Shown here: piece by piece, positions 1-64,000 of the stretch
How positions within the stretch are numbered: position 1 is the first letter of the stretch
Layout: each line of letters begins with the position of its first letter
Assembly: GCA_028110365.1 (NCBI GenBank)
Contig: JAOGVT010000004.1
Span: 4,926 to 68,925, forward strand
Origin: Flavobacteriales bacterium
Lineage (GTDB): Bacteria; Bacteroidota; Bacteroidia; Flavobacteriales; UBA7430
DNA: 64,000 nt
Direction of reading: 5' to 3'
Position numbers and translations under genes: made by a program
The notes under the pieces: generated by a model
The model's input: only the letters and a program-made list of their open reading frames with translations
Told to the model about the DNA's origin: nothing
The model's database searches: none

Positions 1-1692
1 TAATTGATCTTTGTCAAAATAATTTAAAATTGTTTGTTCAGGATTTATCTTACCAATTGAAGTCCAATACTGTAATTTTCTGATTAGATATTCGCTATGT
101 GTCTCAATAATAAATTGTATAGAAAATTTGTTATTGGCATCGATAATTAAGTCTGCAAGTTTTGATTGAAGATCGGGATGTAGATTTGATTCTGGTTCAA
201 TTAATATTAGAATTGAACTAGAGTAATGAGGAGATTTGATACTCCGCCCAAAATTATCTTCAGCTTTAGATGTGATACTAATAAGTGTTTTTAGTAAAGA
301 TTGAAGCCCTCGACCGAATGAATCAATTCTTTTATTTTCATTAAATAATATACTAATTTTTTTATCTTCTTCTATTAATTTGAAGCTACTCCCATAACCA
401 AACTCATTTAACCAAAAATTTAAAAAGGAATACTCTATTGATTCTTTATGAAGATTTTTATTGTAAAGAGATTTTAATAAAAAATCTAAATTATTATCTC
501 TAGTAATATCTACTATAGTAGGCTTCTGAGAATTATTATTGTATATGATAAGTGGTTTTATAAACTCCACAACAATTGATTCAAAAATCAATTTGCCAAA
601 AAGTGATTTTGGAGAATGATCAATAAAATGAATTTTAGTGAGACCTTCTTCATCTAATTTATTATTTAAGTGATCCCAAAATTCATGAATAACAGAATGA
701 GAAGCTAATGATTCAAAATTAATGTCATTTACTCTGTAATGCATTGTCCCAGATAGATTAAAGCTTCCTTCAAGTTCTTGATGTCTTTTTTGGGCTATTT
801 TGTCAAAATACTCATTGTTGCTCTCATATATATTTTTATAGTCATAGATAGAAAATCCATATTCTTTATCATCTTTCATGTGCTCATTGATAAATACGCC
901 ATAGTCATAATAATCTATTGTCTGGGATGTACTGTTAAAAAATTCTACATTTTCGTATTTGTCATCATAAAATTCTGTTTTGTAATCATTATAAGTTGGT
1001 AAGCTTGCCATAAGTTCATGGAACCTCTCTTGATTTTCAATTTTTTCTTCGCTGTCCTTTTCTACATAAACTACCTTTCCGCCTATTGTCACTTCTTTCC
1101 ATTTTGTTGGGTCTAGATCATCTTTTTTCTTGTCAAATGAGGATTTTAATTGTTGTCTAACATGATTAAAAATGAAGGGTAAATTACAAAAGAATTTTGC
1201 GGTAGGTAATTCCCCACCTTCTTGTTCTTCTTCTCTAGGGGACTTTATAATTTGATTATCTTTTATCTCAAATATTAGTTCTTCATTCTCTTTATTTTTA
1301 GAGTCAATCGTAATATGTAAATACTTAATAGATTTCAGAAAACCATCTAGAGGATTAATAATTGATTTTTCAAAGGTAAATCGGATATGAAACAAATTTT
1401 CTTTACCAAAATATTTTAACGTACTTGGAAAAGTTAATACTATTTCTTTAGTTTTTGACTCATAATTTAGCGCCTTATCAAAAGAGAGGAATTTTTGTAA
1501 GCTAGAGAATTTTAACTTAGTAATTCCATTATTGCTCATTGATAATGAAAGAATTTCTATTAATTCAATTAAAGAAGACTTGCCGGCATTATTTTTACCA
1601 GTTAAGAGGTTGATGTCAGCAATTTTTATTGCAGTACTCTCTCTAAATCCTTTAAAATTTTTAATATATAAGTTTTCAAATATATATCCCAT
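1..1692 (-). CDS. ABC/SMC-like AAA ATPase (AAA_15/21-type with DUF3696-like tail); C-terminus cut by the window edge
   Basis: Absent from the ORF track because it runs off the window. I checked every codon of this minus frame from 1692 to 1 and found no stop. Hand translation gives MGYIFENLYIKNFKGF..LLTGKNNAGKSSLIE (Walker A), SFGRGLQSLL (signature-like), ILILIEPESNLHP (Walker B) and IIETHSEYL (H-loop). Confidence 0.75.
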   Translation of the reverse strand, partial: MGYIFENLYIKNFKGFRESTAIKIADINLLTGKNNAGKSSLIELIEILSLSMSNNGITKLKFSSLQKFLSFDKALNYESKTKEIVLTFPSTLKYFGKENLFHIRFTFEKSIINPLDGFLKSIKYLHITIDSKNKENEELIFEIKDNQIIKSPREEEQEGGELPTAKFFCNLPFIFNHVRQQLKSSFDKKKDDLDPTKWKEVTIGGKVVYVEKDSEEKIENQERFHELMASLPTYNDYKTEFYDDKYENVEFFNSTSQTIDYYDYGVFINEHMKDDKEYGFSIYDYKNIYESNNEYFDKIAQKRHQELEGSFNLSGTMHYRVNDINFESLASHSVIHEFWDHLNNKLDEEGLTKIHFIDHSPKSLFGKLIFESIVVEFIKPLIIYNNNSQKPTIVDITRDNNLDFLLKSLYNKNLHKESIEYSFLNFWLNEFGYGSSFKLIEEDKKISILFNENKRIDSFGRGLQSLLKTLISITSKAEDNFGRSIKSPHYSSSILILIEPESNLHPDLQSKLADLIIDANNKFSIQFIIETHSEYLIRKLQYWTSIGKINPEQTILNYFDKDQL

Positions 1693-1704
1693 AAAAATTC
1701 GACT

Positions 1705-1974
1705 TTACCCTTTTAATAGTTTTTGAATTCCTGAGTCACAACAAATAAATTTTGGGTGATTTTTAATTGCCGATTTCATTAACGAATCTAACATTATTTT
1801 TGCAGTTTCTCCAGTTGTTATTTTTAAATTTGAATAATCACTTCCGGCGTAAATAGCTTTATTTAAAGCTCCTGCTTTTGGAAGGGCAATAATTTTCTGC
1901 TCATTGTTTTTAAAGAATGCAAAATATAATCTATTGCCATCCTCCTTTACTTCTAATAGTTTTTTGTATCTCAT
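1705..1974 (-). CDS. hypothetical 89-aa protein
   Basis: ORF sits 12 nt upstream of the ATPase start and 3 nt after the preceding ORF. No motif recognised. Confidence 0.4.
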   Translation of the reverse strand: MRYKKLLEVKEDGNRLYFAFFKNNEQKIIALPKAGALNKAIYAGSDYSNLKITTGETAKIMLDSLMKSAIKNHPKFICCDSGIQKLLKG

Positions 1975-1977
1975 AAT

Positions 1978-2511
1978 TTATCTATATCCAGATTTCCAAC
2001 ATGCGTAACAATTCTTTTTTGATCTATTTCCTCTGAGTTTTTTATTACATCGATTGCAGTAACCGTAAGAGCTTGAATATCCAATTGATTTGGTGTTATT
2101 TGAATATCCAACGTAATGTTTTTGTTTTATTCTTCTATTTGCCTCAGCCATTGATATTCGTTCTATCTCCATTTTGTCTATCCCAACCCAAACTCTTCGG
2201 TCTTTACATCCATGTTTCGGGAATCCAAATGTGTATTGTACTCCATTGACGTAGTGATTTTCAAAAGTTCTGTATTGACCATCAATTAAGCTTAATCTAA
2301 TGCTCGGTTTACTAGATATCGATCTTGGTGAAACTGAAATTGATGATGGACTGTATTGACTCTTTCTATTTATTGAAGTAGTTGTTGAATTATATGTCGG
2401 TGTTACCTTATATGATGATGAAGTGCTGCTATAATTTGACGTACTATGAGTTGTAGAATTTAAGGATCCTATTATTGCAAAAATTATTATGAAAAAAATG
2501 ATGCCACCCAT
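1978..2511 (-). CDS. membrane-anchored Ser/Thr-rich protein with C-terminal CxxC...CxxC (zinc-ribbon-like)
   Basis: N-terminal TM helix GGIIFFIIIFAIIGSL, a long S/T-rich linker, and C-terminal YCNRCNKKLRGNRSKKNCYACW. Confidence 0.45.
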   Translation of the reverse strand: MGGIIFFIIIFAIIGSLNSTTHSTSNYSSTSSSYKVTPTYNSTTTSINRKSQYSPSSISVSPRSISSKPSIRLSLIDGQYRTFENHYVNGVQYTFGFPKHGCKDRRVWVGIDKMEIERISMAEANRRIKQKHYVGYSNNTKSIGYSSSYGYCNRCNKKLRGNRSKKNCYACWKSGYR

Positions 2512-2547
2512 TATATCTGTAAAGTTTTTTACAAATATTAGATGTTG

Positions 2548-2568
2548 TTACGCACTCATAATGCGTAA
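2548..2568. repeat. inverted repeat TTACGCA-N7-TGCGTAA (member of the YAYGCA-N7-TGCRTR family)
   Basis: Perfect 7-bp arms with a 7-nt spacer, lying between the CARF-HEPN stop (2577) and the next ORF start (2511). Confidence 0.6.
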
Positions 2569-2576
2569 TAGAGAAT

Positions 2577-3944
2577 TTAGTAGGAAAATTTATCAGAGTA
2601 AATAAATTCTTTTGTTTCTTCAATGCTTGAGTTTAGATTATTTAAAAGTTGGTCTACACTATATGGGTGTTCTATTGCGTGTGCAACAATAATTCTAATT
2701 TTATTTATCTTTTTAAATAAATTTACATAACCACTAAAAGTTGCTCTCTTTTTTAAAATTATTGGTATTTCATCGATAAGATCTTTTCTGCCCTTGAACT
2801 CAAGATATTTTTTTAACTCGTTTTGAACTTTATTTTGTTTTTCCTTATTGAATACTTTTTTCGCAAGTGATCTACTGAATTCATCTTTAGAATCTATGTT
2901 TAGACACTCACAAACTTTTGACACTATTGATTCACTCAGGCCAATTGCAGCATAACCATATGAGTGATTTTTTAAGTTCCAAACTGCAATTTCAAATTGA
3001 AAATGAGAATCATCTTTTGCATTTTTAAATAAATCAATAAATGATTTTATTGTTTTAGGAATAGTTAGTGATTGAAGAGGAGTGAGGTTATTTAACTGGA
3101 TTCCTTTAAGTTTAATAATTGATTGTTTTAGATTGTAAATATGGTTTAGTGACTTAGTGTTTGAAAAATCTTTAAGTAAGACACTAGCACTTTTACTTTC
3201 TTTTATTTCAGATAATATTTTTGAAAATAGATAAGCATTTCCATATTCAATGAATTCATGTGATGCTTTGATAGAATTATTTAAATCTTTGAGAACACCT
3301 AAGCTAACTATTGGGCTTATTCCATCGAGTTCATTACTAACTTCATGCATACCATATGTAATATCTTCAACACTAATGTTCTTTTTAATATGATCAACAA
3401 TAAAGTTAAGTACGTTTGTTAAGATTAGAGGTAGTGATCGAAATCCATGGGTAATATCTAGATAAAGTTGATCTCCACTTTGGATGTGATTTTCTATCTC
3501 AAAAAGTTGTTGAATATTGAATTGGTGCTCTTGGTTATTTAAACCGTATTTGATGATTACTGGCGCAATTTTTGAATTTTTAAATACTTCCTTAATAAAA
3601 TCTCCTTTATTTATATCTGTATTATGATTTGCTTGTTCAACATCATTTGATAATTTTTCCCAAACCTCTGATGATGGATTTTCAGTGTAAGAGTCGTAGA
3701 CCACATCCCACATTGCTTTTAGTGTTCCAATGTAAATAATCTTATCCGCTGAGTGGTGTTCCATTAAAGCGGTAGCGATAAATTCAGTCTCATACTTTCT
3801 ATTGTCAATCGAGTATAGAGTTTTTCTGTATTCACCTCTTGACTTATTAGATCGGTCAGCATATCCTCCGGTACCAATGAAGCTGATTATAATTTTTGCC
3901 ATTATTTTATGTTTAGAGAATAAATCTAATAAAAAATATGGCAA
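2577..3944 (-). CDS. Csx1/Csm6-like CARF-HEPN protein (TM1812/DxTHG family); likely true start is the ATG at 3902
   Basis: N-terminus MAKIIISFIGTGGY is typical of the TM1812-type CARF Rossmann start. It has the DxTHG motif LYLDITHGFRSLP and a C-terminal R-x4-H HEPN motif, NKIRIIVAHAIEH. Confidence 0.7.
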   Translation of the reverse strand: MPYFLLDLFSKHKIMAKIIISFIGTGGYADRSNKSRGEYRKTLYSIDNRKYETEFIATALMEHHSADKIIYIGTLKAMWDVVYDSYTENPSSEVWEKLSNDVEQANHNTDINKGDFIKEVFKNSKIAPVIIKYGLNNQEHQFNIQQLFEIENHIQSGDQLYLDITHGFRSLPLILTNVLNFIVDHIKKNISVEDITYGMHEVSNELDGISPIVSLGVLKDLNNSIKASHEFIEYGNAYLFSKILSEIKESKSASVLLKDFSNTKSLNHIYNLKQSIIKLKGIQLNNLTPLQSLTIPKTIKSFIDLFKNAKDDSHFQFEIAVWNLKNHSYGYAAIGLSESIVSKVCECLNIDSKDEFSRSLAKKVFNKEKQNKVQNELKKYLEFKGRKDLIDEIPIILKKRATFSGYVNLFKKINKIRIIVAHAIEHPYSVDQLLNNLNSSIEETKEFIYSDKFSY

Positions 3945-4095
3945 TCAATATTAATCACATGACTTGTTTGGATCTTTTAAACTTTTGCGATTATATTTTT
4001 TTTTATTCACATGGATATTTGTGCTATTTCTTACTGCATTAAATATTTCTTGCTGTTTGATTTTGATTTTTCTAAGTGACTTTTGATTCATGATA

Positions 4096-4803
4096 CTATA
4101 TGTCTAAGGTAATCTGAGTATTAGTATATCCAATATTATCGTATTTGTCAACACCTTGTTGAATGCTTTTAAAAACATTAACATCTTTGACGGCTTTATC
4201 AATAAGATTTGCTTTGCAAAGACTAATAAATAAAGCACATGCTTTTGCTTGACAATTAACTGATTTTGTCGGGTTGTATTCAATGTCTGAAAAAGCTGAG
4301 AATTTTAATAATTCTTCTCTTAATAATTTGTTTTCATTTAGAGCTTTTATGTAAATCCAATTATAAAAAAGTCCAGTTGGATTAATATCAAACTCTTGAC
4401 TATCAAATTCAAAACCTATGATTCGTCCTGATTCTTTTAATCTTATATCTTTTTTTATTTTGTAAGGATTCATAGAATACATATTGATAAACTGTCCACT
4501 TCTTTCAAATATCTTCCCTCCTTGATATGCACATTCTATCGGCATCATTCCATATTTTGAATGATTGATTTTCAAGTTAAATGCACTAAGTGAAACACCT
4601 AAAGGATTTTCAGATTTAGTAGAAATTTCAAGTACATTTTTTTCAGGGAATTCGGAGATAAAATTTTTGTGCAATGAATCAATTGATTTTCTTTTTTGAG
4701 ATACTGCAAACCCAGGATGCCAATTAAATTCAACCATTTTAGAATTGAAAAATTGGTGATCTCTATTAATGTCACTACTTATAAATATTGGTCTTTTAGC
4801 CAT
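4096..4803 (-). CDS. 235-aa partner of the DarT-like gene; possible NADAR-like ADP-ribose-processing domain (tentative)
   Basis: Lies 5 nt downstream of the ART-like ORF. The segment LSAFNL..(12)..PIECAYQGGKIF resembles the NADAR/YbiA motif FSNF...SEHYFQAQKF. The rest is unrecognised. Confidence 0.35.
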   Translation of the reverse strand: MAKRPIFISSDINRDHQFFNSKMVEFNWHPGFAVSQKRKSIDSLHKNFISEFPEKNVLEISTKSENPLGVSLSAFNLKINHSKYGMMPIECAYQGGKIFERSGQFINMYSMNPYKIKKDIRLKESGRIIGFEFDSQEFDINPTGLFYNWIYIKALNENKLLREELLKFSAFSDIEYNPTKSVNCQAKACALFISLCKANLIDKAVKDVNVFKSIQQGVDKYDNIGYTNTQITLDI

Positions 4804-4808
4804 AATTT

Positions 4809-5225
4809 TTAATTAAAAATTTTAATGTAATTAGGTGATATCTTTTGTGGTATTAGTATTTCGGCTTGATCGTCTCCATTATTAAATGCATTCCTCCAGT
4901 CATAATTAATAGTTGCTCTATTCGCTGCTGCATTTGTATCAGAATATAACACTCCATTATTATTAAGTATTGAATCATCTATTTGTAGCCAAACCAATTC
5001 CTGAATTGTTCCATCGTTTAAAACTCGATTAAGCATTTTATGTGAAGGTTTTAGAGCTAATCTCACATATGGTCCCAATCCTTTGTTGCTATCAAGATTT
5101 CTTGACAACTCATTTGAGCTTAGAATAGCATCAATATCATATTTAAATATGAGAGGCCAGGACAATAATCCATGTCTCATAATAGAATTTACATTTCTTG
5201 AATCGGTAAAATGATATAATGCCAT
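4809..5225 (-). CDS. miniature DarT-like (DUF4433-like) ADP-ribosyltransferase-fold protein
   Basis: It starts ALYHFTDSRNVNSIMRHGLLS, compared with DarT h-YH-h-T..NL.sI...GL. It has a central VLYSDTNAAA and a C-terminal QAEILIPQKISPNYI, matching the DarT catalytic-Glu block AE-h-L-h. At 138 aa it is shorter than canonical DarT. Confidence 0.45.
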   Translation of the reverse strand: MALYHFTDSRNVNSIMRHGLLSWPLIFKYDIDAILSSNELSRNLDSNKGLGPYVRLALKPSHKMLNRVLNDGTIQELVWLQIDDSILNNNGVLYSDTNAAANRATINYDWRNAFNNGDDQAEILIPQKISPNYIKIFN

Positions 5226-5265
5226 CTTTTGCTTTTTGAATTATTATACAAAGCAAAATGGCTGT

Positions 5266-5284
5266 CACGCATTGAATTTGCGTG
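5266..5284. repeat. inverted repeat CACGCA-N7-TGCGTG (YAYGCA-N7-TGCRTR family)
   Basis: 6-bp arms with spacer ttgaatt, between the WYL gene stop (5293) and the DarT-like start (5225). Confidence 0.6.
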
Positions 5285-5292
5285 TTAGGAAT

Positions 5293-6327
5293 TTATTCTT
5301 TTTTGGTACTATTAATTATTGATTCGTATGAGTCTTTTGATAATTTAATTCTTTCAAAGAGTCGGTCCCTAAGATGAGTGGGCTCAATTACTTGAACTCT
5401 TTCTCCATATTGGAGAAGATGATTTTCAAGTTCGAAATTTATTTTAAGTTTTAATTTAACAATGGTTTCTCCTTGATTGTCAATGTAATATTTTTGAGAA
5501 GGATGAATAGGTTTTGTTTTTATATAGTTTAGCTGACTTTCATGAACTTTAAGTTTTATGATTTCTGATTCTGTATCTACTAAACTAACTCCTACGATTT
5601 CATAGAAATATTCTTCAAAGTCAATATTTGACTCAATAAATTTAATATCAATTTCATCAAATTCAGTAATTCTATCAAGAGGAAAAATACTAATCTCTCT
5701 TATATGTTGTTCACATTTTCCAATTAAAAACCAACGGTTATTATATTGTTTTAAAAAATAAGGATGACAAGTTAGTTGTTCAATTTTTTTAAAGCTGATG
5801 TTATACTTAATTGTAATAGGTCTCTTATTTACTATCTTATAATATAAGTCAGTGATTAAGTTAATATTATGTAAATCTATATTTTGTTCAAACCCAATAA
5901 TGTTATTTGCATTGTCATTTAAATTAAAAGTAGAATCAATTTTAACTATCATATCTTGTACCCACTCAAACTGCGGCAAGCCTTTAATTCTATTGAGTGT
6001 ATGGAGACATTCTTTTAACTGGTCTTTTTCAAGTTCAGTGATAGGCTTTATATATATCGACATGCCTTTTTTCGCATATCTAAAGGTTTTTTTATTTCTC
6101 TTAGTATAATTATCTAGTTTTTTGTCTTCAATTAGCTCGATTTCATAGTAACTCTTCATGTATTTTATGTCATCTTGTAATTGACGCAGTTTTACTTGGT
6201 GGCCATATTCACCCAGCACATTATTTAACTTTTCAAGTAAATCATCGTATGAATATTTTACATTGAAATTAGAAAAACATTCATCAAGTATTTTGTATCT
6301 GAGCTGTGCATTTTTATTTGTAGCCAT
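5293..6327 (-). CDS. WYL-domain transcriptional regulator (HTH + WYL + C-terminal WCX-like)
   Basis: The block ITIKYN...CHPYFLKQYNNRWFLIG...IFPLDRI is typical of WYL domains. The N-terminus LRYKILDECF resembles a wHTH. The protein is 344 aa. Confidence 0.75.
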   Translation of the reverse strand: MATNKNAQLRYKILDECFSNFNVKYSYDDLLEKLNNVLGEYGHQVKLRQLQDDIKYMKSYYEIELIEDKKLDNYTKRNKKTFRYAKKGMSIYIKPITELEKDQLKECLHTLNRIKGLPQFEWVQDMIVKIDSTFNLNDNANNIIGFEQNIDLHNINLITDLYYKIVNKRPITIKYNISFKKIEQLTCHPYFLKQYNNRWFLIGKCEQHIREISIFPLDRITEFDEIDIKFIESNIDFEEYFYEIVGVSLVDTESEIIKLKVHESQLNYIKTKPIHPSQKYYIDNQGETIVKLKLKINFELENHLLQYGERVQVIEPTHLRDRLFERIKLSKDSYESIINSTKKE

Positions 6328-6392
6328 TTGATATATGTTAAATTATAAGGCAATACTACTATAAATTTATTTAAGAATTATAGAATAAAATA

Positions 6393-6417
6393 AAGTATGC
6401 AGATTTAGTGCATACTT
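6393..6417. promoter_or_regulatory. perfect palindrome AAGTATGCA-N7-TGCATACTT in the divergent promoter region of the WYL gene; candidate operator
   Basis: 9-bp perfect arms located 66-90 nt upstream of the WYL start and 43 nt upstream of the 6460 ORF. Confidence 0.45.
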
Positions 6418-6459
6418 GAATATAATATTTGCAGAGTTGTTAATCAAAATCTCAACTCG

Positions 6460-7032
6460 ATGAATAAAACTTATATATATATGTTGCCTTCAATTAGCCA
6501 AAATATAGTTGGCGCTGTAAAATCTTGTTATATATATGATAAAAACTATCCGCATTATAATAAGCACATATTTGTTGTATATGAAAACAATCACTTTATA
6601 GATGACTCTGATGATTTGGTTTTTAATTACACGTCAGGTTTTAATGAAATTGTTCATGTGTATAGAATTCCTGAAAAATATTATAATGAATTTGAAAAAT
6701 TCAAATTGGGTAAATATTCTGAGTTTAATTACAATTATAAGATCCAAATATTTGCATTCCATCAAATTACTGATTCTAAATGTAGGTTAGCTAAAGTACT
6801 TTTTAAGCATCCTGATATGCGACTAGAATTAGAACAGGTATTAGATTGTAAAATTCCTAGCCACCAAGAATTATCTTCTATACCAGATGATAGAATGGAA
6901 TCATACCCCAAAAGTATTAATGATCTAGAATATTCAACTAATATTATTGAAATAAAAAAAAGCTATTTAGTCAAAATATCCATATACCCAAAACACCACT
7001 TCGAAAGTCAAATATTGATTCGGAAATTATAA
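6460..7032 (+). CDS. hypothetical 190-aa protein
   Basis: ORF divergent from the WYL gene. No motif recognised. Confidence 0.45.
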   Translation: MNKTYIYMLPSISQNIVGAVKSCYIYDKNYPHYNKHIFVVYENNHFIDDSDDLVFNYTSGFNEIVHVYRIPEKYYNEFEKFKLGKYSEFNYNYKIQIFAFHQITDSKCRLAKVLFKHPDMRLELEQVLDCKIPSHQELSSIPDDRMESYPKSINDLEYSTNIIEIKKSYLVKISIYPKHHFESQILIRKL

Positions 7033-7122
7033 TTACCAAAAATGGCAAAATGATTGGTAAAAACAACAAAAAAGAGGTTGTAGGATTATCAATGCATCAG
7101 GCTAGAAATATTATCGTATATC

Positions 7123-7152
7123 TCACTAAATAAGTGTCACTAAGTGTCACAA
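7123..7152 (+). repeat. tandem direct repeat TAAGTGTCAC x2, preceded by the related CTCACTAA
   Basis: Sequence tctcactaaaTAAGTGTCACTAAGTGTCACaat, 20 nt upstream of the 7172 start. Confidence 0.5.
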
Positions 7153-7171
7153 TCATTTTATTTATTGATCA

Positions 7172-8242
7172 ATGAAAAGTCTCCACATTATTGTTTCATC
7201 TTTTTTACTAATAATAATTTCTTTAACAGTTATTTCACACATATCTAACAAATTTAATCCAGAACATAATTTTAAAACCACTTTAACTATGAAAAACAAC
7301 AATTTATTTTTAAAAGACCATACAGAATTATTAAATATTCAAAATCAAGGAAATATTACCGTAGCTCAAATTAGTTATGATACAGCTGTTTTAGATAGTA
7401 TTATTAGTCTTCATGAAGCATTTGATGAAAACTTAATTATTGTCAAAGAATTAGAAGAAAGTGAACGTGTAAATACGATTGAACTTGAAAATTTAAGTGA
7501 GAGTTACATATTCATACTTGATGGAGACATATTAAAGGGTGCTAAGCAAAATAGAGTAGTTAATACATCTGTTTTGGTTGCTCCAAAATCAAAAATAATT
7601 CTGCCTGTTAGCTGCGTTGAAGAGGGACGATGGGAATATAAAAGTTCAAGGTTTAAACCTTCAGATGAAATCGCCCATAGATCAATTAGATACTCTAAAG
7701 CAAACTATATTAGTGAATCCAAAAAGCTAAATAGAGTAGACTTTGTTGCAGACCAATCTACTGTTTGGAATAAAGTTGCATCTGTATCTGATTCATTAGA
7801 ATTTCACTCAAAGACCATGTCTCATTCAGATTTGTTTGAGAATTATAAAGAAGAACTAGAAGATATTTCAAAAAAATTTAAAATGCAGCCTAAAGCAAAT
7901 GGACTTTTAATTTTTGTCGGAAACCAGATGGTTGCATGTGATATTTTCAATAATAATAAAATTTACAGAGATTACTTTAATAAGATTATAAAAACTTCAG
8001 CAATTGATTCTAAAATTAAAAAAGATAATGATCATCTAATATCATTGGATAAAGCAATCATAATGCAGTCATTGAATGATATTTTCGATCAGTTTGAAAA
8101 GTCAAAAGAAAATGCAAGTTTCACTCCAGGTGTCTCGGAGGGAGTAGAAACAAGACTTAATCTAGATGACAATACCTTTTATGGACTTAGTCATAAAGGA
8201 GAGTCGGTTCATCAATCAATATTGTCATCTAGTTCTAAGTAA
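7172..8242 (+). CDS. membrane-anchored ARPP-1/DUF6569-like protein
   Basis: N-terminal TM helix, then ILDGDILKGAKQNRVVNTSVLVAPKSKIILPVSCVEEGRWEY, which matches the GAKQNR...CVE.GRW signature as I remember it. Confidence 0.5.
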   Translation: MKSLHIIVSSFLLIIISLTVISHISNKFNPEHNFKTTLTMKNNNLFLKDHTELLNIQNQGNITVAQISYDTAVLDSIISLHEAFDENLIIVKELEESERVNTIELENLSESYIFILDGDILKGAKQNRVVNTSVLVAPKSKIILPVSCVEEGRWEYKSSRFKPSDEIAHRSIRYSKANYISESKKLNRVDFVADQSTVWNKVASVSDSLEFHSKTMSHSDLFENYKEELEDISKKFKMQPKANGLLIFVGNQMVACDIFNNNKIYRDYFNKIIKTSAIDSKIKKDNDHLISLDKAIIMQSLNDIFDQFEKSKENASFTPGVSEGVETRLNLDDNTFYGLSHKGESVHQSILSSSSK

Positions 8243-8373
8243 TTATTTAAATGGTAAAATGTATGAAGCAATATCAAGATTATATAAATAATTTAATAAA
8301 CGAATATATACTTAAAAGTTATAAATATTTATGGCGGCAAAATAAATATCATGATCAAATTAATTGATGTTAA

Positions 8374-8748
8374 ATGGATAGGTACGTTTTAGAGTTTGAA
8401 AAGATAACAGATTTGATTAAATCTGTTGATTTTTACTGCGAGTTATATAGGTGTAATGAAGACCACTGGTTGAAAGTGAAGCTTAAGGGAAATGACCATA
8501 TTTTTTATCATATATATGAAAAGGGATTACTAGATTTTCTTTCAGGAAAAGTTAATATGGCGGGACTATTTAATAATTCTCCCGGAAGTGAGTTTTTTTT
8601 ATATGTTGAAAATAAAGGTGTTAAGGTTCGTGAAAAATTTTCTTTTGACTATAAAAATATTACTAGTTGGGATAAATTTTATACTGATTTCTATACAAAA
8701 GAGCTAGATGAATTTAATCAGTTTATTAAAGACATTAAGAACAGTTAA
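8374..8748 (+). CDS. hypothetical 124-aa protein
   Basis: ORF only; same strand as its neighbours. Confidence 0.4.
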   Translation: MDRYVLEFEKITDLIKSVDFYCELYRCNEDHWLKVKLKGNDHIFYHIYEKGLLDFLSGKVNMAGLFNNSPGSEFFLYVENKGVKVREKFSFDYKNITSWDKFYTDFYTKELDEFNQFIKDIKNS

Positions 8749-8791
8749 TTATAAATTACCCTATATTTGATAATATTTATAAAAATATTGT

Positions 8792-9187
8792 TTGGGTTTG
8801 TTTTCAATTTTCAAAAAATTTCAAAAAGTAAAAGTTGGATCTGTTTGGGCAGCGCCTAATTATATTTGGTTAAATAGTTTTGCTAAAAATAAAAAAGGAA
8901 TAGGTTATCATCCGGCTATCGTCGAAAGGTTGAAAACTGATCAAATCACTGCTATTCTTACCCCCGGCACAACAAAAGCATATAAAATTGGTAGTTGCGT
9001 CTTTACTACCAAAATTTCCCCTTTATATAATGTTAAATCTCATTTTCTTTTAAAGTTATCGATGCCTTATTTAATCGATGAATTACAAAATCATCAAAAT
9101 AATTGGAGTGGAGTTCAGTGTTTGTCTGAAAAACAAAAAAAAGAACTTCAACAGCAAATCACTTGGTGTAAAGGAACAAGAAATTAA
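8792..9187 (+). CDS. hypothetical 131-aa protein (weak PemK/MazF-like pattern)
   Basis: TTG start in the track. The pattern KVGSVWAA...YHPAIVERL...ITAILTPGTTK loosely resembles the MazF-fold motif order. It ends 8 nt before the next ORF. Confidence 0.3.
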   Translation: MGLFSIFKKFQKVKVGSVWAAPNYIWLNSFAKNKKGIGYHPAIVERLKTDQITAILTPGTTKAYKIGSCVFTTKISPLYNVKSHFLLKLSMPYLIDELQNHQNNWSGVQCLSEKQKKELQQQITWCKGTRN

Positions 9188-9195
9188 TCAGGACT

Positions 9196-10242
9196 ATGTT
9201 GATGAACCTAAATAAAATAAACAAAAACGAAATATGGCTTACTAAGAAGTCCTTTATCGATATTAATGGTAATGAGGTCAATAGTGAGCATGAGTTTATT
9301 ATTTTTATAGTTCTAGCACCTGAAAGTATAAACGATGAGGAATTCGTTCGTGTACAACCAATATCGAAACAAATAGAAAGTCGAACTGATGAAGATATAT
9401 TTATTGATGATGAGTCTATTTTAGGTTATCCGTTTATTATTGAGACATGGAATGAGCAACCTATTTTAACAAAACTACTTCATAAAAAACTTGGTTCCAT
9501 AAGTAATCTATCAGTCGATGTTATTGAGCCAAATGAGTTTTCTGAAAATCAACTATCATTCAGGAAAAGTGAAATTAAAAGAACTGCCTTTTTAAGACAA
9601 TCAGTACTTTCAAATATAGTTGACCCTTTAAATAGTTATAAACAAGTAGCGCAAGTTGCAAACTATGCTTCATGGACAAAGTCGCCAGTATTTGCCTATG
9701 CTGCTATTATTATAGGAGTTGTTTTTATTTTATGGCAACCACATAAATATTCAAATGAGGAGTTCTTGGCATTTTATCTCGAAAAAACACCAATGGAGTT
9801 AAGCTTTAATGCTCAAAATCAATTGGTTCGAGGAGATGGTATTAGTATTGAAGGATTTTCATTAACTGAAAGTGATATTATTCAATTAGCTTTAATAAAA
9901 TATAATGATGGAGACTATCTAGCTTCTTCAGAATTATTTTCACAAGTCCCTGATTTATTTAATCATAATATTGATATTTATTTTTATGCTGGATTATCAG
10001 ATTTATATGCAAATAACACAGCTAGAGCCATAATTTCATTTGAAAAACTTGCCCTTGAGAAAAGAGAGTTCACTAAAAAATCACGAATTTCAAATGATGA
10101 TGTTTTATATTTTCTAGCATTAGCATATGTTCAAAATGGTGCTATAAGCAATGCAAGATCGCTATTAAATAAAATAACTTCTAATAGTCCCGATTATCTT
10201 AAGGATAAGCCAAATATTCTAGGAAATTTACGTTGGTTTTAA
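9196..10242 (+). CDS. 348-aa protein: N-terminal PemK-like-looking domain, one TM helix, C-terminal TPR-like repeats
   Basis: NEIWLTKKSF...FVRVQPISKQ...LHKKLGSIS at the N-terminus, TM helix VFAYAAIIIGVVFILW, and a TPR-like tail (YFYAGLSDLYANNTARAI..LALAYVQNGAISNARSLL). Confidence 0.4.
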   Translation: MLMNLNKINKNEIWLTKKSFIDINGNEVNSEHEFIIFIVLAPESINDEEFVRVQPISKQIESRTDEDIFIDDESILGYPFIIETWNEQPILTKLLHKKLGSISNLSVDVIEPNEFSENQLSFRKSEIKRTAFLRQSVLSNIVDPLNSYKQVAQVANYASWTKSPVFAYAAIIIGVVFILWQPHKYSNEEFLAFYLEKTPMELSFNAQNQLVRGDGISIEGFSLTESDIIQLALIKYNDGDYLASSELFSQVPDLFNHNIDIYFYAGLSDLYANNTARAIISFEKLALEKREFTKKSRISNDDVLYFLALAYVQNGAISNARSLLNKITSNSPDYLKDKPNILGNLRWF

Positions 10243-10260
10243 AGTTTTTAAATTAAAAAT

Positions 10261-13227
10261 ATGTTTGCTCAACTAAGGTCTATTCTAAATTTCTTAATTC
10301 CAGCTACCTGTTTGGCTGCTTCAGTTTATATTTTTTTAAATCTCATTCTATTATATTGGTTTATAGTAGATCCTCAAAGTTATTGGGATATTTGTTCATT
10401 TACTTTTGTCATGGCTTTTGTCATGTCAATTATTTTACCAACGTTTGGTATTTATCTAGCATCACTTTCTAAGCTGGGTGAAGACTCAATATTTTATGGA
10501 ATTCCAATCGGGGTGTTTCTGTTTTCTTATGTTCTAATAAATATTCCTCCCACCATATTTTTTCCAAATTCAGCAAGAGAGATGTTTGAGTCTTTAGATA
10601 AGATAGAAGAGTATATTGATGAAGCTAATCATGAAAAATCCATTGATGCCCTAACGGAATTAAACAATAAATATACTAACTATCAAACAAGTAAAATTTG
10701 GTTTGTGAAAGATAAGTTTCTCAAATCAGAGGAAGGATTGCTTATTATAAAAAATAGGGAGTATCAAATTAAAAAATTATATGGGACTTTACTGATGCTT
10801 ACTGGCGATAAAACTATAGCTGAAGAGCCTTTGACTGAAGCTGTATTAATTGCCGAAAATTATTTTTACGATGATAAGAGAGATTTTTTAGCGTTAGCTT
10901 ATCAATCGCTTTCACAGTATTATAGAATGATTGGGGACATATATAAATCTGAAGAGATTTATAATAAAGTAAGGCCTATAGATGGGGATCAACATGATGT
11001 AATTGATATTGTACAAATGCTTGTAGATAGAACTTTATATTATTATCGATTTGGTGATACTCAAAGTGCATTGGATGTTTATAAAATAGCTTATGATATA
11101 TATGGTAAATCAGCTGAATCAAAGGAGAATTTTTTTTATAAAGAGTTTCTTTTAGGATATATAAAAGCACATCTTCAAAATAGAAGTTTAGATGCCTTAG
11201 GAGATTTATTTAATGAAATCGAAGATCTTGTTGGATCCGATAAAAAAAGTACTAATTACATAGATTTTATTTGTCATAAAGCAGAGTATGAAAGTTATTT
11301 AGGAAACCTTAATGTATCAGAGGAGTTATATAATAAAGTAATAGATAAGATTAGACCAAGTAGTAGCTTATTTAATTTTTTTAAATCAACTAAAACACCC
11401 CTTGAGCTAATTCCTAACCTTCGAAGCTATGCTAAATTTATTTTAAAAAAAGGCAAATTTAAAGAGGCTCAAAAACTCTATAATGAATTACTAGAAATGT
11501 ATTCTTTAATAGGAACTGCTTCCCCAGAATTTTTTTCGAATTTTATCAAAATACAACTAGGTCTTCACAATAAAAATACTGCAGTTAGACTATCGTTAAA
11601 AGGAGATTCATTATTTTTAAACACATCTGTACCTCAAATATTTAAAGTAGCCTCTATAAGAGAAAAAGAAAGTATCTCTAGAGCTTTGGAAAATTACTTT
11701 TTAACAACAAATTCAGTATACTTATTAACTGATCTAGATGAAAGATTAGGTTCTATTTATAACAATGTTTTGGCAACAAAAAGCATCTCTTTATTGTCCC
11801 AAAATTATATCGAAGAATTTCTGATTTCCAATGACGATAATACTTTATTATCTTCCTACAAATATTTAAAAAGAGAGAAGGAAAGATTAGATAATTCTCT
11901 TTTCTCAATGAATGATTTAAATATAGATTATCAAACCCAATTTGATAGGATTTCTTTCAAAGAAAAAGAATTGTATAATAAAATCAACAATATTGATGGG
12001 TTTTCACCATACGATTTAACAGCTGTTGATTGGGGAATGATACAATCAAATTTAAGTGAAAATGAACTTGCAATTGAATTTGTTGCTTTGCTCCGTGATC
12101 CTAATAATTCAGATTCACTGAGTTATTTTGCTTTAATCATTGACTCAAATTCTAAGTTCCCAAAAATTATTGAGCTATGTTCTCAAAAGGATATTAACCA
12201 GATACTAAACAGTAAAAATAATTTAATAGATAGGGTGAATTCTATCTATTCAGATGTTTCCAATTCAGATCTATATAATAAGATTTGGGCACCTTTAGAT
12301 TCATGTTTAAAAAATAAGAGTCATGTATATGTTTCATTAAGTGGTATTTTAAATTCTATATCAATTCCTGCGCTTACCATTGATGAGCCATATTCAGTAA
12401 AAGTTCTTAGTAGTACTCGTCAAATAATTGAAATTAAAAGTGCTAAGCATAATATAATTAAAAAGTCACTTGTGTTTGGGGGTGTAGACTTTGATTTATC
12501 TTTAGATGATTCATTAATGTCTAGAAGTCAAATAAATCATCAAGATAGATTCTTATATAGAAATATTGCAGATTTAAATTTTGAAAAATTACCTGGAACT
12601 ATTTCAGAAACTCAGTCCATTGAAAATCTATTGGATAATAATAATATCAATAAAATAATTAGAACTGGTGCATCAGCAAGTGAACTTTCATTTAGACACT
12701 TAGTAGAATCTGAAAAACCTAATCATATACATATAGCTTCACATGGATTTTATTTTCCCAAAAAAAGAAGTGTTGTAATGAAGAATAATATATTTAAAAT
12801 TCAAAATGATTATTCTGTTATTAATAATCCACTATTTAGATCTGGTTTATTATTTGCCGGGGCAAATAATAAAAATAAATCATCTCTTTCAAATGATGGT
12901 GTTTTAACTGCCAATGAAATTGCAACTTTTGATCTTTCTCAAGTCGACTTAGTAGTTCTTTCAGCATGTGAAACCGGGTTAGGAGATGTAATAGGAAATG
13001 AAGGTGTTTTTGGATTACAAAGGGCTTTTAAAATGGCTGGTGCCGATAAATTACTTATGAGTCTTTGGAAAGTTCCTGATAGAGAAACTTCAATTTTAAT
13101 GTCAGAATTTTATAAATACTTGTTTGATGGGTATAATGCTCATGCAGCTCTGAAAAAAGCTCAAAATAAGATGAGGGAAGATTATCCAGAGCCATTTAAT
13201 TGGGCTGGGTTCTTTGTGTTGGAGTAA
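10261..13227 (+). CDS. membrane-anchored TPR-CHAT (caspase-like) protease
   Basis: Three to four N-terminal TM helices and a long TPR-like middle. The C-terminus carries HIHIASHGFYF (His), LVVLSACETGLGD (Cys) and GLQRAFKMAGADKLLMSLWKVPD, typical of CHAT. Confidence 0.8.
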   Translation: MFAQLRSILNFLIPATCLAASVYIFLNLILLYWFIVDPQSYWDICSFTFVMAFVMSIILPTFGIYLASLSKLGEDSIFYGIPIGVFLFSYVLINIPPTIFFPNSAREMFESLDKIEEYIDEANHEKSIDALTELNNKYTNYQTSKIWFVKDKFLKSEEGLLIIKNREYQIKKLYGTLLMLTGDKTIAEEPLTEAVLIAENYFYDDKRDFLALAYQSLSQYYRMIGDIYKSEEIYNKVRPIDGDQHDVIDIVQMLVDRTLYYYRFGDTQSALDVYKIAYDIYGKSAESKENFFYKEFLLGYIKAHLQNRSLDALGDLFNEIEDLVGSDKKSTNYIDFICHKAEYESYLGNLNVSEELYNKVIDKIRPSSSLFNFFKSTKTPLELIPNLRSYAKFILKKGKFKEAQKLYNELLEMYSLIGTASPEFFSNFIKIQLGLHNKNTAVRLSLKGDSLFLNTSVPQIFKVASIREKESISRALENYFLTTNSVYLLTDLDERLGSIYNNVLATKSISLLSQNYIEEFLISNDDNTLLSSYKYLKREKERLDNSLFSMNDLNIDYQTQFDRISFKEKELYNKINNIDGFSPYDLTAVDWGMIQSNLSENELAIEFVALLRDPNNSDSLSYFALIIDSNSKFPKIIELCSQKDINQILNSKNNLIDRVNSIYSDVSNSDLYNKIWAPLDSCLKNKSHVYVSLSGILNSISIPALTIDEPYSVKVLSSTRQIIEIKSAKHNIIKKSLVFGGVDFDLSLDDSLMSRSQINHQDRFLYRNIADLNFEKLPGTISETQSIENLLDNNNINKIIRTGASASELSFRHLVESEKPNHIHIASHGFYFPKKRSVVMKNNIFKIQNDYSVINNPLFRSGLLFAGANNKNKSSLSNDGVLTANEIATFDLSQVDLVVLSACETGLGDVIGNEGVFGLQRAFKMAGADKLLMSLWKVPDRETSILMSEFYKYLFDGYNAHAALKKAQNKMREDYPEPFNWAGFFVLE

Positions 13228-13284
13228 TTATTATTTCTGACACAATAATTATATTTTTTATGTTAAAAAAAATAACTTTAGATA

Positions 13285-13554
13285 ATGTTTAGGCTTATTT
13301 ATATTCTTTTAACGCTTTTAGAAATACCATTTGTAATTCTAACTTGGTTGGATTATTATCTTAATTTATTGTGTAAAAATCTATCTAGAATATCATTCAT
13401 TTTTGCTCTTCCATCTATTGTAACTTGGCCTTTTAGTTTTATTAATGGGATGGTTTTATCTTCGATTATTTACATGAGGTATAATGTAATTGGTGAGAAA
13501 ATGTCTTTTGCAGAGGCTATAGAAAAAAACCTGAGTCGTTTCCCAAGTTTATAA
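13285..13554 (+). CDS. small polytopic membrane protein (89 aa)
   Basis: Hydrophobic segments LIYILLTLLEIPFVILTWL and FIFALPSIVTWPFSFINGMVLSSIIY. It starts 57 nt after the CHAT gene. Confidence 0.4.
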   Translation: MFRLIYILLTLLEIPFVILTWLDYYLNLLCKNLSRISFIFALPSIVTWPFSFINGMVLSSIIYMRYNVIGEKMSFAEAIEKNLSRFPSL

Positions 13555-13564
13555 TTTTTTCATG

Positions 13565-14386
13565 TCATAGCATATTTGCATACCATGAATAGATGTTTTT
13601 AATATCGTTATCAAAAATATTTTGATAGGGTTTTGATTGATTATTATATTTTAAACCAAATCTTGATACATCTATAATTTTTGATCCACCTAATTTATTT
13701 GAGTTACTAGTGTCAAATGTCATTAGTATTAGTGGCCTATTTAATTTCTCTGATAGCTCAAATAATATTTTCCATGAAGGATAATCACCAGATCTACTTC
13801 TAGTTCCTTTAAAAAATCTATTAGGATCATAGGTTTCTACACTATACGGTGGCTTATAAGTGCAAATTCTTTTTTCAATTATAGCTGAAATTTGTTTAGT
13901 GTCTTTATCAAGAGTAAATCCATCAATATTAACTCCCCAAGCCAAATTATTTGAAAATAAGTCATTGTCTATAATGCTATTTTGTATTCGACTTTTTGCA
14001 TTATACATTTGTTTTTTTTGAGTGAAACTTTGGTTAGTTCTCCACCAATCAAGAAATTCTATTTTATTAAAATCAGATTTTAGATGATATGTACATTTGT
14101 TTAATACAAGCTCAGCCTCATAAATTCTGTATCTAAAACTCTCTTCAGATACAATGATCACATAGTAAGGCATACTTAAGTTTTTACAGAACAAATACCT
14201 ACCTAGTTCTTCATTATAATTAAGGCTCTCAAAATCAATAAATTGAAAGCTTTTAACTTGATATGATTCTATACCACAATTTAAAGTATCACCCTCTTTT
14301 AAAACTCCTTGAAGATCGAAGATGTTTAATTTATTAAAAATTAAATTTGAAAAATTATGTATTCTTTCAGTATCTCTTCTTTGCAT
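13565..14386 (-). CDS. hypothetical 273-aa protein (possible D...E-x-K nuclease-like motif; weak)
   Basis: Last gene of the minus-strand cluster. GVNIDGF...AIIEKRI could be a PD-(D/E)XK core, but this is unverified. Confidence 0.3.
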   Translation of the reverse strand: MQRRDTERIHNFSNLIFNKLNIFDLQGVLKEGDTLNCGIESYQVKSFQFIDFESLNYNEELGRYLFCKNLSMPYYVIIVSEESFRYRIYEAELVLNKCTYHLKSDFNKIEFLDWWRTNQSFTQKKQMYNAKSRIQNSIIDNDLFSNNLAWGVNIDGFTLDKDTKQISAIIEKRICTYKPPYSVETYDPNRFFKGTRSRSGDYPSWKILFELSEKLNRPLILMTFDTSNSNKLGGSKIIDVSRFGLKYNNQSKPYQNIFDNDIKNIYSWYANML

Positions 14387-14432
14387 TAATCTAGCTTATA
14401 ATTAATTTAATGCAACAAATGTATTTTCTATT

Positions 14433-14451
14433 TATGCATTGAATCTGCATA
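14433..14451. repeat. inverted repeat TATGCA-N7-TGCATA (YAYGCA-N7-TGCRTR family)
   Basis: 6-bp arms with spacer ttgaatc (the 5266 copy has ttgaatt). It lies between the HIRAN gene stop (14478) and the 273-aa ORF start (14386). Confidence 0.6.
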
Positions 14452-14477
14452 TTACAATAGATTTTCATTTATTAGTT

Positions 14478-15632
14478 TTATGTATATAATCCAGAAATTA
14501 ATTTAAGAAATTCAATGTCTTTGCTTTGATCATGCTTTCTAGATATTAATATTTTCTTTGGAGAAGTATTGTTGAAGTAGATCCTACCTGATGGGTCTCC
14601 TGATCCACTTGAATCTTGTGTCATTTTATATCTACACTCATGATAATTTCTTGCTTTTTTTATTTTTTTCCTACCCTCTAGTAGTTCTTGATTCTTTTGA
14701 ATATTAATAATTGTTTTGAAGATTATTATCTTTTCTTTTTCATCACATTCACATGCAAATTTTATTGAGTCTCCAAGGAATTCTATATTATTACAAACCC
14801 CTTTAATTGTAGTTTCAAATTGTGAGACAATTTTCTTTTTTAATTTTTCTCGTTCTTTTTTAAATTCTCTTTCTATTACCTGTTTCTCATCTTTTAATAA
14901 CAGCGTTTCTTTTTTTATTTGATTGTCTTTCGATTTTAATGCACTATCATGTTCTTTAATAATACTGTCAAACTCCTCATCTCGATCATATATTCCGAAT
15001 TTGTTTTTTATGAGTTCATAGATTCTATCTGTACTATTGTACTTATCTTCAGAGAATTCAATTTTTATTAACCAATAATACTGTACACCGGAATTAGATG
15101 GCATTGTCGGAAATGAAACATCTAAAACTTTAACCTCAATATCTTCTAAATAATTTACTATGTCATCTTTAATTTTATCGTTTGAGTTTAAATATAAATA
15201 GTAATTATTATTAGATCTTTCAAAATGACAAACAATAGGCATCTCTTGATGGCTTATGTTGATAGATTCATCATGCTTTATAATAATTGATAAGCCAAAT
15301 ATCTTTCCATATAAATCTGTGTTTATTTTACATATTTTCGCTTTACAACTACATTTATTGTCTCTTAATTCTGGGGCTAATTTTTGAGCTATATTTTTTG
15401 GTATATATCCAAGTGATTTATCATTATTTCTTTTAACATGAATTGCATTTTTATCATGAATATTATTTTCTTCTATACTTAAATATACAGTTTCATTTAT
15501 CCTGCATAGTTTTATGTTATCACCTCTTCTATTATGTTGAGTTCCAATAATATTAATTGGAGTTGATACATAATTTGACTTATCTTCTTTATAAAAGTAT
15601 TTAGTAATCAGTCTATATATCTTTTTAAACAT
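14478..15632 (-). CDS. HIRAN-domain protein with coiled-coil middle and unknown C-terminal domain
   Basis: The block IIGTQHNRRGDNIKLCRINETVYLSIEENNIHDKNAIHVKRNNDKSLGYIPKNIAQKLAPEL fits the HIRAN pattern (G.q....g....L.re..N..D.nAi.V......lGyip...A..l). A K/E-rich coiled coil spans aa 225-265. The tail RIYFNNTSPKKILISRKHDQSKDIEF vaguely resembles RelE/Gp49. Confidence 0.55.
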   Translation of the reverse strand: MFKKIYRLITKYFYKEDKSNYVSTPINIIGTQHNRRGDNIKLCRINETVYLSIEENNIHDKNAIHVKRNNDKSLGYIPKNIAQKLAPELRDNKCSCKAKICKINTDLYGKIFGLSIIIKHDESINISHQEMPIVCHFERSNNNYYLYLNSNDKIKDDIVNYLEDIEVKVLDVSFPTMPSNSGVQYYWLIKIEFSEDKYNSTDRIYELIKNKFGIYDRDEEFDSIIKEHDSALKSKDNQIKKETLLLKDEKQVIEREFKKEREKLKKKIVSQFETTIKGVCNNIEFLGDSIKFACECDEKEKIIIFKTIINIQKNQELLEGRKKIKKARNYHECRYKMTQDSSGSGDPSGRIYFNNTSPKKILISRKHDQSKDIEFLKLISGLYT

Positions 15633-15651
15633 AATGCAGGGAATAAGATGA

Positions 15652-16386
15652 CTATAATGTACTTGTTTTCATTTGGTAATCACAATACTTACAAGTCTTT
15701 GAATGTTCTGGAATATGATCTTGATTGAGAAGTGAATGAATTTCATTAAGAGTACTTTCTACCCAATTATCATTTCCTATGTATGGAATTAAACTTATTT
15801 TAAAATCCATTTTTTTGTCAAAGCGGGGTTTGTTATTTATTCCATTACAGTAGACAAAATACCCAGTATCAGAAACTTTAAATCCATTACGACGAAGCAG
15901 ATGTTGGTAAAATTCCATTTGACGTTTATATCCAATTTGCCAGTCGGCATCTAGAGTAACCTCTCCTGCTTTTGAAGTCGATTTATAGTCAACTACAATA
16001 AGTTCATTATTATCAAGATTGATCCATAAATCATCAACTGCCCCAAATACATGAAATTTCAAAGATTCATGATTATATGAAACACCTTTGAAGTTGAAGC
16101 GCCATTCTTCTATTTTTTCATGTTTAAATGGCACAGCATTAATACCTATTTTTTTAATGTATGGGTGAGGCTTTTGAGTTTCTCGGTATTGGTCAAATTC
16201 GTTTTTCAGAAGGCTGTCAACTGCAGAATTAAGATTAAATGGGAACCCAGGAGGTTGTCCTATTCCTAATTTTCGATCTAGAAAAAAACAACGTTTACAA
16301 TTCAGGTAAAATTCAACTTTAGAACGGCTAATTTTAAAGTACTCAGGTCTATTAGGGTTATATTTCCCTCTATAAGTTTTAATCAT
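15652..16386 (-). CDS. Cas4-like PD-(D/E)XK nuclease with terminal Cys cluster
   Basis: N-terminus ISRSKVEFYLNCKRCFFL, core GAVDDLWI...LIVVDYKSTSK...YKRQMEFYQHLL, and C-terminal Cys residues in TCKYCDY. Confidence 0.6.
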   Translation of the reverse strand: MIKTYRGKYNPNRPEYFKISRSKVEFYLNCKRCFFLDRKLGIGQPPGFPFNLNSAVDSLLKNEFDQYRETQKPHPYIKKIGINAVPFKHEKIEEWRFNFKGVSYNHESLKFHVFGAVDDLWINLDNNELIVVDYKSTSKAGEVTLDADWQIGYKRQMEFYQHLLRRNGFKVSDTGYFVYCNGINNKPRFDKKMDFKISLIPYIGNDNWVESTLNEIHSLLNQDHIPEHSKTCKYCDYQMKTSTL

Positions 16387-16387
16387 A

Positions 16388-17134
16388 TTAATCTACTTGA
16401 ATCACTCCTTGAATGACCTTTCTTACATCAAATCCATTGAGTTTAAATTTAACTTGTTGTTCCTTCCAAGTCTCATTTTTCCGAATTTCTGGAACTAAGG
16501 TCATATCCATTTTAACATTGTCAAGACCAATAAAATATTCTACATTTTGTTTGGCTGTTCGGTCAATCAAAATTCCATTTTCAACAGGTTTTGCTGAAAC
16601 GATTTTAGAAAGAGCAACATCTAATGATTTTTTATTCCCAGAGAAAATAAGCCGCTTGTTAGTTAGGATAAAATGCCCAACATCAAGAGGCGTTACTCTT
16701 TTTTCCGATGCTGCTTCAAAATCTCCAAATCGATAAGAAACTCCTCTCATCACTCTTATGGAAAATCCACTATGACTTCCTTTTGTTTTAATGGTTTTCT
16801 CTTCACATATTTGAATACCAGGAATATCAAAGATTAGTTTTTCACCTTTCTTTAAAAATACATCTGTTGGAAAATGGTTGGCTAAATCTCCAGAAATAAA
16901 TTGCTCAATCAATTGGTTTCTATGGAATTCGATGGTCTCATCTGGAATACCGCTAAATAGTTTTTTACCGGAGCCAAAATTTCCAAATTTCTTATGAGGT
17001 TTTAGAACAATAAGTATGGCTAAAACTAAACCTATAAACATCGATAGGTTTTTTTTGTCTAAAAAAATATTAATTAAGGCCGAGCCTATAAAAAAGACAA
17101 CAATAACTAGAAAGGTGTTTTTTATAAAGTTCAT
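16388..17134 (-). CDS. two-TM protein with bPH/GRAM-like cytoplasmic domain
   Basis: TM helices FLVIVVFFIGSALINIFL and FIGLVLAILIVL. GHFILTNKRLIFSGNKKSLDVALSKIVS resembles the bacterial PH-like motif. Confidence 0.4.
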   Translation of the reverse strand: MNFIKNTFLVIVVFFIGSALINIFLDKKNLSMFIGLVLAILIVLKPHKKFGNFGSGKKLFSGIPDETIEFHRNQLIEQFISGDLANHFPTDVFLKKGEKLIFDIPGIQICEEKTIKTKGSHSGFSIRVMRGVSYRFGDFEAASEKRVTPLDVGHFILTNKRLIFSGNKKSLDVALSKIVSAKPVENGILIDRTAKQNVEYFIGLDNVKMDMTLVPEIRKNETWKEQQVKFKLNGFDVRKVIQGVIQVD

Positions 17135-17345
17135 TAAATATAGATTTGTTATATGCTAATATAACTAAAAAGTAAAAATATATGTCTCATAACCTACCAA
17201 ATGGTATAATGGGATTATAAAATTTTTTAAGTTATAGTAAACCCATACAGGTAGTATAATTTCGCTTCAAATAGTATAAATTAACATAATATCTTTGTGT
17301 AAAATTATACCATTAAGCATAATTTACTTATTTTTGAAATGCATT

Positions 17346-17494
17346 AAGAGTTACTATAAAGTATGCCAACCGATCTTTAACCAAGGCGCGGTGGAAATTA
17401 TGTGAGACAACCGTCTAAAAATTAAATTGGTTATCCATAATTTATATTGACGCAATGTTTTTGACATAAACTGTCACAAACGTTTTATTTATTT
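17346..17494 (+). ncRNA. structured RNA-like element A1 with terminator-like hairpin
   Basis: Conserved 5' block AAGAGTTACT..AGTATGCCAACCGATC..CGGTGGA. Predicted stems are CAACCG/CGGTGG, UCUU/AAGG, AAUUAUG/CAUAAUU and AGAC/GUCU. This is followed by GTTTTTGACA-taaac-TGTCACAAAC and a T-rich run (17457-17494). Confidence 0.4.
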
Positions 17495-17509
17495 GTACAA
17501 CAATACATC

Positions 17510-17631
17510 AAGAGTTACTCTGAGTATGCCAACCGATCCTTTCCGGGCACGGTGGATTGAATGTGAAGCAATCTGCTTAAAAACAAAGGAATTCCTTTCA
17601 CATTGTTCTTGGTGTTTAAATTTATTTAAAC
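17510..17631 (+). ncRNA. structured RNA-like element A2 (paralogue of A1); abuts the ORF start
   Basis: It has the same 5' block, with predicted stems UCC/GGG, AAUGUGA/UCACAUU and AAGC/GCUU plus an A-rich tail. A U-rich tract follows, then the ATG at 17632. Confidence 0.4.
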
Positions 17632-18147
17632 ATGAATGAGATGAAATCAGAAATCAAAGAAATTAGAACCATTAGTGGTGAACTTATCGATTTTGTATGG
17701 GGCCTAGATGATCATACCCCAATCGAAATTTTTTACCGTGATGGAAGTCGTGAACTCAATTGTACTCCGTTTAAGTTAAAAGAGCCTGCTCGGTTTTATA
17801 CAAATCGTGCAGCTGTTGTTCATAGAGCATGGCGAGAAAAAATGGATAAAAAGAGAGAATTTATGGATCGATATGAATCGGTTTATTTTCAGAAGTTCCC
17901 TCGCAAGTATTATGAGCGTAAAATTGCTTTAACCATGCAAGAACGCAATCAAGAAAACAAACGATTTGCTTTAAATATAGAAAGTCTAAAGGAGAATTCC
18001 GATGTAATACGATTTGCTATGCCAAGTATGTGTGCAGCTAGCTTCAGTGTAGAAAAAGAATGGCTTCAAAAAAAATCAGGATGGAACTATAGAGTAAAAA
18101 TTAATGCTGAAATTTTAAAAGATGGAAAAATCCAAAAGTCAATTTAA
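17632..18147 (+). CDS. hypothetical 171-aa protein (phage-like); N-terminal 107 codons are duplicated at 34.9 kb
   Basis: ORF with no motif recognised. Its 5' part is inside the direct repeat. Confidence 0.5.
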   Translation: MNEMKSEIKEIRTISGELIDFVWGLDDHTPIEIFYRDGSRELNCTPFKLKEPARFYTNRAAVVHRAWREKMDKKREFMDRYESVYFQKFPRKYYERKIALTMQERNQENKRFALNIESLKENSDVIRFAMPSMCAASFSVEKEWLQKKSGWNYRVKINAEILKDGKIQKSI

Positions 18148-18418
18148 AGTAGGGGATAAGGTGCTTTGTATGAACGATGCATTTAGTGTTAAAGACCCGC
18201 AAGTGATGTTTATGAATTTTCCTAAAAAGGGTCGTGAATATACGATTCGTGGTTTTTGTGGTCTTGGAATATCTATGTGGTTAGAAGAAATAGTAAACCA
18301 ACCCTTACCTGGACGAAATGAAATATGGTTTTACAATTGGCATTTCAGGAAAAAAGAAAATTTGCTGATTAAAATTAAAGCATCTAAAACGAAAGTCAAA
18401 GAATTAGAATTAGTCTAG
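18122..18418 (+). CDS. small 98-aa protein, paralogue of the next ORF
   Basis: Shares FKVGDKVLCMNDAF..FPKKGREYTIR..WLEEI with FKKGDKVLCLNSDF..FPSGAKVYIVR..YLEHI in the next ORF. Confidence 0.5.
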   Translation: MEKSKSQFKVGDKVLCMNDAFSVKDPQVMFMNFPKKGREYTIRGFCGLGISMWLEEIVNQPLPGRNEIWFYNWHFRKKENLLIKIKASKTKVKELELV

Positions 18419-18733
18419 ATGTCATTTATTAAAAACCTTAAAATTAAAATTATGAAATTTAAAAAAGGTGATAAGGTATTGTGCTTGAATTCAGATTTCG
18501 AGAAAAAAGTACCAAATGCAAAATTTCCTTCAGGAGCTAAAGTTTATATTGTAAGGTCATATTCAGAAGAATGGGACACGTTATACTTGGAGCATATTTA
18601 TAACCCAAAATTATATACAAAAAAAGGGATGTGTGAAATTGGTTTTGCTTCCTGGCGCTTTGCTTTATTAAAAGACGATATTAATTATCAAAAATTTGAC
18701 AATCCAGGTAAATGGAGAAAAATTAGATTTTAA
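18419..18733 (+). CDS. small 104-aa protein, paralogue of the previous ORF
   Basis: See the previous entry. It starts immediately after the preceding stop. Confidence 0.5.
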   Translation: MSFIKNLKIKIMKFKKGDKVLCLNSDFEKKVPNAKFPSGAKVYIVRSYSEEWDTLYLEHIYNPKLYTKKGMCEIGFASWRFALLKDDINYQKFDNPGKWRKIRF

Positions 18734-18839
18734 GTTAAATACTAAGCTATGAGTTTTACAGAGATTTCTAATCTTACTGTTGGTGTTCTTTTTCTATTTT
18801 GGTTTATAAGACGAATGTTTAATGATTTAAAATAATTTC

Positions 18840-19634
18840 ATGAAAGAACTCTCTTTAATAGAACTTGTGGAGTCTGATAATTTTTCTTCAATTTCAAGTG
18901 AGTATATGTGTTTTCAAAAATCAGTCAAAGGTGTTTTCCCAAGCAATGTAATAGCATCTAGATTATTTAGAGAATTAATAGATCATTACAGCTTGTCAAA
19001 ATTAACTGATAATCAATTAATTGAAGGGTTAAACCTATTTGTTAAAACTCCAAATTTAACTAGTGATAGACAAAAAATACTTTTAAAGGAATTTAAATAT
19101 AGACGTATAGATTTTAGTGATATTTTCAATGAAGGTAGATTAATGCATTACAAAGTTCGACTTGAAGGAAAGAATATTGTAATTGCTGGAGATGTATCGG
19201 CTATTTATAAAGCTAAGATTTATGATCAAGCTGCACGAATGAATAATGATATAGATAAAGCTATCCATTATTCAACTAAGGCAATAGAATTAGATTCAAC
19301 TAAATTTGCTTATTGGTTTTTTAGAGGTATTTTACATACAAGAATACCCCCATCACAAAGGTGGTATTACTATGAAGATAACCCTAATGAGTTTAAAATT
19401 AGAATGCAAAATGCGTTAGATGATTTTGATAGATCTATTAGTCTTGTAGACTCTAAAAAGTTTCATGCAATAGCTCATGCAAGAAAAGCCGAAGTCCTCC
19501 ATAGATTGGAAAAAAAACAAAAAACTATTGAGGAAATTACAAAATCATTAAAAGCTGATTACTCAAATAAAGGCATCGACTTTATTTTAAATAAATTGAA
19601 AATTTCAAGACAAAAAATATTGATTGTTAAATAA
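18840..19634 (+). CDS. hypothetical 264-aa protein with TPR-like C-terminal half
   Basis: The segment AIHYSTKAIELDSTKFAYWFFRGILH resembles a TPR. Confidence 0.4.
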   Translation: MKELSLIELVESDNFSSISSEYMCFQKSVKGVFPSNVIASRLFRELIDHYSLSKLTDNQLIEGLNLFVKTPNLTSDRQKILLKEFKYRRIDFSDIFNEGRLMHYKVRLEGKNIVIAGDVSAIYKAKIYDQAARMNNDIDKAIHYSTKAIELDSTKFAYWFFRGILHTRIPPSQRWYYYEDNPNEFKIRMQNALDDFDRSISLVDSKKFHAIAHARKAEVLHRLEKKQKTIEEITKSLKADYSNKGIDFILNKLKISRQKILIVK

Positions 19635-19745
19635 ATGCTATTGAAAATTAACTGCAATTTTAAGAGGTTAATACAAATTGTGAATCGGTTAGAAAAATCT
19701 ATGAAAACTGATTAAGTTTCATTAGATGATGTGTTTGTAAACTCT

Positions 19746-20693
19746 TTATATTCGATTCATGTTTTTTACTATAGTTTCAATAAGCGATTTATTCTGTAGG
19801 CATCTAGTCCAATTATCTGGAATTGAATCAAAACCATAAAATAAACCGGCTAAACTACCAGTAATTGCTCCGTTTGTATCTGTGTCTTCACCAAGGTTTA
19901 TTGCCTTGAGAACTGCATTTTTATAGGAAGATGTTGTTAGAAATGACCAGATAGAACATTCAAGACTATGAATTACATAGCCACTTGATTTTATAGAGTC
20001 TTCATTAAGTTTTGTAATGTCATGATTTAAAATTCTATCAAAATGGACTCGCTCATTTGTGAAATTCTGATTTTTATTAAAAAAATCATTCATTCTTTTC
20101 TTCAATTTAGAATAAGCCTCGGATTTAGTTAATTGATTTGTCAATTCATTGCAAAAAATTAAATATGTCAAACATGAAATAGAAGAACGAATGTGACCAT
20201 GAGTAAGTGCTGAAATATCGTTTATTAAATCAAAGTTATCTTCTTCTTTTTTTTTGCTATTTTTAAAATAAAACAAAAGTGGCAGAATCCGCATCAATGA
20301 ACCATTTCCATTTTGTTTCTCATCAATTGAATAACGAGGTATTTTAAGATTATTTTGTATTGCATTTTTTAAATAGATGAGTGAATTTCGGGTTGTAAAA
20401 CCAATGTCAAAAACTTCACCATTAGCAGTGTAACTTGAATTATCCATCCAGCTGATCATCTTTTTAGAAATATCAATGAGATCTAATTCATCTCCTATTG
20501 CATCTAATAAACACAGCATTAAACTTGTATCATCAGACCATGTTCCTTTTGGTTGATCATGAGTTCCATAGGATAGCATTCCTTCAAGAGGTTCTATTCT
20601 TAATGTACTCCTTGAGCAAAACTCAACCGGAACTCCTAGTGCATCTCCAACAATGAAACCATAAATACTGCCTGTAATTTGATTTTTATCCAT
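19746..20693 (-). CDS. ADP-ribosylglycohydrolase (ARH/DraG family)
   Basis: N-terminus ITGSIYGFIVGDALGVPVEF, then WSDDTSLMLCLLDAI, and C-terminal LGEDTDTNGAITGSLAGLFYG. Confidence 0.8.
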   Translation of the reverse strand: MDKNQITGSIYGFIVGDALGVPVEFCSRSTLRIEPLEGMLSYGTHDQPKGTWSDDTSLMLCLLDAIGDELDLIDISKKMISWMDNSSYTANGEVFDIGFTTRNSLIYLKNAIQNNLKIPRYSIDEKQNGNGSLMRILPLLFYFKNSKKKEEDNFDLINDISALTHGHIRSSISCLTYLIFCNELTNQLTKSEAYSKLKKRMNDFFNKNQNFTNERVHFDRILNHDITKLNEDSIKSSGYVIHSLECSIWSFLTTSSYKNAVLKAINLGEDTDTNGAITGSLAGLFYGFDSIPDNWTRCLQNKSLIETIVKNMNRI

Positions 20694-20808
20694 TTTGTTT
20701 CTTAAAATTCAATTATATATAACCAAACTATTGATTGTTTTATTTGTTTTAAAGATGAAAATCTTTTAATTTAAGATAAATTTTTACACTAATATAAACT
20801 TAAAAATT

Positions 20809-21123
20809 ATGAACAAAAATAATTTATTTCTCGAGCAGGATATACCTATTTTTGATATGGATGAGATAGATGTAAGTACCGATGAATTAAATAAAATTAT
20901 TAAATCAAAAGCACTTTCTGTATTTGTTGATGATTTACCTGCTCATATTTTTATTCGACAGCGGAAAGGATTTATGTCAAATGAAAAAGTGGTAATAATT
21001 TTCGAAGAAAAAAATGAAAGATGGCCTGATGGATTTCATACAAAATATTATATGATTAATACACCTGGAGTTCTCGAATGGGGTCATAACGGTGAAAAGA
21101 TGTCTATTGTTAGACGAACTTAA
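20809..21123 (+). CDS. hypothetical 104-aa protein
   Basis: ORF only. Confidence 0.4.
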   Translation: MNKNNLFLEQDIPIFDMDEIDVSTDELNKIIKSKALSVFVDDLPAHIFIRQRKGFMSNEKVVIIFEEKNERWPDGFHTKYYMINTPGVLEWGHNGEKMSIVRRT

Positions 21124-21224
21124 AAACTTAAGTGCTTATTTAGAAAACAATTATTGATATTAGAAGTAAATGAGTTATCATTCCAATAAAAAAGAAGAGT
21201 ATTTCCATAAAGCAATTAAAAATT

Positions 21225-21890
21225 TTGAGATTTCGTATCTCTGCTAAAGAACTTAAGCACGGTATAACAGATCCAAATCATAAGGAAAATTGGCAATTGT
21301 TTGAACCCTCAAAGTTTATATATTCATTTTTTGCATTTGATATGATTTGTTCTATTGATTGGGCGAAGTCAATTATGAAAAAGAACTTAGTTTACTTAAA
21401 TGGAGGTATATTTAAAAATAAACTTAATAATTTACTGGATTTCCTTCATGCTAATAATTGTATTGATTTTAGAGAATGTTATTCCCAATTTGATCCTAGA
21501 TTCAAATTATTAGAAAATTCAAAAAAAATTCAACTTGATTTTAATATTAGAAAATATGATAATTCTAAATATGGACAAGGGAACACCATAATGTCAAATT
21601 ATATAACATCTGCTGATAATTTAGCAGAAGGCAATTTTGAAATCGATTCTCATTATAAATTACTTTTTTTTACATATCAGATTAGAAATAATATTTTTCA
21701 TGGTACGAAGACTATAAGCCACATGTTACTAGACGAACAAAGAGAGAGACTTATTGACTATACAAATATATTATTATCAACTCTAGAGCAGCTATTTAAC
21801 ATACTAGAAAAGGAAATTGATTATTATCGCTCTGATTCATCTGATATAGTAGAAAATTTACCTAGCACATATCGAAGTTTAATGATATAA
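21225..21890 (+). CDS. HEPN-like (Abi/Apea-type) protein; start uncertain
   Basis: R-x4-H motif in FFTYQIRNNIFHGTK. The track start is TTG. A 25-codon ATG ORF (21170-21247) overlaps it in another frame. Confidence 0.4.
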   Translation: MRFRISAKELKHGITDPNHKENWQLFEPSKFIYSFFAFDMICSIDWAKSIMKKNLVYLNGGIFKNKLNNLLDFLHANNCIDFRECYSQFDPRFKLLENSKKIQLDFNIRKYDNSKYGQGNTIMSNYITSADNLAEGNFEIDSHYKLLFFTYQIRNNIFHGTKTISHMLLDEQRERLIDYTNILLSTLEQLFNILEKEIDYYRSDSSDIVENLPSTYRSLMI

Positions 21891-21912
21891 TATATTTATT
21901 TTGAGTTGAATT

Positions 21913-21939
21913 AGTCTGTTCCAACGGACTTCTATTTTG
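21913..21939 (+). terminator. hairpin AGTCTGTT-cc-AACGGACT followed by T-rich run
   Basis: Lies between the convergent HEPN ORF and the methyltransferase gene. Confidence 0.4.
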
Positions 21940-21953
21940 TCAATACAAAAATC

Positions 21954-23198
21954 TTATCGATTTAGAGTAAAGTAAATTGCAATTGCTATATTTTTTGCCA
22001 TCATTGGTGGAACTGCATTGCCGATCATTTTATAATTATAACCCATTCTTTCTTTAAAAATAAAATCCTCAGGAAAAGATTGAAGAGATGCTGCTTCTCT
22101 AACTGTAATTGATCTTGATTGTTTTTCATCGGGATGAATAAACATCAACCCATCTTTGTATAGATGTGCTACAATAGTAGGGGAGGGCTTATTCCAATCA
22201 AGACTTCTGTATTTTCCGTGTGAAGATTTTTTCCCTACTAAATCATTATAGAATTTAATTTTTACATCAGAATTCCAACTATTCATATTGTTTTTTAGCC
22301 AATTTGAAAAGACTTTTATATCACGCTGATTTTGATATCTTGGAATTAGGTCATCGCTAAGATCAATATTCTCTATAGCCTTATATGAAGTCTTTCGACC
22401 ATATATTTTTTCAGTTTTATTTGAGGGCTTAAATTTTGGTAAATGAGATATAGCGTGGTGAACAGTGGAGTGCTTTTTTACAAATTGTTTTTTAATTTCA
22501 TTGTAAATTGAGTGTAGCTTTAGATCACTAGAATTCGCTGTTTTAATTCCAATAATAATAACTCTATTTCTTTTTTGAGGAACTCCTAAATCAGCTGCAG
22601 AGAATACAGCATTTTTAAGATCTTTAGAAGGAGGAATTTCGTAGCCTATTTTTTTAAATGCTTCATAAATTCGTTCTGTTACAGGTTTTCCTCCAGGCTG
22701 GGCACTTAACATTCCGGGTACATTTTCAAAGACAAATACAGTTGGTCTAAATTCATCAACTACTTTAACAAAACTCTCAAACAAGTAGTTTCTGTAGTCA
22801 TCTTTCATGGAGTTTTTATCCTGAGCTCTTCCTGCAATCGAATAGGCTTGACATGGAGGACCTCCAATGATTAGATCAACCTTTTTATTGCCAACTAAAG
22901 AGCGAAGACCACCATTTATTATTTGCTTGTGATTTGTTGCTCCATAATTTTTTAAAGTTCCCTTTCCCCAATTTCCATTAATTAATTCCTTTGTCTTTTG
23001 AATGTCAAAATGAATAACTCGTTTAAGAGAATCTTCATTGGAGTGTTTCCAACGATCTGTTAGACGATGACGAAGCGTTCTAACCATTGGTATTTCCCAT
23101 TCAACATGAGCCAACCCTTCATACTTATTAGAAGATAAAAACCCTTCGGAGAGACCTCCGCAACCTGCAAATAAATCAATGAAAGTCAATTTCTTCAT
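21954..23198 (-). CDS. DNA (cytosine-5)-methyltransferase
   Basis: Motifs FIDLFAGCGGLSEGF (I), GGPPCQAYS (IV), ENVPGM (VI), QKRNRVIIIG (VIII) and GNAVPP (X). Confidence 0.9.
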   Translation of the reverse strand: MKKLTFIDLFAGCGGLSEGFLSSNKYEGLAHVEWEIPMVRTLRHRLTDRWKHSNEDSLKRVIHFDIQKTKELINGNWGKGTLKNYGATNHKQIINGGLRSLVGNKKVDLIIGGPPCQAYSIAGRAQDKNSMKDDYRNYLFESFVKVVDEFRPTVFVFENVPGMLSAQPGGKPVTERIYEAFKKIGYEIPPSKDLKNAVFSAADLGVPQKRNRVIIIGIKTANSSDLKLHSIYNEIKKQFVKKHSTVHHAISHLPKFKPSNKTEKIYGRKTSYKAIENIDLSDDLIPRYQNQRDIKVFSNWLKNNMNSWNSDVKIKFYNDLVGKKSSHGKYRSLDWNKPSPTIVAHLYKDGLMFIHPDEKQSRSITVREAASLQSFPEDFIFKERMGYNYKMIGNAVPPMMAKNIAIAIYFTLNR

Positions 23199-24601
23199 TG
23201 TGTCATTTTATTTAGTGTGTCAATGAATTGCTCTGCAATAATACTAGCAAGAGCTGGAGGTACCGCATTGCCTATTTGCTTGAATTGGTTTCGAGTGCTT
23301 CCAGTGAAAAAATACCAATCTGGAAATGATTGAATTCTAGCAGCTTCTCTAGGTGTAATACTTCTAGGCTTTTCTCCAGGATGAACATAAGAGTTTCCAT
23401 CTGTCTCAAGATGTGCTATTATTGTCTTTGACACTGAGTTTGGATTTAGTTTAAAGTATTTGTCTCCAAATCCTTTTACTTGTTTTTCACCTTTTTCATT
23501 TATGTGAACTCCATAGGTGACTTTAGACAGTGCTTTTTTGTTCACAGGATCATTTAGGTACTTCCCTGGAACTAAATTCTTGTATATAAATAAATCTCTT
23601 TTGTTATGATATCTTGATTTGTGATTAAATAGGAAGGGTGTTTTTATTTTTTTACCCTTGTAATTATTAATCAATTTTAGGTATTTCTTGTTGCTATTAG
23701 ACAGGAGTTTATTGTATGTAATCTCTGAGATGTTCTTTCCAAAACACTTAGAATTTGAATAAGATACTTCACTTTCTTCTTTGTAATTATTAGGTTTTGG
23801 ATTTGCAGAAATTTTAGGCAAGTCACCAATCACATCATTAACACATAAGTTGCTTGTTTTTTGATCTAATATTGCCTTAAAAACATCTACTGCTTTTATG
23901 CTATTATTTTCAGCTAGATCTTTTCTGATTCCTATGAAAAATATTCTTTCTCTATGTTGAGCTAATCCAAAATCTTTCGCATTTAAAACCTCAGATGATA
24001 CATCATATCCGAACTCTCCGGTATTCTTAAGAGCTATTTCAATTAAGTCTCTATAACCTGATGCTGAAACCAAACCTTTTACATTTTCAATCAACACAAT
24101 TTTTGGATTTAATTTCTCAGCAAACTTTAGATAGTACTTGAAAAGTTGATTTCTAGGATCGTCAATAAATCCTTTAGCTCTTTCTTCGGCTGTCATCTTT
24201 TTTGATCTCCCAATCATAGAAAAGCCTTGACAGGGGGGGCCACCAACTAATACATCTGTTGACTTAATGTTATGAAGTATGTTCTGTACGTCTATATTCT
24301 CTTTTAGTGAATCAGTCTTTCTTTTTAGCTCTTCCTCTCTGTTGGTTTTAACTACTGCATGACCAACAACTTCTTTTTTTACTTTTTCTAATCCAAGAAA
24401 CTCATAAAGTTCAATGATATCTCCTAGTACAACTTTACTTTTATCTGTCTTAGGATGAGTTTGCTTTAAATTGTGTTTTAATGTGTTTAGTGCAGGTCTT
24501 GAAATATCATTTGCCAAGTCAAGGTGAAAACCTTTATTACCAAAGCCAACTGTAAGTCCGCCAGCTCCGCAAAACATGTCTATATATGAGTAATTTTTCA
24601 T
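23195..24601 (-). CDS. DNA (cytosine-5)-methyltransferase (second, distinct)
   Basis: Motifs DMFCGAGGLTVGF, GGPPCQGFS, IENVKGL, QHRERIFFIG and GNAVPP. A 4-nt ATGA overlap with the downstream MTase suggests translational coupling. Confidence 0.9.
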   Translation of the reverse strand: MKNYSYIDMFCGAGGLTVGFGNKGFHLDLANDISRPALNTLKHNLKQTHPKTDKSKVVLGDIIELYEFLGLEKVKKEVVGHAVVKTNREEELKRKTDSLKENIDVQNILHNIKSTDVLVGGPPCQGFSMIGRSKKMTAEERAKGFIDDPRNQLFKYYLKFAEKLNPKIVLIENVKGLVSASGYRDLIEIALKNTGEFGYDVSSEVLNAKDFGLAQHRERIFFIGIRKDLAENNSIKAVDVFKAILDQKTSNLCVNDVIGDLPKISANPKPNNYKEESEVSYSNSKCFGKNISEITYNKLLSNSNKKYLKLINNYKGKKIKTPFLFNHKSRYHNKRDLFIYKNLVPGKYLNDPVNKKALSKVTYGVHINEKGEKQVKGFGDKYFKLNPNSVSKTIIAHLETDGNSYVHPGEKPRSITPREAARIQSFPDWYFFTGSTRNQFKQIGNAVPPALASIIAEQFIDTLNKMTQ

Positions 24602-24679
24602 TATCGCTAATATACATTTCTGCCTAAATTTAATTCACGTTTTCATAAAATAATTGCTAACAAATTATTTAAGCATGTT

Positions 24680-24705
24680 GACAATTGTCCGTTGTACAAT
24701 TGTCA
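24680..24705. promoter_or_regulatory. C-box-like double palindrome GACAATTGTC-N6-ACAATTGT
   Basis: Sequence tGACAATTGTCcgttgtACAATTGTca, 15-40 nt upstream of the controller-protein gene. Confidence 0.5.
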
Positions 24706-24719
24706 TCATTTAGATTACT

Positions 24720-24959
24720 TTGAATATGACAAAAATAAAGGCACTAATTGGTTTAAAAATCAAAGAATTAAGACAAAAGGAATCATTGTCTCAGGAGAAG
24801 CTTGCTGAGTTAGCAAATATTGATAGAACATATATTCATGATATAGAAAAGGGCTCTAGAAACATTTCCGTTTTTGTACTTGAGAAATTATGTAGTGCAC
24901 TGAAAATTAAATTGTCAGATTTATTTAATCAAATAGAATCTAATGAAAAGACTTATTAA
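24720..24959 (+). CDS. XRE-family HTH, R-M controller (C) protein-like; probable ATG at 24726
   Basis: The block LRQKESLSQEKLAELANIDRTYIHDIEKGSRNISVFVLEKLCSAL is a classic Cro/C1 HTH, and the protein has C-protein size. Confidence 0.7.
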   Translation: MNMTKIKALIGLKIKELRQKESLSQEKLAELANIDRTYIHDIEKGSRNISVFVLEKLCSALKIKLSDLFNQIESNEKTY

Positions 24960-25215
24960 AGAAATTATTCAATTCAGGGATGAAAGAGATTGGAAGCAAT
25001 TCCATACTCCTAAGAATTTAGCTTTAGCTATTTCAATCGAAGCAGCTGAATTAAATGAATTATTTCTATGGAAAAGTGATAATGAATCAACTCATGTTGA
25101 TTCAAATAAAATTTCAGATGAGCTTGCCGATGTACTTATTTATTCAATATTAATGGCTGATTCTATGGACTTTGATCTTGATGAAATTATTTTGTCAAAG
25201 TTAAAAAAGAATTGA
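24943..25215 (+). CDS. MazG-type nucleotide pyrophosphohydrolase (small, single-domain)
   Basis: FRDERDWKQFHTPKNLALAISIEAAELNELFLWK...ELADVLIY has the EEXXE-like metal motif. Confidence 0.7.
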   Translation: MKRLIKEIIQFRDERDWKQFHTPKNLALAISIEAAELNELFLWKSDNESTHVDSNKISDELADVLIYSILMADSMDFDLDEIILSKLKKN

Positions 25216-25268
25216 ATTAATTATCCCATTGAAAAATCTAAAGGATGTAGCAAAAAATACACTGATCT

Positions 25269-27407
25269 ATGAAAAAGACGGCAATTTATAACATCTCAAA
25301 AAATAAACTAGCTCAACAAAATTATAGAGTCCTTATGAAAAAGGACGGGTTTTTCTATTGGGATTGTAAAGCGATTAGTAACGTAAAAAAAGGTGATAAA
25401 GTTTTTATACTAAATCGGAGTTTGAATCAGTATTTATTTACAGAAGTTGAAGATGTTAATATTAAGGTTGAGAAAAATTACAATACTGGCAAAACAATAT
25501 TTAGTGATAAGCAAGTTTCTTTTGAAATATCATCATCAGGACACAGTGATTCGAATTTTTTAAGAATGAAAATTATTGACTTTTCATTTGTAGATCCTAG
25601 AATATCAGATCTAGGAAGTGGGAATTATACGTTTGTATTTAATGAGTCACTTAATAATAAGAATAATAGAGTTGATAAATTACTCACATCTTTCAACAGT
25701 AATGATTGTTCTAATGCCTTTAATCATTTATTATCAATGTTGGGAAAAGAGTCTATCGATAAAGAAATTAATAGGAACCTATTTAAATATTATTTATTCA
25801 AAGTTAAAAATCAAGATTTAGAAAGAAATCCTACGATTAATTTAGCTGCATCCACCGATTTTTTTGGACTTAATTTAGATCATGGTGAAAAAAATGAAAT
25901 TCCTTTTTTAGATCAAGCAACAGTCTCAAATATTTCTTTTCAAAAAAGAGAAACAAGAAATGAAGTCAGATTTTTTTTCGATGATATTTTAGAAAAATAT
26001 GAAGTAAAGGAAAATGATATTATAGTATTTAGTAGAGAAAATGATCTCTTTGGATTTGTTATAGTAAGGATTTCAATGAAAGAGTATCCAACATTAAATG
26101 CTATAATGGAAGGTGAAAATCATAAGTTAACAAATAGTCTAGAATCCATTGATGGGATTAAAATAAAATCACAAAATAGCTTGAATATGAGTGAATCTAA
26201 AAATATTATTTTGTTTGGTCCTCCAGGGACTGGTAAGACTTTCACAACAAAGAAAAGATCAGTCAAAATTATTAATGGAAATGAGAATAATGCAGATGAG
26301 ATTTTCTATAAAGAGATCAAAAAACCTGATGGCAGAATTAAATTTGTAACAATGCATCAGAGCTTTTCTTATGAGGATTTTATGATTGGTTTAAAGCCAG
26401 TAATAGAGGACGACTCAGAAGAGTCAATGAAATTTGATTATGTGCCTGGTGTATTTATGGAAATATGTAAAAATGCATCTCAAAATATAGATCAGAATTA
26501 TGTGCTAGTCATAGATGAGATTAACAGATGTAATGTTTCCAAAGTTTTTGGAGAATTAATTACTCTAATAGAAGAAGATAAAAGAGGGAAATTTTTTACC
26601 ACATTAATTAATGGTGAGCCATTTACTGTGCCTTCTAATTTATTCATTTTAGGTACAATGAATACGGCTGACAAATCAATTGCAATGATAGATATAGCTC
26701 TTAGAAGAAGATTTGAATTTGAAGCAATGTATCCAAATTTGGAATTAGTAAAAGATCTAGAGAAGAGAGGATTTATGAAGAAGTTAAATGAGGAGATACT
26801 AATGAATAATAAAACGGTTGATTTTTTAGTTGGGCATTCAGATTTCATGAAAGATTTAGAGCTCGTAGATATTATTAATAAAAAAACTATTCCATTATTA
26901 AATGAATATTTTAGGGGTGATATGAATGTTGTAGAGAATATTTTGACTTCTTGTCTCACTGCAATTAATAATACAATTTCAATTGATAAAGAGTGGAAGG
27001 ATAACATGAGATTACTAAAAGTTAAACAAAAATATAAAGAATCATCTAAGTCTTCAACTTCTATTTCTCATAAACCTGAAAATCCCAGTGACGAAGAAGA
27101 AATTATAAAGATCGAAAAAAGAATTCCCAAATGGTTTAGAAATTCGAACCAAAAAAATCATAAAATATTAGTTAATGCCATTAAATTAATGGGTAATGAT
27201 AATAAATTTATTCGTAAAGAATTAAACGATTACCTAATTGATAAAAATCTTGATGTCGGAGATTTTTCTATTAATTTTCGTCATATGAGTATCATTCAAT
27301 TTAATAATCATGCCAAGGTATTTAACAAATTAGAAGATGATTACTATGAATTATGGGAGCCGGTAAAAGACTTCATTTTATCTGAGTATAAAAAAACACA
27401 GGATTAA
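25269..27407 (+). CDS. McrB-like AAA+ GTPase restriction subunit with divergent N-terminal DNA-binding region (B3-like?) and C-terminal extension
   Basis: ILFGPPGTGKTF (Walker A), LVIDEINRCNVSKVFGELITLIEEDKRG, GTMNTADKSIAMIDIALRRRFEF. The N-terminal ENDIIVFSRENDLFGFVIVRIS is reminiscent of a B3/pseudobarrel tail. Confidence 0.8.
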   Translation: MKKTAIYNISKNKLAQQNYRVLMKKDGFFYWDCKAISNVKKGDKVFILNRSLNQYLFTEVEDVNIKVEKNYNTGKTIFSDKQVSFEISSSGHSDSNFLRMKIIDFSFVDPRISDLGSGNYTFVFNESLNNKNNRVDKLLTSFNSNDCSNAFNHLLSMLGKESIDKEINRNLFKYYLFKVKNQDLERNPTINLAASTDFFGLNLDHGEKNEIPFLDQATVSNISFQKRETRNEVRFFFDDILEKYEVKENDIIVFSRENDLFGFVIVRISMKEYPTLNAIMEGENHKLTNSLESIDGIKIKSQNSLNMSESKNIILFGPPGTGKTFTTKKRSVKIINGNENNADEIFYKEIKKPDGRIKFVTMHQSFSYEDFMIGLKPVIEDDSEESMKFDYVPGVFMEICKNASQNIDQNYVLVIDEINRCNVSKVFGELITLIEEDKRGKFFTTLINGEPFTVPSNLFILGTMNTADKSIAMIDIALRRRFEFEAMYPNLELVKDLEKRGFMKKLNEEILMNNKTVDFLVGHSDFMKDLELVDIINKKTIPLLNEYFRGDMNVVENILTSCLTAINNTISIDKEWKDNMRLLKVKQKYKESSKSSTSISHKPENPSDEEEIIKIEKRIPKWFRNSNQKNHKILVNAIKLMGNDNKFIRKELNDYLIDKNLDVGDFSINFRHMSIIQFNNHAKVFNKLEDDYYELWEPVKDFILSEYKKTQD

Positions 27408-27412
27408 CATCT

Positions 27413-28828
27413 ATGTATAACTCAATAAACATTTTTGAGCTACAAAAAAACAAACCTATAGGTGATGATGTCAATTTTGATGTCAATGAAATTAACCATG
27501 CTCTCCAAAATATATGGGATAATAAATATGCCTTTCATAGTTTGTCAGATAATTTCTCAAGTGAATCAAAAGATCAAAAATTTCTGACTATTAATGAAAA
27601 TTCAATAGAAGCCGGAAAATATATTGGCGTTATTAAAACCAAGAGTGCTACAATTAATATTTTTCCAAAAATATTTGATACTGAAGAAAACAGAACTCGA
27701 ATAAATGATAGAGATTTTCATCAATATGTTTTTTCTCATTTAATATGGTGGATGTCTTTTTCAGATAAAATTAGATTTCCAAAAGTATACTCTTCTTTTG
27801 ATTCTACAACAAATACTGATTTACTCGAATTATTGGTGTATAACTTTGCTTATTATACAGAAGAACTCATTAATACTTATTCTTATAGTTCTTATGAACT
27901 AGTTTCTGAAAATCTTTCTCAGGTAAAGGGGAAAATTAATTTTAATCAATATATTTCAAACATTGCTTCTGGTAATTGGCATCAGATTCCTTGCGAGTTT
28001 GATGAGTTTAGATTTGATAATCAGTTAAATAGGATTATAAAATATGTTTGTAAAGAACTTTTGCTTCCATATATTCAAAATTCAAATACTAAAAATTTAT
28101 TAACTTCAATCATTCATTCCTTAGATGAAGTCCAGGATGAATTTGTGACTCTTGAAGATTGTGATAAGGTTATGCTTAACCCATTATATGAAGAGTATGT
28201 TTTAGTTCTTGACTATTGCAAAATGTTTCTATCAAATAGCATTGTAAGTGCTGATTCAAAAGACAATACTATTTTCTCATTTGTTATAGAGTCCTCAAAA
28301 TTATTCGAAAACTTTATTGAAGGATTTATTAAAAAGAATAAGGCAAGTGTCGGTGTTAAAAAAATTCACACCCAAAAAGGAAAATATATTGGAAAGGATC
28401 TTGAAACTAAACAATCTATTTTTAAAACTTCAATTGATTTCTTGATAGAAAAAGATGATACAGAAAAAGTTTTAGTTGATGCAAAATACAAGCGTGTTTG
28501 GGCGGAAAAAGGAGAGGGCAAAAAAAGAAATTATGGAATAGAAAGTGCTGACATATATCAGATGCTGGCTTATTCAAATCTTCATAAAATTCCTAAGGTG
28601 ATTTTATTTTATCCTTTATATTTTGATGAGGACGATAATATCTCGCACGCATTTGAATTTGATAATCAGGCAAATAAATTAAATAAAGTAAATATTGAGG
28701 CTAGAACACTTCCATTAATTAATCACGATGAAAATAAATTCAAAGGGTCACATTTTAAATTAAATGATATTTTTTCATCTAATAATGATGAAATATGTAA
28801 ATTGTTAAGTGGCCTATATCAGAAATAA
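27413..28828 (+). CDS. McrC-like PD-(D/E)XK nuclease subunit
   Basis: Lies immediately downstream of the McrB-like gene. Core SIDFLIEK...VLVDAKYKRVW...DIYQMLAY. Confidence 0.7.
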   Translation: MYNSINIFELQKNKPIGDDVNFDVNEINHALQNIWDNKYAFHSLSDNFSSESKDQKFLTINENSIEAGKYIGVIKTKSATINIFPKIFDTEENRTRINDRDFHQYVFSHLIWWMSFSDKIRFPKVYSSFDSTTNTDLLELLVYNFAYYTEELINTYSYSSYELVSENLSQVKGKINFNQYISNIASGNWHQIPCEFDEFRFDNQLNRIIKYVCKELLLPYIQNSNTKNLLTSIIHSLDEVQDEFVTLEDCDKVMLNPLYEEYVLVLDYCKMFLSNSIVSADSKDNTIFSFVIESSKLFENFIEGFIKKNKASVGVKKIHTQKGKYIGKDLETKQSIFKTSIDFLIEKDDTEKVLVDAKYKRVWAEKGEGKKRNYGIESADIYQMLAYSNLHKIPKVILFYPLYFDEDDNISHAFEFDNQANKLNKVNIEARTLPLINHDENKFKGSHFKLNDIFSSNNDEICKLLSGLYQK

Positions 28829-28844
28829 TTTTTAATGATTTAAA

Positions 28845-30539
28845 ATGAAAAAAGAAATAATCCCAGCATCAGCAAGTCGAGTAGTTCAAGCATTATCTAA
28901 TATTGGCTACTCGCTCCAATCTTCTATTTGTGATATTATAGATAATTCTATTTCTCATGGTGTAGCGAATAATATTTATATCTGTTTTGATTATTTAGAA
29001 CCTAAAGCTAAGTTCTATTTTATGATTTATGATGATGGAAAATCTATGTCTGAATCAAAACTAAAAGATGCAATAAGATTAGGTAGTTCCAAAGAAAATT
29101 ATTTGGATGATGATCTAGGGAAATTTGGAATGGGTTTAAAAACTGCATCTTTAGCTCATTGTAATACTTTGTCAGTGATTGCTAAACAAAAAAAATCAAA
29201 AAAATCAAGTTGTGTTATTTTAGATAAGATTTTAATTCAGTCAGAGGATAAATGGGTTTATTCCATTTTAAATGATGAGGAAATTAATGAAAAATATTTA
29301 GAGTTAAAACAAATTTTAAAAAGATGTTACACCAAAGAGAAGTTTTTTTTAAGTGACACTTCATATACTTTTTTAGTTTGGGAAGATCTTTTTTTAATGA
29401 AAAACAAAAGTGATAAAGCATCATCAGGTGCTCAGATATCTAGACAAATCACTAAAGAACAATTAATAGTTGAAGCTCATTTAAGAATGGTATTTCATAG
29501 ATTTTTAAATGAAGAAAATGGAGCTAGAAAAGTAAATATATATTTTAATGGTTCAAAATTAAATGGATGGAATCCCTGCTTACCGAATTTAAAAAACACT
29601 GTTAAATACACTGATAAAAATCAGGCTAATAAAGAATATTTGGGCTTTAAGTTTGATCCACATAAATCAGAAGTAAAGATAAAAAGATACATTCTCCCTA
29701 AGAAAAGTGAAATAGAGAAATATTCTGATAAAGAAGATTTGATAATAACAGAAAAATCTCATACAAACAAAGTTATGAAAATTGATAAATGGCAAGGCCT
29801 ATATTTTTATAGAAATAACAGGTTAATTGATTATGGAGGATGGTATGATGGGACAGGTACAGAGCCACATATAACATATGCAAGAGCTTCAGTTGATTTA
29901 ACTTCAGATCATGATCAATATTTCAGTCTAAATATTAATAAATCAAAAATTAGTATTGATAATTCTTTTAAAACTTTCCTAAAAGAAAACATGCCAAAGT
30001 TTAGGCAAAAAGCAAAAGAGCTTTATGGCAAAAAGAAAGTAGAAACCAAAAACTCAGTTAGAGATAGTTCTGATAAGTTAAAAGAAATTATAAAAGTTGA
30101 GGGAGATAAAAATGAAATAGAAATTAAAGGTCCAAACCGAAATAATGATAAAACTAATGTTGTTGAAGTTTCTAATATTATTGGAAAGTTTGTTGATCAC
30201 GATAAAAAATATTTAAAACAATCAAGTGAGTTACTGAAAAAGAAAATAATTTCTGAAGAACTCTCTGATGACCAACTTCTATGGGAAGTAATTCCTGACC
30301 CACATAATGTTATGCTTGTTAAAATTAATTCTCTCCACGAAATTTATAAATTATATTATGAAGACGAGAATAAAAAAAATGAAAAGATCACAGCAGTAAT
30401 TGACTCGATTATAATTTCATTAGCATTCACTGAATTGTGTTACAAAACAGAAAAAACAGAACAACTTTTTGAAGATATAAATAGAACAACTGGAAAATTA
30501 TTGAATAAGCTAGTTGATAATAAAATTGTTAAAAAATGA
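28845..30539 (+). CDS. GHKL (HATPase_c_3 / MORC-like) ATPase
   Basis: SICDIIDNSISHG (N box), IYDDGKSMS (G1) and LGKFGMGLKTASLA (G2). Confidence 0.75.
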   Translation: MKKEIIPASASRVVQALSNIGYSLQSSICDIIDNSISHGVANNIYICFDYLEPKAKFYFMIYDDGKSMSESKLKDAIRLGSSKENYLDDDLGKFGMGLKTASLAHCNTLSVIAKQKKSKKSSCVILDKILIQSEDKWVYSILNDEEINEKYLELKQILKRCYTKEKFFLSDTSYTFLVWEDLFLMKNKSDKASSGAQISRQITKEQLIVEAHLRMVFHRFLNEENGARKVNIYFNGSKLNGWNPCLPNLKNTVKYTDKNQANKEYLGFKFDPHKSEVKIKRYILPKKSEIEKYSDKEDLIITEKSHTNKVMKIDKWQGLYFYRNNRLIDYGGWYDGTGTEPHITYARASVDLTSDHDQYFSLNINKSKISIDNSFKTFLKENMPKFRQKAKELYGKKKVETKNSVRDSSDKLKEIIKVEGDKNEIEIKGPNRNNDKTNVVEVSNIIGKFVDHDKKYLKQSSELLKKKIISEELSDDQLLWEVIPDPHNVMLVKINSLHEIYKLYYEDENKKNEKITAVIDSIIISLAFTELCYKTEKTEQLFEDINRTTGKLLNKLVDNKIVKK

Positions 30540-33184
30540 AAAATATTGAAGATCAGTTACTCTATACATTTAGTTATTTGAAATTAAGTGATGAAATTAA
30601 AAATGACGCTATAATAAGTAAGTCTTCTATTAAATCTTGTGTTCAAGAATTTCATAAAACAATGTTCTCAGATGAACCTAAATCTTTGATAGATGAAGTT
30701 ATTTTAATGCTTGAGGAAAAATTCGAGTATGACATAAATAAAAATTCGTTAAGTGTTGAAACAGGAATTACCCTTTCGAATCCAAAAAAACATGTAGAGT
30801 GGTCTCCCAAAAATGGTTTTTATTGGGAAACTCACAAAAAATTTATAACAGAAGTTTATAAAGAGAAGGACCCTGAAAATTGGTCAAAAATATTAAAATC
30901 GATAGATCAAGAAACAGACATTCTTCTTTCTTTAATGGAGAACCCCATCAGAGATGAATTTGATTCAAAAGGACTTGTAATTGGTTATGTTCAAAGTGGT
31001 AAAACTGCAAATTTTACTGCGCTATTAAGTAAAGCAATGGATTCAGGCTATAAGCTAATCATTGTCCTTGCAGGGATGCACAATTCATTGAGAGTTCAAA
31101 CACAGTCAAGATTAGATACTGAATTATTTGGTTATAATGATTTAGATAATGAAGATAATAATATTTCAAAGTTTTATTTTGATAATGATGAAGTACACAG
31201 AAATAGAAGGCCAATTAGAGTTACAAAAACCGCATATATTGATGTGTTTGATGATACTATCAATGATGGAGAATTTAGAGATAACATTGAAAAATTAAGT
31301 GATCTTATTGAAATTCATGAAAAATACAATAAAGTTGTAGCAGTAGTTAAAAAAAATGTTACTGTATTGAAAAAGTTTAATAAGTGGTTAGAAAGATGTC
31401 CAGAAGATCTTAGGCGTAAGATTCCACTACTAATAATAGATGATGAAGCTGATCAGGCATCTATTGATGGTAATTATGTCAGTAATGTTAGAAAAGGAAA
31501 TGACATTGAATCAAATGTAACCGAAACAAATAATCAAATTCTTAGCATAATAGAAAAATTTTTAAAAAGTAGTTTTATTGGATATACAGCAACACCATTT
31601 GCTAATTGTTTTATACATCCTAATTTCAGAGGGCTTTATCCCCATAACTTTATACATTTTTTGCCTAAACCAGAACAATATTTTGGTGCTGAAAAGATAT
31701 TTGGTGATGAAGAATTAAAAGATGCCTATGTGGTGTCCAAAGAAATTGAAACAAAAAAAATAGCAACTGATAAGTTATTAAATGAAGAACTGCCTGATTC
31801 ACTCAATAGGGCAATTATGAGTTTTTTAATCACAATCGGAATTAGGATTTTGAGAGGAGACATCAATCAACCTATGTCTATGCTTATTCATATTGATCAT
31901 TTAATTACCACTCAACAAAATACATTTATAGCAGTAGATGCAAGGCTTAAAGAGACTGTCAGTATAATCAATAAAAATACTCCTTCATCACAAAAGTTTA
32001 TTGCTGATTTACAAACAGAATATAATTTCATTAAAGAAAAATCAATTATTTTGTCTAAAAGAGATAAAGTAAAAAGAGAATTATTTTCTTTTGAAGAAGT
32101 CCTTAAAATATTAAAATCACATCTTAACAGCATCCAAGTAAAACAGGTTCATAGTAGATCTGAAGATGATTTAAATTACATTGCAAATCCAAATCAAAAG
32201 GTTATAGCAATAGGTGGTAATAAGTTATCAAGAGGATTAACACTAGAAGGATTAGTAACAACATATTTTTTACGAAATACAATGCTTGCTGATACCCTGA
32301 TGCAAATGGGTAGATTTTTTGGTTACAGAGGAAAATATAGTGACCTAATGAAAATTTTCTGTCATGAAAATATTTTAGATTCCTTTGAATATTTAATTGA
32401 TCTAGAAACGGATCTTAGATTAGAGGTTAGTCGATATGAATCAGAAGGTAAAACACCTGAAGATTTTTCTCCAAGCGTAAGATCTCATGTTAAAATGAAG
32501 CCATCAGGAAAAATGGGGAATGCTCAAAGATTTAAGCATGCATTTGGGTCTAGTATTATTCAAACAAAGTATTTTGATTTACATAATAAATCTAGTCTTG
32601 AAAGTAACCTTGACCTTACCATTAACCTTTTGAATGATTTAGATAAAAATCACACACTCGAATCTCCAAAAAATAAAAAGAAGAATGGTAAATTATTTTA
32701 CTCTATAACGTCAGACCATATTATAAATTATTTAGAAAATTTCATAATAAAAGATTATGATATTAACACAAGTGATGTAATAAACTATTTAAAAAACAAT
32801 AATATTGAACATTTCAATTTAGGTGTTTCTGATTTGAAAAATTCAAACAAGAAACCTTTTGGTAACATTGGGGAATTTAGCTTAGTTAGTAGAAGTAGAA
32901 AGAAGAATATACACCAAAATGGTCAATACAATATTGGTGTTTTAAGTGCTCCTGAACTAGTTGACTTTGATCTAGCAGAGGATGAAGAGAGAGAACTTCC
33001 CTTAATAGTAATTTATAGGATTGATAAAAATAGTAAGCCAAAGAATCCAAACTCTACTAATAGAGAAGATTTATTTAAAGGGTTTTCTGATAATGATAAG
33101 ACTGATATGGTTGGATTTACAATAACTTTTCCATCTTCAAAACAAAAAGAGTTTGATGTGTGGGGGCAATTATTTGACAAATGA
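30536..33184 (+). CDS. Z1-domain protein (P-loop NTPase)
   Basis: VIGYVQSGKTANFTALLSKAMDSGYKLIIVLAG, a DEAD-like LLIIDDEADQAS, and a 4-nt overlap with the upstream gene. Confidence 0.75.
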   Translation: MKNIEDQLLYTFSYLKLSDEIKNDAIISKSSIKSCVQEFHKTMFSDEPKSLIDEVILMLEEKFEYDINKNSLSVETGITLSNPKKHVEWSPKNGFYWETHKKFITEVYKEKDPENWSKILKSIDQETDILLSLMENPIRDEFDSKGLVIGYVQSGKTANFTALLSKAMDSGYKLIIVLAGMHNSLRVQTQSRLDTELFGYNDLDNEDNNISKFYFDNDEVHRNRRPIRVTKTAYIDVFDDTINDGEFRDNIEKLSDLIEIHEKYNKVVAVVKKNVTVLKKFNKWLERCPEDLRRKIPLLIIDDEADQASIDGNYVSNVRKGNDIESNVTETNNQILSIIEKFLKSSFIGYTATPFANCFIHPNFRGLYPHNFIHFLPKPEQYFGAEKIFGDEELKDAYVVSKEIETKKIATDKLLNEELPDSLNRAIMSFLITIGIRILRGDINQPMSMLIHIDHLITTQQNTFIAVDARLKETVSIINKNTPSSQKFIADLQTEYNFIKEKSIILSKRDKVKRELFSFEEVLKILKSHLNSIQVKQVHSRSEDDLNYIANPNQKVIAIGGNKLSRGLTLEGLVTTYFLRNTMLADTLMQMGRFFGYRGKYSDLMKIFCHENILDSFEYLIDLETDLRLEVSRYESEGKTPEDFSPSVRSHVKMKPSGKMGNAQRFKHAFGSSIIQTKYFDLHNKSSLESNLDLTINLLNDLDKNHTLESPKNKKKNGKLFYSITSDHIINYLENFIIKDYDINTSDVINYLKNNNIEHFNLGVSDLKNSNKKPFGNIGEFSLVSRSRKKNIHQNGQYNIGVLSAPELVDFDLAEDEERELPLIVIYRIDKNSKPKNPNSTNREDLFKGFSDNDKTDMVGFTITFPSSKQKEFDVWGQLFDK

Positions 33185-34131
33185 AAATAGATTGGAATAT
33201 TAATTATGCCGGAAATGCTGAACCTATTGCCACATACAAGGCAGATAAACTATACGAAAGAGTTTATTATTACCAAGATGAGAATAGTTTTAGATCTTTT
33301 TTCATCATTTGTGATGAATCTAAATTTCAAGATTTTATAAAATTAAAATCCCTTGAAATTAAATATGAAGAATCAGAATCAAGGTATCAAATAACCTCAG
33401 TCGATCATGACTTTAACGATACTTTTGAAAGATTATTTCTAGAAATGTTTGATTTAATGATAAGTGAAGACATTATATTTTTAAATGCTTATAATCATAT
33501 TATTGAAAAATATAAATCTTTCTTAATGAAAGATATATTACTATCAAAAGAAAAACAAATTGGTTTACTTGGTGAGCTAAATCTACTTAGAGATATATTG
33601 AAAATCGATAGTAAAAAGATTGAATGTTGGATTGATTCTAATGAGGATTTTCGTATAAATAATACATATATTGAAGTAAAATCATCCAGGTCTAAAGAAC
33701 ATAAACACATAATTAATGGCCTTGCTCAATTAACAGTAATTCCTAACACAACTAAATTTTTATTTTCGAGTTTAGTAACTGATTATGATAAATATAAATG
33801 TAAAAGTTCTTTCAACCTTTTTGAGGTAGCTGAAAAAATCCTTGATATTATTGATTTAAGTGACAAAAATAATTTTTTAGATAAATTACGTAAAAGAGGA
33901 TATTATCACATTGAATCAGGCGAGGCATATAAAGATTTTAATTATGTTTTTTATGAGACAAAGGTCATAGAGATTTATAAAGGTTTTCCTTGTCTAAATC
34001 TAAATACTTTTGAAGAGTCAATTTATTCTAATGTAAATCCTGAATCTATTAAATATGAACTTCGTCTTTCAAATCTTTTGAGTAAGTCAATTTCATATGA
34101 TATAAGATTTATTGAGAATTTATTTAATTAG
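33181..34131 (+). CDS. PD-(D/E)XK-motif protein of the Z1 cassette
   Basis: QIGLLGELNLLRDIL...DFRINNTYIEVKSS gives an E...D...E-x-K arrangement. There is a 4-nt overlap with the Z1 gene. Confidence 0.55.
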   Translation: MKIDWNINYAGNAEPIATYKADKLYERVYYYQDENSFRSFFIICDESKFQDFIKLKSLEIKYEESESRYQITSVDHDFNDTFERLFLEMFDLMISEDIIFLNAYNHIIEKYKSFLMKDILLSKEKQIGLLGELNLLRDILKIDSKKIECWIDSNEDFRINNTYIEVKSSRSKEHKHIINGLAQLTVIPNTTKFLFSSLVTDYDKYKCKSSFNLFEVAEKILDIIDLSDKNNFLDKLRKRGYYHIESGEAYKDFNYVFYETKVIEIYKGFPCLNLNTFEESIYSNVNPESIKYELRLSNLLSKSISYDIRFIENLFN

Positions 34132-34498
34132 TGTGTTTTACATAAAAAAAATAACCAAACAAGACGAAACAAGGACTCCGCTTGTTTCAAAAAGAGCAGT
34201 TAGTATTTTTTTTAATAAAAATCTATTTGATAGAAATGATTCTGTATATATTCAATTAACTTATACTAATACTAAAAAAGAGATTCTTACTCAAATTAAA
34301 AAGAAACAAGATTATAGAATATATTTAGAAAAAGATTACTTAGAATTTTTTTTTGAAGGCAATATTTTAGTTTATAATAAAAAAGAAGCTGAGTTTACTT
34401 TAACATGTTTTAATAGGTATCATGAAGAGTATAAGTTTTTTGATTCATTAATTACAAGTAAAGGTAATAACCTCTTATTAGAAAAATTAACCTTATAG
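34112..34498 (+). CDS. hypothetical 128-aa protein (TTG start in track; doubtful start)
   Basis: ORF only. It occupies the position where an AIPR gene is often found, but is far too short to be one. Confidence 0.3.
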   Translation: MRIYLISVFYIKKITKQDETRTPLVSKRAVSIFFNKNLFDRNDSVYIQLTYTNTKKEILTQIKKKQDYRIYLEKDYLEFFFEGNILVYNKKEAEFTLTCFNRYHEEYKFFDSLITSKGNNLLLEKLTL

Positions 34499-34614
34499 TA
34501 TATATGTCTTCACAATCTTTAAGTATTGTTTCAAATATATTTATTAAATCTTACATCTTTTTTAAAGGGATTTTCTCATTCAATAGAATTTCATTAATTT
34601 GTAATTAGTACATT

Positions 34615-34912
34615 AAGAGTTACTTTAAAGTATGCCAACTGATCTTTAGCCAAGGCTCGGTGGAAAATTATGTGAGACAACCGTCTAAAAATTTAATAGG
34701 TTATCCCTAAATTATATCAATGCAAAGTTTTTGACATAAACTGTCACAAACGGTTTATTTATTTGTATAACCAATACATCAAGAGTTACTCTGAGTATGC
34801 CAACCGATCCTTTCCGGGCACGGTGGATTGAATGTGAAGCAATCTGCTTACAAACAAAGGAATTCCTTTCACATTATTCTTGGTGTTTAAATTAATTTAA
34901 AACATTGAAGAG
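34615..34912 (+). ncRNA. second pair of structured RNA-like elements (B1, B2)
   Basis: B1 has C->T in the CAACCG arm (CAACTG), which still allows a U-G pair with CGGTGG. B2 is almost identical to A2. The terminator-like hairpin is conserved at 34727-34751. Confidence 0.4.
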
Positions 34913-35215
34913 ATGAAATCAGAAATTAAAGAAATAAAGACCATTAGTGGTGAACTTATTGATTTTGTATGGGGCCTAGATGATCATATCCCAATCGAAG
35001 TTATTTACCAGGACGGAAGTCGTGAACTCAATTGCACTCCGTTTAAATTAAAATAGTCTGCTCAATTTTATACAAATCGTGCAGCTTTTGTTCATAGGGC
35101 ATGGCGAGAAAAAATGGATATAAAGAGAGCGTTTATGGATCGATTTATTTTCAGAAGTTTCCTCGCAAGTATTATGAGCGTAAAATTGCTTTTAACCATA
35201 CAAGAACGCAATCAA
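34913..35215 (+). pseudogene. decayed copy of the 5' part of the 171-aa ORF
   Basis: In-frame TAG at 35054 where copy 1 has GAG. A 10-nt deletion (atgaatcggt) relative to 17871-17880 shifts the frame. Confidence 0.7.
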
Positions 35216-35229
35216 TAAAAAAAACAAGC

Positions 35230-35574
35230 ATGCAAAAATCAAAAAAAATTGGCAAGTTAGTACTTGCATTATCAAAGGTCCAAGCACAATTAGGTCAGAA
35301 TGCTAATGTCGTTTTAAGTAATAACCGAATTGAACAAGAATTGCAAGATCTTTGGAGTTCTACAAGAGATTTATTAGCTCAAAATGAGTTGGCAGTCATT
35401 CAAATGCCTACAGATGTTGCTGGATTAACTACTGTTTTGGCTCATTCAAGTGGAGAGTATTTGGCTTCGACTTGTTATATACCTGCAAAAGAAGATGCTG
35501 AAGATGTTAAGCATGCAGTTAACTATGCAAGAATCATTGCTTTAGCATCTTTTATCGGTTTGGTTGTCGATTAA
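35230..35574 (+). CDS. ERF-family ssDNA-annealing protein-like fragment (track ORF starts at 35101 inside the pseudogene)
   Basis: DLLAQNELAVIQMP...LTTVLAHSSGEYLAS...VNYARIIALASFIGLVVD follows the ERF core pattern (..GL...Q....v.t.l.H.SGE......YARRYaL...lGi..D). It is short and probably truncated. Confidence 0.35.
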   Translation: MQKSKKIGKLVLALSKVQAQLGQNANVVLSNNRIEQELQDLWSSTRDLLAQNELAVIQMPTDVAGLTTVLAHSSGEYLASTCYIPAKEDAEDVKHAVNYARIIALASFIGLVVD

Positions 35575-36017
35575 TATTAGGTCTAAGCCGATAATAATCT
35601 AATCAAGTATCTAAGCTGAAAATTAGTAAAACAGTTTATTATTTAGGCTTATTTTAATGTACTTACTAGTTTTCTGAAATTTAGATTAAATTGTGAATAG
35701 CATTATATTTCCCTAAATACAGAAGATGAATTAGTTATAGATATTACTAATTTGATTGTTAATTAGCTTTCACATCCCATCAAAAGTATAAAACTAGCCT
35801 AAACTTATACCAACTTATATCAAACCCCATTATAGGTCATTACTTTATATCAACAGAGTATAAAATAGCATAAAGTTGTAGGGCAATTTATACTATAAAA
35901 CATATAAAGTTATTTTTAAAAACAACCAGTTCATCTAGACTGGGTTCGTATTATTCGCGCTATTTAAACTCTTAATTATTTAATGCTAACTCAAATCGGT
36001 AGAATTTATATTCGGAG

Positions 36018-36284
36018 TTAAAACTCTTTCCCTTCTTCCATCATCTGATCTATATCAGATAGCTTATAATAATAAGTTCCTTGAATCAGACTGCAAGGAA
36101 GAATCCCTTCTGTTCGAAGTCTAAATAAAGTAGCTGGGGAGCAAGACAACATCTCTGACACCTCAGAAGACTTTACCCACTTTCGTTCTACTTCTTTGTT
36201 GTTGAACTCTTGTAGGTGCTGATCTATTTTTTCGATCAGTTGCTCTTCCATTTCGACAAATAATTGAATCAATGAATTTCTCAT
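36018..36284 (-). CDS. excisionase/MerR-type HTH DNA-binding protein
   Basis: KWVKSSEVSEMLSCSPATLFRLRTEGILPCSLIQGTYYYKLSDIDQMM. Confidence 0.65.
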   Translation of the reverse strand: MRNSLIQLFVEMEEQLIEKIDQHLQEFNNKEVERKWVKSSEVSEMLSCSPATLFRLRTEGILPCSLIQGTYYYKLSDIDQMMEEGKEF

Positions 36285-36365
36285 AGTTAGATTTTTAAAA
36301 TTAATAAATCCAAAGGTTCAATTATCATGTCAATATACCTGTCAAGTATTCAAACTTGACAAGTA

Positions 36366-37001
36366 TTAAATATAAAAATCTTTGTCTAGCGAGAGCCTTC
36401 TTCTAACATCAATAAGGGTTTGCTCTGTATTTCTATCAGATCTCCTGATCTTAGAAATTAATGATTCAGCACTTTTAATCTTTTCTTTTCCATTGCATCT
36501 AAAGTGTTTTTTTATAATTCTTGCTAGTTGGCTTTTAGATTCCACATTGAAAAGACCATTTTCGATTAGTTGGAGTAGGGTAGTAATAACATGTGTGGCT
36601 GAGTGATTTGAACAGATAGCATATGCATCATCAATATTTTCAAAATTATCTTGCTCTAACTCTTTACATTCTTCAAGAAAAACAAGGTATTTATTAATAG
36701 CGAAGAACCGCTCTCTTTGTAGTTTCTTTTTTTCGCCCCATTTTATGATTTCCAGGCATTGGTCTGTTTCTTTTTCTATAAAATTTATTACTTCTGCTTC
36801 TGGATATTCTTTTAAATACTCTTGTTCTCTTTGCTCATAACTATCAATCATGCTTTTTGAACTTTTATCCAGAGTATCATTCATTTCTTTATCCCTTTGC
36901 TCTTGTAATTTTTCAATAAAATTATTTTGGATTTCTCCCCTCTCTTTTATTTTCTTCAACCTTTCTTTATGGGAAGGGCTTAAAAAGTCGTCTAAATTCA
37001 T
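36366..37001 (-). CDS. hypothetical 211-aa mobile-element protein (RteC-like tail? tentative)
   Basis: Sits between the xis-like and int genes. The C-terminal QLARIIKKHFR...ISKIRRSDRNTEQTLIDVRRRL is vaguely RteC-like. Confidence 0.3.
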   Translation of the reverse strand: MNLDDFLSPSHKERLKKIKERGEIQNNFIEKLQEQRDKEMNDTLDKSSKSMIDSYEQREQEYLKEYPEAEVINFIEKETDQCLEIIKWGEKKKLQRERFFAINKYLVFLEECKELEQDNFENIDDAYAICSNHSATHVITTLLQLIENGLFNVESKSQLARIIKKHFRCNGKEKIKSAESLISKIRRSDRNTEQTLIDVRRRLSLDKDFYI

Positions 37002-37074
37002 AATATCTGTATTGTTTGTTATAAAGTTAAGTACTTATTTGTGCAATTTAATGAAACAATTTTTTTCGGGCTAT

Positions 37075-38274
37075 TTACCTGTAAATACTCTTTAAGGCTT
37101 GCATTTCATCTTGCACCCTTGTGTTTACTAATTTGGCATAATGCTGAGTATGTTTTACACTTTTGTGACCTAGCATTTTACTAACCACCTCAAGTGATAC
37201 TCCCTTGGCAAGGGTAATTGTTGTTGCAAAGGTATGACGTGCTATATGGAAGGTTAGTGTTTTTTTAATTCCTGCGGCATTAGCAATTGACTTAAGATGA
37301 CGATTAACTTTCTGATTACTGAGCATCGGTATAACCATTTGCCCTAGTTCTACTCGCGGGTCATCTTTGTACTTCTTGATGATTCTTTTTGCCGGCTCTA
37401 GTAGCATTATACTAGACCTAACTTTTGATTTTTGCCGGTATATTTTAATCCACAGTTCTCCATTGTCAAAATAGATATTGTCTTGTTTCATTCGCTTAAG
37501 GTCTACATATGCAAGACCTGTGTAACATGCTATAATAAAAGCATCTCTGTTTTCACTGAGTCTTTTATTTAGTTTCAGGTTTTGTATTCTGTAGATCTCA
37601 TCATCAGTAAGAAACTCCCTTTCTACTATTTCTAGTTTAAACCTGTATTCTGCAAATGGGTTAATTAATATATATCCCTTGGCTAGGGCTATTTTTATTA
37701 TTTTTTTAAACGACTGCATGTACTTCACAGCAGTGTTGTTTGAGAGACCATTTATTCTAAGGAAGTGATCTAGCTCTATGATAAAATCATAATTTATTTT
37801 CCTTACGTCATAATCTTCACAATTGTATTTGTGCTTTACAAATTTGAGTACATATCTAAAACAACTATCAAATTTCTCCATCGATCGTGGGGCTCTTTGA
37901 TTTACTTGAACAAGCTCTTTAAACTGCTTTTGGTGGTAATTAAATAATTCTACTACACCTATGTAATTTGTATCTATTCCTCTGTGGTAATTAAATATAT
38001 CATGAACACTGTATCCTGCTTTGTACTTTAAACACTGTAGCTCACTATCGTATAGACTGTGTTCAATGCTTTTCATATAGTCGTAGAGTCGTTTGAGTTC
38101 TAGATAAGAGGTTTTAGGATACTGCTTTTTGTCATCCCACTTTTCCATCTCAATCCATTTAAATATGCTAAAGTCCTTTCTTTTGCCATTCATTTGTAAA
38201 CGGCAATAGATAGGAACCTTCCCTTGATTGTTTTTCTTTCTTCTTATGAAGTAGTACACTTTTAGGTAGCCCAT
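37075..38274 (-). CDS. tyrosine recombinase / integrase (Bacteroidetes type); track ORF extends to 38427, but the ATG at 38274 fits the family N-terminus
   Basis: N-terminal arm-binding-type start MGYLKVYYFIRRKKNNQGKVPIYCRLQMNGKR. Catalytic HIARHTFATT and LGHKSVKHTQHYAK. Confidence 0.85.
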   Translation of the reverse strand: MGYLKVYYFIRRKKNNQGKVPIYCRLQMNGKRKDFSIFKWIEMEKWDDKKQYPKTSYLELKRLYDYMKSIEHSLYDSELQCLKYKAGYSVHDIFNYHRGIDTNYIGVVELFNYHQKQFKELVQVNQRAPRSMEKFDSCFRYVLKFVKHKYNCEDYDVRKINYDFIIELDHFLRINGLSNNTAVKYMQSFKKIIKIALAKGYILINPFAEYRFKLEIVEREFLTDDEIYRIQNLKLNKRLSENRDAFIIACYTGLAYVDLKRMKQDNIYFDNGELWIKIYRQKSKVRSSIMLLEPAKRIIKKYKDDPRVELGQMVIPMLSNQKVNRHLKSIANAAGIKKTLTFHIARHTFATTITLAKGVSLEVVSKMLGHKSVKHTQHYAKLVNTRVQDEMQALKSIYR

Positions 38275-38506
38275 AGCATTATGTTTAGCATAAATTTGAG
38301 AACTAATAACCAGGTGAGGTGTCAAGTTTCTATACTTGACACGAAAAAAGTGTTGAGATGAATTGGGATTTTGTCTAAAAAAAAGACAAACACCAGTTAT
38401 ACACTGAGATATGCAAAAAAAGGCCATTTTTGAAAAATTGCCTTTTAGTGAAACGTCTGAAAATCAATGATTTGAAAAAATTGATACCCTTTGAAAAGGG
38501 CTTTTG

Positions 38507-38591
38507 CAGAGAGGAAGGGATTCGAACCCCCGATACATTGCTGTATACACGCTTTCCAAGCGTGCGCCTTAAGCCACTCGGCCACCTCTCT
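38507..38591 (-). tRNA. tRNA-Ser (anticodon GGA), 85 nt, long variable arm
   Basis: Hand-folded. Acceptor AGAGAGG/CCTCTCT, D arm GCC..GGC with GAGTGGCTTAA loop, anticodon stem CACGC/GCGTG with loop TTGGAAA, variable arm ATACA-gcaa-TGTAT, and T loop TTCGAAT. No CCA is encoded. Confidence 0.85.
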
Positions 38592-38635
38592 AAATTTCTG
38601 CTAAAATATACTTTTTTTCTAGAACGACACTTTAT

Positions 38636-39283
38636 TTACGCTGCTTTTGCTTGCGTAAGTTTGCAAAACAAAGTGGCTAGTAGCATTCCTACAATTGGCG
38701 CAGCACTGTAAAGACTTAAATACTGCAGTTCTCCAGAGAATAGTGCTGGCCCAATAGAGCGAGCCGGATTCATGGAAGCGCCCGTAATGGGTCCGGCAAA
38801 AAGAGCCTCCAAAGCCACCACACCTCCAATGGCAATACCTGCCATTTTACCGGTTTCTTTAGAACCTTCAGAAACGTTAACAATCACAAACATTAAAATA
38901 AAACTCAACAATACCTCTATAACAAAGGCTTGGCTGTAAGAGTTTAAAGGCAGAGTAGCGCCTTGTGTGGCATGCTCCGGAAATAAACAATACAGAACGG
39001 TAGAGGCCAGTACAGCGCCTGTAATTTGTGCTGCTACGTAGGGAAATACGTCTTTTTTATCGAATGTACCCGAAGCCCAAAAAGCAATGGTAACGGCAGG
39101 GTTAATATGAGCGCCCGATTGCGCTCCAATGGAATAAATCATGGCCATAACAATTAGGCCAAAAGTTAAGGCAATACCCACATGTGTTACAGCTCCACCA
39201 CTGGCATCGTTCATAACAATAGCTCCGGCACCGCAAAACACCAGCGCAAAAGTTCCAAAGAGTTCTAAAAAATAACGTTTCAT
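38636..39283 (-). CDS. aqpZ: MIP-family aquaporin
   Basis: Two NPA boxes (HINPAVT and SMNPARS) and six hydrophobic helices. Confidence 0.8.
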   Translation of the reverse strand: MKRYFLELFGTFALVFCGAGAIVMNDASGGAVTHVGIALTFGLIVMAMIYSIGAQSGAHINPAVTIAFWASGTFDKKDVFPYVAAQITGAVLASTVLYCLFPEHATQGATLPLNSYSQAFVIEVLLSFILMFVIVNVSEGSKETGKMAGIAIGGVVALEALFAGPITGASMNPARSIGPALFSGELQYLSLYSAAPIVGMLLATLFCKLTQAKAA

Positions 39284-39440
39284 AAATCAGTTCCTTAAGC
39301 GTGTAAAAATACTAAATTTAAGGCATTGACCTTAAAAATTACACGGCATTAAAATGCCCTGTTTTACGCTTTTACTTCGTCTTACTTTAGCCCGTGTTCT
39401 TTTAGAAATAAAAAAACCAAAAAATTCTTACATTGTACCC

Positions 39441-40106
39441 ATGAATAAAAGTGAGCTTTTAAAGGAATTGCACGAATTTTTAAATCCATCGCGGATCCAA
39501 CGCTTTGAAGAAGTGTTGGTCAACAGAACGAGGCATTTTACGGTGGCTGTAGAAAATATTTTTCAATCGCACAACGCCAGTGCGGTACTGCGTACCTGCG
39601 ATTGTTTTGGACTGCAAGACCTGCATGTAATTGCCAACGAAAACAAATACAATCTTTCCAAAGACGTAGCCATGGGTGCCGAAAAATGGGTAGATCTGCA
39701 CAGTTATTACCAGAAGGAAAACAATACCCAAGACTGTATAGATGCACTGCGCAAGCAAGGCTACCAAATAGTAGCCACCACTCCTCACAGTAATGATGTA
39801 ATGCTTCCGGATTTTGACGTAAATCAGAAATCCGCTTTCTTTTTTGGAACAGAAATAAGCGGACTCTCGGATTTGGTGCTCGAGCAGGCAGACTCCTATG
39901 TGCGCATACCCATGTATGGATTTACCGAAAGCTACAATATTTCTGTTTCGGCTGCTTTGGTTTTACACGATGTGGTTACTCGGCTTAAAAAATCTGAAGT
40001 AAACTGGATGTTATCCGAGGGAGAGTTGCAAGACAAAAGAATTGATTGGGCCGTAAAATCGCTCAAAAGTGGCCCGCAAATACTCAAGCAGCTTTTAAGT
40101 AAATAA
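39441..40106 (+). CDS. trmH: SpoU/TrmH-family tRNA (Gm18) 2'-O-methyltransferase (track ORF starts at 39354)
   Basis: RIQRFEEVLVNRTRHFTVAVENIFQSHNASAVLRTCDCFG plus C-terminal IPMYGFTESYNISVSAAL. Confidence 0.7.
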   Translation: MNKSELLKELHEFLNPSRIQRFEEVLVNRTRHFTVAVENIFQSHNASAVLRTCDCFGLQDLHVIANENKYNLSKDVAMGAEKWVDLHSYYQKENNTQDCIDALRKQGYQIVATTPHSNDVMLPDFDVNQKSAFFFGTEISGLSDLVLEQADSYVRIPMYGFTESYNISVSAALVLHDVVTRLKKSEVNWMLSEGELQDKRIDWAVKSLKSGPQILKQLLSK

Positions 40107-40112
40107 CCTCGT

Positions 40113-40799
40113 ATGACTCTTGAAATTTGTTACCAAGATGACTACTTGATTGCTGTTAATAAGCCTTGTAATATGCTGGTACATCGCTCTTACATGGCTC
40201 GTAATATGGATGCCGAAGCTACCTTATTAGACTTGCTAGAGGCGCAGCTTACTCAAAAGCTGTATCCATTACATCGCCTAGATCGCAAAACCTCAGGTGT
40301 GCTTTTATTGGCTAAAAATCGCCACGAGGTAGCTGTTTTTCAAAGCCTGTTTGTGCAAAATAAAATACAGAAAACCTATCATGCCATCGTTCGTGGGCAT
40401 GCGCCTGAGTCTGGAGTAATCGATTCTCCGGTTAAAGGAAGAGATGCCAATGCATACAAAGAAGCCTGTACGGTTTATAAAAAATTAAAAGAGATTACGT
40501 TGCCTATTCCTGTGCATCCCTATCAAAACGCACGCTACAGTTTGCTGGAGTTAAAACCAACAACAGGTCGTTTGCATCAACTCAGGATTCATTTGAATAA
40601 AATAAGCCATCCCATCGTAGGCGACCCTAAATACGGTGATCGTTTTCACAACCGCATGTTTGCTTCAGATTTTAAAACACCTCAATTGTTTTTACATGCA
40701 CTAAGTCTTGAGTTTATCCATCCAATTACCAAGGGGCTTGTTGTTGTTAAGGCTTCTTTTCCTTCACATTATACGATTCTTCTTAACTTATTTAATTGA
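40113..40799 (+). CDS. truC: RluA-family pseudouridine synthase, TruC-like
   Basis: ICYQDDYLIAVNKP..LVHRS, catalytic HRLDRKTSGVLLLAK, KTYHAIVRG and GRLHQLRIHL. Confidence 0.7.
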   Translation: MTLEICYQDDYLIAVNKPCNMLVHRSYMARNMDAEATLLDLLEAQLTQKLYPLHRLDRKTSGVLLLAKNRHEVAVFQSLFVQNKIQKTYHAIVRGHAPESGVIDSPVKGRDANAYKEACTVYKKLKEITLPIPVHPYQNARYSLLELKPTTGRLHQLRIHLNKISHPIVGDPKYGDRFHNRMFASDFKTPQLFLHALSLEFIHPITKGLVVVKASFPSHYTILLNLFN

Positions 40800-40907
40800 T
40801 CATAATTTTACCGAATCGATTGTATATATTAATTGTTAATGTTTTCAAAATAGGTGCTTTGGCATAACTATTGCTAATATTTTTGCATAACTTTTTTACC
40901 AATTATC

Positions 40908-42557
40908 ATGAAAAAAACTATACTTTTATTTTCTTTAGTGTTGAGCCAATTGGCCTTTGCACAATTTCCTGGCTCAGAAAACATTATGTATGTTGAGTGC
41001 AATGGTGACTCTATTGCAGTTGATATTACTGATTTTCAAAATTTGCCCATAGAAATTCTTGCCAACCTTTTTGATTGTGATAATCAAGATGATTGGGCCT
41101 GGGACAACGATGATTGGGATCCAACTGATCCAGGAATTGATAGTCCAGGTATGGGTTGGGACGATTCAACTGATGTTGAGAACTCCGTAATCGAAATTTT
41201 ATGCAGCAATGGAGAAACTGTTGAAGTTAATTTATTTGAGATGGTAAATATGCCAACAGAAGAATTCATCTATTCCATCTGTGGAGAAGAGGGTATTGAC
41301 GAAGATTGGAATGGGCCTGGTTGGGACGACGACTTTTGGGATTTTGACTCAACAGATGTAGACAATCCTTGGGGAGATGAAGAAGATATACAAGCGCTTT
41401 TAGCCGAATTGGAAATGGCATGTGCTTCTGGAGATTGGATGGCTTGTGGAGCATTAGAATTGTATACAGAATGCACGAATGGGAATACAGAAGCTTGTGA
41501 AGAGCTCATTGGTATTTACGAAGCGAATGAAGAAGAGGACGATGATGACGACAACGAATGGCCTTGGGACAATGATGATTGGGACGATTCAACGGATGTA
41601 GAAAACTCCGTAATCGAAATATTATGCAGCAATGGTGAAATGGTTGAAGTTAATTTATTTGAGATAATAAATATCCCAACAGAAGAATTCATCTATTCCA
41701 TCTGTGGAGAAGAAGGTATTGACGAAGATTGGAATGGACCTGGTTGGAACGACGATTTTTGGGATTTTGACTCAACAGATGTGAACAATCCTTGGGAAGA
41801 TGATGAAGATACTCAAGAGCTTTTGGCCGAATTGGAAATGGCATGTGCTTCTGGAGATTGGATGGCTTGTGGAGCTCTAGAATTGTTTGCAGAATGTACA
41901 AATGGAAATTCTGAAGCATGTGAAGAGCTCATTGGTATTTACGAAGCGAATGAAGAAGACGATGACGACGACAACGAATGGCCATGGGACAACGACGGTT
42001 GGGACGATTCAACTGATTTTGACTGTCCTTGGGAAGATGGTTTCCCAGGTTCTGAAAATAACGAAGGATTTGATTCAGCTATATTTGACAACATGATGTC
42101 GCTTTTTGTTAGCATGGATATGGAAGAAGATCAGATGGTTCTTATTTTGGAACAATCTGATGTATTGATTTCTATTATCGATGCAAGTGGTTTTGAATTT
42201 ACACCTACTTTAGTTGACGGTTACCTTGTGTTTGGTCCATTTAACATTGAAGACCTTTACTCCATATTTACGGGCGATATGGATGGCAATGGAATTGGCT
42301 GGGGTTTACTTCGTCCTTCAGGAGCAGAAGTAGTTGCCGACGGTGTTATGAGTGGACCTTCAGAATTATTAAACGGAATGTTTACCATAAGTGCTTCGCT
42401 TTCATTAGAAGAACAATCAACACCTCTTGAAGTATACAATACTACATACTTTAATCTATTAGGTGAAGAAGTTAAAACGCTTGACAAGGGTTTGTTTATT
42501 AAAGTAATGCAAACCAATAAAGGACAAGTTGCTGAAAAGGTTTATTTTAGAGATTGA
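40908..42557 (+). CDS. secreted, highly acidic repeat protein with T9SS C-terminal sorting domain
   Basis: Signal peptide MKKTILLFSLVLSQLAFAQ, two ~140-aa tandem repeats, and a C-terminal tail YNTTYFNLLGEEVKTLDKGLFIKVMQTNKGQVAEKVYF typical of Por/T9SS CTDs. Confidence 0.7.
   Translation: MKKTILLFSLVLSQLAFAQFPGSENIMYVECNGDSIAVDITDFQNLPIEILANLFDCDNQDDWAWDNDDWDPTDPGIDSPGMGWDDSTDVENSVIEILCSNGETVEVNLFEMVNMPTEEFIYSICGEEGIDEDWNGPGWDDDFWDFDSTDVDNPWGDEEDIQALLAELEMACASGDWMACGALELYTECTNGNTEACEELIGIYEANEEEDDDDDNEWPWDNDDWDDSTDVENSVIEILCSNGEMVEVNLFEIINIPTEEFIYSICGEEGIDEDWNGPGWNDDFWDFDSTDVNNPWEDDEDTQELLAELEMACASGDWMACGALELFAECTNGNSEACEELIGIYEANEEDDDDDNEWPWDNDGWDDSTDFDCPWEDGFPGSENNEGFDSAIFDNMMSLFVSMDMEEDQMVLILEQSDVLISIIDASGFEFTPTLVDGYLVFGPFNIEDLYSIFTGDMDGNGIGWGLLRPSGAEVVADGVMSGPSELLNGMFTISASLSLEEQSTPLEVYNTTYFNLLGEEVKTLDKGLFIKVMQTNKGQVAEKVYFRD
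41160..42040 (+). repeat. in-frame tandem repeat, period 423 then 420 nt, plus a partial third unit
   Basis: The anchor gacgattcaac recurs at 41160, 41583 and 42003. The units are nearly identical by eye. Confidence 0.9.
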
Positions 42558-42583
42558 TGCTGGTTTAAAATTATAAACAAAAA

Positions 42584-42615
42584 AGCCATCCCACACAGCG
42601 GGATGGCTTTTTTTA
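42584..42615 (+). terminator. rho-independent terminator
   Basis: AGCCATCCC-acacagc-GGGATGGCT followed by TTTTTTT. Confidence 0.8.
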
Positions 42616-42649
42616 TTGTGTGACTTTTTAGATTCATTAAACTTGCTTC

Positions 42650-44071
42650 GTGATTTTTAGTAGTAACCTATTTCTTTTATACTTTTTGCCAATTTTTTTA
42701 TTGGTCTATTATTTTGTTGGTACAAAATTTAAAAACTTCGTCATTTTAGGAGCAAGTATTTTCTTTTACAGCTGGGGAGCTCCTAAATTCATTTTTGTAA
42801 TTCTAGCATCTACTATCATTGATTTTTACATTGTAAAAAGGCTCTATTTGAGTCAGTCAATTACTCAGAAAAGGCTTTTGTTGGCATCATCCGTATTTAT
42901 CAATTTAGGATTGCTGCTTTACTTCAAGTATGCTAACTTTTTTGTAGCTAATCTAAATGTTTCGCTCGAAATACTTGGTTTTAGTCAAGTAAAATGGACA
43001 GCCATTGCTTTGCCAATAGGTATTTCTTTTTACACGTTCCAAACGTTAACGTATTCTATCGATGTTTACCGAAAAGTTCATACACCTCTTGAAAAAGTAA
43101 GCGATTATTTACTCTATATTATGTCTTTTCCTCAGATGATAGCAGGACCGATTGTTCGATTCAACTCCATTGCAGATCAGATTACTCAAAGAAGAGAATC
43201 CATAGATGACAAACTAATTGGTTTTTATCGTTTTTCAATTGGTTTAGCTAAAAAAGTGTTGATTGCTAATGTTATGGCGGAGCAAGCTGACCTTATCTTT
43301 AATAGCAATTTGTCTCAATTAAATCCTGGGAGTGCATGGTTGGGTATGTTAGCCTATACGTTTCAAATTTATTTTGATTTCTCGGGCTATTCAGATATGG
43401 CTATTGGTTTGGGTAGAATGATGGGCTTTAGGTTTCCTGAAAATTTTGATTCTCCTTACATATCTCAGAGTATAAGTGAGTTTTGGAGGAGGTGGCATAT
43501 TACCCTAGGTAGTTTTATGAGAGATTATTTATATATACCCTTAGGTGGTAATAGAGTAGCTTCAAAGTATCGCCTCTTTTTTAATCTGTGGGTTGTTTTT
43601 CTTTTGTCAGGTTTATGGCACGGCGCTTCTTGGAATTTTCTGATTTGGGGAGCTTATCATGGTTTTTTTCTGATTTTAGACCGCCTATTTCTCCTAAAAA
43701 TCTTAAATCGAATGGGGCAAATACCCTCAATCATCATAACTTTTTTACTCGTAATGGTTGGTTGGGTTGTCTTTAGATTGGAACGTGTTGCCAAAATAAA
43801 AATCTATTTATCTAAATTATTCTCGCTTAATTCTTCAATAGAGTTTGAAACTATTCCTGCTTTTGGACTCATTTCTATCTTAGCTGTTATATTCTCATTC
43901 TTGGTAATTTTTAAACAAGGGAAAAAATTAGAGAAATTCGTATTTTATACAGAACACTATTCATTAAAATACCATTTCATTTTTACCATTTTATCCATTC
44001 TGTTATTGATGCTATCAATTAGCTCAATCAGCTCTTCTGACTTTAATCCATTTATTTATTTTAGGTTTTAA
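42650..44071 (+). CDS. MBOAT-family O-acyltransferase (AlgI/DltB-like)
   Basis: MIFSSNLFLLYFLP start, ISFYTFQTLTYSIDVY, FWRRWHITLGSFMRDYLYIPLGGNR and WHGASWNF. Confidence 0.85.
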   Translation: MIFSSNLFLLYFLPIFLLVYYFVGTKFKNFVILGASIFFYSWGAPKFIFVILASTIIDFYIVKRLYLSQSITQKRLLLASSVFINLGLLLYFKYANFFVANLNVSLEILGFSQVKWTAIALPIGISFYTFQTLTYSIDVYRKVHTPLEKVSDYLLYIMSFPQMIAGPIVRFNSIADQITQRRESIDDKLIGFYRFSIGLAKKVLIANVMAEQADLIFNSNLSQLNPGSAWLGMLAYTFQIYFDFSGYSDMAIGLGRMMGFRFPENFDSPYISQSISEFWRRWHITLGSFMRDYLYIPLGGNRVASKYRLFFNLWVVFLLSGLWHGASWNFLIWGAYHGFFLILDRLFLLKILNRMGQIPSIIITFLLVMVGWVVFRLERVAKIKIYLSKLFSLNSSIEFETIPAFGLISILAVIFSFLVIFKQGKKLEKFVFYTEHYSLKYHFIFTILSILLLMLSISSISSSDFNPFIYFRF

Positions 44072-44074
44072 TAC

Positions 44075-45412
44075 ATGGCACTAAACAAACAAAATAGAAC
44101 CGTGAAAAACATACTGTTTGCCAGTGTTATTTCTTTGTTGTTTTTACCGATGATTCAACAAAAGACAAAGTTGATCGATTTAAAACCTTTGAGTGGCTCT
44201 TTTGAAACCTTAAAAAATCCTTATTTCTCATCTCATGATTGGTTTGAAGGAAAATATCAAACAGAACAGCAAAATTATTTAAATCAAAGTATTGGGTTTA
44301 GAAACTTCTTTGTTAGGTTATACAATCAACTACACTACACACTATACAATCAAGCAAAAGCAAATGGGGTTGTCATAGGTAAAGAGGGGTACCTATATGA
44401 AGAGAATTATATTAAAGCTCATTTAGGTATCGATTTTATTGGGGAAGATAAAATAAGAGAAAAAACAGGAAAATTAAAAAGAATCAGTGCCACACTGAAA
44501 GACAAAGGTATAGACTTAATTATCCTCTTAGCTCCTGGTAAAGGAAGTTTTTATCCTGAATTTATTCCGAAATATTACCATCCAAAAAGTCGATCTACAA
44601 CGAATTATGAAGTATATAAAAGAGCGCTATCAGAGGCAGAAGTACATCTTTTAGACTTTCATAGTTGGTTTAATAAACTAAAAAACACCGCTCCATACCC
44701 TCTTTTCCCAAAAACAGGAATTCACTGGAGTAAATACGGAGAAGTACTAGCAGCCGATTCTTTAATCAATTACATTAACTCTATTCGAAAAGAGAAATCT
44801 ATACCACAATTACGAATAAACGATATTGTAACTTCTACAACAATTCGGGATTCAGATGATGATATTGAGAAAGGTATGAATCTGTTGTTTGGAATAGAGG
44901 ATTTGCCAATGGGATACCCTCATTTTCAAATTCAACAAAATAATAGTTCAAATAAAGTAAAAGTGTTGACGGTAGCAGACAGTTATTATTGGGGAATGTT
45001 TAACTGGGGGTGTTCAAGAGATGCATTTAATGAAGGTCAGTTTTGGTTCTACAATAAACAAATATATCCTGATAGTTACACAACTCCTGTTAATGTAGAT
45101 GCTATTAATATTGTTGAACAAGTCGAAAAAAATGATGTAGTCCTTTTATTATCTACAGATGCAAACTTGTACAAGTTTGCCTTTGGATTTATCGATCAAT
45201 TATATGATGGCTACTTTAATTCAAATCAAAATGCACACAGTAAGAAAGGTGCTAAAGAAGAAAGAATACAATTTTACATTAACGCTATAAAAGAAACTCC
45301 AGAGTGGATTGAATCGATTAAGAAAAAAGCGAGTGTGGAAAATATTCCTCTCGATGAGGCAATAAGAAAAGATGCTGAATATATGGTGTGGAGTGAGGAG
45401 AATGGTCAATAA
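44075..45412 (+). CDS. AlgJ/AlgX-like (DHHW/SGNH-type) acyltransferase partner
   Basis: Lies 3 nt after the MBOAT gene. N-terminal anchor and the block PKTGIHWSKYG, which resembles the DHHW motif. Confidence 0.55.
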   Translation: MALNKQNRTVKNILFASVISLLFLPMIQQKTKLIDLKPLSGSFETLKNPYFSSHDWFEGKYQTEQQNYLNQSIGFRNFFVRLYNQLHYTLYNQAKANGVVIGKEGYLYEENYIKAHLGIDFIGEDKIREKTGKLKRISATLKDKGIDLIILLAPGKGSFYPEFIPKYYHPKSRSTTNYEVYKRALSEAEVHLLDFHSWFNKLKNTAPYPLFPKTGIHWSKYGEVLAADSLINYINSIRKEKSIPQLRINDIVTSTTIRDSDDDIEKGMNLLFGIEDLPMGYPHFQIQQNNSSNKVKVLTVADSYYWGMFNWGCSRDAFNEGQFWFYNKQIYPDSYTTPVNVDAINIVEQVEKNDVVLLLSTDANLYKFAFGFIDQLYDGYFNSNQNAHSKKGAKEERIQFYINAIKETPEWIESIKKKASVENIPLDEAIRKDAEYMVWSEENGQ

Positions 45413-45482
45413 TTACCCCTCCAAATCCCTAAACTTTTTTAGAATATCTTATTGGTATTGGTTTGGGCTTAATCGTTCATCA

Positions 45483-45623
45483 TCAACACCTCTTAAAGTA
45501 TACAACACTACTTACTTTACTCTGTTAGGTAAAAAAGTAAAAACGCTTGACAAGGGTTTGTATATTAAAGTAATGCAAACCAATAAAGGACAAGTTGCTG
45601 AGAAAGTTTACCACTCGAAATAA
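45483..45623 (+). pseudogene. orphan T9SS C-terminal-domain remnant (duplicate of 42417-42557)
   Basis: Encodes STPLKVYNTTYFTLLGKKVKTLDKGLYIKVMQTNKGQVAEKVYHSK with no cargo domain upstream. The track ORF 45372-45623 begins inside the AlgJ-like gene in another frame. Confidence 0.6.
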
Positions 45624-45640
45624 TTTGTTTTTACTAAATT

Positions 45641-45672
45641 AAAAAGGCTTCCGTTATGGAAGCCTTTTTTTA
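45641..45672. terminator. bidirectional hairpin terminator
   Basis: AAAAAGGCTTCC-gttat-GGAAGCCTTTTT between convergent genes. Confidence 0.75.
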
Positions 45673-47577
45673 TTTTTTTATTTTTTTCAATTTCTGAATT
45701 TTGCCTTTTTTCTTTTTAGAAACAAAGTTTAGCATGAGATTGTATTTGTCCCAATTCCACTTTTCTGGCATAAGTAGACGATCGTTTAGCCGCTCCATAT
45801 CTGCTATAGATTTGTTGTTCGGATGCAAAGTTATTGCCGCAATGTCTTGCACCTCATTTTCCATAGAAATTACGTAATAAGGATTGGTCCAAGCCCAATC
45901 TCTCAGTTGTACAACTTCAGTATCCAATGCTTTTTCTCCTCGCATTAAAACGGTTGGAATGTAGTAGTTCAGCTTAGTTCCATCTTTTAATTGTACTTCG
46001 ACTTCAATGGGCATCGGCATTTCTCCCTTCTTCAACACAACGTTGGTCCCATTTTCGGTTTTGGCAACTTCTTCGATCGCATAATCTATTGTTTTGGTCG
46101 TATTCACAAAATAATCGAAATACCAGTCTAACTCAATACCACTTTCTTTTTCTACAATTCTTTTAAAATCACTTGCAGTAGGGTGTTTGTAGCTCCACTC
46201 TTTAAAGTAGCGCAACAGCGAACGGTCTACAGCATTTTGTCCTACAATATGACTAAGTTGGTCTAGTATAACTACTCCTTTTGAATAGGAGGCCGTACCA
46301 TAGGCCCAATTCGTATTGAAATGATCTGCATGCGTACACAAGGGCTCTTCATAAGCACTGTCTGCTATTCTTTTGTAGCCTTTGTAGGAGCTATTGTGCG
46401 CATCTTTCCAATCTTCTGGGAACAATTGTTGCTCAATTCTGTTAGATGCATAAGAAGTGAAGCCTTCGTCCATCCAAGAGAACAGGCTTTCGTTTGTGGC
46501 AAGTAAACCTTGGTACCAACTGTGCATAGCCTCATGAACACATACGCCAACCAAACTTTTTAGATTCCTGTTTCCAGTGATCAAAGTTGCCATTGGGTAT
46601 TCCATACCACCATCGCCCCCTTGAATTATGGAGTAGTGTGGGTAAGGATATTTCCCGAAATTTTCATCTGCATAGGCAAAAGTGCGAACCATATAGTCGC
46701 CCAAATTGTCCCATTCTTTCGTTTTATCTCCTTTCAAGTAAAAAAGATGAAAGTCTGGTCCATTTTCATTTGTTACAATATCGTGCGTATACTCTGGGTC
46801 AGCTGCCCAAACAAAATCGTGTACATTTTCAGCCTTAAAATTCCAGGTAAGCCTTTCAGGTATCGTGTCAATTGGAGGAGGAGTAGTTGCGTAACCATGC
46901 CCAATTTGTTGTGCGTTTTGTAACACACCTGTTGCCGCAATTGTATAGGCAGCATCCATAGTAATGTTAACTTCAAACGAACCCCAAATACCATAAAATT
47001 CTCTTCCCACATAAGGGTTTGTATGCCAACCCTCTTTATCGTATTCACACATTTTTGGGTACCACTGAGACATAGAGTAATCGATGCCTTCTTTGTTCAT
47101 TCTTCCCGAACGACGAATTTGTAGGGGAACTTGCGCCTTAAAAACCATAGAGAATACAGTTGTGTCTCCAGGTAAGAGGGGCTTCGCTAAATCAACATCC
47201 AAAATGGTTCCATCGTGCTTAAAATTCAGTTCAGTGCCGTTTTGTTGTAAACTCAACACCTGTTGAATACCTACTTCTTTTTCATTTAACTTGGCTATTC
47301 GATCTCCTACACGTCTGTCAGGATCTAAAATGGTTCGAGATCTTACATCCATCATGCTTCCGGGTTGAAAGGCATTAAAGTAGAGGTGGTAAAACACCTT
47401 GTTTAAGGTGTCTGGTGAGTGGTTGGTAAAGATCAATTCTTGCGCTCCATCAAATTGATGATTTTCAGAATCGAAGTCGATATCCATTTGGTAGTGCGCT
47501 TCTTGTTGCCAGTAAGATTGACCACAAACGACTGAAGTGAAGCCAAAGCAGATAAGTATTGGTAAAAGCCTTTTCAT
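45670..47577 (-). CDS. M1-family zinc metallopeptidase (aminopeptidase N-like), secreted
   Basis: Signal peptide, GGMEYPM, HEAMHSWYQG and WMDEGFTSY. Confidence 0.85.
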   Translation of the reverse strand: MKRLLPILICFGFTSVVCGQSYWQQEAHYQMDIDFDSENHQFDGAQELIFTNHSPDTLNKVFYHLYFNAFQPGSMMDVRSRTILDPDRRVGDRIAKLNEKEVGIQQVLSLQQNGTELNFKHDGTILDVDLAKPLLPGDTTVFSMVFKAQVPLQIRRSGRMNKEGIDYSMSQWYPKMCEYDKEGWHTNPYVGREFYGIWGSFEVNITMDAAYTIAATGVLQNAQQIGHGYATTPPPIDTIPERLTWNFKAENVHDFVWAADPEYTHDIVTNENGPDFHLFYLKGDKTKEWDNLGDYMVRTFAYADENFGKYPYPHYSIIQGGDGGMEYPMATLITGNRNLKSLVGVCVHEAMHSWYQGLLATNESLFSWMDEGFTSYASNRIEQQLFPEDWKDAHNSSYKGYKRIADSAYEEPLCTHADHFNTNWAYGTASYSKGVVILDQLSHIVGQNAVDRSLLRYFKEWSYKHPTASDFKRIVEKESGIELDWYFDYFVNTTKTIDYAIEEVAKTENGTNVVLKKGEMPMPIEVEVQLKDGTKLNYYIPTVLMRGEKALDTEVVQLRDWAWTNPYYVISMENEVQDIAAITLHPNNKSIADMERLNDRLLMPEKWNWDKYNLMLNFVSKKKKGKIQKLKKIKK

Positions 47578-47636
47578 TCGAATAGAATTTAATTAATTTA
47601 GGCGTAAATCTACAAACTATATTTTGCTTAGAGGTA

Positions 47637-48524
47637 ATGGCTGAACAAAGAAAAATATTACGAATATTTAAGCTGATAAGCTTGTTGAAAGGGGCTAGGC
47701 GTCGAACTCCAACTGAGTTGGCATCCATCCTCGAGATTTCTAAGCGAACCGTGTATCGGTATTTTATTCTTTTAGAGGAATTGGGTTTTGTGTTAGATGT
47801 TGACTTTGAGAATCGGTATTTTATTCCAACCGACGAAGGCGAAGAGTATCAGTTTGCGTTTAATGCCGAAGAATCTTTATTGATTAAACAATCGATTAAA
47901 AGTTTGTCTGCCGGTCATAATTTAGCTGAGCACATTCTTAAAAAACTCCATATGATGAGCGAGCAAGCTCAAATAGGCGAAAATATTTTGAATGCGAGTA
48001 ATGGTCTTAAAATTGAGAAGCTGTCTAAGGCGATTAGTGCTAAGGTTCAAGTTAAATTAATGAACTATTCCTCTTTAAATTCTAATTCAGACACCAACCG
48101 TTTGTTTGAGCCCATTTCTTTTACAACAAATTACACGGGTGTGGTTGGGGTAGATGTGGAAAATGCGCCCACAGAATCTAGAATATTTAACATCAATCGT
48201 ATTGGACAAGTAGACGTTTTGCAAAAGTCGCAGCGGTTTGCGCCTTCAATTGCTGTTCAAATCATAGATTGTTTTGGTTTTAAAGGGACAACTCATTACC
48301 ATGTAGAGTTGCACCTTCAGCGAAAAGCCTATGCACAGTTAATTCAATTTTACCCTCAAACTAAAGTACTTATGAGTGGTAAAACCAATCGTTATGTTTT
48401 TAAAGGTAAAGTTTGTTTTTCCGAAAATCTATTTCGTTTTTTACTTTCTTTTCCCGATCAAGTGGTGGTGGTAAAGCCCGCTGCTTTGCTTGACGAATTG
48501 GAGGCTTTTAAGCAGACTTTTTAA
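47637..48524 (+). CDS. HTH (DeoR/YafY-type) transcriptional regulator
   Basis: ILRIFKLISLLKGARRRTPTELASILEISKRTVYRYFILLEELGF. Confidence 0.6.
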   Translation: MAEQRKILRIFKLISLLKGARRRTPTELASILEISKRTVYRYFILLEELGFVLDVDFENRYFIPTDEGEEYQFAFNAEESLLIKQSIKSLSAGHNLAEHILKKLHMMSEQAQIGENILNASNGLKIEKLSKAISAKVQVKLMNYSSLNSNSDTNRLFEPISFTTNYTGVVGVDVENAPTESRIFNINRIGQVDVLQKSQRFAPSIAVQIIDCFGFKGTTHYHVELHLQRKAYAQLIQFYPQTKVLMSGKTNRYVFKGKVCFSENLFRFLLSFPDQVVVVKPAALLDELEAFKQTF

Positions 48525-49227
48525 GTTTTATTGCCAGTTCGTTTAAGCTCACGTAAAGCTCTTCTAAAGCATTGATCACAAAGTATTTTTCTTGTATTAC
48601 ATCGGTATGAAACGCACTTTGCATAACTTCGTAAATATTGTAGTTGAGGTGTTTTATTTTGGGGTCAAATACGTGGTTTGTTTCACCGTAAGATGACGCA
48701 ATGCCCGCGCCGTAAACTTTTGTTTTACCCTCTTCTTTAATAAGTCCAAACTCTATGGTAAACCAGTAAATACGTTGCAGCTTTTCGAGCATTTCTATAT
48801 CTCCTTTAAATTGTTGTCCCAATTTCCCAAATGCTTGCGCAAACTTTGAGAAGGTAGGGTTTATTAAAAGCGGAATATGACCAAAAACATCATGAAACAT
48901 ATCGGGCTCTTCTAAGTAGTCTATTTGACTTCTTTTGCGAAGCCAGGTAGAGGAACAGAATTTTTTTTCTGCCAATAAATCAAAAAAATCATCTACTGGA
49001 ATTAATCCCGGAACTACATGAATTTGCCAACCCGTTTGGGTTTTGAAAAAGGCATTCATCTCCTCAAAATTGGGAATAGCTGTTGCATTTAAGCAAGGTG
49101 CAAGTTTTTCCAGACACGCATTGTATTCTTTGCTTCCCTTTGTTGCCAGGTTTTCTTTCTGACGATTGAAAAGAAGTTTCCAAACTTCTTGATCTTCCGA
49201 AGTGTATTCCTTGTAAAGCTGTTTCAT
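48508..49227 (-). CDS. phhA: phenylalanine 4-monooxygenase
   Basis: EPDMFHDVFGHIPLL, YWFTIEFGL and GAGIASSYGE. Confidence 0.85.
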   Translation of the reverse strand: MKQLYKEYTSEDQEVWKLLFNRQKENLATKGSKEYNACLEKLAPCLNATAIPNFEEMNAFFKTQTGWQIHVVPGLIPVDDFFDLLAEKKFCSSTWLRKRSQIDYLEEPDMFHDVFGHIPLLINPTFSKFAQAFGKLGQQFKGDIEMLEKLQRIYWFTIEFGLIKEEGKTKVYGAGIASSYGETNHVFDPKIKHLNYNIYEVMQSAFHTDVIQEKYFVINALEELYVSLNELAIKLKKSA

Positions 49228-49237
49228 AATTTGGAGT

Positions 49238-49273
49238 ATAAAAAAACACCTACTCTTGTAAAGAATAGGTGTT
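49238..49273 (-). terminator. intrinsic terminator immediately upstream of phhA (attenuator candidate)
   Basis: The minus-strand RNA is AACACCUA-UUCUUuacAAGAG-UAGGUGUU followed by UUUUUAU. It ends about 11 nt before the phhA ATG. Confidence 0.6.
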
Positions 49274-49306
49274 GGTTATAATTGCATACGACCATTGTCC
49301 GATTCC

Positions 49307-49354
49307 TTATGGAGTGGAGTTTAAATAATAATAGTATGTGTTTTTTCTTTTCAT
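49307..49354 (-). CDS. 15-codon leader peptide MKRKNTYYYYLNSTP with four consecutive Tyr codons
   Basis: Hand translation of atg aaa aga aaa aac aca tac tat tat tat tta aac tcc act cca taa on the minus strand. The stop lies 33 nt upstream of the terminator stem. Confidence 0.45.
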   Translation of the reverse strand: MKRKNTYYYYLNSTP

Positions 49355-49360
49355 TTAATT

Positions 49361-49391
49361 CAAATATACAAATGTTTTCTTGTAATCCAAA
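49361..49391 (-). promoter_or_regulatory. Bacteroidetes-type promoter TTTG-N19-TATATTTG
   Basis: On the minus strand, TTTG (49391-49388) and TAnnTTTG (49368-49361). The -7 box ends 6 nt before the leader ATG. Confidence 0.35.
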
Positions 49392-49461
49392 TTATTATTT
49401 GTGACACTAATTGTCTCAGTCATGTCTTTCATTTGTACTGTAGAAATTAAAACACAAAGCT

Positions 49462-49851
49462 ATGACAACTACTTACGCACTTAGACAAAGCACACATCAG
49501 TTTTTGCCTTTTGGAACGAATTTTTCTCAAAAGGACGATCATTTAGGCGTGTGCAATACTCAAATTTTAGAGGATTTAGTCGATGGAGAATACCAGAGAG
49601 AATGTTATTTTCAAACCCGAAAGTTTGGTTCAGTTTATTTATCTGTGGTTAGTAAACTTGTTATTTCTGATCAAACATGGAATGCTTTTATGGGTACGTT
49701 TACCCTAGATAAAGATATTGAAGGATTTATTGATCAGATGATTAATACGCAGAATGATCAAGATTTGTTGGGTTTGATAGGTAATAATTTACCAAAATAT
49801 CCAGATGTTTTAGGTCTTGTACTCATGGGAGAAGCGGTTTACAATTCGTAA
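49462..49851 (+). CDS. hypothetical 129-aa protein
   Basis: ORF only. Confidence 0.45.
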   Translation: MTTTYALRQSTHQFLPFGTNFSQKDDHLGVCNTQILEDLVDGEYQRECYFQTRKFGSVYLSVVSKLVISDQTWNAFMGTFTLDKDIEGFIDQMINTQNDQDLLGLIGNNLPKYPDVLGLVLMGEAVYNS

Positions 49852-49878
49852 AAAAAAAACGAGCGCTAGCTCGTTTTA
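49852..49878. terminator. bidirectional hairpin terminator
   Basis: AAAAAAAAACGAGC-gcta-GCTCGTTTT between convergent genes. Confidence 0.7.
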
Positions 49879-49891
49879 ATTCTTACGGTAA

Positions 49892-50143
49892 CTAGTCTTC
49901 TAGTTCTTCGTATCGGTCAATTTCTCTTTGGTAAAATTCATCAGCAAGAGCTAGGAGTTCACTAATTGCAGTAGTTAATTCTGCTTCGTCTGCTGTTCCT
50001 AATAATTCTGGTAAATCATCATCCATCCACATCACATCATCTGTATCTAGGTTAAGTACAAATTTGGGAGATTCGGTATGAACGATAAAAACAGTGTCTT
50101 GACTGTCGGTGTTGTCTCCAACTAAAAACTTTGGTATTTTCAT
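49892..50143 (-). CDS. small acidic 83-aa protein downstream of the sigma-54 regulator
   Basis: ORF starts 2 nt after the regulator's stop. No motif recognised. Confidence 0.5.
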   Translation of the reverse strand: MKIPKFLVGDNTDSQDTVFIVHTESPKFVLNLDTDDVMWMDDDLPELLGTADEAELTTAISELLALADEFYQREIDRYEELED

Positions 50144-50145
50144 GT

Positions 50146-51312
50146 TTATTCTTTTCCTGCAAATGATTTTACATCTTTTTTACTAACCGTGTCTGAGCAT
50201 AAAATAATCAAACGTTCAATTACATTTCTAAATTCTCTGATATTCCCAGACCAAGAATAGCTTTGCAGGGTTTTAAGCGCATCTGGACTAAAGGTTTTTT
50301 CAGCAATCCCATGTTCTTCACAAATTTGTTTGTTAAAATGTTCTGTAAGAACAGGTATGTCTTCTTTCCGTTCGTCTAAGGAAGGGTTATTTATTAATAT
50401 AACGCCTAATCGATGGTAAAGATCTTCTCTAAAGTTTCCTTCTTTTATTTCTTTTTGTAAATCTTTATTGGTTGCCGCGAGTACACGCACATTTACTTTT
50501 ATCTCTTTGTCGCTTCCAACTCGGGTAATTTTATGCTCTTGCAATGCGCGTAGTACTTTTGCTTGTGCTTTTAGGCTCATGTCACCAACTTCATCAAGAA
50601 AAAGGGTGCCAGTATCTGCTGTTTCAAATTTTCCTTTTCTTTGTTTTATGGCCGAGGTAAATGCTCCTTTTTCATGTCCAAACAATTCCGACTCTATAAG
50701 TTCCGAAGGTATTGCAGCACAGTTTACCTCAATCATTGGCGATTTACTACGCTCACTCTTCTCATGTATTGCATGGGCTATAAGTTCTTTTCCAGTTCCG
50801 TTTGCGCCGGTAATTAAAACTCGCGCATCTGTTGGTGCTACAAGTTCTATCATTTGATGTATTTTACTAAGCTCAGGAGAGTTGCCAATCATTTGGTATT
50901 TTTTACTCACCTTCTTCTTAAGAACTTTGTTTTGTACCACTAAGTTTTTTCTATCTAAACCATTTCTAATGGTATTTAATAAGCGGTTTAAATCTGGCGG
51001 TTTAGAGATGTAATCGAAAGCACCTTTTTTAATGCAGTCTACTGCTGTGTCAATGTCGCCATGGCCAGAAATCATGATAAGGGTGAGTTCTGGTTGAATT
51101 TCCATAGCCTTGGTCAGCAGATCTATTCCGTCCATCTTAGGCATTTTAATGTCGCACAGAACCAAATCAAAGCTGTTGTTTGTAATCTTTTCTAATCCTT
51201 CAATACCATTTTCAGCTAATTCAACTTCATAACTTGAGTCTTCTTCTTGTATGATGTTCGAAAGTACATTCCGAATCGCTAGTTCATCTTCTATAATGAG
51301 GATTTTTGCCAT
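50146..51312 (-). CDS. sigma-54-dependent response regulator (REC + AAA+); no obvious C-terminal Fis-type HTH
   Basis: KILIIEDE..DLVLCDIKMPKMDG (REC), ITGANGTGKELIAHAIH, GAFTSA (GAFTGA variant), and RVLAATN. The protein ends about 25 aa after the AAA+ lid. Confidence 0.85.
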   Translation of the reverse strand: MAKILIIEDELAIRNVLSNIIQEEDSSYEVELAENGIEGLEKITNNSFDLVLCDIKMPKMDGIDLLTKAMEIQPELTLIMISGHGDIDTAVDCIKKGAFDYISKPPDLNRLLNTIRNGLDRKNLVVQNKVLKKKVSKKYQMIGNSPELSKIHQMIELVAPTDARVLITGANGTGKELIAHAIHEKSERSKSPMIEVNCAAIPSELIESELFGHEKGAFTSAIKQRKGKFETADTGTLFLDEVGDMSLKAQAKVLRALQEHKITRVGSDKEIKVNVRVLAATNKDLQKEIKEGNFREDLYHRLGVILINNPSLDERKEDIPVLTEHFNKQICEEHGIAEKTFSPDALKTLQSYSWSGNIREFRNVIERLIILCSDTVSKKDVKSFAGKE

Positions 51313-52244
51313 AGTGTAGGTTTTGTTACGAGGCTTTGAAGTAAACCTTCTTTAAGCGCAAAGTTAGACAGTCGTAAATCGTGTATAATAAGTCGGTTTA
51401 ATATGAAATTGATCACAACAACAGCGATAACAATCATGTCTGCCCTCATAGGAATTAAGCCTTCCATTTTGAGCCTTTCGGCTAAAGTTGCTTCAGAAAT
51501 AACGCGTTGTATTTGGTTGTAATCGGCCATTAAAAAAGTGTAATTTTTTTTCTTTTTCCACAAGTTGCAATCTCCGTTTTTACAAGAAATCATCTCTGCC
51601 AGGGTATCAAACGATCCCGATGATCCTATCAAACAATTAATTTCATAGACTTCGGCCATTTCTATCATTTCAGCAAGTGTTTCCTCTAAATGTGAGTCAA
51701 TTGCAGCTATGTCTGTTAGTTCAATAGGGTCAGCTGGATTAAATTTTTCCAATAACCTTGCTGCGCCAAGTTTGTAGCTTTTTTTCCAAAAGGTTTCTTG
51801 CTGGTTTGCAATGATAAATTCTGTGCTTCCGCCACCAATATCAATTATTAATTTTGGTGTTTCTTCTAAATCTAAGGCTTGGATGACTCCCTTGTATATC
51901 AAGTCAGCTTCGGTGTCTCCATCGATTACCTGAATCGAAATACCCAGTTTTTCTTTTACTTCTTTAACAAATTCCGGACCGTTGTCTGCACTTCGAATTG
52001 CGGAGGTTGCCACGGCGTAAAATTCTGTAATACCTTCCTCTTTTAGTTTTGCTTTGTGTTGCGTAAGTGCATCTAATCCTCTTTGGTAAGGCGTTTGGGC
52101 AATAAAGTTTTTTGTTATCCCACCTTGTCCTAACTTAACAACAATCTTTGTTTTGTAAAACACCCTGTACTTTTGATCTTCTACTTCTGCAAGTAGTAAA
52201 TTAAAAGTGTTTGTCCCTAAGTCTATGATGCCTATTTTTCTCAT
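51291..52244 (-). CDS. Ppx/GppA-family phosphatase
   Basis: IGIIDLGTNTFNLLLAEV and IIDIGGGSTEFI. Confidence 0.8.
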   Translation of the reverse strand: MRKIGIIDLGTNTFNLLLAEVEDQKYRVFYKTKIVVKLGQGGITKNFIAQTPYQRGLDALTQHKAKLKEEGITEFYAVATSAIRSADNGPEFVKEVKEKLGISIQVIDGDTEADLIYKGVIQALDLEETPKLIIDIGGGSTEFIIANQQETFWKKSYKLGAARLLEKFNPADPIELTDIAAIDSHLEETLAEMIEMAEVYEINCLIGSSGSFDTLAEMISCKNGDCNLWKKKKNYTFLMADYNQIQRVISEATLAERLKMEGLIPMRADMIVIAVVVINFILNRLIIHDLRLSNFALKEGLLQSLVTKPTLWQKSSL

Positions 52245-52246
52245 TT

Positions 52247-53566
52247 TTAGCTTTGTTTAATCCACTTCCACAAAGTTTTGTAGTTTACTTTTTGTCCGTA
52301 CATTAAAATTCCTACTCGGTATATTCTGCCTGCAATCCAGCTTGTAAATATAAAACCAATAATTAATAAAACCATCGATAAAGCGATTTCCCAAATAGGT
52401 GGGTCAAAAGGCAACCTTCCCATCATTACAATTGGAGAAGTGAGTGGGAATATTGAGGCCCAAAAAGCTAGCGAACTGTCGGGGTTTTCTAGAATCATTT
52501 GCAAGCTGAAAAATGCAAATAGAAGAGGTATGGTAATCGGCATAATAAATTGTTGTGTGTCTGTTTCTGATTCTACCGAGGCTCCAATTGCTGCAAATAA
52601 GGAACCATACATTAAGTAGCCACCCACAAAATAAAACAGAAACATACCTAGTAATAAAGGGATGTTAAAGCTACTAAGTTGCGTTAAAATAATAGACATA
52701 TCACTGCCTTGTGTAATTTCAGGCGAAAGTGACGCTTCAGAGACCTCAATAAGCTCCGTAGGGTTTAGCTCAGCAGGGTTTACAAGTAATCTTGTAGCTA
52801 CAGTGCTTAGTGCAAAAGTTAATAAAATCCACAATGCAAACTGCGTAAAACCCACAAGAGCTACGCCAATTATTTTACCCATCATAAGTTGAAATGGTTT
52901 GACGGATGAGATTATTATTTCCACAATTCTACTTGTTTTTTCTTCCATTACACCGCGCATAACCATAGCACCGTATAAGAATATGAAAATATAGATTAAA
53001 AAACCACCAAACATACTTAAGCCCATGGCAATTTCCGTAGACCCAATTTGTTCTGAGCCACTCTCGCTCATAATGATGGTATTTAAGTTAACATCGGCCC
53101 TTGTTTTGTTTATGGTTTCTCTTGTGAGTCCTTCGTTTTTTAATTTAATGGATTCGATAACAGCTTCTATGTTTCTAGAAATCATTTTTTTAGTTGTCAT
53201 ACTAATGGGTTTGTGGGCAAACACATTGACATTGTTTTCTAGTTCTTTTAACGTTATTCCACTCGTGTCTGGAATGTGAACGAATGCTACCGCATCACTC
53301 TCCTTAAACAGCAGCTTCACTTCTTCAACCGATTGCTTAAGAATTTGAGTGTTTATGGCTTCTAATTTTTCAAATTTAGATTCAAATAACCCACTATCAT
53401 CACATACCCATAGTGTTTGTTGATCGGTGTCTGGCGATTCTATTAAAAGAGGCGCTAGAATGAGTCCAGCCATTAAAATGGGGCCTAAGATAGTCATGAT
53501 TAGGAACGACTTTTTTCGAACTCTAGAAAGGTATTCTCTCTTTATGATTAATATTATTTTATTCAT
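52247..53566 (-). CDS. ABC-2 type transporter permease (NatB-like)
   Basis: N-terminal anchor, a large extracytoplasmic loop and five C-terminal TM helices. It is coupled to the upstream ATPase by a 4-nt overlap. Confidence 0.7.
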   Translation of the reverse strand: MNKIILIIKREYLSRVRKKSFLIMTILGPILMAGLILAPLLIESPDTDQQTLWVCDDSGLFESKFEKLEAINTQILKQSVEEVKLLFKESDAVAFVHIPDTSGITLKELENNVNVFAHKPISMTTKKMISRNIEAVIESIKLKNEGLTRETINKTRADVNLNTIIMSESGSEQIGSTEIAMGLSMFGGFLIYIFIFLYGAMVMRGVMEEKTSRIVEIIISSVKPFQLMMGKIIGVALVGFTQFALWILLTFALSTVATRLLVNPAELNPTELIEVSEASLSPEITQGSDMSIILTQLSSFNIPLLLGMFLFYFVGGYLMYGSLFAAIGASVESETDTQQFIMPITIPLLFAFFSLQMILENPDSSLAFWASIFPLTSPIVMMGRLPFDPPIWEIALSMVLLIIGFIFTSWIAGRIYRVGILMYGQKVNYKTLWKWIKQS

Positions 53567-54471
53567 GCTAAATTTCCTTTTACTGTTCTAATAAATATTT
53601 CATTTATGTTGGGTACTTTTTCTTCAAATCCTTTTATATCGGATTGGTCAATTAAAAATCGAATAAGGTCTGAGGCTGAACTTTCGTTAACAATTTGTAT
53701 TTCTGCCTGATGTTTGTTTTTACTAATTAGTTGCAGGTGCTGTGGTAAATTCTCCAAAAAAGTAAGGTCAGTAGATGCAAAGTCTACTTTGTAAATTTGT
53801 TGTTTGTATTGCTCTTTTATTTGATTTATGGGGCCGTCAAGAATTTTTTTAGACTGATCTATCAGTGCGATATGGTCGCAAAGCTCTTCGACGGATTCCA
53901 TACGATGGGTAGAAAAAATAATGGAGGTTCCTTGGGCTTTCAGACCCAGTATTTCATCTTTTATTAAGGTTGCATTTATTGGGTCGAAGCCAGAAAAAGG
54001 TTCGTCAAAAATAAGAAGTTTCGGTTGGTGTAAAACAGTGGTTATAAATTGAATTTTTTGCGCCATTCCTTTGGATAATTCTTCTACTTTTTTATTCCAC
54101 CAGGGTGTGATTTCAAAGCGTTCAAACCAAATTTTTAATGCTTTTTTTGCTTCTTTTTCTGAGAGTCCTTTTAATTGTGCAAGGTAAAGGGCTTGCTCGC
54201 CCACTTTCATCTTTTTATACAACCCTCGTTCTTCTGGGAGGTATCCAATTTGGCTAATGTGATTGCTGTTTAGTGGTTGTCCGTTAAAAAGAAGTGCTCC
54301 TTTATCGGGCATGGTAATTTGGTTAATAATTCGAATTAAACTTGTTTTACCCGCCCCATTTGGGCCTAAAAGCCCAAAAATCTGTCCTTCTGGTACGGCT
54401 AGGCTAACATCATCAAGGGCAAGGTGATTGCTGTACGATTTACTGACCGAATTAATTTCGAGTACATTCAT
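53563..54471 (-). CDS. ABC transporter ATP-binding protein (NatA-like)
   Basis: GLLGPNGAGKTS, LSKGMAQK and LLIFDEPFSGFD. Confidence 0.9.
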   Translation of the reverse strand: MNVLEINSVSKSYSNHLALDDVSLAVPEGQIFGLLGPNGAGKTSLIRIINQITMPDKGALLFNGQPLNSNHISQIGYLPEERGLYKKMKVGEQALYLAQLKGLSEKEAKKALKIWFERFEITPWWNKKVEELSKGMAQKIQFITTVLHQPKLLIFDEPFSGFDPINATLIKDEILGLKAQGTSIIFSTHRMESVEELCDHIALIDQSKKILDGPINQIKEQYKQQIYKVDFASTDLTFLENLPQHLQLISKNKHQAEIQIVNESSASDLIRFLIDQSDIKGFEEKVPNINEIFIRTVKGNLA

Positions 54472-54626
54472 TTTAAAATTGGATCTATTAAATTATGTTA
54501 AGCCTTAAATATAGTATTTTTAGATAGATTGCATTGTTTCTAATCTAAGAATTTAAATGTTTCTGATAGGACGCAAACTAATGCATAAATCTTTACTTTT
54601 GAACTTGTAATTTTAGAAGTTAGTTT

Positions 54627-56339
54627 ATGCTACATTATACTTTTTCATACGCTCAACCGCACCGTCATTTTATTGACATCGAATTTCAAATAACTGAACA
54701 TACTGGCGCAGTACTTATTTTACAATTGCCTGCCTGGAGACCAGGGCGCTATGAGCTGGGTAATTTTGCAAAAAACATTCAAAAGCTAGCTGTTTCAGAT
54801 GCGAATGGATTTCCGTTAAAATATGAGAAAATGACGAAGGATGCCTGGAAAGTTTCTACACCAAATTGCAGTACCATTAAGGTGTCTTATACGTACTATG
54901 CAAATGAGTTAAATGCAGGCTCTACTTATTTAGATGAGCAACAGTTGTATGTAAATCCTGTGAATTGTTGCTTGTTTGTTCCAGACCGTATGGATGAGGC
55001 ATGTTCGGTTCGTTTGGATGTTCCAGAAGCTTATAAAGTTGCTTGCTCTTTAGGTTCTTCAAAGCAGCAACTAATAGCGCGTAATTTTGATGAATTAGCC
55101 GAGAGTCCTTTTATAGCATCTGCGAGTCTTCAACACAATAGTTACCAAGTAGCTGGTGTCCAGTTTCATGTATGGTTTCAAGGCGTTTGTCAGCCAAATT
55201 GGTCTAGAATTCTAAAAGATTTTGAAGCATTTACCCTTCAACAACTAAATGATTTTACAGCTTTTCCGGTTTCCGAATACCATTTTATCAATCAAATTTT
55301 ACCTTACAAGGCCTACCATGGTGTTGAGCATACAGCTAACACTGTCATTTCTTTAGGTCCGGGTGAGGAGTTGATGAGCCAAAAGATGTACGCATCTTTA
55401 TTGGGGGTTTCTTCTCACGAACTTTACCATACTTGGAATGTTAAACAGATAAGACCCAAGGAGCTTTTGCCTTATGATTACACCAAAGAAAACTATTCTC
55501 GAATGGGGTACTTGTACGAGGGCGTTACCACTTATATGGGCGATTTGTACTTAAAGCGTTCTGACGTTTTTTCGGATGAAGTCTTTTTTAAAACACAAGA
55601 AGAAAATCTTCAAAAACATTTTCATAACGGGGGCAGACATAACCTGTCTGTTGCCGATTCTAGTTTCGATACTTGGCTAGATGGTTATGTAATGGGTGTT
55701 CCAAGCCGAAAGGTTTCCATTTATACCGAAGGTGCCTTATGTGCTTTCATGCTCGATGTTTGTTTTTTAGAAAAGAGTGCAGGTCAGGTTTCTTTACGGT
55801 CTTTAATGACCAAGTTATACAAAGAGTACGCTTCTAAAGGCAAGTTCTTAACCGAAGAGGATTACATTCATGAACTCGTGCAATTTGGAGGTGAAAAGGC
55901 ATTTGCGATTGTCGAGAATCATCTTTACGGGACCAAGGATTTTAGAAGCTCCCTAGATCAGGCCTATGCTTCCTTGGGCTTGCAGATCGAAGAAGTTGAA
56001 AACACCAATGTACTTGCCGCAAAACTTGGTGTAAAAGGAGTGTTTCAAAAAGAGGGTTTGCAGCTCACACATATACAAACAGACGCAGTTGCAGACTGTG
56101 CTAAAGTTGCTGTTGGAGATGTAATTATGGCCATCAATGGAGAAAAAATATCCAAAGACTCCGTTCGCAGTCTAAACATCAAAGAATCCCTTGTGCTTCA
56201 AGTAAAAAGACGTTTTGAAACCCTTGATGTAAAAATTTCGATAGCTGCTCAATTGCATTACCCGCTGTTTAAAATTATTCCGGTAGAAAAGCCAAATGCG
56301 CAACAAAGCCATTTGTATAAAAAATGGATTAATGCCTGA
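54627..56339 (+). CDS. M61 glycyl aminopeptidase-family metallopeptidase with C-terminal PDZ
   Basis: SSHELYHTWN, and a PDZ-like GDVIMAINGEKI. Confidence 0.75.
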   Translation: MLHYTFSYAQPHRHFIDIEFQITEHTGAVLILQLPAWRPGRYELGNFAKNIQKLAVSDANGFPLKYEKMTKDAWKVSTPNCSTIKVSYTYYANELNAGSTYLDEQQLYVNPVNCCLFVPDRMDEACSVRLDVPEAYKVACSLGSSKQQLIARNFDELAESPFIASASLQHNSYQVAGVQFHVWFQGVCQPNWSRILKDFEAFTLQQLNDFTAFPVSEYHFINQILPYKAYHGVEHTANTVISLGPGEELMSQKMYASLLGVSSHELYHTWNVKQIRPKELLPYDYTKENYSRMGYLYEGVTTYMGDLYLKRSDVFSDEVFFKTQEENLQKHFHNGGRHNLSVADSSFDTWLDGYVMGVPSRKVSIYTEGALCAFMLDVCFLEKSAGQVSLRSLMTKLYKEYASKGKFLTEEDYIHELVQFGGEKAFAIVENHLYGTKDFRSSLDQAYASLGLQIEEVENTNVLAAKLGVKGVFQKEGLQLTHIQTDAVADCAKVAVGDVIMAINGEKISKDSVRSLNIKESLVLQVKRRFETLDVKISIAAQLHYPLFKIIPVEKPNAQQSHLYKKWINA

Positions 56340-56343
56340 TTTT

Positions 56344-56721
56344 TTATTTCACAGCAATCATACTAATTTCTACATTAACATCTTTGGGTAAGCGGGCAAC
56401 TTCTACGGTTTCTCTAGCCGGAAAATTTGCCGTAAAATACTGCGCATAAACCTCGTTAATACGAGAGAAGTTATCCATATCAGAGATGAATATTGACGTT
56501 TTAATAACGTTGTCGAAAGTCATACCAGCTTCAGCTAGTACTGCGCTCATATTACTCATTACTTGTTGTGTTTCATTTTCTATGGTGTCTAGTACAAGTT
56601 CTCCGGTTTCGGGTTTAAAAGCGACTTGTCCAGATGTGTAGAGTGTGTTTCCAGATAATACTGCTTGAGAGTAGGGGCCTATTGGAGCAGGAGCATTTTT
56701 TGTTTCTATTACAATTTTCAT
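56344..56721 (-). CDS. ridA: RidA/YjgF-family reactive-intermediate deaminase
   Basis: APAPIGPYSQAV..LYTSGQV...PARETVEVARLPKDVNVEI. Confidence 0.9.
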   Translation of the reverse strand: MKIVIETKNAPAPIGPYSQAVLSGNTLYTSGQVAFKPETGELVLDTIENETQQVMSNMSAVLAEAGMTFDNVIKTSIFISDMDNFSRINEVYAQYFTANFPARETVEVARLPKDVNVEISMIAVK

Positions 56722-56762
56722 ATTATTGTTTAGTTTTGCAGTTATTATTATTAAGCTAAGAT

Positions 56763-57323
56763 ATGAAAGTCCTTATTATAGACAATTACGATTCTTTTAC
56801 TTTTAACTTAGTCCATCTGCTGGAAAGTTTTACTGAGGATTTTGAAGTTTGGAGAAACGATGAAATAGACTTTAAGCGCGTGCCGGAATTCGATAAAATA
56901 GTATTGTCTCCTGGGCCAGGTTTACCATCTGATGCAGGGCAAATGCCAGACTTGATAAAACGCTTTGCCGCTTCTATTCCTATGTTAGGTGTTTGTTTGG
57001 GTTGCCAAGCCTTGGGTGTTTATTTTGGGGCCGAACTCTACAATTTAGAAAAAGTTCAGCACGGTGTTCAAACGCCAATAAGTGTACTTGATTCAAGCGT
57101 TTTGTACAAAAACTTGCCCAAAGAAATTGAAGTAGGTCGCTACCATTCTTGGGCCATTCAGCTCAAAGCAAACAGTGTGTTAATTCCTACAGCGTACGAT
57201 AAAACTGGAGTGCTTATGTCATTCCGACACAAATCTTTGTCTATTTTTGGTATACAATACCATCCAGAATCGATAATGACTGAAGCTGGAAAGACTTTAC
57301 TATTTAATTGGATTACTTCTTAA
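56763..57323 (+). CDS. anthranilate / aminodeoxychorismate synthase glutamine amidotransferase component II
   Basis: [29 protein letters not shown] and QYHPES. Confidence 0.85.
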
Positions 57324-58521
57324 ACTCGTGTCCCATTTTATCTTTTTTGGTTTTCAGATAAAATGCATTGTGCTTGTTAGCAGTAATTTCTAGCGGAACA
57401 TTTTCAACAATTTCCAGTCCATAGCCAATTAAACCAGCTCTTTTTTTAGGGTTGTTGGTCATGAGTCTTAATTTGTTTGCACCCAGGTCGTGCAGTATTT
57501 GTGCGCCAACGCCGTAGTCTCTTTCGTCTGGTTTAAAGCCCAGTTTTTCGTTGGCTTCTACCGTATCAAAACCTTGTTCTTGAAGATTGTAAGCCTTTAG
57601 TTTGTTAATAAAGCCTATCCCTCTTCCTTCTTGGTTCATGTATACAATAACACCCTTTCCTTCTTTTTCTACCATTTGCATAGCATGGGCAAGTTGTGGG
57701 CCACAATCGCACTTGCATGAGCCAAATATATCACCTGTAATACAAGAAGAGTGCACGCGAACCAAAACAGGTTCATCTTTTTTCCATTCGCCTTTGTGTA
57801 AGGCAATGTGGTGTCTGCCCGTATTTACTTGCTTGTAGGCTGTTAGTATAAAATCACCATGTTCGGTGGGTAAATTTATGGTTTCAACTTTCTCAATCAA
57901 ACTTTCTTTTTGCATTCGGTAGGCAACCAAATCTTCAATAGAAATGAGTTTTAAGTTGTGTTTTTTAGCAATTTCTTTTAATTCCGGAAGACGCGCCATC
58001 GTTCCGTCTTCATTCATTATTTCTACAATAACTCCAGCTGGTTTTAGGCCTGCCAATCGAGCCAAATCCACCGAGGCCTCAGTATGACCTGTTCGTCTTA
58101 AAACACCGCCTTTTTTCGCTTTTAGTGGAAAGATGTGCCCTGGTCTTCCTAAATCTTCGGGTTTCGTTTTTTCGTCTATTAAAGCAAGTACTGTTTTTGC
58201 TCTGTCGCTAGCCGAAATTCCTGTGGTGCATCCAGCGCCAATTAAATCTACAGAAACCGTAAATTGAGTTTGATTGGGATCGGTATTTTTACCTACCATC
58301 ATCTCTAAATTCAACGCATCAGCTCTTTCCTCAAGAATAGGTGTGCATATTAAGCCCCGCCCATGAGTTGCCATAAAGTTGATCATTTCTGGGGTAGTCA
58401 TTTCAGCAGCAGCCACAAAATCGCCTTCATTCTCACGATCCTCGTCGTCCACAACAATCACTACTTTTCCCTTGCGAATATCTTCTAAGGCTTCTTCTAT
58501 GGTGTTAAGCTTACTCAGCAT
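57313..58521 (-). CDS. ribBA: bifunctional 3,4-dihydroxy-2-butanone-4-phosphate synthase / GTP cyclohydrolase II
   Basis: [53 protein letters not shown] and EGRGIG. Confidence 0.9.
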
Positions 58522-58543
58522 AGTTGTTTTTTTTGCAAAGATA

Positions 58544-59710
58544 CTAATTACTGTAGAACAATTTGTTTAGTTCCTCTGTGGTTTTAGACCATTCGAAGGT
58601 GTTTTTAACAAATTCATGTCCGTTGGTAGAAACCTGTGTTCTTTTTGCCTCATTTTGTAAAAGCTCAAGACATAAAGCGGCGAGTTCTTCTTTTGTGTTT
58701 CCTACAAGGAGTGCCTGTTCAGGCGCGTTAATCGGATTTGCCGCCAGGCTAGTACTTATACACGGTTTATTCATAGCCATCGCTTCGAGCAATTTGTTTT
58801 GTAATCCAGTTCCTATTCTCATGGGCGCAATAAATAGGGTAGAGCTCGCATAGGCTTTTCTTATGTCTTGCATCCATCCACTTACTGTAACCGAATTGGA
58901 TTGAAGTTTAAGTACAGCTTTGGAGGGCTGTGTACCGGCCAAAAGAATTTTTATTTTAGGGATTTCCTTTTGTAAAATAGGCAGAAGATCTTTGCATAAA
59001 AATTCTGCAGCATCAATGTTAGGTGCATATCCCATATTTCCTACAAAAACGATGTCGTATTTTATTTCGGTCTTTTGAGGCTTGAAATGAGCGAAGTCAA
59101 CCCCGTTTTTTATAATTTTTATCTCTAAATTTTTAGGGTGGTTGACAAACGCTCTGTCTTCTTTTGTAATAATGGTGTGGTTGTTAAACTTCCCAAACAA
59201 ACTACGTTCATAGTTTCTTTGTTTAGAAGCCTCCCATAGGTAGAGCCATTTGAGGTATAATGGCGCTTTATGAGCGCGTCTTTCCATTCCCTTAGAAAAC
59301 ACATCCATATAGTCTATAGTTTTTGGCTCCTTAGCGTTTTTTACATATTCTGCAGCTCTGGTAAGTTGGCAATAAATGTGCTCAGGTTTTACTTTTTGTA
59401 CTAAATTATGTACGGTTTTTTTGGCTGTTTTAGTGGTAAATAATGCTGTTTGAAATGGTGTTTTTGTGGCTAGGGCTTTTGTTAAGCTCAAGAGTATTTG
59501 AAGTGCCGATAATTTAAGGATGAATACTTCCTTACAGAAGGCCTTTAGTTCTTGATAGGCGGCAGGGTTTTGTTTAGAAAAGGGCAACTGAAGGGCGCAC
59601 AAATAAACATCATGGTCTTTCGCTAAGGATTTCATTTGGTGGTAAATTCTTAGTTTGTCTCCTTTGTCTAAAGGGAACGGTATGCGAGATGTTATGATAA
59701 ATAACTTCAT
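58544..59710 (-). CDS. glycosyltransferase family 4 (GT-B)
   Basis: C-terminal [29 protein letters not shown] (E-x7-E region). Confidence 0.8.
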
Positions 59711-60889
59711 TTAAAACAAAGCCTTTAGTTCTTCTTTAACTGCGGATTTAGAGAAATTGGCTTTGGCAAACCTGCGCGCACTTTCTCCAATTTCTGCTAC
59801 TCTTTTTGGTTGGTCCATGCAAAATTTCATTTGTTCAGCAAATTCTTTTGTTGTGTCGGCAATAAGAATGTTTTCTCTGTGCTTTACAGAAATGCCATCT
59901 GCACCTATGCTTGTAGTGATAATGCACTTGCCTAGCGCCAATCCTTCTATAATTTTAACACGAATGCCAGAGCCAGAAAATAGGGGGATAAGCATAACTT
60001 TGTGCGAGTTCATAAAGTCGGTTGCATCAAGAACTTCCATATGGTTGTATACGCCAAAGCCTAAACTTTTAGTAAAACTCTCCGTCATGCTTTTTCCTGC
60101 AAGGTGCAGTTCGGCTGCAGAGTTACTGGCTACAAATTCATCCCAAACTTCATCTAACAGCCACGCAATGCCAAATTGATTTGGTTTCCAGTTCATTGCT
60201 CCAATATGAAAAAAGTCTATGCGATCACTAGAGTCTTTTTGTAGCAAGTGCTTTTCATTTAAATGCAAGCCTATGGTCTTCGTTTTTTCAGCATTGTATT
60301 CGCTTATTTTTTTAGAGTCTTTCTCAGATATGGCGGCAATGGTATCTACCTCATTCCAGAATTTTAGTTCTTCTTTTTTTAAGCGTTTTACCTGCAATTT
60401 TAAATATGCGCTACGCAGAGCTGTGTCTTCTTTTTCGATTTGAGTTTCCCAAATCTTGTGTTCTATATTATGCGATCGGTAAACCAGTTTAGCGGCAGTT
60501 CGTTTTCGAACTGTTTTGAGGTAATGTTTCGTAAAAAGACTCTCGAATACAATAAGGTCAAAGGAATTGTTATTTAGTGTTTGTGTTACTTCTCTTTTAA
60601 AATCTGGATGGTTAAATCGAGAGGTAAAATAAGAAGTTGTTTGCAAGCATAGATTTTTTAAAGCTGCCCAAATACTAAGTTTAGTATCTATAAGGATGCT
60701 TTTGTAGGTTAAATTAGGGTGTTCTTTAACATTTTTGGATGGGTGCTTTTGTGTTTCAAAACAAATAAAGTGAACGCTTACACCTATGTCCAGAAACGCT
60801 TCTAATATTTGTGCAATAGCAATGCAACCTCCATCTGCTTTAGGGTAGGGAGGCTTGTGGGCAAGAATCAATACTTTTTTTGCTTCCAT
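59711..60889 (-). CDS. glycosyltransferase family 4 (GT-B)
   Basis: MLIPLFSGSGIRVKIIEGLALGKCIITTSIGADGI. Confidence 0.75.
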   Translation of the reverse strand: MEAKKVLILAHKPPYPKADGGCIAIAQILEAFLDIGVSVHFICFETQKHPSKNVKEHPNLTYKSILIDTKLSIWAALKNLCLQTTSYFTSRFNHPDFKREVTQTLNNNSFDLIVFESLFTKHYLKTVRKRTAAKLVYRSHNIEHKIWETQIEKEDTALRSAYLKLQVKRLKKEELKFWNEVDTIAAISEKDSKKISEYNAEKTKTIGLHLNEKHLLQKDSSDRIDFFHIGAMNWKPNQFGIAWLLDEVWDEFVASNSAAELHLAGKSMTESFTKSLGFGVYNHMEVLDATDFMNSHKVMLIPLFSGSGIRVKIIEGLALGKCIITTSIGADGISVKHRENILIADTTKEFAEQMKFCMDQPKRVAEIGESARRFAKANFSKSAVKEELKALF

Positions 60890-62292
60890 AATTGCTTAAT
60901 TTTAATGAGTAAAACAGACAGTTTACTTGTGTTTATTAAGTTAGCGTCGTTTGCAGCTTTGTAACTAAAGAAGAGTCCCAAAGGGGTTAGTATCATTGAG
61001 GAAAGCCACATTCCTTCTTTGATGGTTAACACGTCTTGAAGTGCGCTTTTCTCTCCGGTTATAGAGGATATGTGGTAAATTAAAAAGAAAATAATAGAGA
61101 CAAGAACGGGCATGCCCATACCTCCTTTTCTAATGATTGCGCCAAGAGGTGCTCCAATTAAAAAAAGAATTATGCAGGCAAAAGCCAACGAAAACTTTCG
61201 ATGCCACTCGATGTGTGCTTTTTTTAGTTTTTTCTTTTTGAATTTGAGTTCTCTTTGAGTATTGTAAACATAAGACTTACTGCTTCTAACCATATTTGCA
61301 GCTGCCTTATGGAGTCTGTTCTTTTTATAAGGACTTAGGTTTGTTAAGTTCTTTTTAAACGATACAACGGTGTCTTTGCTTAGCGAGTCCAAAGCAGCAA
61401 ATTTGTAATAAGAATGGAGTTTGCTTTGGTAGGTTTCCAGTCTCGTTTTAATCGAGTTTTTAAGTGAGTCGGAAGTTTCATTAAGTTGCGACAGGTTCAT
61501 AAATTGAGCTGCGCTAGAGTAGCGTTCTTCATCCGATCGCTCTAGCTGAAATGAGGCCATGTCAAAGCGAATTTTTTGTTTTTTAAAGCTCGATCGTGCA
61601 AAAGGTAGGTTTACTCTTTTTTTTGGGTCTCTTGGGTCAACTTCCTCATAACTATAGCCGTTAAATAACTCTAGGTACAAGTACCTGTTGTTTTGGCTGG
61701 TGTACATTAGGCCACTTTTGGCTTTTATAACTTTGGTGTTCCCCATTTTTTCACTGTGGTCGTATATCAGTAAGCCTTCGAGGGTTTTTCCGTCTTCATT
61801 TTTCTTGTTTACTTTTATGCTGTAGCCCTCTATGTCGTTAAAAAACACGCCTTCTCTCATATTTAAAGAGAGTTTTTTATTCATAATATCGTACAAAAGT
61901 GTTTTAAACTTCATGTTAGAATACGGAATCACATGATTGGAAAATAAAAATGCGGCAATGGCTAGCATGCTAATGGCAACAAACAGCGGTTGCATAATTT
62001 TGTAAAGCGAAATGCCAGAAGATTTTAAAGCAGTGAGCTCATAGTTCTCGCCGAGTTTTCCAAACGTCATTAAAGAGGAGAGGAGGATGGCTAAAGGGAG
62101 TGCAAGTGGAACAAGGGTGGGTATGCTGTAAAAAGCAAGTTCAACAATAACGGTCCATTCCAGTCCTTTGCCAATAAGGTCGTCTATGTATTTCCAAACA
62201 CTTTGCATGAGTAAAACAAAGAGCATGGTGAAAAATGTGCCTGAAAAAGGCGCTAAAAAAGATTTTAATACGAGCTTGTGTAGGGTTTTCAA
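60868..62292 (-). CDS. LptF/LptG-family (YjgP/YjgQ) permease
   Basis: N-terminus LHKLVLKSFLAPFSGTFFTMLFVLLMQ, three TM helices, a periplasmic beta-jellyroll region, then three TM helices. Confidence 0.8.
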   Translation of the reverse strand: MKTLHKLVLKSFLAPFSGTFFTMLFVLLMQSVWKYIDDLIGKGLEWTVIVELAFYSIPTLVPLALPLAILLSSLMTFGKLGENYELTALKSSGISLYKIMQPLFVAISMLAIAAFLFSNHVIPYSNMKFKTLLYDIMNKKLSLNMREGVFFNDIEGYSIKVNKKNEDGKTLEGLLIYDHSEKMGNTKVIKAKSGLMYTSQNNRYLYLELFNGYSYEEVDPRDPKKRVNLPFARSSFKKQKIRFDMASFQLERSDEERYSSAAQFMNLSQLNETSDSLKNSIKTRLETYQSKLHSYYKFAALDSLSKDTVVSFKKNLTNLSPYKKNRLHKAAANMVRSSKSYVYNTQRELKFKKKKLKKAHIEWHRKFSLAFACIILFLIGAPLGAIIRKGGMGMPVLVSIIFFLIYHISSITGEKSALQDVLTIKEGMWLSSMILTPLGLFFSYKAANDANLINTSKLSVLLIKIKQLWKQKKY

Positions 62293-62326
62293 TCCAGGTG
62301 TTTTGCTGTTGCGCAGTTGAGAAAGT

Positions 62327-62710
62327 TTAGGATCCTATGCTTTGTCTCAGCTTTTCAATTTGTTTTTCCCAAAGTAATTTCACTTCTTCTTCATCTTCTT
62401 CATCTTCTGCGAAGTCGGTTACCATTAAAGAAATGTCTTGTGTAATTTCGTCTACTTCAATCCTTAATTCAAAATAGGTATCTGCGGGTTCGTCTAGCCA
62501 CCTAAATTTAATGTTTTGGTTGTTTTTTTTGGTTAACAACTCAGCTTCTTGTTCATCTCCATCCCAAAAAAATGTGTACATCTTGCCTCTTAAGTTTACA
62601 TTGTCGGCAAACCATTCAGAAAGCCCGTCTGGAGAGCTTATTTGGTTGTACAAAATTCTTAGTGATGACCGAATTGGAAATTCCATTTGGAACTGATTCT
62701 TAGATGCCAT
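62327..62710 (-). CDS. START/SRPBCC-like small protein
   Basis: FQMEFPIRSSLRILYNQISSPDGLSEWFADNV. Confidence 0.55.
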   Translation of the reverse strand: MASKNQFQMEFPIRSSLRILYNQISSPDGLSEWFADNVNLRGKMYTFFWDGDEQEAELLTKKNNQNIKFRWLDEPADTYFELRIEVDEITQDISLMVTDFAEDEEDEEEVKLLWEKQIEKLRQSIGS

Positions 62711-62839
62711 AGCTTATATTTAGTAAAAATTCTTTAGCTGCAATATACTTAAAAATTGACTTTAGTAAAGGTTCTTTTATCATATATTAAAATTTAACCC
62801 GGCTAGATCGCTCGATTAACTAAAAATAATGAAAAAGTA

Positions 62840-62872
62840 TTTGTTTAAAAGGGTTTAAAAACTATATATTTG
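62840..62872 (+). promoter_or_regulatory. Bacteroidetes-type promoter TTTG-N21-TATATTTG upstream of tRNA-Met
   Basis: TTTG at 62840-62843 and TATATTTG at 62865-62872. The tRNA starts at 62890. Confidence 0.45.
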
Positions 62873-62889
62873 CAGCCCTTAACAGGAAT

Positions 62890-62963
62890 GGCGAGGTAGC
62901 TCAGTTGGTTAGAGCGTCGGATTCATAACCCGGAGGCCACGAGTTCAAATCTCGTTCTCGCTA
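62890..62963 (+). tRNA. tRNA with CAT anticodon (elongator Met; Ile2/lysidine type not excluded)
   Basis: Hand-folded. Acceptor GGCGAGG/TCTCGCT (G-U at both ends), D arm GCTC..GAGC, anticodon loop TTCATAA, T arm ACGAG-TTCAAAT-CTCGT. There is one A-C mismatch at the bottom of the anticodon stem. Confidence 0.75.
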
Positions 62964-62973
62964 CTAAAACAAT

Positions 62974-63009
62974 AAAACGGTTATACTATTATAGTGTAAC
63001 CGTTTTTTT
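62974..63009 (+). terminator. rho-independent terminator after the tRNA
   Basis: AAAACGGTTA-(13 nt)-TAACCGTTTT followed by TTT. Confidence 0.65.
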
Positions 63010-63010
63010 A

Positions 63011-63622
63011 TTAAACAAGACTTCTGAAAAAATTGAATATACTTCTCGATGCCCTATATCCACTCCATTCTCTTGCCTTAAAAACAGTATCTAATTCTGT
63101 TTTGAAAACATGGTTGGTGTAATTACTAATCGTTTTTACAGAGATAGCCAAAATGACATCTAATATATTACCCTCTGTATACCCTAAATTTAGGAACGCT
63201 TGAACTTCATTTTCATCAGGCAAACCCCTTTTATTTACCATAGTGCTTACAAACCCTGATAGGCCTCTTAGTTTATCATCAGAAATTTTTGTGTGATTCC
63301 TTATGGATTCTGTCACTTCAAGTGGAACTTTAGATACAGTATCCGCTAACATACTATGGGCTGCCATACAATAGGAGCAACTATTTTCAGCGCTGATAGT
63401 TAGTAATACCACTTCTTGCTCTGTTGAAGTAAAACCACTTTCTATTCTAAATTTTTTATATCCGTGCATATAACTATCTAATAATCCAGGTGAGTTAACC
63501 ATAGCTTGGTACATATTAGGAATCATTCTATTTTCTTTTTTGGTGAGCATGAGAAGATCCTTTTGCTTGTCATTGGCATCAGATAAATTAACCAATGACA
63601 TTTTCATCTTATATGAATTCAT
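63011..63622 (-). CDS. carboxymuconolactone decarboxylase / AhpD-like family protein
   Basis: CxxC motif in ENSCSYCMAAHS. Confidence 0.7.
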   Translation of the reverse strand: MNSYKMKMSLVNLSDANDKQKDLLMLTKKENRMIPNMYQAMVNSPGLLDSYMHGYKKFRIESGFTSTEQEVVLLTISAENSCSYCMAAHSMLADTVSKVPLEVTESIRNHTKISDDKLRGLSGFVSTMVNKRGLPDENEVQAFLNLGYTEGNILDVILAISVKTISNYTNHVFKTELDTVFKAREWSGYRASRSIFNFFRSLV

Positions 63623-63691
63623 AATAATTAAAGTTTTTATAATTTCTTTTGTAAATTTACTTCCTTTAAGTAACTAAAACAATAAGTTTCC

Positions 63692-64000
63692 ATGAAGAAC
63701 CTTAATAACCCAGAAGAAACAAATATTGATAATCAGATAGTTAGAGTTAAAAATAAATTAAAAATAATTTTTAATCATGATATAAACTTACCTGTTGAGA
63801 CATGTCCTATAAAAGATATTTTGTCTGCGGCATCTGATAAATGGAGTATTTTAATTATTTTATTTTTAGGCGGAAATGAAGTTTTGAGGTTCGGAGAACT
63901 TAAAAATCGTGTTAATGGGATTTCTTCCAAAATTCTAACAGAAAGGTTGAAAAGACTTGAACGAGATGGTTATTTGACCAGAAAGTTATATGCGGAAGTT
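63692..64000 (+). CDS. HxlR-family transcriptional regulator, 3' end cut by the window
   Basis: Not in the track. ATG at 63692 and open to the window end. CPIKDILSAASDKWSILIILFLGGNEVLRFGELKNRVNGISSKILTERLKRLERDGYLTRKLYAEV. Confidence 0.8.
   Translation, partial: MKNLNNPEETNIDNQIVRVKNKLKIIFNHDINLPVETCPIKDILSAASDKWSILIILFLGGNEVLRFGELKNRVNGISSKILTERLKRLERDGYLTRKLYAEV

Follow-up and report, generated by a model that had tools for sequence, protein, structure and literature searches.

An intact RNase gene of the kind typical of type III CRISPR systems, kept under selection, was found in a CRISPR-less anti-phage island of the Flavobacteriales bacterium GCA_028110365.1 (JAOGVT010000004.1:4926-68925; this whole stretch of 64,000 nt is hereafter called the window). 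With a probability of roughly one half, we regard this CARF-HEPN RNase gene and the adjacent Menshen-like ATPase cassette as separate modules of one island controlled by a WYL regulator. In our view, the two are neighbors that share regulation and are often co-inherited, and neither needs the other.

The Csx1/TM1812-type CARF-HEPN RNase gene was located at 2577..3902 on the minus strand and encodes 441 aa from an ATG. The 455-aa frame from a TTG at 3944, as given in the first-pass annotation, was judged to be probably too long, because every homolog was found to begin at a MAK/MSK methionine, and the likely gene is thus the 441-aa one. The protein matched the PADLOC model CARF2--CARF_HEPN (E 5.4e-98, model positions 1-392 of 393), the NCBIfam model TIGR02221 cas_TM1812 (126.5 bits, cut-off 76.25), TIGR02549 DxTHG (35.8 bits, cut-off 21), and Pfam Csx1_CARF (28.9 bits, cut-off 24.7), so that three profile sets recognized a TM1812/Csx1-type CARF domain at the N-terminus. 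These matches bore out the earlier calls of the CARF start, the DxTHG motif, and the HEPN R-x4-H motif, the latter two corresponding to D149-I-T-H152-G and, in the C-terminal HEPN domain, to R403-IIVA-H408. Seven residues (D149, H152, F154, R155, S156, R403, and H408) were invariant in a 21-sequence alignment, and a 107-sequence alignment had them in every type III-linked row and every clade A or B row (100%), while the clade-specific changes R23G, S153G, and W210x were common to the nearest type III-linked relatives.

The closest solved structure was that of Csx1-Crn2 (8Y75, E 5.8e-12), and the Csx1-Crn2 of Marinitoga sp. (PDB 8Y75/8Y7G) is activated by cA4 (PMC11317161). Like the Csx1/TM1812 RNases, the window protein combines a CARF domain bearing the TM1812 and DxTHG signatures with a helical central part and, at the C-terminus, a HEPN domain bearing R-x4-H, the HEPN pair being R403/H408 here versus R401/H406 in Csx1-Crn2. 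Unlike these enzymes, it has no Crn2 fusion, and it is flanked not by cas genes but by a DarT-NADAR pair and a Menshen-like cassette. The dN/dS of the gene was 0.087 in comparison with the homolog of locus L090 and 0.167 within clade B, and we therefore consider the gene to be functional; as judged from its sequence, 2577-3902 encodes a genuine, functional CARF-HEPN ribonuclease of the Csx1/TM1812 family.

As a whole, the wider CARF family is a usual accessory of type III systems: Cas10 was found at a distance of 10 kb or less from the relative in 61 of 80 CARF-family loci, and anywhere in the genome in 44 of the 49 genomes tested. Relatives with 45-50% identity sit inside type III loci, and their Cas10 keeps the GGDD motif. 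Within a 14-row clade (SH-aLRT 96), clades A and B were resolved as sister groups with an SH-aLRT of 100 each, and the gene persists over lineages approximately 50% apart in sequence. Every CARF family is known to include genes without linkage to CRISPR-Cas (PMC4012209), and CoCoNuT type IV restriction systems have been described with CARF genes next to them (PMC11090510). The window resembles such cases (RtcR, CoCoNuT-side genes) in that a CARF gene accompanies non-CRISPR defense genes with no cyclase seen; however, the CARF proteins outside CRISPR loci are mostly RtcR-like CARF-ATPase-HTH proteins or Can-type nucleases, whereas the present one is of the Csx1 type and its nearest relatives remain in type III loci.

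In agreement with the first-pass annotation, which had seen no CRISPR, cas, or cyclase gene nearby, neither the window nor the assembled 1.23-Mb MAG (57% complete) contained a CRISPR array, Cas10 or a Cas10 palm, Cas7/Cas5 RAMPs, other cas genes, or an SMODS cyclase/CD-NTase. Homologs of the RAMP, Cas6, Cas1, Cas2, and Card1 proteins of the type III locus L007 were also absent from the MAG, and a Cas10 palm was found in 0 of 17 genomes from the same bacterial family. The genome-wide search for type III and cyclase genes, which the annotation had set as a test, thus turned up none in the assembled 57%, with the CARF family being a type III accessory elsewhere; as the MAG is 57% complete, the orphan status of the gene holds for the assembled part.

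Taken as a separate module, the CARF-gene lineage would have left a type III CRISPR-Cas locus to become one cassette of the island. The CARF dimer would bind a cyclic oligoadenylate, most likely cA4 by analogy with the closest solved relative, and the binding would bring the two R-x4-H motifs together, whereupon the HEPN domain would cut RNA non-specifically, leading to dormancy or abortive infection. Since the protein has the same ligand-side residues as close relatives encoded next to a GGDD-intact Cas10, the signal would most likely be a Cas10-made cyclic oligoadenylate (cOA) acting in trans, supplied from the unassembled 43% or from another replicon. Such a source in trans is our assumption, given that the assembled 1.23 Mb yielded neither Cas10 or another cas gene, nor a CRISPR array, nor an SMODS cyclase, and the 17 genomes of the bacterial family no Cas10 palm.

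The overall observation of four minus-strand ORFs, the CARF gene being the first, separated by gaps of 65, 3, and 12 nt was confirmed. The last of them encodes an NsnB-like ABC ATPase (1..1692, minus strand; first 564 of 610 aa) with AAA_15, AAA_21, and DUF3696 domains. As anticipated, this gene runs past the window start, continuing for 141 nt to G000:C34:4785. Its best PADLOC match was NsnB (4.9e-33), those to AriA (6.6e-14) and GajA (7.6e-13) being far weaker; the C-terminal DUF3696 tail scored 26.5 bits in Pfam (cut-off 22), and the middle domain was hypervariable. The gene to its left (C34:3778-4785, wholly outside the window) has 1 nt in common with the ATPase stop and encodes a PLD-like partner of 335 aa, which matched no PADLOC model, including NsnC, and no Pfam model. 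In an AF2 model of the partner (pLDDT 71.5), residues 1-118 were predicted to form an alternating beta/alpha Rossmann-like domain, and the C-terminal part appeared PLD/MIT_C-like, with an acidic residue that is conserved and an HDR motif invariant in the alignment; the best Foldseek match of the latter part was phospholipase D (probability 0.99, E 3e-3, TM-score about 0.3). The partner family is very rare, with 8 clusters in a search of 5.8 billion proteins, 3 loci in metagenomes, and one clear plus one remote match in 401 genomes of the order.

Between the CARF and ATPase genes, a 177-aa gene (1978..2511, minus strand) encodes an N-terminal TM helix, a Ser/Thr-rich linker, and a CxxC-x12-CxxC zinc ribbon, just as the earlier description of a membrane-anchored S/T-rich protein with a zinc-ribbon tail had it. 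The C-terminal domain ending in this ribbon is beta-rich and near-invariant, and the AF2 model of the protein was of too low quality for use. The 89-aa gene (1705..1974, minus strand) is always paired with the 177-aa gene, which in turn was seen only alongside the 89-aa gene and the ATPase. Neither protein matched any family in Pfam, PADLOC, NCBIfam, or PHROGs, and the dN/dS values were 0.19-0.25 for the 177-aa gene and 0.23-0.26 for the 89-aa gene. Both proteins are accessories that the ATPase unit has in particular lineages.

The cassette resembles Menshen (NsnABC) in having an ABC ATPase with a DUF3696 helical tail, as in NsnB, followed by an overlapping partner with two predicted domains. 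In Menshen, NsnC is encoded just after NsnB and combines an inactive-PIN-like N-terminal domain with a nuclease-type effector at the C-terminus; NsnC variants with a PB-PLD1 effector domain have been described, and the HDR motif and predicted PLD-like fold of the partner would match this PB-PLD1 type (PMC12065111), while its sequence fits no NsnC model. Unlike in Menshen, the upstream slot is occupied, depending on the locus, by a WYL gene, a 44-46-aa ORF, the 177/89 pair, or the CARF-HEPN gene, and no match to the sensor NsnA (PF03235, ParB-DUF262) was found in the MAG or among the island ORFs. The ATPase belongs to the same AAA_15/AAA_21 class as those of PARIS (AriA-AriB), Septu (PtuA-PtuB), and Gabija (GajA-GajB), and, as the ATPase oligomer holds or controls the nuclease until infection is sensed in such systems (PMC12065111), the same ATPase-gated logic is likely here; in contrast to these systems, the partner is PLD-like instead of Toprim/DUF4435 or HNH, there is no helicase, and no cognate nuclease partner (AriB, PtuB, or GajA Toprim with GajB) was present. 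The first-pass suggestion that the ATPase is a defense ATPase whose partner lies beyond the left edge of the window was supported, while the Septu/PARIS/Gabija type gave way to an NsnB/Menshen type and the expected HNH or TOPRIM nuclease to a PLD-like one. The ATPase and partner would form a Menshen-like ATPase-gated nuclease without the NsnA sensor, in which the hypervariable middle domain of the ATPase would probably do the sensing.

As for regulation, the 65-nt gap downstream of the CARF gene holds a palindromic operator (AYGCA-N7-TGCRT, 2550..2566) together with a promoter-like box. This pattern occurred four times in the window against 0.11 expected, including copies upstream of DarT (5267-5283) and in the WYL promoter (6397-6413). 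It precedes each cassette, and in relatives it is found ahead of other cassettes and ahead of Cas10 (L007 and L094). The gene for the WYL-WCX transcription regulator (5293..6327, minus strand; Pfam WYL and WCX, PADLOC WYL 1e-26) may encode the protein that binds these palindromes, and in L091 and G135 a WYL gene immediately precedes the ATPase; the regulator would govern an island that we picture as variable, low in GC, and anti-phage. On the same strand, a 138-aa DarT-like gene (4809-5225; Pfam DarT 2.1e-16) and a DarT1-associated NADAR antitoxin gene (4096-4803; Pfam NADAR-DarT1 1.7e-82) precede the CARF gene. No terminator-like site was detected across the DarT/NADAR/CARF region, and the CARF gene is probably the end of the DarT-NADAR transcription unit. 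The cassette is a unit of its own, controlled by its own operator and promoter-like region. The gap region is kept upstream of the 175/181-aa gene in the CARF-less loci L095 and L096, with one compensatory change in a palindrome arm, and the three downstream genes therefore probably do not form one operon headed by the CARF gene; of the operon proposed at first, the gene order stood, whereas the leading position of the CARF gene probably did not, and it is the ATPase to which the 177-aa and 89-aa genes belong.

The CARF gene and the cassette are separable. L095-97 carry the cassette (175-aa gene, 89-aa gene, ATPase, and partner) but no CARF gene, L098 and G135 have the ATPase and partner with neither the CARF gene nor the 177/89 pair, and L006 has the CARF gene but no ATPase. 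Moreover, the dS of adjacent genes differs two- to four-fold, which suggests mosaic histories. Linkage is thus not obligate in either direction, and the association of this CARF family with the ATPase held up in the form of two gene orders, but not as an obligate one. The first-pass interpretation as a whole is partly supported.

It is tentatively conceivable that the CARF-HEPN protein was instead recruited by the NsnB-like ATPase and PLD partner into a composite, CRISPR-independent system under the WYL regulator, whose proteins act together. Both sister CARF clades adjoin the rare ATPase-partner pair in different gene orders, and the partner lies within about 5 kb in 7 of the 8 distinct contexts known for them. 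In clade B, the order ATPase-partner-CARF forms a tight operon whose genes overlap or stand 2-3 nt apart; this operon was seen in two distinct settings, one of them adjoining an integrase. Across the clades, the ATPases (41% identity over the C-terminal half) and partners (36%, E 2e-50) are true homologs, and CARF-gene and partner divergence follow the same three-level pattern. The absence of Cas10 from the assembled MAG and the 17 family genomes, the rarity of the partner, the clade B operon, and this matched divergence favor a functional tie. As the window CARF gene fills the upstream slot held by NsnA in Menshen, and NsnA (DUF262) was not found in the MAG, the protein might, with a similarly modest chance, be a fail-safe second effector or take the place of the missing NsnA. 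It is possible, though again doubtful, that the ligand is made or released by the module or by phage and not by Cas10, in line with the absence of cas genes from the assembled MAG and bacterial family; however, the ATPase, partner, 177-aa, and 89-aa proteins showed no cyclase-like domain, and the agreement of the CARF signature residues with those of type III-linked relatives argues against a changed ligand. Further evidence against joint action is that cassette and CARF gene each occur alone, that the operator and promoter-like box separate them in the window, and that the candidate system PDC-M16 intervenes between them in L099. In addition, all clade A loci lie at one chromosomal hot spot and count as one observation, so that the independent support for the tie consists of two arrangements.

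A CARF-HEPN protein acting alone on a non-Cas10 signal, such as a nucleotide from phage or an island module, with the ATPase cassette unrelated, appears improbable. Ligands of this kind have been proposed for CARF proteins outside CRISPR loci (PMC11090510), searches of the assembled MAG and the bacterial family yielded no cOA synthase, and the purifying selection on the gene is strong in a cas-free setting; yet the protein is of the Csx1 and not the RtcR type, it shares its conserved residues with relatives that adjoin an active Cas10, its closest solved relative is cA4-activated, and the MAG is 57% complete. Least credible, and in our estimate very improbable, is a decaying, functionless leftover of a lost type III locus: the missing cas genes and a hot spot that turns over quickly and holds gene relics would fit it, but the intact frame with all catalytic and signature residues, the low dN/dS values, and the retention of the gene across distant lineages speak against decay.

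The first-pass annotation had included neither the fifth gene, encoding the 335-aa partner, nor a small, conserved, lysine-rich ORF of 46 aa (3951..4091, minus strand) between the NADAR and CARF genes. This ORF was recovered by tblastn with 74-100% identity in L003, L006, L098, and L099, and lies directly upstream of the ATPase in L098 and L099. A further sign that the modules can be separated is a relic of the 3' end of the partner gene, observed at this hot spot in a congeneric genome.

The protein encoded at window positions 2577-3902 (minus strand) was matched across its whole length by the PADLOC model CARF2--CARF_HEPN (E = 5.4e-98), and TIGR02221 (cas_TM1812), TIGR02549 (DxTHG) and Pfam Csx1_CARF each scored above their cut-offs, in full accord with the CARF-HEPN assignment and the DxTHG motif proposed by the first-pass annotation. 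Since all homologues begin at an MAK/MSK methionine, the true product was taken to be 441 aa long. Alignments of 21 and 107 sequences revealed G10, G59-T60, M64-W65, D149, H152, F154-R155-S156, R403 and H408 to be invariant or nearly so. The nearest solved structure was the Csx1 part of Marinitoga Csx1-Crn2 (8Y75, E = 5.8e-12), a cA4-activated RNase employing R401 and H406 as catalytic residues (PMC11317161).

The whole source assembly (1.23 Mb, 67 contigs, 57% complete) was found to hold no CRISPR array, its three repeat matches being tandem repeats within coding sequence (periods 78 and 108 nt), and no Cas10 detectable with TIGR02578, PF22335 or a custom HMM built from 67 Cas10 sequences. 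Homologues of proteins from a related type III locus were likewise absent from the assembly, in which the protein at 2577-3902 was the only CARF protein; no SMODS cyclase was matched in the assembly, and no cyclase in Pfam scans of 29 island ORFs. Moreover, 17 genomes from the bacterial family of the source, seven of them of high quality, gave no Cas10 palm, and the CARF gene of the window was found in none of 60 relatives. The earlier description of the gene as an orphan thus held within the assembly, although, because 43% of the genome is missing, it is to be regarded as likely rather than proven.

The wider family was surveyed next. Among 80 CARF relatives (29-40% identity) taken from species-representative genomes, 61 carry the CARF gene at most 10 kb from a Cas10 homologue, and a Cas10 palm was found somewhere in the genome for 44 of the 49 tested, the other five being MAGs with the CARF gene on a short contig. 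Two closer relatives, P0012 and P0014 (45-50% identity), sit in type III loci, directly after the RAMP or Card1 genes, and the Cas10 of these two relatives' loci retains GGDD. The CARF family as a whole is thus a type III accessory. CARF genes unlinked to CRISPR-Cas occur in every CARF family (PMC4012209), and CARF genes adjoining non-CRISPR defence systems have been described (PMC11090510); in the literature searched, no description was found of a Csx1-type CARF gene paired with an ATPase-PLD couple such as the one described below.

The left end of the window, which spans G000:C34:4926-68925, lies in an island of low GC content (27-30% in the first 36 kb against 34-40% in the remainder), which is crowded with defence genes, including ARPP-1, TPR, CHAT, HIRAN, PD-(D/E)XK and ADP-ribosylglycohydrolase genes, two Dcm methylases, McrBC and a GHKL-Z1-DUF4420 trio. 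On the minus strand, a WYL-WCX regulator (5293-6327) comes first, followed by a 138-aa DarT (4809-5225) that aligns with the Pfam model over positions 1-165 out of 201, a NADAR antitoxin (4096-4803) with a strong NADAR-DarT1 match (1.7e-82), a conserved 46-aa lysine-rich ORF (3951-4091) and the CARF gene; after a 65-nt gap follow a 177-aa gene (1978-2511), an 89-aa gene (1705-1974) and an ATPase gene (G000:C34:4785-6617, i.e., window 1-1692 plus 141 nt), which encodes 610 aa in full and runs off the left end of the window. The 177-aa protein combines a TM helix and a variable Ser/Thr-rich linker with a beta-rich domain that is nearly invariant and has a CxxC-x12-CxxC zinc ribbon at its end; no family could be assigned to it or to the 89-aa protein, and a fold search with the former was abandoned as its AF2 model was too poor (pLDDT 41.6). 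Searches of viral contigs with the CARF gene and with the ATPase's partner gave no relatives of either, and a phage or prophage origin was thus set aside.

As the first-pass annotation had anticipated, the ATPase proved to be a defence ATPase with a partner to the left of the window, namely a 335-aa gene overlapping it by 1 nt, beyond which the contig carries ordinary-looking flank genes of 199, 274, 197 and 258 aa. The ATPase matches AAA_15 and AAA_21 and carries a DUF3696 tail. Its expected Septu/PARIS/Gabija style was correct as far as a defence ABC ATPase is concerned, but its best PADLOC match was NsnB of Menshen (4.9e-33), with AriA and GajA far behind. The partner matched no family in Pfam, PADLOC, NCBIfam, PHROGs or PDB, and the lead to its nature came solely from a fold search: its AF2 model (pLDDT 71.5) comprises two domains, the N-terminal one Rossmann-like, and the best PDB matches of the model were phospholipases D, with a probability of 0.99, E = 3e-3 and a TM-score of about 0.3. 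In an eight-sequence alignment, an H263-D264-R265 motif and acidic residues were invariant. Menshen NsnC consists of an N-terminal inactive-PIN-like domain clamped by DUF3696 tails and a C-terminal nuclease-type domain, one class of which, 'PB-PLD1', bears an HDR motif (PMC12065111). The modelled architecture of the partner, including this motif, would fit NsnC, whereas NsnA (ParB-DUF262), the defining gene of Menshen, is missing from the genome, and hence the pair is referred to herein as Menshen-like. Compared with its counterpart in locus L003 (12211-13959), the ATPase is only 46% identical, though the CARF gene and the partner are 95% and 93% identical, respectively; its ends are conserved and its middle 270 residues nearly unrelated. 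A sensing surface under diversifying pressure would be expected to show such a pattern, and the difference looks as if one allele of a probable sensing domain had replaced another.

The order DarT-NADAR-46aa-CARF-177-89-ATPase-partner recurs in L003-5, and L090 (CARF 79% identical) reads PIF1-like helicase-CARF-183-89-ATPase. The CARF gene is absent from L095-97 (175-89-ATPase-partner), as well as from L098 (DarT-NADAR-44aa-ATPase-partner), which also lacks the 177/89 genes. In L099/L100 the order is CARF-PDC-M16A-PDC-M16B-44aa-ATPase-partner, the PADLOC candidate system PDC-M16 (E = 1e-243 and 1e-189) lying between CARF and ATPase, and in L006, where the CARF gene is 55% identical and lies on a 2.09-Mb contig, contig_18702 of ERZ28548055, CARF-PDC-M16A-(split M16B)-46aa occurs with the ATPase absent. 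A second kind of locus (L091-93, L101/102 and L107; CARF 46-47% identical), whose CARFs we call clade B, has ATPase-partner-CARF with gaps of 2-3 nt or overlaps, followed by an integrase or a DpdF-like helicase. G135, a distant genome of the same order, has the arrangement WYL-ATPase-partner-like without CARF, and G004, of the same genus as the source, has a mere relic of the partner's 3' end adjoining the conserved 274-aa flank gene; this flank gene together with the relic indicates the same hot spot with the cassette deleted. The relic (L113/L114, G004:C28, about 203.4-204.4 kb) comprises 35 codons with an in-frame stop in a 95%-complete genome in which the flank gene is kept at 80% identity, and the content of the hot spot there differs, a WYL gene and a DarT-NADAR pair lying farther off.

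In the tree, the partner-adjacent CARFs formed two clades (SH-aLRT 100 each), both inside a 14-row clade (SH-aLRT 96) nested among type III-linked sequences. Across the two, the ATPases are 41% identical over the C-terminal half and the partners 36% (E = 2e-50), and on these comparisons both are true homologues. The partner family is very rare, a metagenome scan having given 3 loci. Since all loci of the window's own clade (clade A) occupy one chromosomal hot spot, the independent evidence for linkage amounts to two arrangements. The link between CARF gene and ATPase suggested in the first-pass annotation was borne out in part: two sister clades adjoin the rare pair, but each unit also occurs alone. 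The dS of adjacent genes differs two- to four-fold: between the window and L090 it is 1.44 for the CARF gene, 0.59 for the 177-aa gene and 0.39 for the 89-aa gene, and between the window and L095, 1.37 for the ATPase and 0.38 for the partner. These differences point to separate histories, and the block, as judged from its sequence, is a recombination mosaic.

The window contains four copies of the palindrome AYGCA-N7-TGCRT, where 0.11 would be expected, at the WYL promoter (6397-6413), upstream of DarT (5267-5283), in the 65-nt gap between the CARF and 177-aa genes (2550-2566) and upstream of a 273-aa gene (14434-14450). The 65-nt gap, with its palindrome and AATATTTG box, is kept upstream of the 175/181-aa gene in the CARF-less L095 and L096, in which the palindrome has one arm change, compensated. 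In relatives, the motif precedes WYL, DarT and the 44-aa ORF before the ATPase, as well as the CARF gene itself in L006 and L099; in L007 and L094, type III loci of related bacteria with a WYL gene, a copy stands before Cas10, and the motif also adjoins the WYL and Cas1 genes of L007. In all, copies lie at 9912 and 15143 in L006, at 2692 and 7924 in L099, at 342, 7948, 11830 and 17762 in L007, and at 186 in L094. Nearly all defence cassettes of the island have the palindrome in front of them, and it is probably a common WYL operator; each cassette has the same one, and the regulon of related bacteria takes in a complete type III system. Marking cassette borders as it does, it may also be the place where cassettes are swapped. 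The CARF gene of the window has neither an operator of its own nor a terminator-like site upstream, and is most simply read as the final gene of the DarT-NADAR-46aa unit; its supposed position at the head of the ATPase operon was at odds with the palindrome and box in the gap and their conservation in CARF-less loci. A sigma-70 promoter and terminator scan was uninformative (44 promoter-like sites against 40.7 expected; no terminators).

What each part is has good support; how the parts act together allows several readings. We give about even odds (roughly 0.5) to separable cassettes stacked in a single WYL-controlled island. On this reading, the Csx1-type RNase would still await Cas10-type cOA made at another place in the cell, while the Menshen-like pair of ATPase and PLD protein would act on its own. 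A CRISPR-independent composite, in which a Csx1-type CARF-HEPN RNase would have been captured and would cooperate with the Menshen-like ATPase and its PLD-type effector under the WYL regulator, is less likely, given that each unit is found alone, that PDC-M16 is able to intervene between CARF and ATPase, and that dS differs so widely among adjacent genes; it is nevertheless retained because clade B has its tight ATPase-partner-CARF operon and no cas gene was seen in this bacterial family, and the very rare partner family, homologous like the ATPase across both CARF clades, adjoins the two of them, all genes besides being under purifying selection. Both remaining readings are less likely than either of these. 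That the CARF domain responds to a different ligand is improbable: the 107-sequence alignment gave no clade-specific substitution at conserved CARF positions in the ATPase-linked clades, and the few residues by which the window's clade differs from most of its family (R23G, S153G, W210x) are common to the closer type III-linked relatives too. That the CARF gene is a dead relic is very improbable indeed, with purifying selection on all genes (dN/dS 0.09-0.32).

To our knowledge, the only understood role of CARF-HEPN RNases is to receive the cyclic oligoadenylates that Cas10 makes. In the present case, one CARF lineage is kept by strong purifying selection in loci, and possibly whole bacterial families, without a type III system, and recurrently adjoins one rare ATPase-nuclease pair. 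If the RNase needs a signal in trans, this would show type III accessories persisting as free defence-island cassettes; if it works with the ATPase pair, a CARF effector would be activated by a new route, and the system would be a Menshen variant whose sensor has been exchanged. The composite, if true, would imply a CARF ligand made or released without Cas10, or a new ATPase-mediated switching-on of a Csx1 RNase. As side results, the analysis yielded an NsnB/NsnC-like pair without NsnA and with a hypervariable ATPase insert, and one palindromic operator common to type III operons and unrelated defence cassettes, which offers a means of defining a WYL-controlled defence regulon.

Several minor observations concern the neighbours of these genes. 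The 138-aa mini-DarT, NADAR-paired in the window, recurs in L003, L098 and G004. The lysine-rich 44-46-aa ORF, with the consensus MN(K/Q)..KIKIKQQEIF..RNSTN.H.NKKKYNRK, travels with cassettes: in the window it precedes the CARF gene, and in L098 (7992-8126) and L099 (8003-8137) it comes immediately before the ATPase, with a further copy in L006 (15222-15362). PIF1/RecD-like helicases, and the TOTE-type helicase and DUF7017 pair (PDC-M16), recurrently adjoin this CARF clade (L006 11341-15087; L099 4121-7868; L098 2087-5864; L090 585-1934; L104 6902-8266; L007 13863-15209 and 20355-21329), and their presence near CARF in cas-free islands and type III loci alike suggests a second habitual neighbour. 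Downstream of the clade B trio lie a tyrosine-integrase gene (L091 9823-10386) or a 1449-aa DpdF-like helicase (L107 4077-8423), and the three genes of this trio appear to travel together on mobile DNA.

What the first reader, a model, noticed from the sequence alone, without database searches (positions are those of the whole stretch)
7123..13554. Six-gene membrane-anchored TPR-CHAT protease cluster with an ARPP-1-like protein and PemK-like-looking partners: candidate undescribed defence system
Six same-strand ORFs are separated by gaps of 131, 43, 8, 18 and 57 nt. (1) The 356-aa ORF has an N-terminal TM helix plus ILDGDILKGAKQNRVVNTSVLV...LPVSCVEEGRW. I associate this signature with the uncharacterised ARPP-1/DUF6569-type domain from conflict-system surveys. 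(2) The 124-aa ORF has no recognisable motif. (3) The 131-aa ORF and (4) the first ~100 aa of the 348-aa ORF both loosely follow a PemK/MazF-like motif order. ORF (4) then continues into a TM helix and TPR-like repeats. (5) The 988-aa ORF has 3-4 N-terminal TM helices, a long TPR-like region and a C-terminal CHAT domain with the His (HIASHGFYF) and Cys (LSACETGLGD) dyad. (6) The last ORF is an 89-aa polytopic membrane peptide. CHAT proteases are the protease arm of type III-E Craspase and activate bacterial gasdermins. I know of no named system with this gene set. No gasdermin-like, Cas7-11-like or STAND/NACHT gene is present. A membrane-tethered sensor-protease module inside a defence island is a plausible new abortive-infection system.
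Basis: partly seen in the sequence, partly recalled or inferred. Interest (0 to 1): 0.8.

Follow-up and report, generated by a model that had tools for sequence, protein, structure and literature searches.

The report
MazF-like toxin, membrane tether, CHAT protease
The six genes are real, but they are two neighbouring units in a defence island: a widespread ARPP-1 unit, and a rare, unnamed three-gene set (a MazF-like small protein, a membrane protein and a membrane-anchored CHAT protease) that is probably a new protease-gated anti-phage system.

Summary
**Observation.** It is confirmed. All six ORFs, their spacing, the ARPP-1 domain (Pfam E=1e-71), the transmembrane-TPR-CHAT architecture and the His/Cys dyad are present. 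The 131-aa protein has a MazF/PemK fold (AlphaFold2 pLDDT 89; Foldseek top hits are all MazF/CcdB).

**Interpretation.** It is only partly right. The full six-gene order recurs only in one near-identical island.
- In 74 other ARPP-1 loci, none has a CHAT, O131-like or O348-like gene within 10 kb. ARPP-1 instead travels with a divergent WYL regulator. In Flavobacteriales it also has a 34-aa micro-ORF and the 124-aa gene.
- The conserved unit is a trio: MazF-like (~130 aa), N-domain-TM-TPR (~340 aa) and 3TM-TPR-CHAT (~980 aa). It occurs at 30-66% identity in at least four other contexts without ARPP-1, three of them annotated and next to restriction and abortive-infection genes.
- The MazF-like and N-domain pair also recurs with a large NTPase-like protein, MoxR and vWA in place of CHAT.

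**Status.** No PADLOC, NCBIfam or PHROG assignment exists for the trio.

**Inferred mechanism.** The CHAT protease cleaves the membrane tether and frees the MazF-like toxin. The closest analogues are DdvA and CalpL/CalpT.

**Verdict.** This is a new variant of protease-gated defence, and it is untested.

The parts
5293..6327 (-). HTH-WYL-WCX regulator, divergent from ARPP-1. It is the likely regulator of the ARPP-1 unit and/or of the DarT1-NADAR genes downstream of it on its own strand.
   Evidence: Pfam WYL 3e-8 and WCX 2.3e-9. A WYL-WCX gene lies immediately upstream of ARPP-1 and divergent from it in 10 of 74 loci from other species, and within 3 genes in 14 of 74.
7172..8242 (+). ARPP-1 (DUF6569) protein with a clade-specific N-terminal hydrophobic anchor. 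First gene of unit A.
   Evidence: PF20208 E=1.2e-71. 294 homologues found, and more than 598 matches in species-representative genomes. TM segment at residues 6-24.
8263..8367 (+). Conserved 34-aa micro-ORF (MKQYQDYINNLINEYILKSYKYLWRQNK...) between ARPP-1 and O124. Part of unit A.
   Evidence: The same peptide is encoded at the same place in L003, L001 and L006, with conservative substitutions. It is called as a 34-aa gene in L003/L004.
8374..8748 (+). O124, a 124-aa protein with no known family. Partner of ARPP-1 in Flavobacteriales. Part of unit A.
   Evidence: No Pfam, PADLOC, NCBIfam or PHROG hit. Homologues of 68-84% identity follow ARPP-1 in L001/L002, L003 and L006. In L001/L002 and L006 no CHAT trio follows within the DNA held (the L001/L002 contigs end about 2 kb further on).
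8792..9187 (+). O131, a MazF/PemK-fold small cytoplasmic protein and putative toxin. First gene of the conserved trio (unit B).
   Evidence: AlphaFold2 pLDDT 89.4. Foldseek hits are MazF/CcdB in PDB and PemK-like in BFVD. The family is rare: 34 clusters among 1.84 billion representatives. Invariant residues include H40-P41 and P58-G59, with T60 nearly invariant.
9196..10242 (+). O348. It has a highly conserved N-terminal domain of about 140 aa (RVQPIS...FIIETWNEQP...FRKxEIxxTxxLRQSxxS), one TM segment and a C-terminal TPR region. Second gene of the trio; putative membrane tether or antitoxin.
   Evidence: Alignment A3 shows a run of ten invariant residues. TM at residues 163-181, conserved in homologues. 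TPR supported by profile search against PDB (E=6e-6) and Pfam hits in 12-14 of 19 members. It is preceded by an O131-like gene wherever the upstream DNA is held.
10261..13227 (+). CHAT988: three N-terminal TM segments, TPR repeats of the kinesin-light-chain type, and a CHAT cysteine protease. Third gene of the trio; putative sensor-protease.
   Evidence: CHAT E=1.6e-52 and TPR_12 5.9e-10. H828, G829 and C903 are invariant. Three TM segments are conserved in homologues. It is full-length colinear at 30-44% identity with the CHAT genes of L086, L088 and L089.
13285..13554 (+). O89, a small hydrophobic protein. It is a lineage-specific accessory and not part of the conserved trio.
   Evidence: A homologue exists only in L003/L004/L096. 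It is absent after the CHAT gene in L086, L088, L089 and L097.

Best explanation
The 7.1-13.6 kb stretch holds two independent gene units that sit side by side in an integrated defence island.

**Unit A.** It comprises ARPP-1, a 34-aa micro-ORF and O124, with the divergent WYL-WCX regulator. It is a local version of the widespread, uncharacterised ARPP-1 module.

**Unit B.** It is the conserved trio O131, O348 and CHAT988, with O89 as a local add-on. It is a rare, unnamed, protease-gated toxin system.

**Proposed mechanism for unit B (inferred, not shown).**
1. O131 is a MazF-fold endoribonuclease-type toxin. A His replaces the catalytic Arg in the R-P motif, and the P-x-T Thr is retained.
2. 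O131 is held inactive at the membrane by the cytoplasmic N-domain of the single-pass protein O348.
3. The membrane-anchored TPR-CHAT protein senses an infection-associated protein signal through its TPR array.
4. Its His-Cys protease then cuts O348, or starts its regulated proteolysis.
5. O131 is freed or unmasked and arrests the infected cell.

The O131 plus N-domain pair behaves as a portable cassette. In other genomes it is wired to a large NTPase-like protein plus MoxR and vWA instead of CHAT.
For: **Shown: the units are separable.**
- Modularity follows from the trio-without-ARPP-1 loci and the 0 of 74 ARPP-1 loci described above.
- ARPP-1 with an O124 homologue occurs with no trio gene in the DNA held in L001/L002 and L006.

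**Shown: the parts look functional.**
- O131 has a MazF fold. PemK_toxin is the only recurring weak Pfam hit in its family.
- The best hhalign path places the invariant H40-P41 on E. coli MazF R29-P30 and P58-G59-T60 on P50-C51-T52.
- The CHAT dyad is invariant.
- An O131-like gene precedes the O348 N-domain gene in both architectures wherever the upstream DNA is held.

**Shown: the context is defence.** Neighbours include type I R-M HsdR/M/S, GmrSD, AAA_15/21, AbiEii, DarTG and McrBC.

**Precedents for the logic.**
- DdvA is a transmembrane TPR-CHAT protein that gates a defence island by proposed CHAT-started regulated proteolysis (PMC11506125).
- CalpL protease cleaves CalpT, which carries a MazF-like domain (bioRxiv 10.1101/2024.05.08.593097).
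- A MazF-like protein acts as effector in type II Gabija (PMC13069673).
Against: - No experiment exists, and no interaction model could be run.
- MazF membership fails at sequence level (best Pfam E=0.057). The active-site mapping rests on a non-significant alignment, and the catalytic Arg is replaced.
- CalpT shows that a MazF-like domain can be a non-catalytic protease substrate.
- The topology of the CHAT protein, periplasmic or cytoplasmic, is unresolved by charge bias.
- The trio has no recognisable antitoxin of a known type.
- The sample is small, with about five independent type-1 contexts, all from metagenomes.
- The tight same-strand packing with unit A in this genome and in L003 does not exclude local co-transcription.
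Confidence: 0.5

Rival explanations
1. All six genes form one membrane-tethered sensor-protease defence system in which ARPP-1 and O124 are integral parts.
For: The genes are on the same strand with gaps of 8-131 nt, and no terminator-like site lies in any gap between them. The whole order is kept in L003/L004/L096. ARPP-1 of this clade has its own membrane anchor.
Against: The only conserved six-gene locus is a near-identical island with the same flanks. None of 74 ARPP-1 loci has any trio gene. Four or more trio contexts lack ARPP-1, O124 and O89. ARPP-1 with O124 occurs with no trio gene in the DNA held.
Confidence: 0.08
2. The trio is a proteolytic signalling relay and not a toxin-release device. 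O131 and the O348 N-domain would be non-catalytic MazF-like adaptors or substrates, like CalpT or an anti-sigma factor. The output would be transcriptional, or it would be CHAT-mediated cleavage of other cell or phage proteins.
For: CalpT pairs a MazF-like domain with an anti-sigma role and is cut by its protease. DdvA uses a TM-TPR-CHAT protein to release a sigma factor. The soluble relatives carry a gene of about 310 aa with a weak C-terminal HTH match between the two cassette genes (Mga HTH E=0.0017). The catalytic Arg of MazF is not conserved in O131.
Against: No sigma or HTH gene lies within the trio in the window or in L086, L088 or L089. The O131 family keeps invariant His-Pro and Pro-Gly, with Thr nearly invariant, at the MazF active-site motifs, which points to retained chemistry.
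Confidence: 0.25
3. The trio is a toxin-antitoxin-like addiction or envelope-stress module with no role in phage defence.
For: It has a MazF fold and sits on mobile islands: an integrase lies next to the type-2 loci and at the end of the window island. No defence model matches it.
Against: In every annotated context it is embedded among restriction, GmrSD, Abi, DarTG or McrBC genes. A 980-aa TPR sensor-protease is more than plasmid addiction would need.
Confidence: 0.1
4. The ORFs are adjacent by chance, or some are spurious.
For: The DNA is AT-rich. Several products have no known family.
Against: All six have homologues conserved at protein level. The trio is colinear down to 30% identity in unrelated flanks.
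Confidence: 0.02

Closest known systems
[quoted passage not shown]
   Same: Both have a membrane-anchored TPR-CHAT with a His-Cys dyad that governs anti-phage defence. In both, the proposed logic is that CHAT cleavage on one side of the membrane releases a cytoplasmic partner.
   Different: DdvA is a single-pass protein with an N-terminal zinc anti-sigma domain and a cognate ECF sigma factor. Here the CHAT protein has three TM segments and no cytoplasmic domain. The cytoplasmic binding domain sits on a separate single-pass TPR protein (O348). The partner is a MazF-fold protein, not a sigma factor.
CalpL-CalpT-CalpS, the type III CRISPR SAVED-Lon protease system (bioRxiv 10.1101/2024.05.08.593097)
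   Same: A protease is encoded next to a protein with a MazF-like domain that is its substrate or regulated partner.
   Different: In that system the protease is Lon-SAVED and is activated by cA4, not CHAT. It is CRISPR-linked, soluble, and includes an ECF-like sigma factor.
Type III-E Craspase (Cas7-11 with TPR-CHAT/Csx29, which cleaves Csx30)
   Same: A TPR-CHAT protease is encoded next to small proteins that are candidate substrates.
   Different: The window has no Cas7-11, CRISPR array, Csx30, Csx31 or RpoE. The protein here is membrane-anchored, and the partners are unrelated.
MazEF / PemIK type II toxin-antitoxin systems
   Same: O131 has the MazF/CcdB fold and conserved motifs at the R-P and P-x-T positions.
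   Different: O131 is below Pfam thresholds. It has His in place of the catalytic Arg. No MazE/PemI-type antitoxin is present; the partner is a 348-aa membrane TPR protein, and a protease gene is part of the unit.
MoxR-vWA ternary conflict systems (Kaur et al. 2020, PMC7159879)
   Same: Relatives of the O131 and O348 N-domain pair are followed by a large NTPase-like protein, a MoxR AAA_5 protein and a vWA protein.
   Different: The window version has CHAT in place of MoxR, vWA and the NTPase. The MazF-like and N-domain cassette is not mentioned in that survey: a text search of the paper for MazF, PemK and CcdB found nothing.
ARPP-1 / DUF6569 (PF20208) modules
   Same: ORF1 is a full-length member. 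It has a divergent WYL-WCX regulator, as in many loci.
   Different: This clade adds an N-terminal anchor, a 34-aa micro-ORF and O124. Other clades carry a different downstream gene of about 312 aa, or HTH_3-Peptidase_M78 or two-component neighbours.

Membership tests
ARPP-1 (PF20208 / DUF6569) | Full-length match to the Pfam model above the gathering score. | tested here: met
   241.9 bits against a cut-off of 27; profile positions 3-296 of 297 are covered. The GAKQNR and SCVExGRW motifs are invariant.
CHAT peptidase (PF12770) | Pfam match above the gathering score. | tested here: met
   179.2 bits against a cut-off of 24; residues 670-985.
CHAT peptidase (PF12770) | Catalytic His-Cys dyad is conserved. 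| tested here: met
   H828-G829 and S901-A902-C903 are invariant in 16 sequences down to 19% identity.
MazF/PemK toxin (PF02452) | Sequence match to the family model above threshold. | tested here: not met
   The window protein gives no hit. Only 2 of 26 family members hit, with best E=0.057. The profile search against PDB sequences finds no MazF.
MazF/PemK toxin (PF02452) | MazF/CcdB fold (SH3-like barrel with a C-terminal helix). | tested here: met
   Model pLDDT 89.4. The top 35 PDB hits are MazF, CcdB or CptN, with best E=1.7e-4 and TM 0.6-0.7. The top BFVD hits are PemK-like.
MazF/PemK toxin (PF02452) | Catalytic Arg (E. coli MazF R29) and Thr (T52) are present. | tested here: inconclusive
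   The best hhalign path puts the invariant H40-P41 on R29-P30 and P58-G59-T60 on P50-C51-T52. The alignment is not statistically significant, and Arg is replaced by His.
MazF/PemK toxin (PF02452) | An adjacent MazE/PemI-type (AbrB or RHH) antitoxin. | tested here: not met
   The neighbours O124 and O348 match no antitoxin family.
Type III-E Craspase | Cas7-11/gRAMP, a CRISPR array and Csx30/Csx31/RpoE next to the TPR-CHAT gene. | tested here: not met
   The six cluster ORFs and the two ORFs flanking them give no significant PADLOC Cas or Pfam hit. No ORF in the window is longer than 988 aa.
Bacterial gasdermin-protease systems | A gasdermin gene adjacent to the protease. | tested here: not met
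   No gasdermin model in PADLOC or Pfam matches any of the eight cluster and flanking ORFs scanned.
DdvA-type TPR-CHAT anti-sigma factors | An N-terminal cytoplasmic zinc anti-sigma domain and a cognate ECF sigma gene. | tested here: not met
   The N-terminus of CHAT988 is three TM segments with no soluble domain. No sigma-factor family matches any of the eight cluster and flanking ORFs scanned.
DdvA-type TPR-CHAT anti-sigma factors | The TPR-CHAT domain is located in the periplasm. | not testable with these tools
   Three TM segments with the N-terminus inside would put TPR-CHAT outside the membrane, but charge bias is ambiguous.
MoxR-vWA ternary conflict systems | MoxR AAA+ and vWA genes within the unit. 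| tested here: not met
   Both are absent from the window cluster. They are present only in the type-2 relatives L092, L106 and L111.
Any system in PADLOC-DB v2.0 | A significant match of any component to a PADLOC model. | tested here: not met
   Only chance-level hits were found: JetB at 8e-4 over 52 residues of the TPR protein, and nothing for the other five ORFs. The type-2 relatives likewise gave only chance-level hits.

The most novel reading that the evidence does not exclude
The trio is a transmembrane proteolytic relay. An envelope-facing TPR-CHAT protein detects a phage protein at or beyond the inner membrane. It clips the single-pass tether O348, and that releases a new His-type MazF ribonuclease in the cytoplasm. 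The MazF-like and N-domain pair would be a portable 'toxin-on-a-leash' effector cassette. Unrelated sensor machines, TM-TPR-CHAT in one case and NTPase-MoxR-vWA in another, would have captured it independently.
Probability: 0.22. Interest if true: 0.8.

Novelty: new variant of a known kind. Interest (0 to 1): 0.62.

Why it matters
**If the model holds.**
- It would add a defence system in which a caspase-like protease gates a MazF-type toxin through a membrane tether.
- That would link two well-studied themes: CHAT/caspase immunity and MazF toxins.
- It would give a second, genetically simpler case, besides DdvA, of membrane-anchored TPR-CHAT sensing.

**What it defines.** It defines two protein families that have no Pfam model: the O131 family, and the O348 N-domain with its invariant FIIETWNEQP motif. 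The two occur together wherever the upstream DNA is held, and with two alternative partner machines.

**Practical lesson.** Tight same-strand packing in a defence island does not define a system. Here it fused an ARPP-1 unit to an unrelated trio.

Tried and rejected
**Literature.**
- Five full-text searches and two look-ups by identifier for ARPP-1/DUF6569 found nothing usable. What ARPP-1 is said to associate with therefore rests on the Pfam name only.
- The first CalpT/MazF paper I read mentions MazF only as a reagent.

**Look-ups that failed.** Exact-sequence look-up of the window's own proteins found no record.

**Structure and profile tests.**
- Single-sequence AlphaFold2 of O131 was useless (pLDDT 35). 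It was rescued by using alignment A2.
- hhalign of the O131 profile against the O348 profile gave probability 1.5%.
- hhalign of the O348 N-domain against five MazF sequences was also non-significant.
- The O131 and O348 profiles against PDB sequences found no MazF.
- The CHAT domain alone against PDB sequences found nothing.
- The ARPP-1 profile against PDB found nothing.

**Other negatives.**
- A viral-contig scan for the O348 family found none. The O131 alignment was too divergent to scan.
- The sigma-70 promoter scan is at chance level (69 sites against 58 expected). No terminator-like site lies in any gap between the six genes.
- The Bacteroidota -7 motif TAnnTTTG lies 23 nt upstream of O131. 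It is conserved in L003, but the motif occurs at chance frequency in the window (103 observed, 106 expected) and is absent upstream of the L086, L088 and L089 homologues. It is therefore no evidence for a separate promoter.
- The 190-aa ORF at 6460-7032 looked weakly similar to the type-2 middle gene by BLAST (E=0.005). The profile search rejects this.

Full report
**1. Observation**

The six same-strand ORFs exist with the stated lengths and gaps. The first start codon is at 7172, not 7123. The individual domain claims were checked as follows.

- ORF1 is a full-length ARPP-1/DUF6569 protein (PF20208, E=1.2e-71). Its N-terminal hydrophobic segment (residues 6-24) is conserved at protein level only in the closest clade, 7 of 120 homologues. 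Most family members begin at the position of its internal Met40, which is where NCBI starts the gene.
- ORF2 (124 aa) matches nothing in Pfam, PADLOC, NCBIfam or PHROGs.
- ORF3 (131 aa) gives no hit as a single sequence. With an alignment of 26 family members, AlphaFold2 gives a confident model (pLDDT 89.4, pTM 0.83). Its best 35 PDB matches are all MazF, CcdB or CptN toxins (best E=1.7e-4, TM 0.6-0.7). Its best viral matches are PemK-like proteins. PemK_toxin is also the only Pfam family that recurs among family members, though weakly.
- ORF4 (348 aa) has one TM segment and a C-terminal TPR region.
- ORF5 (988 aa) has three conserved hydrophobic segments, TPR_12 repeats and a CHAT domain (E=1.6e-52). 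H828 and C903 are invariant across 16 sequences.
- ORF6 is a small hydrophobic protein.

The same call for the ORF4 N-domain could not be confirmed.

**2. Context**

Positions 1 to about 38,400 are a low-GC island (0.27-0.29, against 0.33-0.40 beyond). The island ends at a tyrosine integrase (37075-38427) and tRNA-Ser (38506-38591). It carries these genes:

- a CARF protein;
- DarT1-NADAR;
- a WYL-WCX regulator;
- HIRAN and PD-(D/E)XK genes;
- an ADP-ribosylglycohydrolase;
- two C5 methylases;
- McrBC;
- a HATPase_c_3-Z1-DUF4420 set.

The 'defence island' claim holds.

**3. Is it one system?**

No.

*The six-gene order.* It is found again only in L003/L004/L096. That is a metagenomic island with the same flanking genes and 70-91% protein identity, so it is the same island in a close relative.

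*ARPP-1.*
- A profile scan of one genome per species gave more than 598 ARPP-1 matches across Bacteria and Archaea.
- The 80 closest were fetched with 10 kb on each side.
- Among the 74 in which my ORF caller found the ARPP-1 gene, none has a CHAT domain, an O131-like gene or an O348-like gene by profile search.
- Instead, a divergent HTH-WYL-WCX regulator lies immediately upstream in 10 loci and within three genes in 14.
- An uncharacterised gene of about 312 aa follows ARPP-1 in 9 loci.
- Other loci have HTH_3-Peptidase_M78 or two-component neighbours.
- In the Flavobacteriales relatives L001/L002 and L006, ARPP-1 is followed by a conserved 34-aa micro-ORF and an O124 homologue, and then by unrelated genes. 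In L006, DarT-NADAR lies directly upstream.

*The trio.*
- The O348 family is tiny, with 19 proteins among 5.8 billion clusters.
- Its members sit in a conserved order: MazF-like (~130 aa), O348-like (~340 aa), 3TM-TPR-CHAT (~980 aa).
- The three are colinear over full length at 48-66%, 37-51% and 30-44% identity.
- The flanks are unrelated to the window. L086/87 and L088 lie directly after type I HsdR, with GmrSD and AAA_15/21. L089/98 lies between AbiEii and methylases. L097 is a short contig.
- None of these loci has ARPP-1, O124 or O89.
- L088 and L097 share two extra small genes, each with an N-terminal TM segment, between O348 and CHAT.

*Conclusion.* The cluster is unit A (WYL | ARPP-1, micro-ORF, O124) next to unit B (O131, O348, CHAT988, with O89 as a local accessory).

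**4. A second architecture**

More distant O348 relatives keep only the N-domain. They always follow an O131-like gene (43-45% identity) and a gene of about 310 aa with a weak C-terminal HTH match. After them come a 1000-1700-aa protein with a Walker-A-like motif (weak nSTAND hit), a MoxR AAA_5 ATPase and a vWA protein.

This resembles the MoxR-vWA ternary conflict systems of Kaur et al. 2020 (PMC7159879). That paper does not mention a MazF-like component.

The invariant core is therefore the pair of MazF-like protein and N-domain protein, with alternative large partners. PADLOC has no significant match for either architecture. No viral contig carries the O348 family.

**5. Mechanism (inference)**

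*O131.*
- The family keeps invariant W26, F30, H40-P41 and P58-G59, and nearly invariant T60.
- The best profile path to E. coli MazF lays H40-P41 on R29-P30 and P58-G59-T60 on P50-C51-T52.
- From my own knowledge, those are the two MazF catalytic motifs.
- The alignment is not significant on its own. It is consistent with the fold match and suggests retained chemistry with His in place of Arg.

*O348.*
- It has a very strongly conserved cytoplasmic N-domain, with ten consecutive invariant residues FIIETWNEQP, followed by FRKxEIxxTxxLRQSxxS.
- It then has a TM segment ending in a conserved WQPxK, and a TPR region.

*CHAT988.* It has an intact dyad.

*Proposed model.*
1. O348 holds O131 inactive at the membrane.
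2. The TPR-CHAT protein is the sensor-protease.
3. Its cleavage of O348 frees the toxin.

*Precedents.*
- In DdvA, a periplasmic TPR-CHAT domain on a transmembrane protein is proposed to self-cleave. That would trigger RseP-dependent release of a cytoplasmic sigma factor that switches on a defence island (PMC11506125).
- In CalpL/CalpT/CalpS, the protease substrate CalpT carries a MazF-like domain.
- In type II Gabija, a MazF-like protein is the proposed effector.

*Caveats.*
- CalpT also supports the rival reading, that the MazF-like proteins are adaptors and not nucleases.
- Whether TPR-CHAT faces the periplasm could not be decided. Three TM segments with the N-terminus inside would place it outside, as in DdvA, but charge bias is ambiguous.

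**6. Unit A**

ARPP-1 remains uncharacterised. I could not retrieve any paper on it. The Pfam name links it to ADP-ribosylglycohydrolase and rhodanese-phosphatase genes.

Three observations fit an ADP-ribose connection but do not establish one:

- DarT1-NADAR lies across the WYL gene in the window.
- DarT-NADAR lies directly upstream of ARPP-1 in L006.
- An ADP_ribosyl_GH gene sits 11.5 kb away in the same island.

The recurrent divergent WYL-WCX regulator suggests stress- or infection-responsive expression. That is an inference from the known role of WYL regulators next to defence systems, which is my own knowledge.

**7. Verdict**

- A candidate new system is present, but it is three genes, not six, and ARPP-1 is a separate neighbour.
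- Novelty: a new variant of protease-gated defence, built from two protein families without any model in Pfam, NCBIfam, PHROGs or PADLOC.
- The trio's defence role rests on guilt by association in about five independent contexts. I put it at roughly 0.7.
- I put the specific toxin-release mechanism at roughly 0.3.

Noticed in passing
window 8263-8367 (+): A conserved 34-aa micro-ORF (MKQYQDYINNLINEYILKSYKYLWRQNKYHDQIN) lies in the 'gap' between ARPP-1 and O124. The same peptide is encoded at the same place in L003, L001 and L006.
   Followed up: partly
window 6460-7032 (+): A 190-aa ORF lies between the WYL gene and ARPP-1. It matches no family and no gene is called at this place in L003, where the spacer is 308 bp against 845 bp here. 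This may be a recent insertion. A weak BLAST similarity to the type-2 middle gene was rejected by profile search.
   Followed up: partly
window 4096-5225 (-) and 2577-3944 (-): A DarT1 toxin (138 aa) with its NADAR antitoxin (PF22397, E=1.7e-82) forms a DarTG1-type system headed by the WYL-WCX gene. An orphan Csx1-type CARF protein lies next to it.
   Followed up: partly
window 19746-20693 (-): An ADP-ribosylglycohydrolase gene (PF03747, E=1.8e-63) lies in the same island as ARPP-1, whose Pfam name refers to association with this enzyme family. It is 11.5 kb away on the other strand, so any link is unproven.
   Followed up: no
window 21954-34131: Two adjacent C5 cytosine methylases (-) are followed by McrB-like AAA_5 with McrC (25269-28828) and a HATPase_c_3, Z1 and DUF4420 gene set (28845-34131). 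These are further defence systems in the same island.
   Followed up: no
window 37075-38591: A tyrosine integrase with a Bacteroidota-type Arm-DNA-binding domain sits next to tRNA-Ser(GGA). The position coincides with the GC step from about 0.28 to about 0.38. The first ~38 kb is therefore probably an integrated island.
   Followed up: partly
window 13565-17134 (-): A convergent minus-strand gene set holds a 273-aa unknown, a 384-aa HIRAN-domain protein, a 244-aa PD-(D/E)XK (Cas4-like) nuclease and a 248-aa unknown. The first two are conserved in L003. This may be another defence unit.
   Followed up: no
L092 6681-17017; L111 8447-19274; L106 432-11366: A second, soluble architecture is built on the same cassette: MazF-like, a ~310-aa protein with a weak HTH match, an O348 N-domain protein, a 1168-1697-aa Walker-A protein, MoxR AAA_5 and vWA. 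In L092 and L111 it lies next to an integrase. No PADLOC match was found.
   Followed up: partly
L088 11136-11999; L097 1441-2309: Two small proteins, each with an N-terminal TM segment, are inserted between the O348-like and CHAT genes. They are homologous between the two loci (30-32% identity, E~1e-24). This defines a five-gene subtype of the trio.
   Followed up: partly
L007, L008, L012, L014, L015, L017, L024, L025 (the gene directly after ARPP-1): An uncharacterised family of about 312 aa follows ARPP-1 in Ignavibacteria and Bacteroidota loci. It has no Pfam hit, but it matches PHROG 1362 (unknown function) at 6e-10. A DUF2779 (Cas4-like) gene often lies beyond the WYL regulator.
   Followed up: partly
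window 9700-9720 region (O348 residues ~178-185) and CHAT988 residues ~37-43: There are conserved uncharged motifs at the ends of membrane segments: WQPxK after the O348 TM segment, and (D/N)PxxFWG between TM1 and TM2 of the CHAT protein. They could mark a contact or cleavage site on the same side of the membrane.
   Followed up: no

Follow-up and report, generated by a model that had tools for sequence, protein, structure and literature searches.

Four neighbouring genes of a Flavobacteriales anti-phage island, among them a HIRAN gene, are probably a stack of separate cassettes

Do four closely spaced genes in an anti-phage island encode one defence system, or do separate units stand there side by side? 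The question is raised by a stretch of 64,000 nucleotides from a Flavobacteriales bacterium, which we call the window. Four consecutive minus-strand genes, g1 to g4 (Table 1), had been read in a preliminary description of this DNA as an operon for a system built of a HIRAN protein, a nuclease and a membrane component. Such a joint system is not borne out, as the families are distributed separately across related loci. The four genes are separate, mostly uncharacterised defence-type genes, and we think it probable that three or more defence-island cassettes, each inherited on its own, lie head to tail at this locus and that they are not one four-gene system.

Gene layout and island setting

All four open reading frames were recovered at the positions first given, with intergenic gaps of 1 nt (g1-g2), 19 nt (g2-g3) and 91 nt (g3-g4). 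Their convergence with the CHAT cluster is also confirmed, since the TPR/CHAT genes lie on the plus strand at 9196-13227. The operon as such is putative. For g1-g2-g3 the two short gaps fit co-transcription, which is very probable; the inclusion of g4 is put in doubt by a promoter-like box in the g3-g4 spacer, ~37 nt before the ATG of g4. The sequence TAnnTTTG, which we take to be the Bacteroidota -7 promoter consensus, has only two minus-strand matches in the 4.5 kb from 13200 to 17700, and this box is one of them. At the other end of g4 a hairpin with a stem of 9 pairs (13550-13527) is followed by TTTTTCTATAG. Thus g4 carries promoter-like and terminator-like signals of its own.

Table 1. 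Positions of the genes, domains and signals of the locus in the window
Feature	Position	Strand	Basis
g1, 248-aa membrane protein	16388-17134	-	ORF call
g1 two N-terminal hydrophobic helices, ~residues 1-48	16991-17134	-	hydropathy
g1 conserved cytoplasmic core, ~residues 60-248	16391-16957	-	weak PH/GRAM/GLUE-like signals
g2, 244-aa Cas4/RecB-like PD-(D/E)XK nuclease	15652-16386	-	ORF and profiles
g3, 384-aa HIRAN protein	14478-15632	-	ORF and profiles
g3 HIRAN domain, residues 26-106	15315-15557	-	Pfam HIRAN and HLTF profile
g3 middle alpha/beta domain, ~residues 134-212, 'G.QY.WYI' (G182, Y185, W187)	14997-15233	-	family alignment
g3 K/E-rich coiled coil, ~residues 217-280	14793-14984	-	long helices in model
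g3 C-terminal module, residues 281-384, candidate RelE/ParE-like effector	14481-14792	-	
candidate g4 promoter box TACATTTG, matches TAnnTTTG	14416-14423	-	sequence read directly
g4, 273-aa protein, Bacteroidota family	13565-14386	-	ORF and family search
terminator-like hairpin and T-run	13517-13550	-	15 nt downstream of g4 stop codon

The locus lies inside a low-GC island adjoined by a tyrosine recombinase and a tRNA-Ser, and the island neighbours of the four genes are CHAT, McrBC, Dcm and Dnd-like modules. The four genes sit in a mobile anti-phage island which is integrated beside tRNA-Ser. Tandem SAM-I/IV riboswitches face the divergent operon next door. The open reading frames at 5-37 kb contain no cas domains, and no CRISPR-like repeat array was found in the window.

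This setting bears on the idea that the genes are a housekeeping DNA repair module or a prophage recombination or replication module and have no part in defence. Eukaryotic HIRAN does act in fork reversal (PMC5773155), and Cas4-like nucleases do occur in phages (matches to phrog_31195, at 2.9e-13 for g2, and to phrog_1706). However, no phage structural or replication genes are found near the four-gene locus, and phage genomes and viral contigs contain essentially no relatives. The genes are patchy and strain-variable within a low-GC integrative island of restriction and abortive-infection modules, and g3 evolves fast (dN/dS ~0.4). We hold a repair or prophage origin to be highly improbable.

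Distribution of the four gene families

All four genes are together in the window only; sister contigs and 90+ related loci carry every other combination. Near-identical sister contigs split the set at every junction, and with this the outcome which the preliminary description had named as refuting its proposal, that other genomes do not carry the four genes jointly, has come about. Three contigs (L005, L006 and L030) carry g1-g2-g3 without g4, L001-L004 carry g3-g4 without g1 or g2, and L031 has g1 alone. Among 80 metagenome loci with g1 relatives, those of the window's lineage are the only ones to carry g2 and g3. Stretches of DNA homology end at the borders of genes, namely at 16387 (g1 stop), 15601 (g3 5' end) and 14495 (g3 3' end). 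Against one and the same sister contig the synonymous divergence is 0.16 for g1, 0.02 for g2 and 0.18 for g3, which points to recombination at the scale of genes. The mosaic reading thus has its observed basis in domain identities, separate family distributions and breakpoints at gene boundaries.

The hydropathy of the membrane protein g1 (Kyte-Doolittle, windows above 1.6 confined to the first ~48 residues) is consistent with the two transmembrane helices first proposed. The motif quoted for a PH/GRAM-like domain, GHFILTNKRLIFSG, is present, and matches recur throughout the family of 54 clusters (Vps36-GLUE in 36, CheF in 30, GRAM in 13 and bPH_3 in 5 of 42 members), but every score is sub-threshold. 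The PH/GRAM-like matches of g1 reach E ~3e-4 at best, all below the curated threshold, and the sole match against PDB profiles is the Vps36 GLUE domain at E 0.53. Hence a PH/GRAM-like domain in g1 may be taken as a weak lead. The gene has a dN/dS of 0.10-0.17. In L031, L033, L034 and L021 the g1 open reading frame is all that shows DNA homology to other contigs, and the L032 contig ends within this frame. From these alignments g1 behaves as a discrete, separately shuffled single-ORF cassette.

We grouped g1 relatives of at least 65% identity into ~20 distinct contexts. A DEDDh exonuclease is found downstream in ~10 of them, ~7 lack a co-directional partner, 4 have McrC immediately upstream, and g2-g3 follow g1 in the window lineage only. 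In marine Flavobacteriia g1 is solitary, closes a McrB-McrC operon or is followed by the DEDDh exonuclease (Pfam RNase_T 1.5e-14; PADLOC DEDDh 5.5e-27), which a GIY-YIG nuclease sometimes accompanies. Only in the window's lineage does g2 occupy the slot after g1, and g1 may cooperate with whichever end-processing exonuclease follows it.

The assignment of g2 to the PD-(D/E)XK nucleases survives the profile search (PDDEXK_1, E 1.2e-14, above the Pfam cut-off). The RecB-type motifs are D118-D119, D133-Y-K135 and Q156xxxY160, and the quoted strings CKRCFFL, DYKSTSK and CKYCDY are all found. Pfam Cas_Cas4 (PF01930) matches marginally (25.1 against a cut-off of 22.7, E 2.2e-05), and PADLOC Cas4 models match down to 1.7e-11. 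Of the Cas4-style cysteines first described, the terminal residues are present, at 30, 33, (180), 232 and 235, but they are arranged as CxxC ... CxxC. The canonical Fe-S pattern of Cas4 is one N-terminal and three C-terminal cysteines. The nearest annotated relative, 43% identical, is encoded in an unrelated context on a Flagellatimonas plasmid and has neither g1 nor g3 nearby; the occurrence of g2 without g3 rests on this single plasmid relative.

Do g1-g2-g3, with or without g4, then form a lineage-specific multi-gene defence system? The HIRAN protein would sense DNA ends, the Cas4-like nuclease would degrade or process the invader DNA, and g1 would be an anchor or an effector. With only 1 and 19 nt between them, the three genes may be translationally coupled, and they stay together both in the window and in L005, L006 and L030, two sampled sub-lineages. 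A DNA-end exonuclease (DEDDh or Cas4-like) follows g1 in most contexts, which suggests a functional link. Moreover, DEDD nucleases adjoin genes for HIRAN and HipA-toxin proteins in Gram-positives (PMC11706625); the adjacency of nuclease, HIRAN and toxin is thus recurring and may be functional. HIRAN has also been proposed to sense phage DNA ends and thereby activate a toxin (Gerdes et al. 2021, PMC8262856). However, the window and L005 count as one evolutionary observation because they are 97% identical over the g1-g2-g3 block. Furthermore, L001-L004 and L111 have g3 but neither g1 nor g2, ~19 of the 20 g1 contexts contain no g2 or g3, the plasmid homologue of g2 has neither partner, and the g4 family keeps different ones. 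Since defence systems swap components, the genes could cooperate here in spite of their separate distributions. Taken together, we consider a joint system of the trio unlikely, while granting it a real chance.

The partners of g4 are of another kind. Its family, one of Bacteroidota, comprises 64 clusters. The protein has two similar alpha/beta halves, each with D-x15-E (D24..E40; D155..E171-K172-R173). As for the proposed D...ExK core, D155 and E171-K172-R173 are indeed invariant but do not form a canonical ExK. The AF2 model (pLDDT 93) gives partial, low-probability fold matches to Hjc, the SPARDA nuclease domain and phage PD-(D/E)XK endonucleases and no significant match to solved restriction enzymes. 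The protein is probably a PD-(D/E)XK-like endonuclease. In nine distinct contexts of g4 relatives, a 233-aa methyltransferase lies within 6 kb in six and McrBC directly upstream in three, and HIRAN stands beside g4 in the window lineage only. The 233-aa protein matches the DNA methyltransferase family phrog_757 (1e-61) and 882 phage records; tblastn finds no homologue of it in the window. Here g4 is an orphan; elsewhere it pairs with the 233-aa phage-type cytosine methyltransferase and/or McrBC. Its dN/dS of 0.10 indicates that it is still under purifying selection. We suggest that g4 and its usual methyltransferase form a small restriction-modification-like pair, of which the methyltransferase has been lost here and g4, the nuclease-like member, is left. 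The orphan presumably relies on other methylases of the island or has a different specificity.

A two-gene unit of g3 and g4, that is, a HIRAN sensor or toxin with a nuclease, might be proposed because adjacency and spacing are the same in the window and in four contigs, a sub-lineage of 81-91% identity. Yet L005 lacks g4 behind its g3, the breakpoint being the g3 3' end, and all other g4 relatives are without HIRAN and paired with the methyltransferase and/or McrBC. The promoter-like box in the spacer also speaks against it, and the dN/dS values of the two genes are four-fold apart (0.40 and 0.10). Such a unit is very unlikely.

The HIRAN protein family

The family of g3 is the most interesting part of the locus, as it may join a DNA 3'-end sensor and a toxin in a single chain. 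The N-terminal HIRAN domain described at the outset holds under profile search (PF08797, 51.1 bits against a cut-off of 24.7, E 1.2e-13). All 29 family members match HIRAN, the best at 3e-19, and the HIRAN structures of HLTF are matched at 5e-13. Residue D60 is invariant in the family alignment and aligns with D94 of HLTF ('..NPYDKNAI..'), the residue that recognises the 3'-OH (for the role of D94/Y72/Y93 see PMC5773155); N57, N62 and A63 fall within the NxxDxNAI pocket motif.

An exhaustive HMMER search with g3 gave 136 matches at E<=1e-3, about 30 of which align over residues ~20-377 with 20-32% identity. These proteins are full-length relatives of ~370-400 aa with HIRAN, middle alpha/beta domain, coiled coil and C-terminal module, and G30, D60, A63, G75, R350, Y352, K366, Q369 and D372 are invariant. 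The AF2 model of the whole protein has a pLDDT of 46, too poor for a fold test. Only the middle domain reaches 60-85, with the topology beta-beta-alpha-beta-beta-alpha, and it has no match in a Pfam search. The coiled coil varies in length across the family and matches only generic coiled-coil families (GrpE, bZIP, ZapB, MotB). Outside the window lineage g3-family contexts number two, one of them a 1.4-kb contig; in L111 the distant relative is monocistronic among unrelated genes.

The C-terminal module carries the motif W.E.HFNTG..DGRLYFK....VLVSFK..Q..DI and contains the last five of the invariant residues. For the RelE/Gp49-like tail that had been noticed here, TIGR02683 (RelE/ParE toxin) is the only non-coiled-coil family that matches several members at this module (4 of 29, sub-threshold, best E 0.0069). 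It matches relatives and not the window protein, and against Pfam and PDB the module gave no match. A RelE/ParE-like tail is thus best treated as a weak lead.

All biochemical activities of g1-g4, and any defence phenotype, are inferred. In our favoured reading of the locus as a stack of cassettes, g3 would be a self-contained single-gene unit whose HIRAN domain, with the 3'-OH-binding aspartate retained, could sense free DNA 3' ends, for example on intermediates of phage replication or degradation. The coiled coil might mediate oligomerisation, and the C-terminal module, possibly RelE/ParE-like, might act as a growth-arresting effector. As a tentative proposal, which we advance as possible and more doubtful than not, the g3 family could be a new single-polypeptide abortive-infection or toxin system in which HIRAN detects DNA 3' ends and a RelE/ParE-like toxin fires. 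The toxin, fused in the same chain, would be switched on via the middle domain and the coiled coil. In the window's lineage g3 would stand behind a second candidate module, a membrane PH-like protein with a DNA-end exonuclease (Cas4-like here, DEDDh elsewhere), which could feed 3'-ended substrates to g3.

Comparison with known systems

Like Cas4 and AddB/RecB-type nucleases, g2 has D..D.K and QxxxY motifs and terminal cysteines, and it matches Pfam and PADLOC Cas4 models. Unlike a CRISPR Cas4 it stays below the TIGR00372 equivalog cut-off (35 against 65 bits), lacks the 1+3 cysteine pattern and has no cas genes or CRISPR array nearby.

The g4 family resembles restriction-modification pairs and the McrBC systems with an associated methyltransferase to which Bell et al. 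(2024, PMC11090510) drew attention. A conserved cytosine methyltransferase is convergent or just upstream, often with McrBC adjoining, and the methyltransferases are 72-83% identical whereas the putative nucleases are 46-58% identical, which is typical of such pairs. In contrast to Type II pairs the methyltransferase partner is absent from the window, and the nuclease activity of g4 is putative.

The PADLOC candidate PDC-M03 was rejected for this locus. Its protein PDC-M03B, which appears to be a HipL/HipN-like HIRAN protein, matches only the HIRAN stretch of g3 (residues ~20-106 against ~125-215 of the ~250 model positions), and no PDC-M03 model matches g1, g2 or g4.

The C-terminal motif of the g3 family, GR.YF ... 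K..Q..DI, gives sub-threshold matches to RelE/ParE toxins (TIGR02683, 'upstrm_HI1419', in the superfamily that includes PF05973), and its predicted order of a helix, three to four strands and a helix would be compatible with their fold. It differs from them in having no separate antitoxin gene and no score at threshold.

HipL and HipN are toxin modules in which HIRAN goes with a HipA-family kinase (Gerdes et al. 2021). Compared with them, g3 has neither a kinase nor a HipS-like domain; its HIRAN is N-terminal, and behind it come a novel middle domain, a coiled coil and a C-terminal module of another, possibly RelE/ParE-like, kind. Common to these proteins is the pairing of HIRAN, within one polypeptide or one operon, with a toxin-type domain that arrests growth (a candidate one in g3), and HipL, a HIRAN-HipA kinase toxin, is monocistronic as is the g3 family.

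Gene set and island setting

The four closely packed minus-strand genes of the preliminary description are present as open reading frames with gaps of 1, 19 and 91 nt, and they converge with the plus-strand TPR and TPR-CHAT genes at 9196-13227. Proteins identical to g1 (the two-TM/PH-like protein), g2 (the Cas4-like nuclease), g3 (the HIRAN coiled-coil protein) and g4 (the 273-aa protein) are found in NCBI from a Flavobacteriales MAG. There g1 and g4 are labelled hypothetical, g2 PD-(D/E)XK nuclease and g3 HIRAN domain-containing. The defence-type surroundings are those of a textbook defence island with a WYL/WCX regulator, ARPP-1, TPR-CHAT, an ADP-ribosylglycohydrolase, two Dcm-type methylases and McrB/McrC. 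The G+C content is about 0.28 up to about 36 kb of the window and about 0.38 past that. Since a tyrosine recombinase lies beside a tRNA-Ser gene at this step, the whole defence region from 1 to 38.5 kb looks like an integrative element or island. A tandem duplication of 423 nt (41156-42017, two copies, 90% identical) is located outside the island in the higher-GC part.

Coordinates of the genes and elements
Sequence	Feature	Position	Strand	Remarks
Window	g1	16388-17134	minus	ORF, 248 aa
Window	g2	15652-16386	minus	ORF, 244 aa
Window	g3	14478-15632	minus	ORF, 384 aa
Window	g4	13565-14386	minus	ORF, 273 aa
Window	SAM-I/IV aptamer 1	17336-17432	plus	43.7 bits; gathering score 41.1
Window	SAM-I/IV aptamer 2	17500-17594	plus	43.7 bits; gathering score 41.1
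Window	Divergent genes that the riboswitches face	17632-19634	plus	171, 98, 104 and 264 aa
Window	98- and 104-aa genes	18122-18733	plus	Adjacent
Window	Tyrosine recombinase	37075-38427	minus	450 aa; PDB XerC/XerA/IntI-type matches down to 2e-9
Window	tRNA-Ser(GGA)	38506-38591	minus	Adjoins the recombinase at the G+C rise
L031	Post-g1 non-coding element	2051-2120
L033	Post-g1 non-coding element	731-800
L022	Post-g1 non-coding element	8757-8830
L035	Post-g1 non-coding element	2744-2748

It is unlikely that the genes belong to a prophage or repair module, as searches of plasmids, phages and viral contigs were almost empty. The viral-contig scans gave one distant match to g1 and none to the g2, g3 and g4 families. 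In plasmid/phage tblastn searches there was no match to g4, and the sole match to g3 was the HIRAN domain of Bacillus phage G gp253.

Two tandem SAM-I/IV riboswitch aptamers (RF01725) lie in the spacer of 497 nt upstream of g1, and the sister contigs L005 and L031 keep both. It is unusual for non-metabolic genes of a defence island to be preceded by a SAM riboswitch. Speculatively, expression could in this way respond to a depletion of SAM such as a phage SAM lyase would cause. For none of the four divergent genes did Pfam or PADLOC give a clear assignment, the 264-aa protein having sub-threshold TPR-type matches only. The adjacent 98- and 104-aa proteins, encoded downstream of the riboswitch-preceded 171-aa gene, share the motifs F K.GDKVLC.N..F and W.F and look like paralogues.

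Distribution of the four genes

The preliminary description had suggested an immunity role for the four genes, possibly as one system, and had proposed a survey of the HIRAN family for co-occurrence with the other three. The distributions proved to be separate, and already the near-identical sister contigs split the set. In L005, L006 and L030, g1-g2-g3 precede unrelated genes and g4 is missing. L001-L004 carry g3-g4 without g1 or g2, with a divergent 114-aa gene and a DUF2779 protein upstream, and in L031 a g1 of 97% identity is followed by unrelated genes. The close relatives of g3 thus come in two arrangements, g1-g2-g3 or g3-g4. Comparison of the window by blastn with L031, L033, L034, L021, L001 and L005 places the breakpoints at gene boundaries. 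Homology to L031 stops at 16387, the single base separating g1 from g2, and with L033, L034 and L021 the g1 reading frame alone is in common. Homology to L001 starts at 15601, 31 nt inside g3, and that to L005 stops at 14495, 17 nt ahead of the g3 stop codon. Between window and L005 the synonymous divergence is 0.16 for g1, 0.02 for g2 and 0.18 for g3, which indicates gene-by-gene recombination also within the shared block. The four-gene system is therefore not a real unit and should stay out of defence-system catalogues. In this case the close packing within a defence island misled, and the comparison of sister strains settled the question cheaply.

Within 14478-17134, a recent exchange between lineages seems to have affected g2 independently of the sequence on either side. 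Another cassette swap is seen beside ARPP-1, where window (7172-13227) and L001 have the TPR and TPR-CHAT pair and L005 (9221-12802) has in the same slot a 195-aa gene and a DUF2130 protein.

We favour, with some reserve, a set of independent cassettes that were stacked as a mosaic, all in one orientation. The main rival, a lineage-specific g1-g2-g3 system, appears rather improbable to us. In its favour are the tight spacing and the recurrence of exonucleases directly behind g1, and also that DEDD nucleases are reported next to HIRAN and HipA genes in Gram-positives (PMC11706625). The arrangement with g2-g3 downstream of g1 is, however, found in only one distinct context, the window lineage.

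The g1 and g2 families

The two transmembrane segments ascribed to g1 are supported by hydrophobic windows confined to its first ~48 residues; for the PH-like part, the conserved core (42 relatives) gives consistent yet sub-threshold matches to PH-like families. The family comprises 54 clusters, with relatives encoded on 187 metagenome stretches. We grouped relatives of at least 65% identity into about 20 distinct contexts. In about ten an RNase_T-type DEDDh exonuclease (Pfam 1.5e-14, PADLOC DEDDh 5.5e-27, PDC-S48 4e-16) follows directly downstream, in about seven there is no co-directional downstream gene, and in four, which overlap the other classes, McrC lies 8-10 nt directly upstream. The pair of g1 and DEDDh exonuclease recurs in L013, L037, L038, L040, L043, L046-L049, L051 and L079-L081, where a GIY-YIG nuclease and a 362-aa protein of no assigned function often come next. 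In L021, L034, L035 and L040, g1 closes an McrB-McrC operon. PADLOC has no system including g1 in either arrangement. Hence g1 appears as a membrane PH-like protein which recurs beside DEDDh or Cas4-like exonucleases and ends McrBC operons, and it may cooperate with whichever end-processing exonuclease comes next, here g2.

Just after the g1 stop codon a conserved non-coding element of about 60 nt (TCATAARGA...CCC.TGTCATTTCAGT...) is present in several unrelated contexts. In the window its place is taken by the ATG of g2, 1 nt past the g1 stop, and this points to a derived insertion of the g2-g3 block. The g1 cassette junctions that we compared have no recombination motif in common.

The assignment of g2 to the PD-(D/E)XK nucleases is well founded (Pfam PDDEXK_1, 1.2e-14; motifs D118-D119, D133-Y-K135 and Q156xxxY160). 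Its likeness to Cas4 holds in part: Pfam Cas_Cas4 is passed marginally and several PADLOC Cas4 models match, but g2 scores well under the TIGR00372 cut-off, and three of four tests of Cas4 membership came out negative. As its cysteines are arranged CxxC...CxxC and the window contains neither cas genes nor a CRISPR array, g2 is Cas4-like and not Cas4. The nearest annotated relative within reach (43% identity, single match in the plasmid tblastn) is encoded on a Flagellatimonas plasmid, with no relatives of g1, g3 or g4 nearby; the separation of g2 from g1 and g3 by this one plasmid is the weakest part of the survey.

The g3 and g4 families and known systems

The HIRAN domain of g3 was confirmed by Pfam (1.2e-13). 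The family profile matches HLTF HIRAN structures at 5e-13, and the invariant D60 (window numbering) stands opposite HLTF D94, which recognises the DNA 3'-OH (PMC5773155). A word-indexed search returned only three close relatives, an exhaustive HMMER search 136 matches, about 30 of them proteins of 370-400 aa which align end to end at 20-32% identity. Four conserved parts recur along the full-length family alignment. HIRAN comes first, then a middle domain marked by 'G.QY.WYI' and a coiled coil whose length differs among members; in the C-terminal module R350, Y352, K366, Q369 and D372 are invariant. The tail had been described as vaguely like RelE/Gp49. By profile the module has no match in Pfam, alone or with all family members, or in PDB, and only weak matches to TIGR02683 (RelE/ParE toxin) occur in relatives. 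These concern four of 29 members (best E 0.0069), and TIGR02683 is the sole non-coiled-coil family matched by several of them; a RelE/ParE-like module is a lead and not a demonstration. Local HMM searches in the DNA of the gathered loci turned up no relative of either the middle or the C-terminal domain as a protein of its own. The g3 structure model (pLDDT 46), built from four near-identical sequences, is unusable.

One distant member is a monocistronic gene with unrelated neighbours; its 47.7-kb contig comes from a genome that looks Planctomycetes-like by the PSCyt/PSD1/DUF1501 genes nearby. The short contig of a second has too little flank to inform on neighbours. The gene evolves fast (dN/dS ~0.4), similarly to the neighbouring CHAT protein (0.35). 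We suggest that g3 could be a self-contained HIRAN-sensor/effector protein in which sensing of DNA 3' ends would release the fused toxin-like domain.

The g4 family comprises 64 clusters in Bacteroidota. Purifying selection on the window g4 is strong (dN/dS 0.10 relative to L001), and the gene carries a TAnnTTTG box and a terminator-like hairpin of its own. In this AT-rich Bacteroidota sequence a sigma-70 promoter scan was of no help, with 36 sites found and 29 expected. The confident model (pLDDT 93) consists of two similar alpha/beta halves without significant global match in PDB or viral models (BFVD). Partial, low-probability PD-(D/E)XK matches recur to Hjc, the SPARDA nuclease domain, phage endonucleases and the bunyaviral L endonuclease.

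Relatives in L007, L009, L011, L024, L026 and L028 are paired with a 233-234-aa protein, convergently in Flavobacterium antarcticum, Myroides and Sphingobacterium paucimobilis (partner 81-83% identical; 72-83% across Flavobacterium, Myroides, Sphingobacterium and Crocinitomix). The partner matches phrog_757 'DNA methyltransferase' at 1e-61 and has full-length homologues in 882 phage records, the annotated ones being DNA or cytosine methyltransferases. The methyltransferase call rests on these, because the comparison with Dcm methylases by hhalign, limited by shallow alignments, aligned only the PPC motif IV (E 0.03, probability 1.6%). McrBC adjoins g4 in L023 and L025, and L024 has the order methyltransferase-McrB-McrC-g4; the association of McrBC with methyltransferases is widespread and unexpected (Bell et al., PMC11090510). 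The family may thus be described as nuclease-like proteins of novel fold that accompany a widespread phage-type cytosine methyltransferase, in some loci together with McrBC. This methyltransferase is absent from the window. In Myroides it shares an operon with an HTH protein and a 414-aa Dcm. One of the two Dcm enzymes of the island (21954-23198) is 61% identical to the Myroides Dcm and is therefore a candidate source of protection. We read g4 as the probable orphaned nuclease-like half of a methyltransferase-paired module.

No named defence system accommodates any of the four genes. The literature yielded no HIRAN-RelE fusion and nothing useful on the PADLOC candidate PDC-M03 (apparent 'HIRAN' matches in Millman et al. 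2022 are the author name Hirano), and prokaryotic HIRAN domains are still called uncharacterised (PMC11090510). What is left are three uncharacterised, separately mobile families (g1, g3 and g4), each with a testable hypothesis. We regard the component families as uncharacterised variants of a nuclease-system accessory gene, an R-M-like pair and an HIRAN-linked toxin module. Unlike in an R-M pair, the methyltransferase part is missing beside g4 here, and of g3 only the HIRAN stretch is matched by PDC-M03B. The hypothesis of 3'-end sensing is borrowed from HipL/HipN, HIRAN-containing Hip kinase modules (PMC8262856). That HIRAN senses DNA ends and a toxin fires has so far been proposed for HipA-type kinases only, and the g3 family would extend this idea to a different effector.
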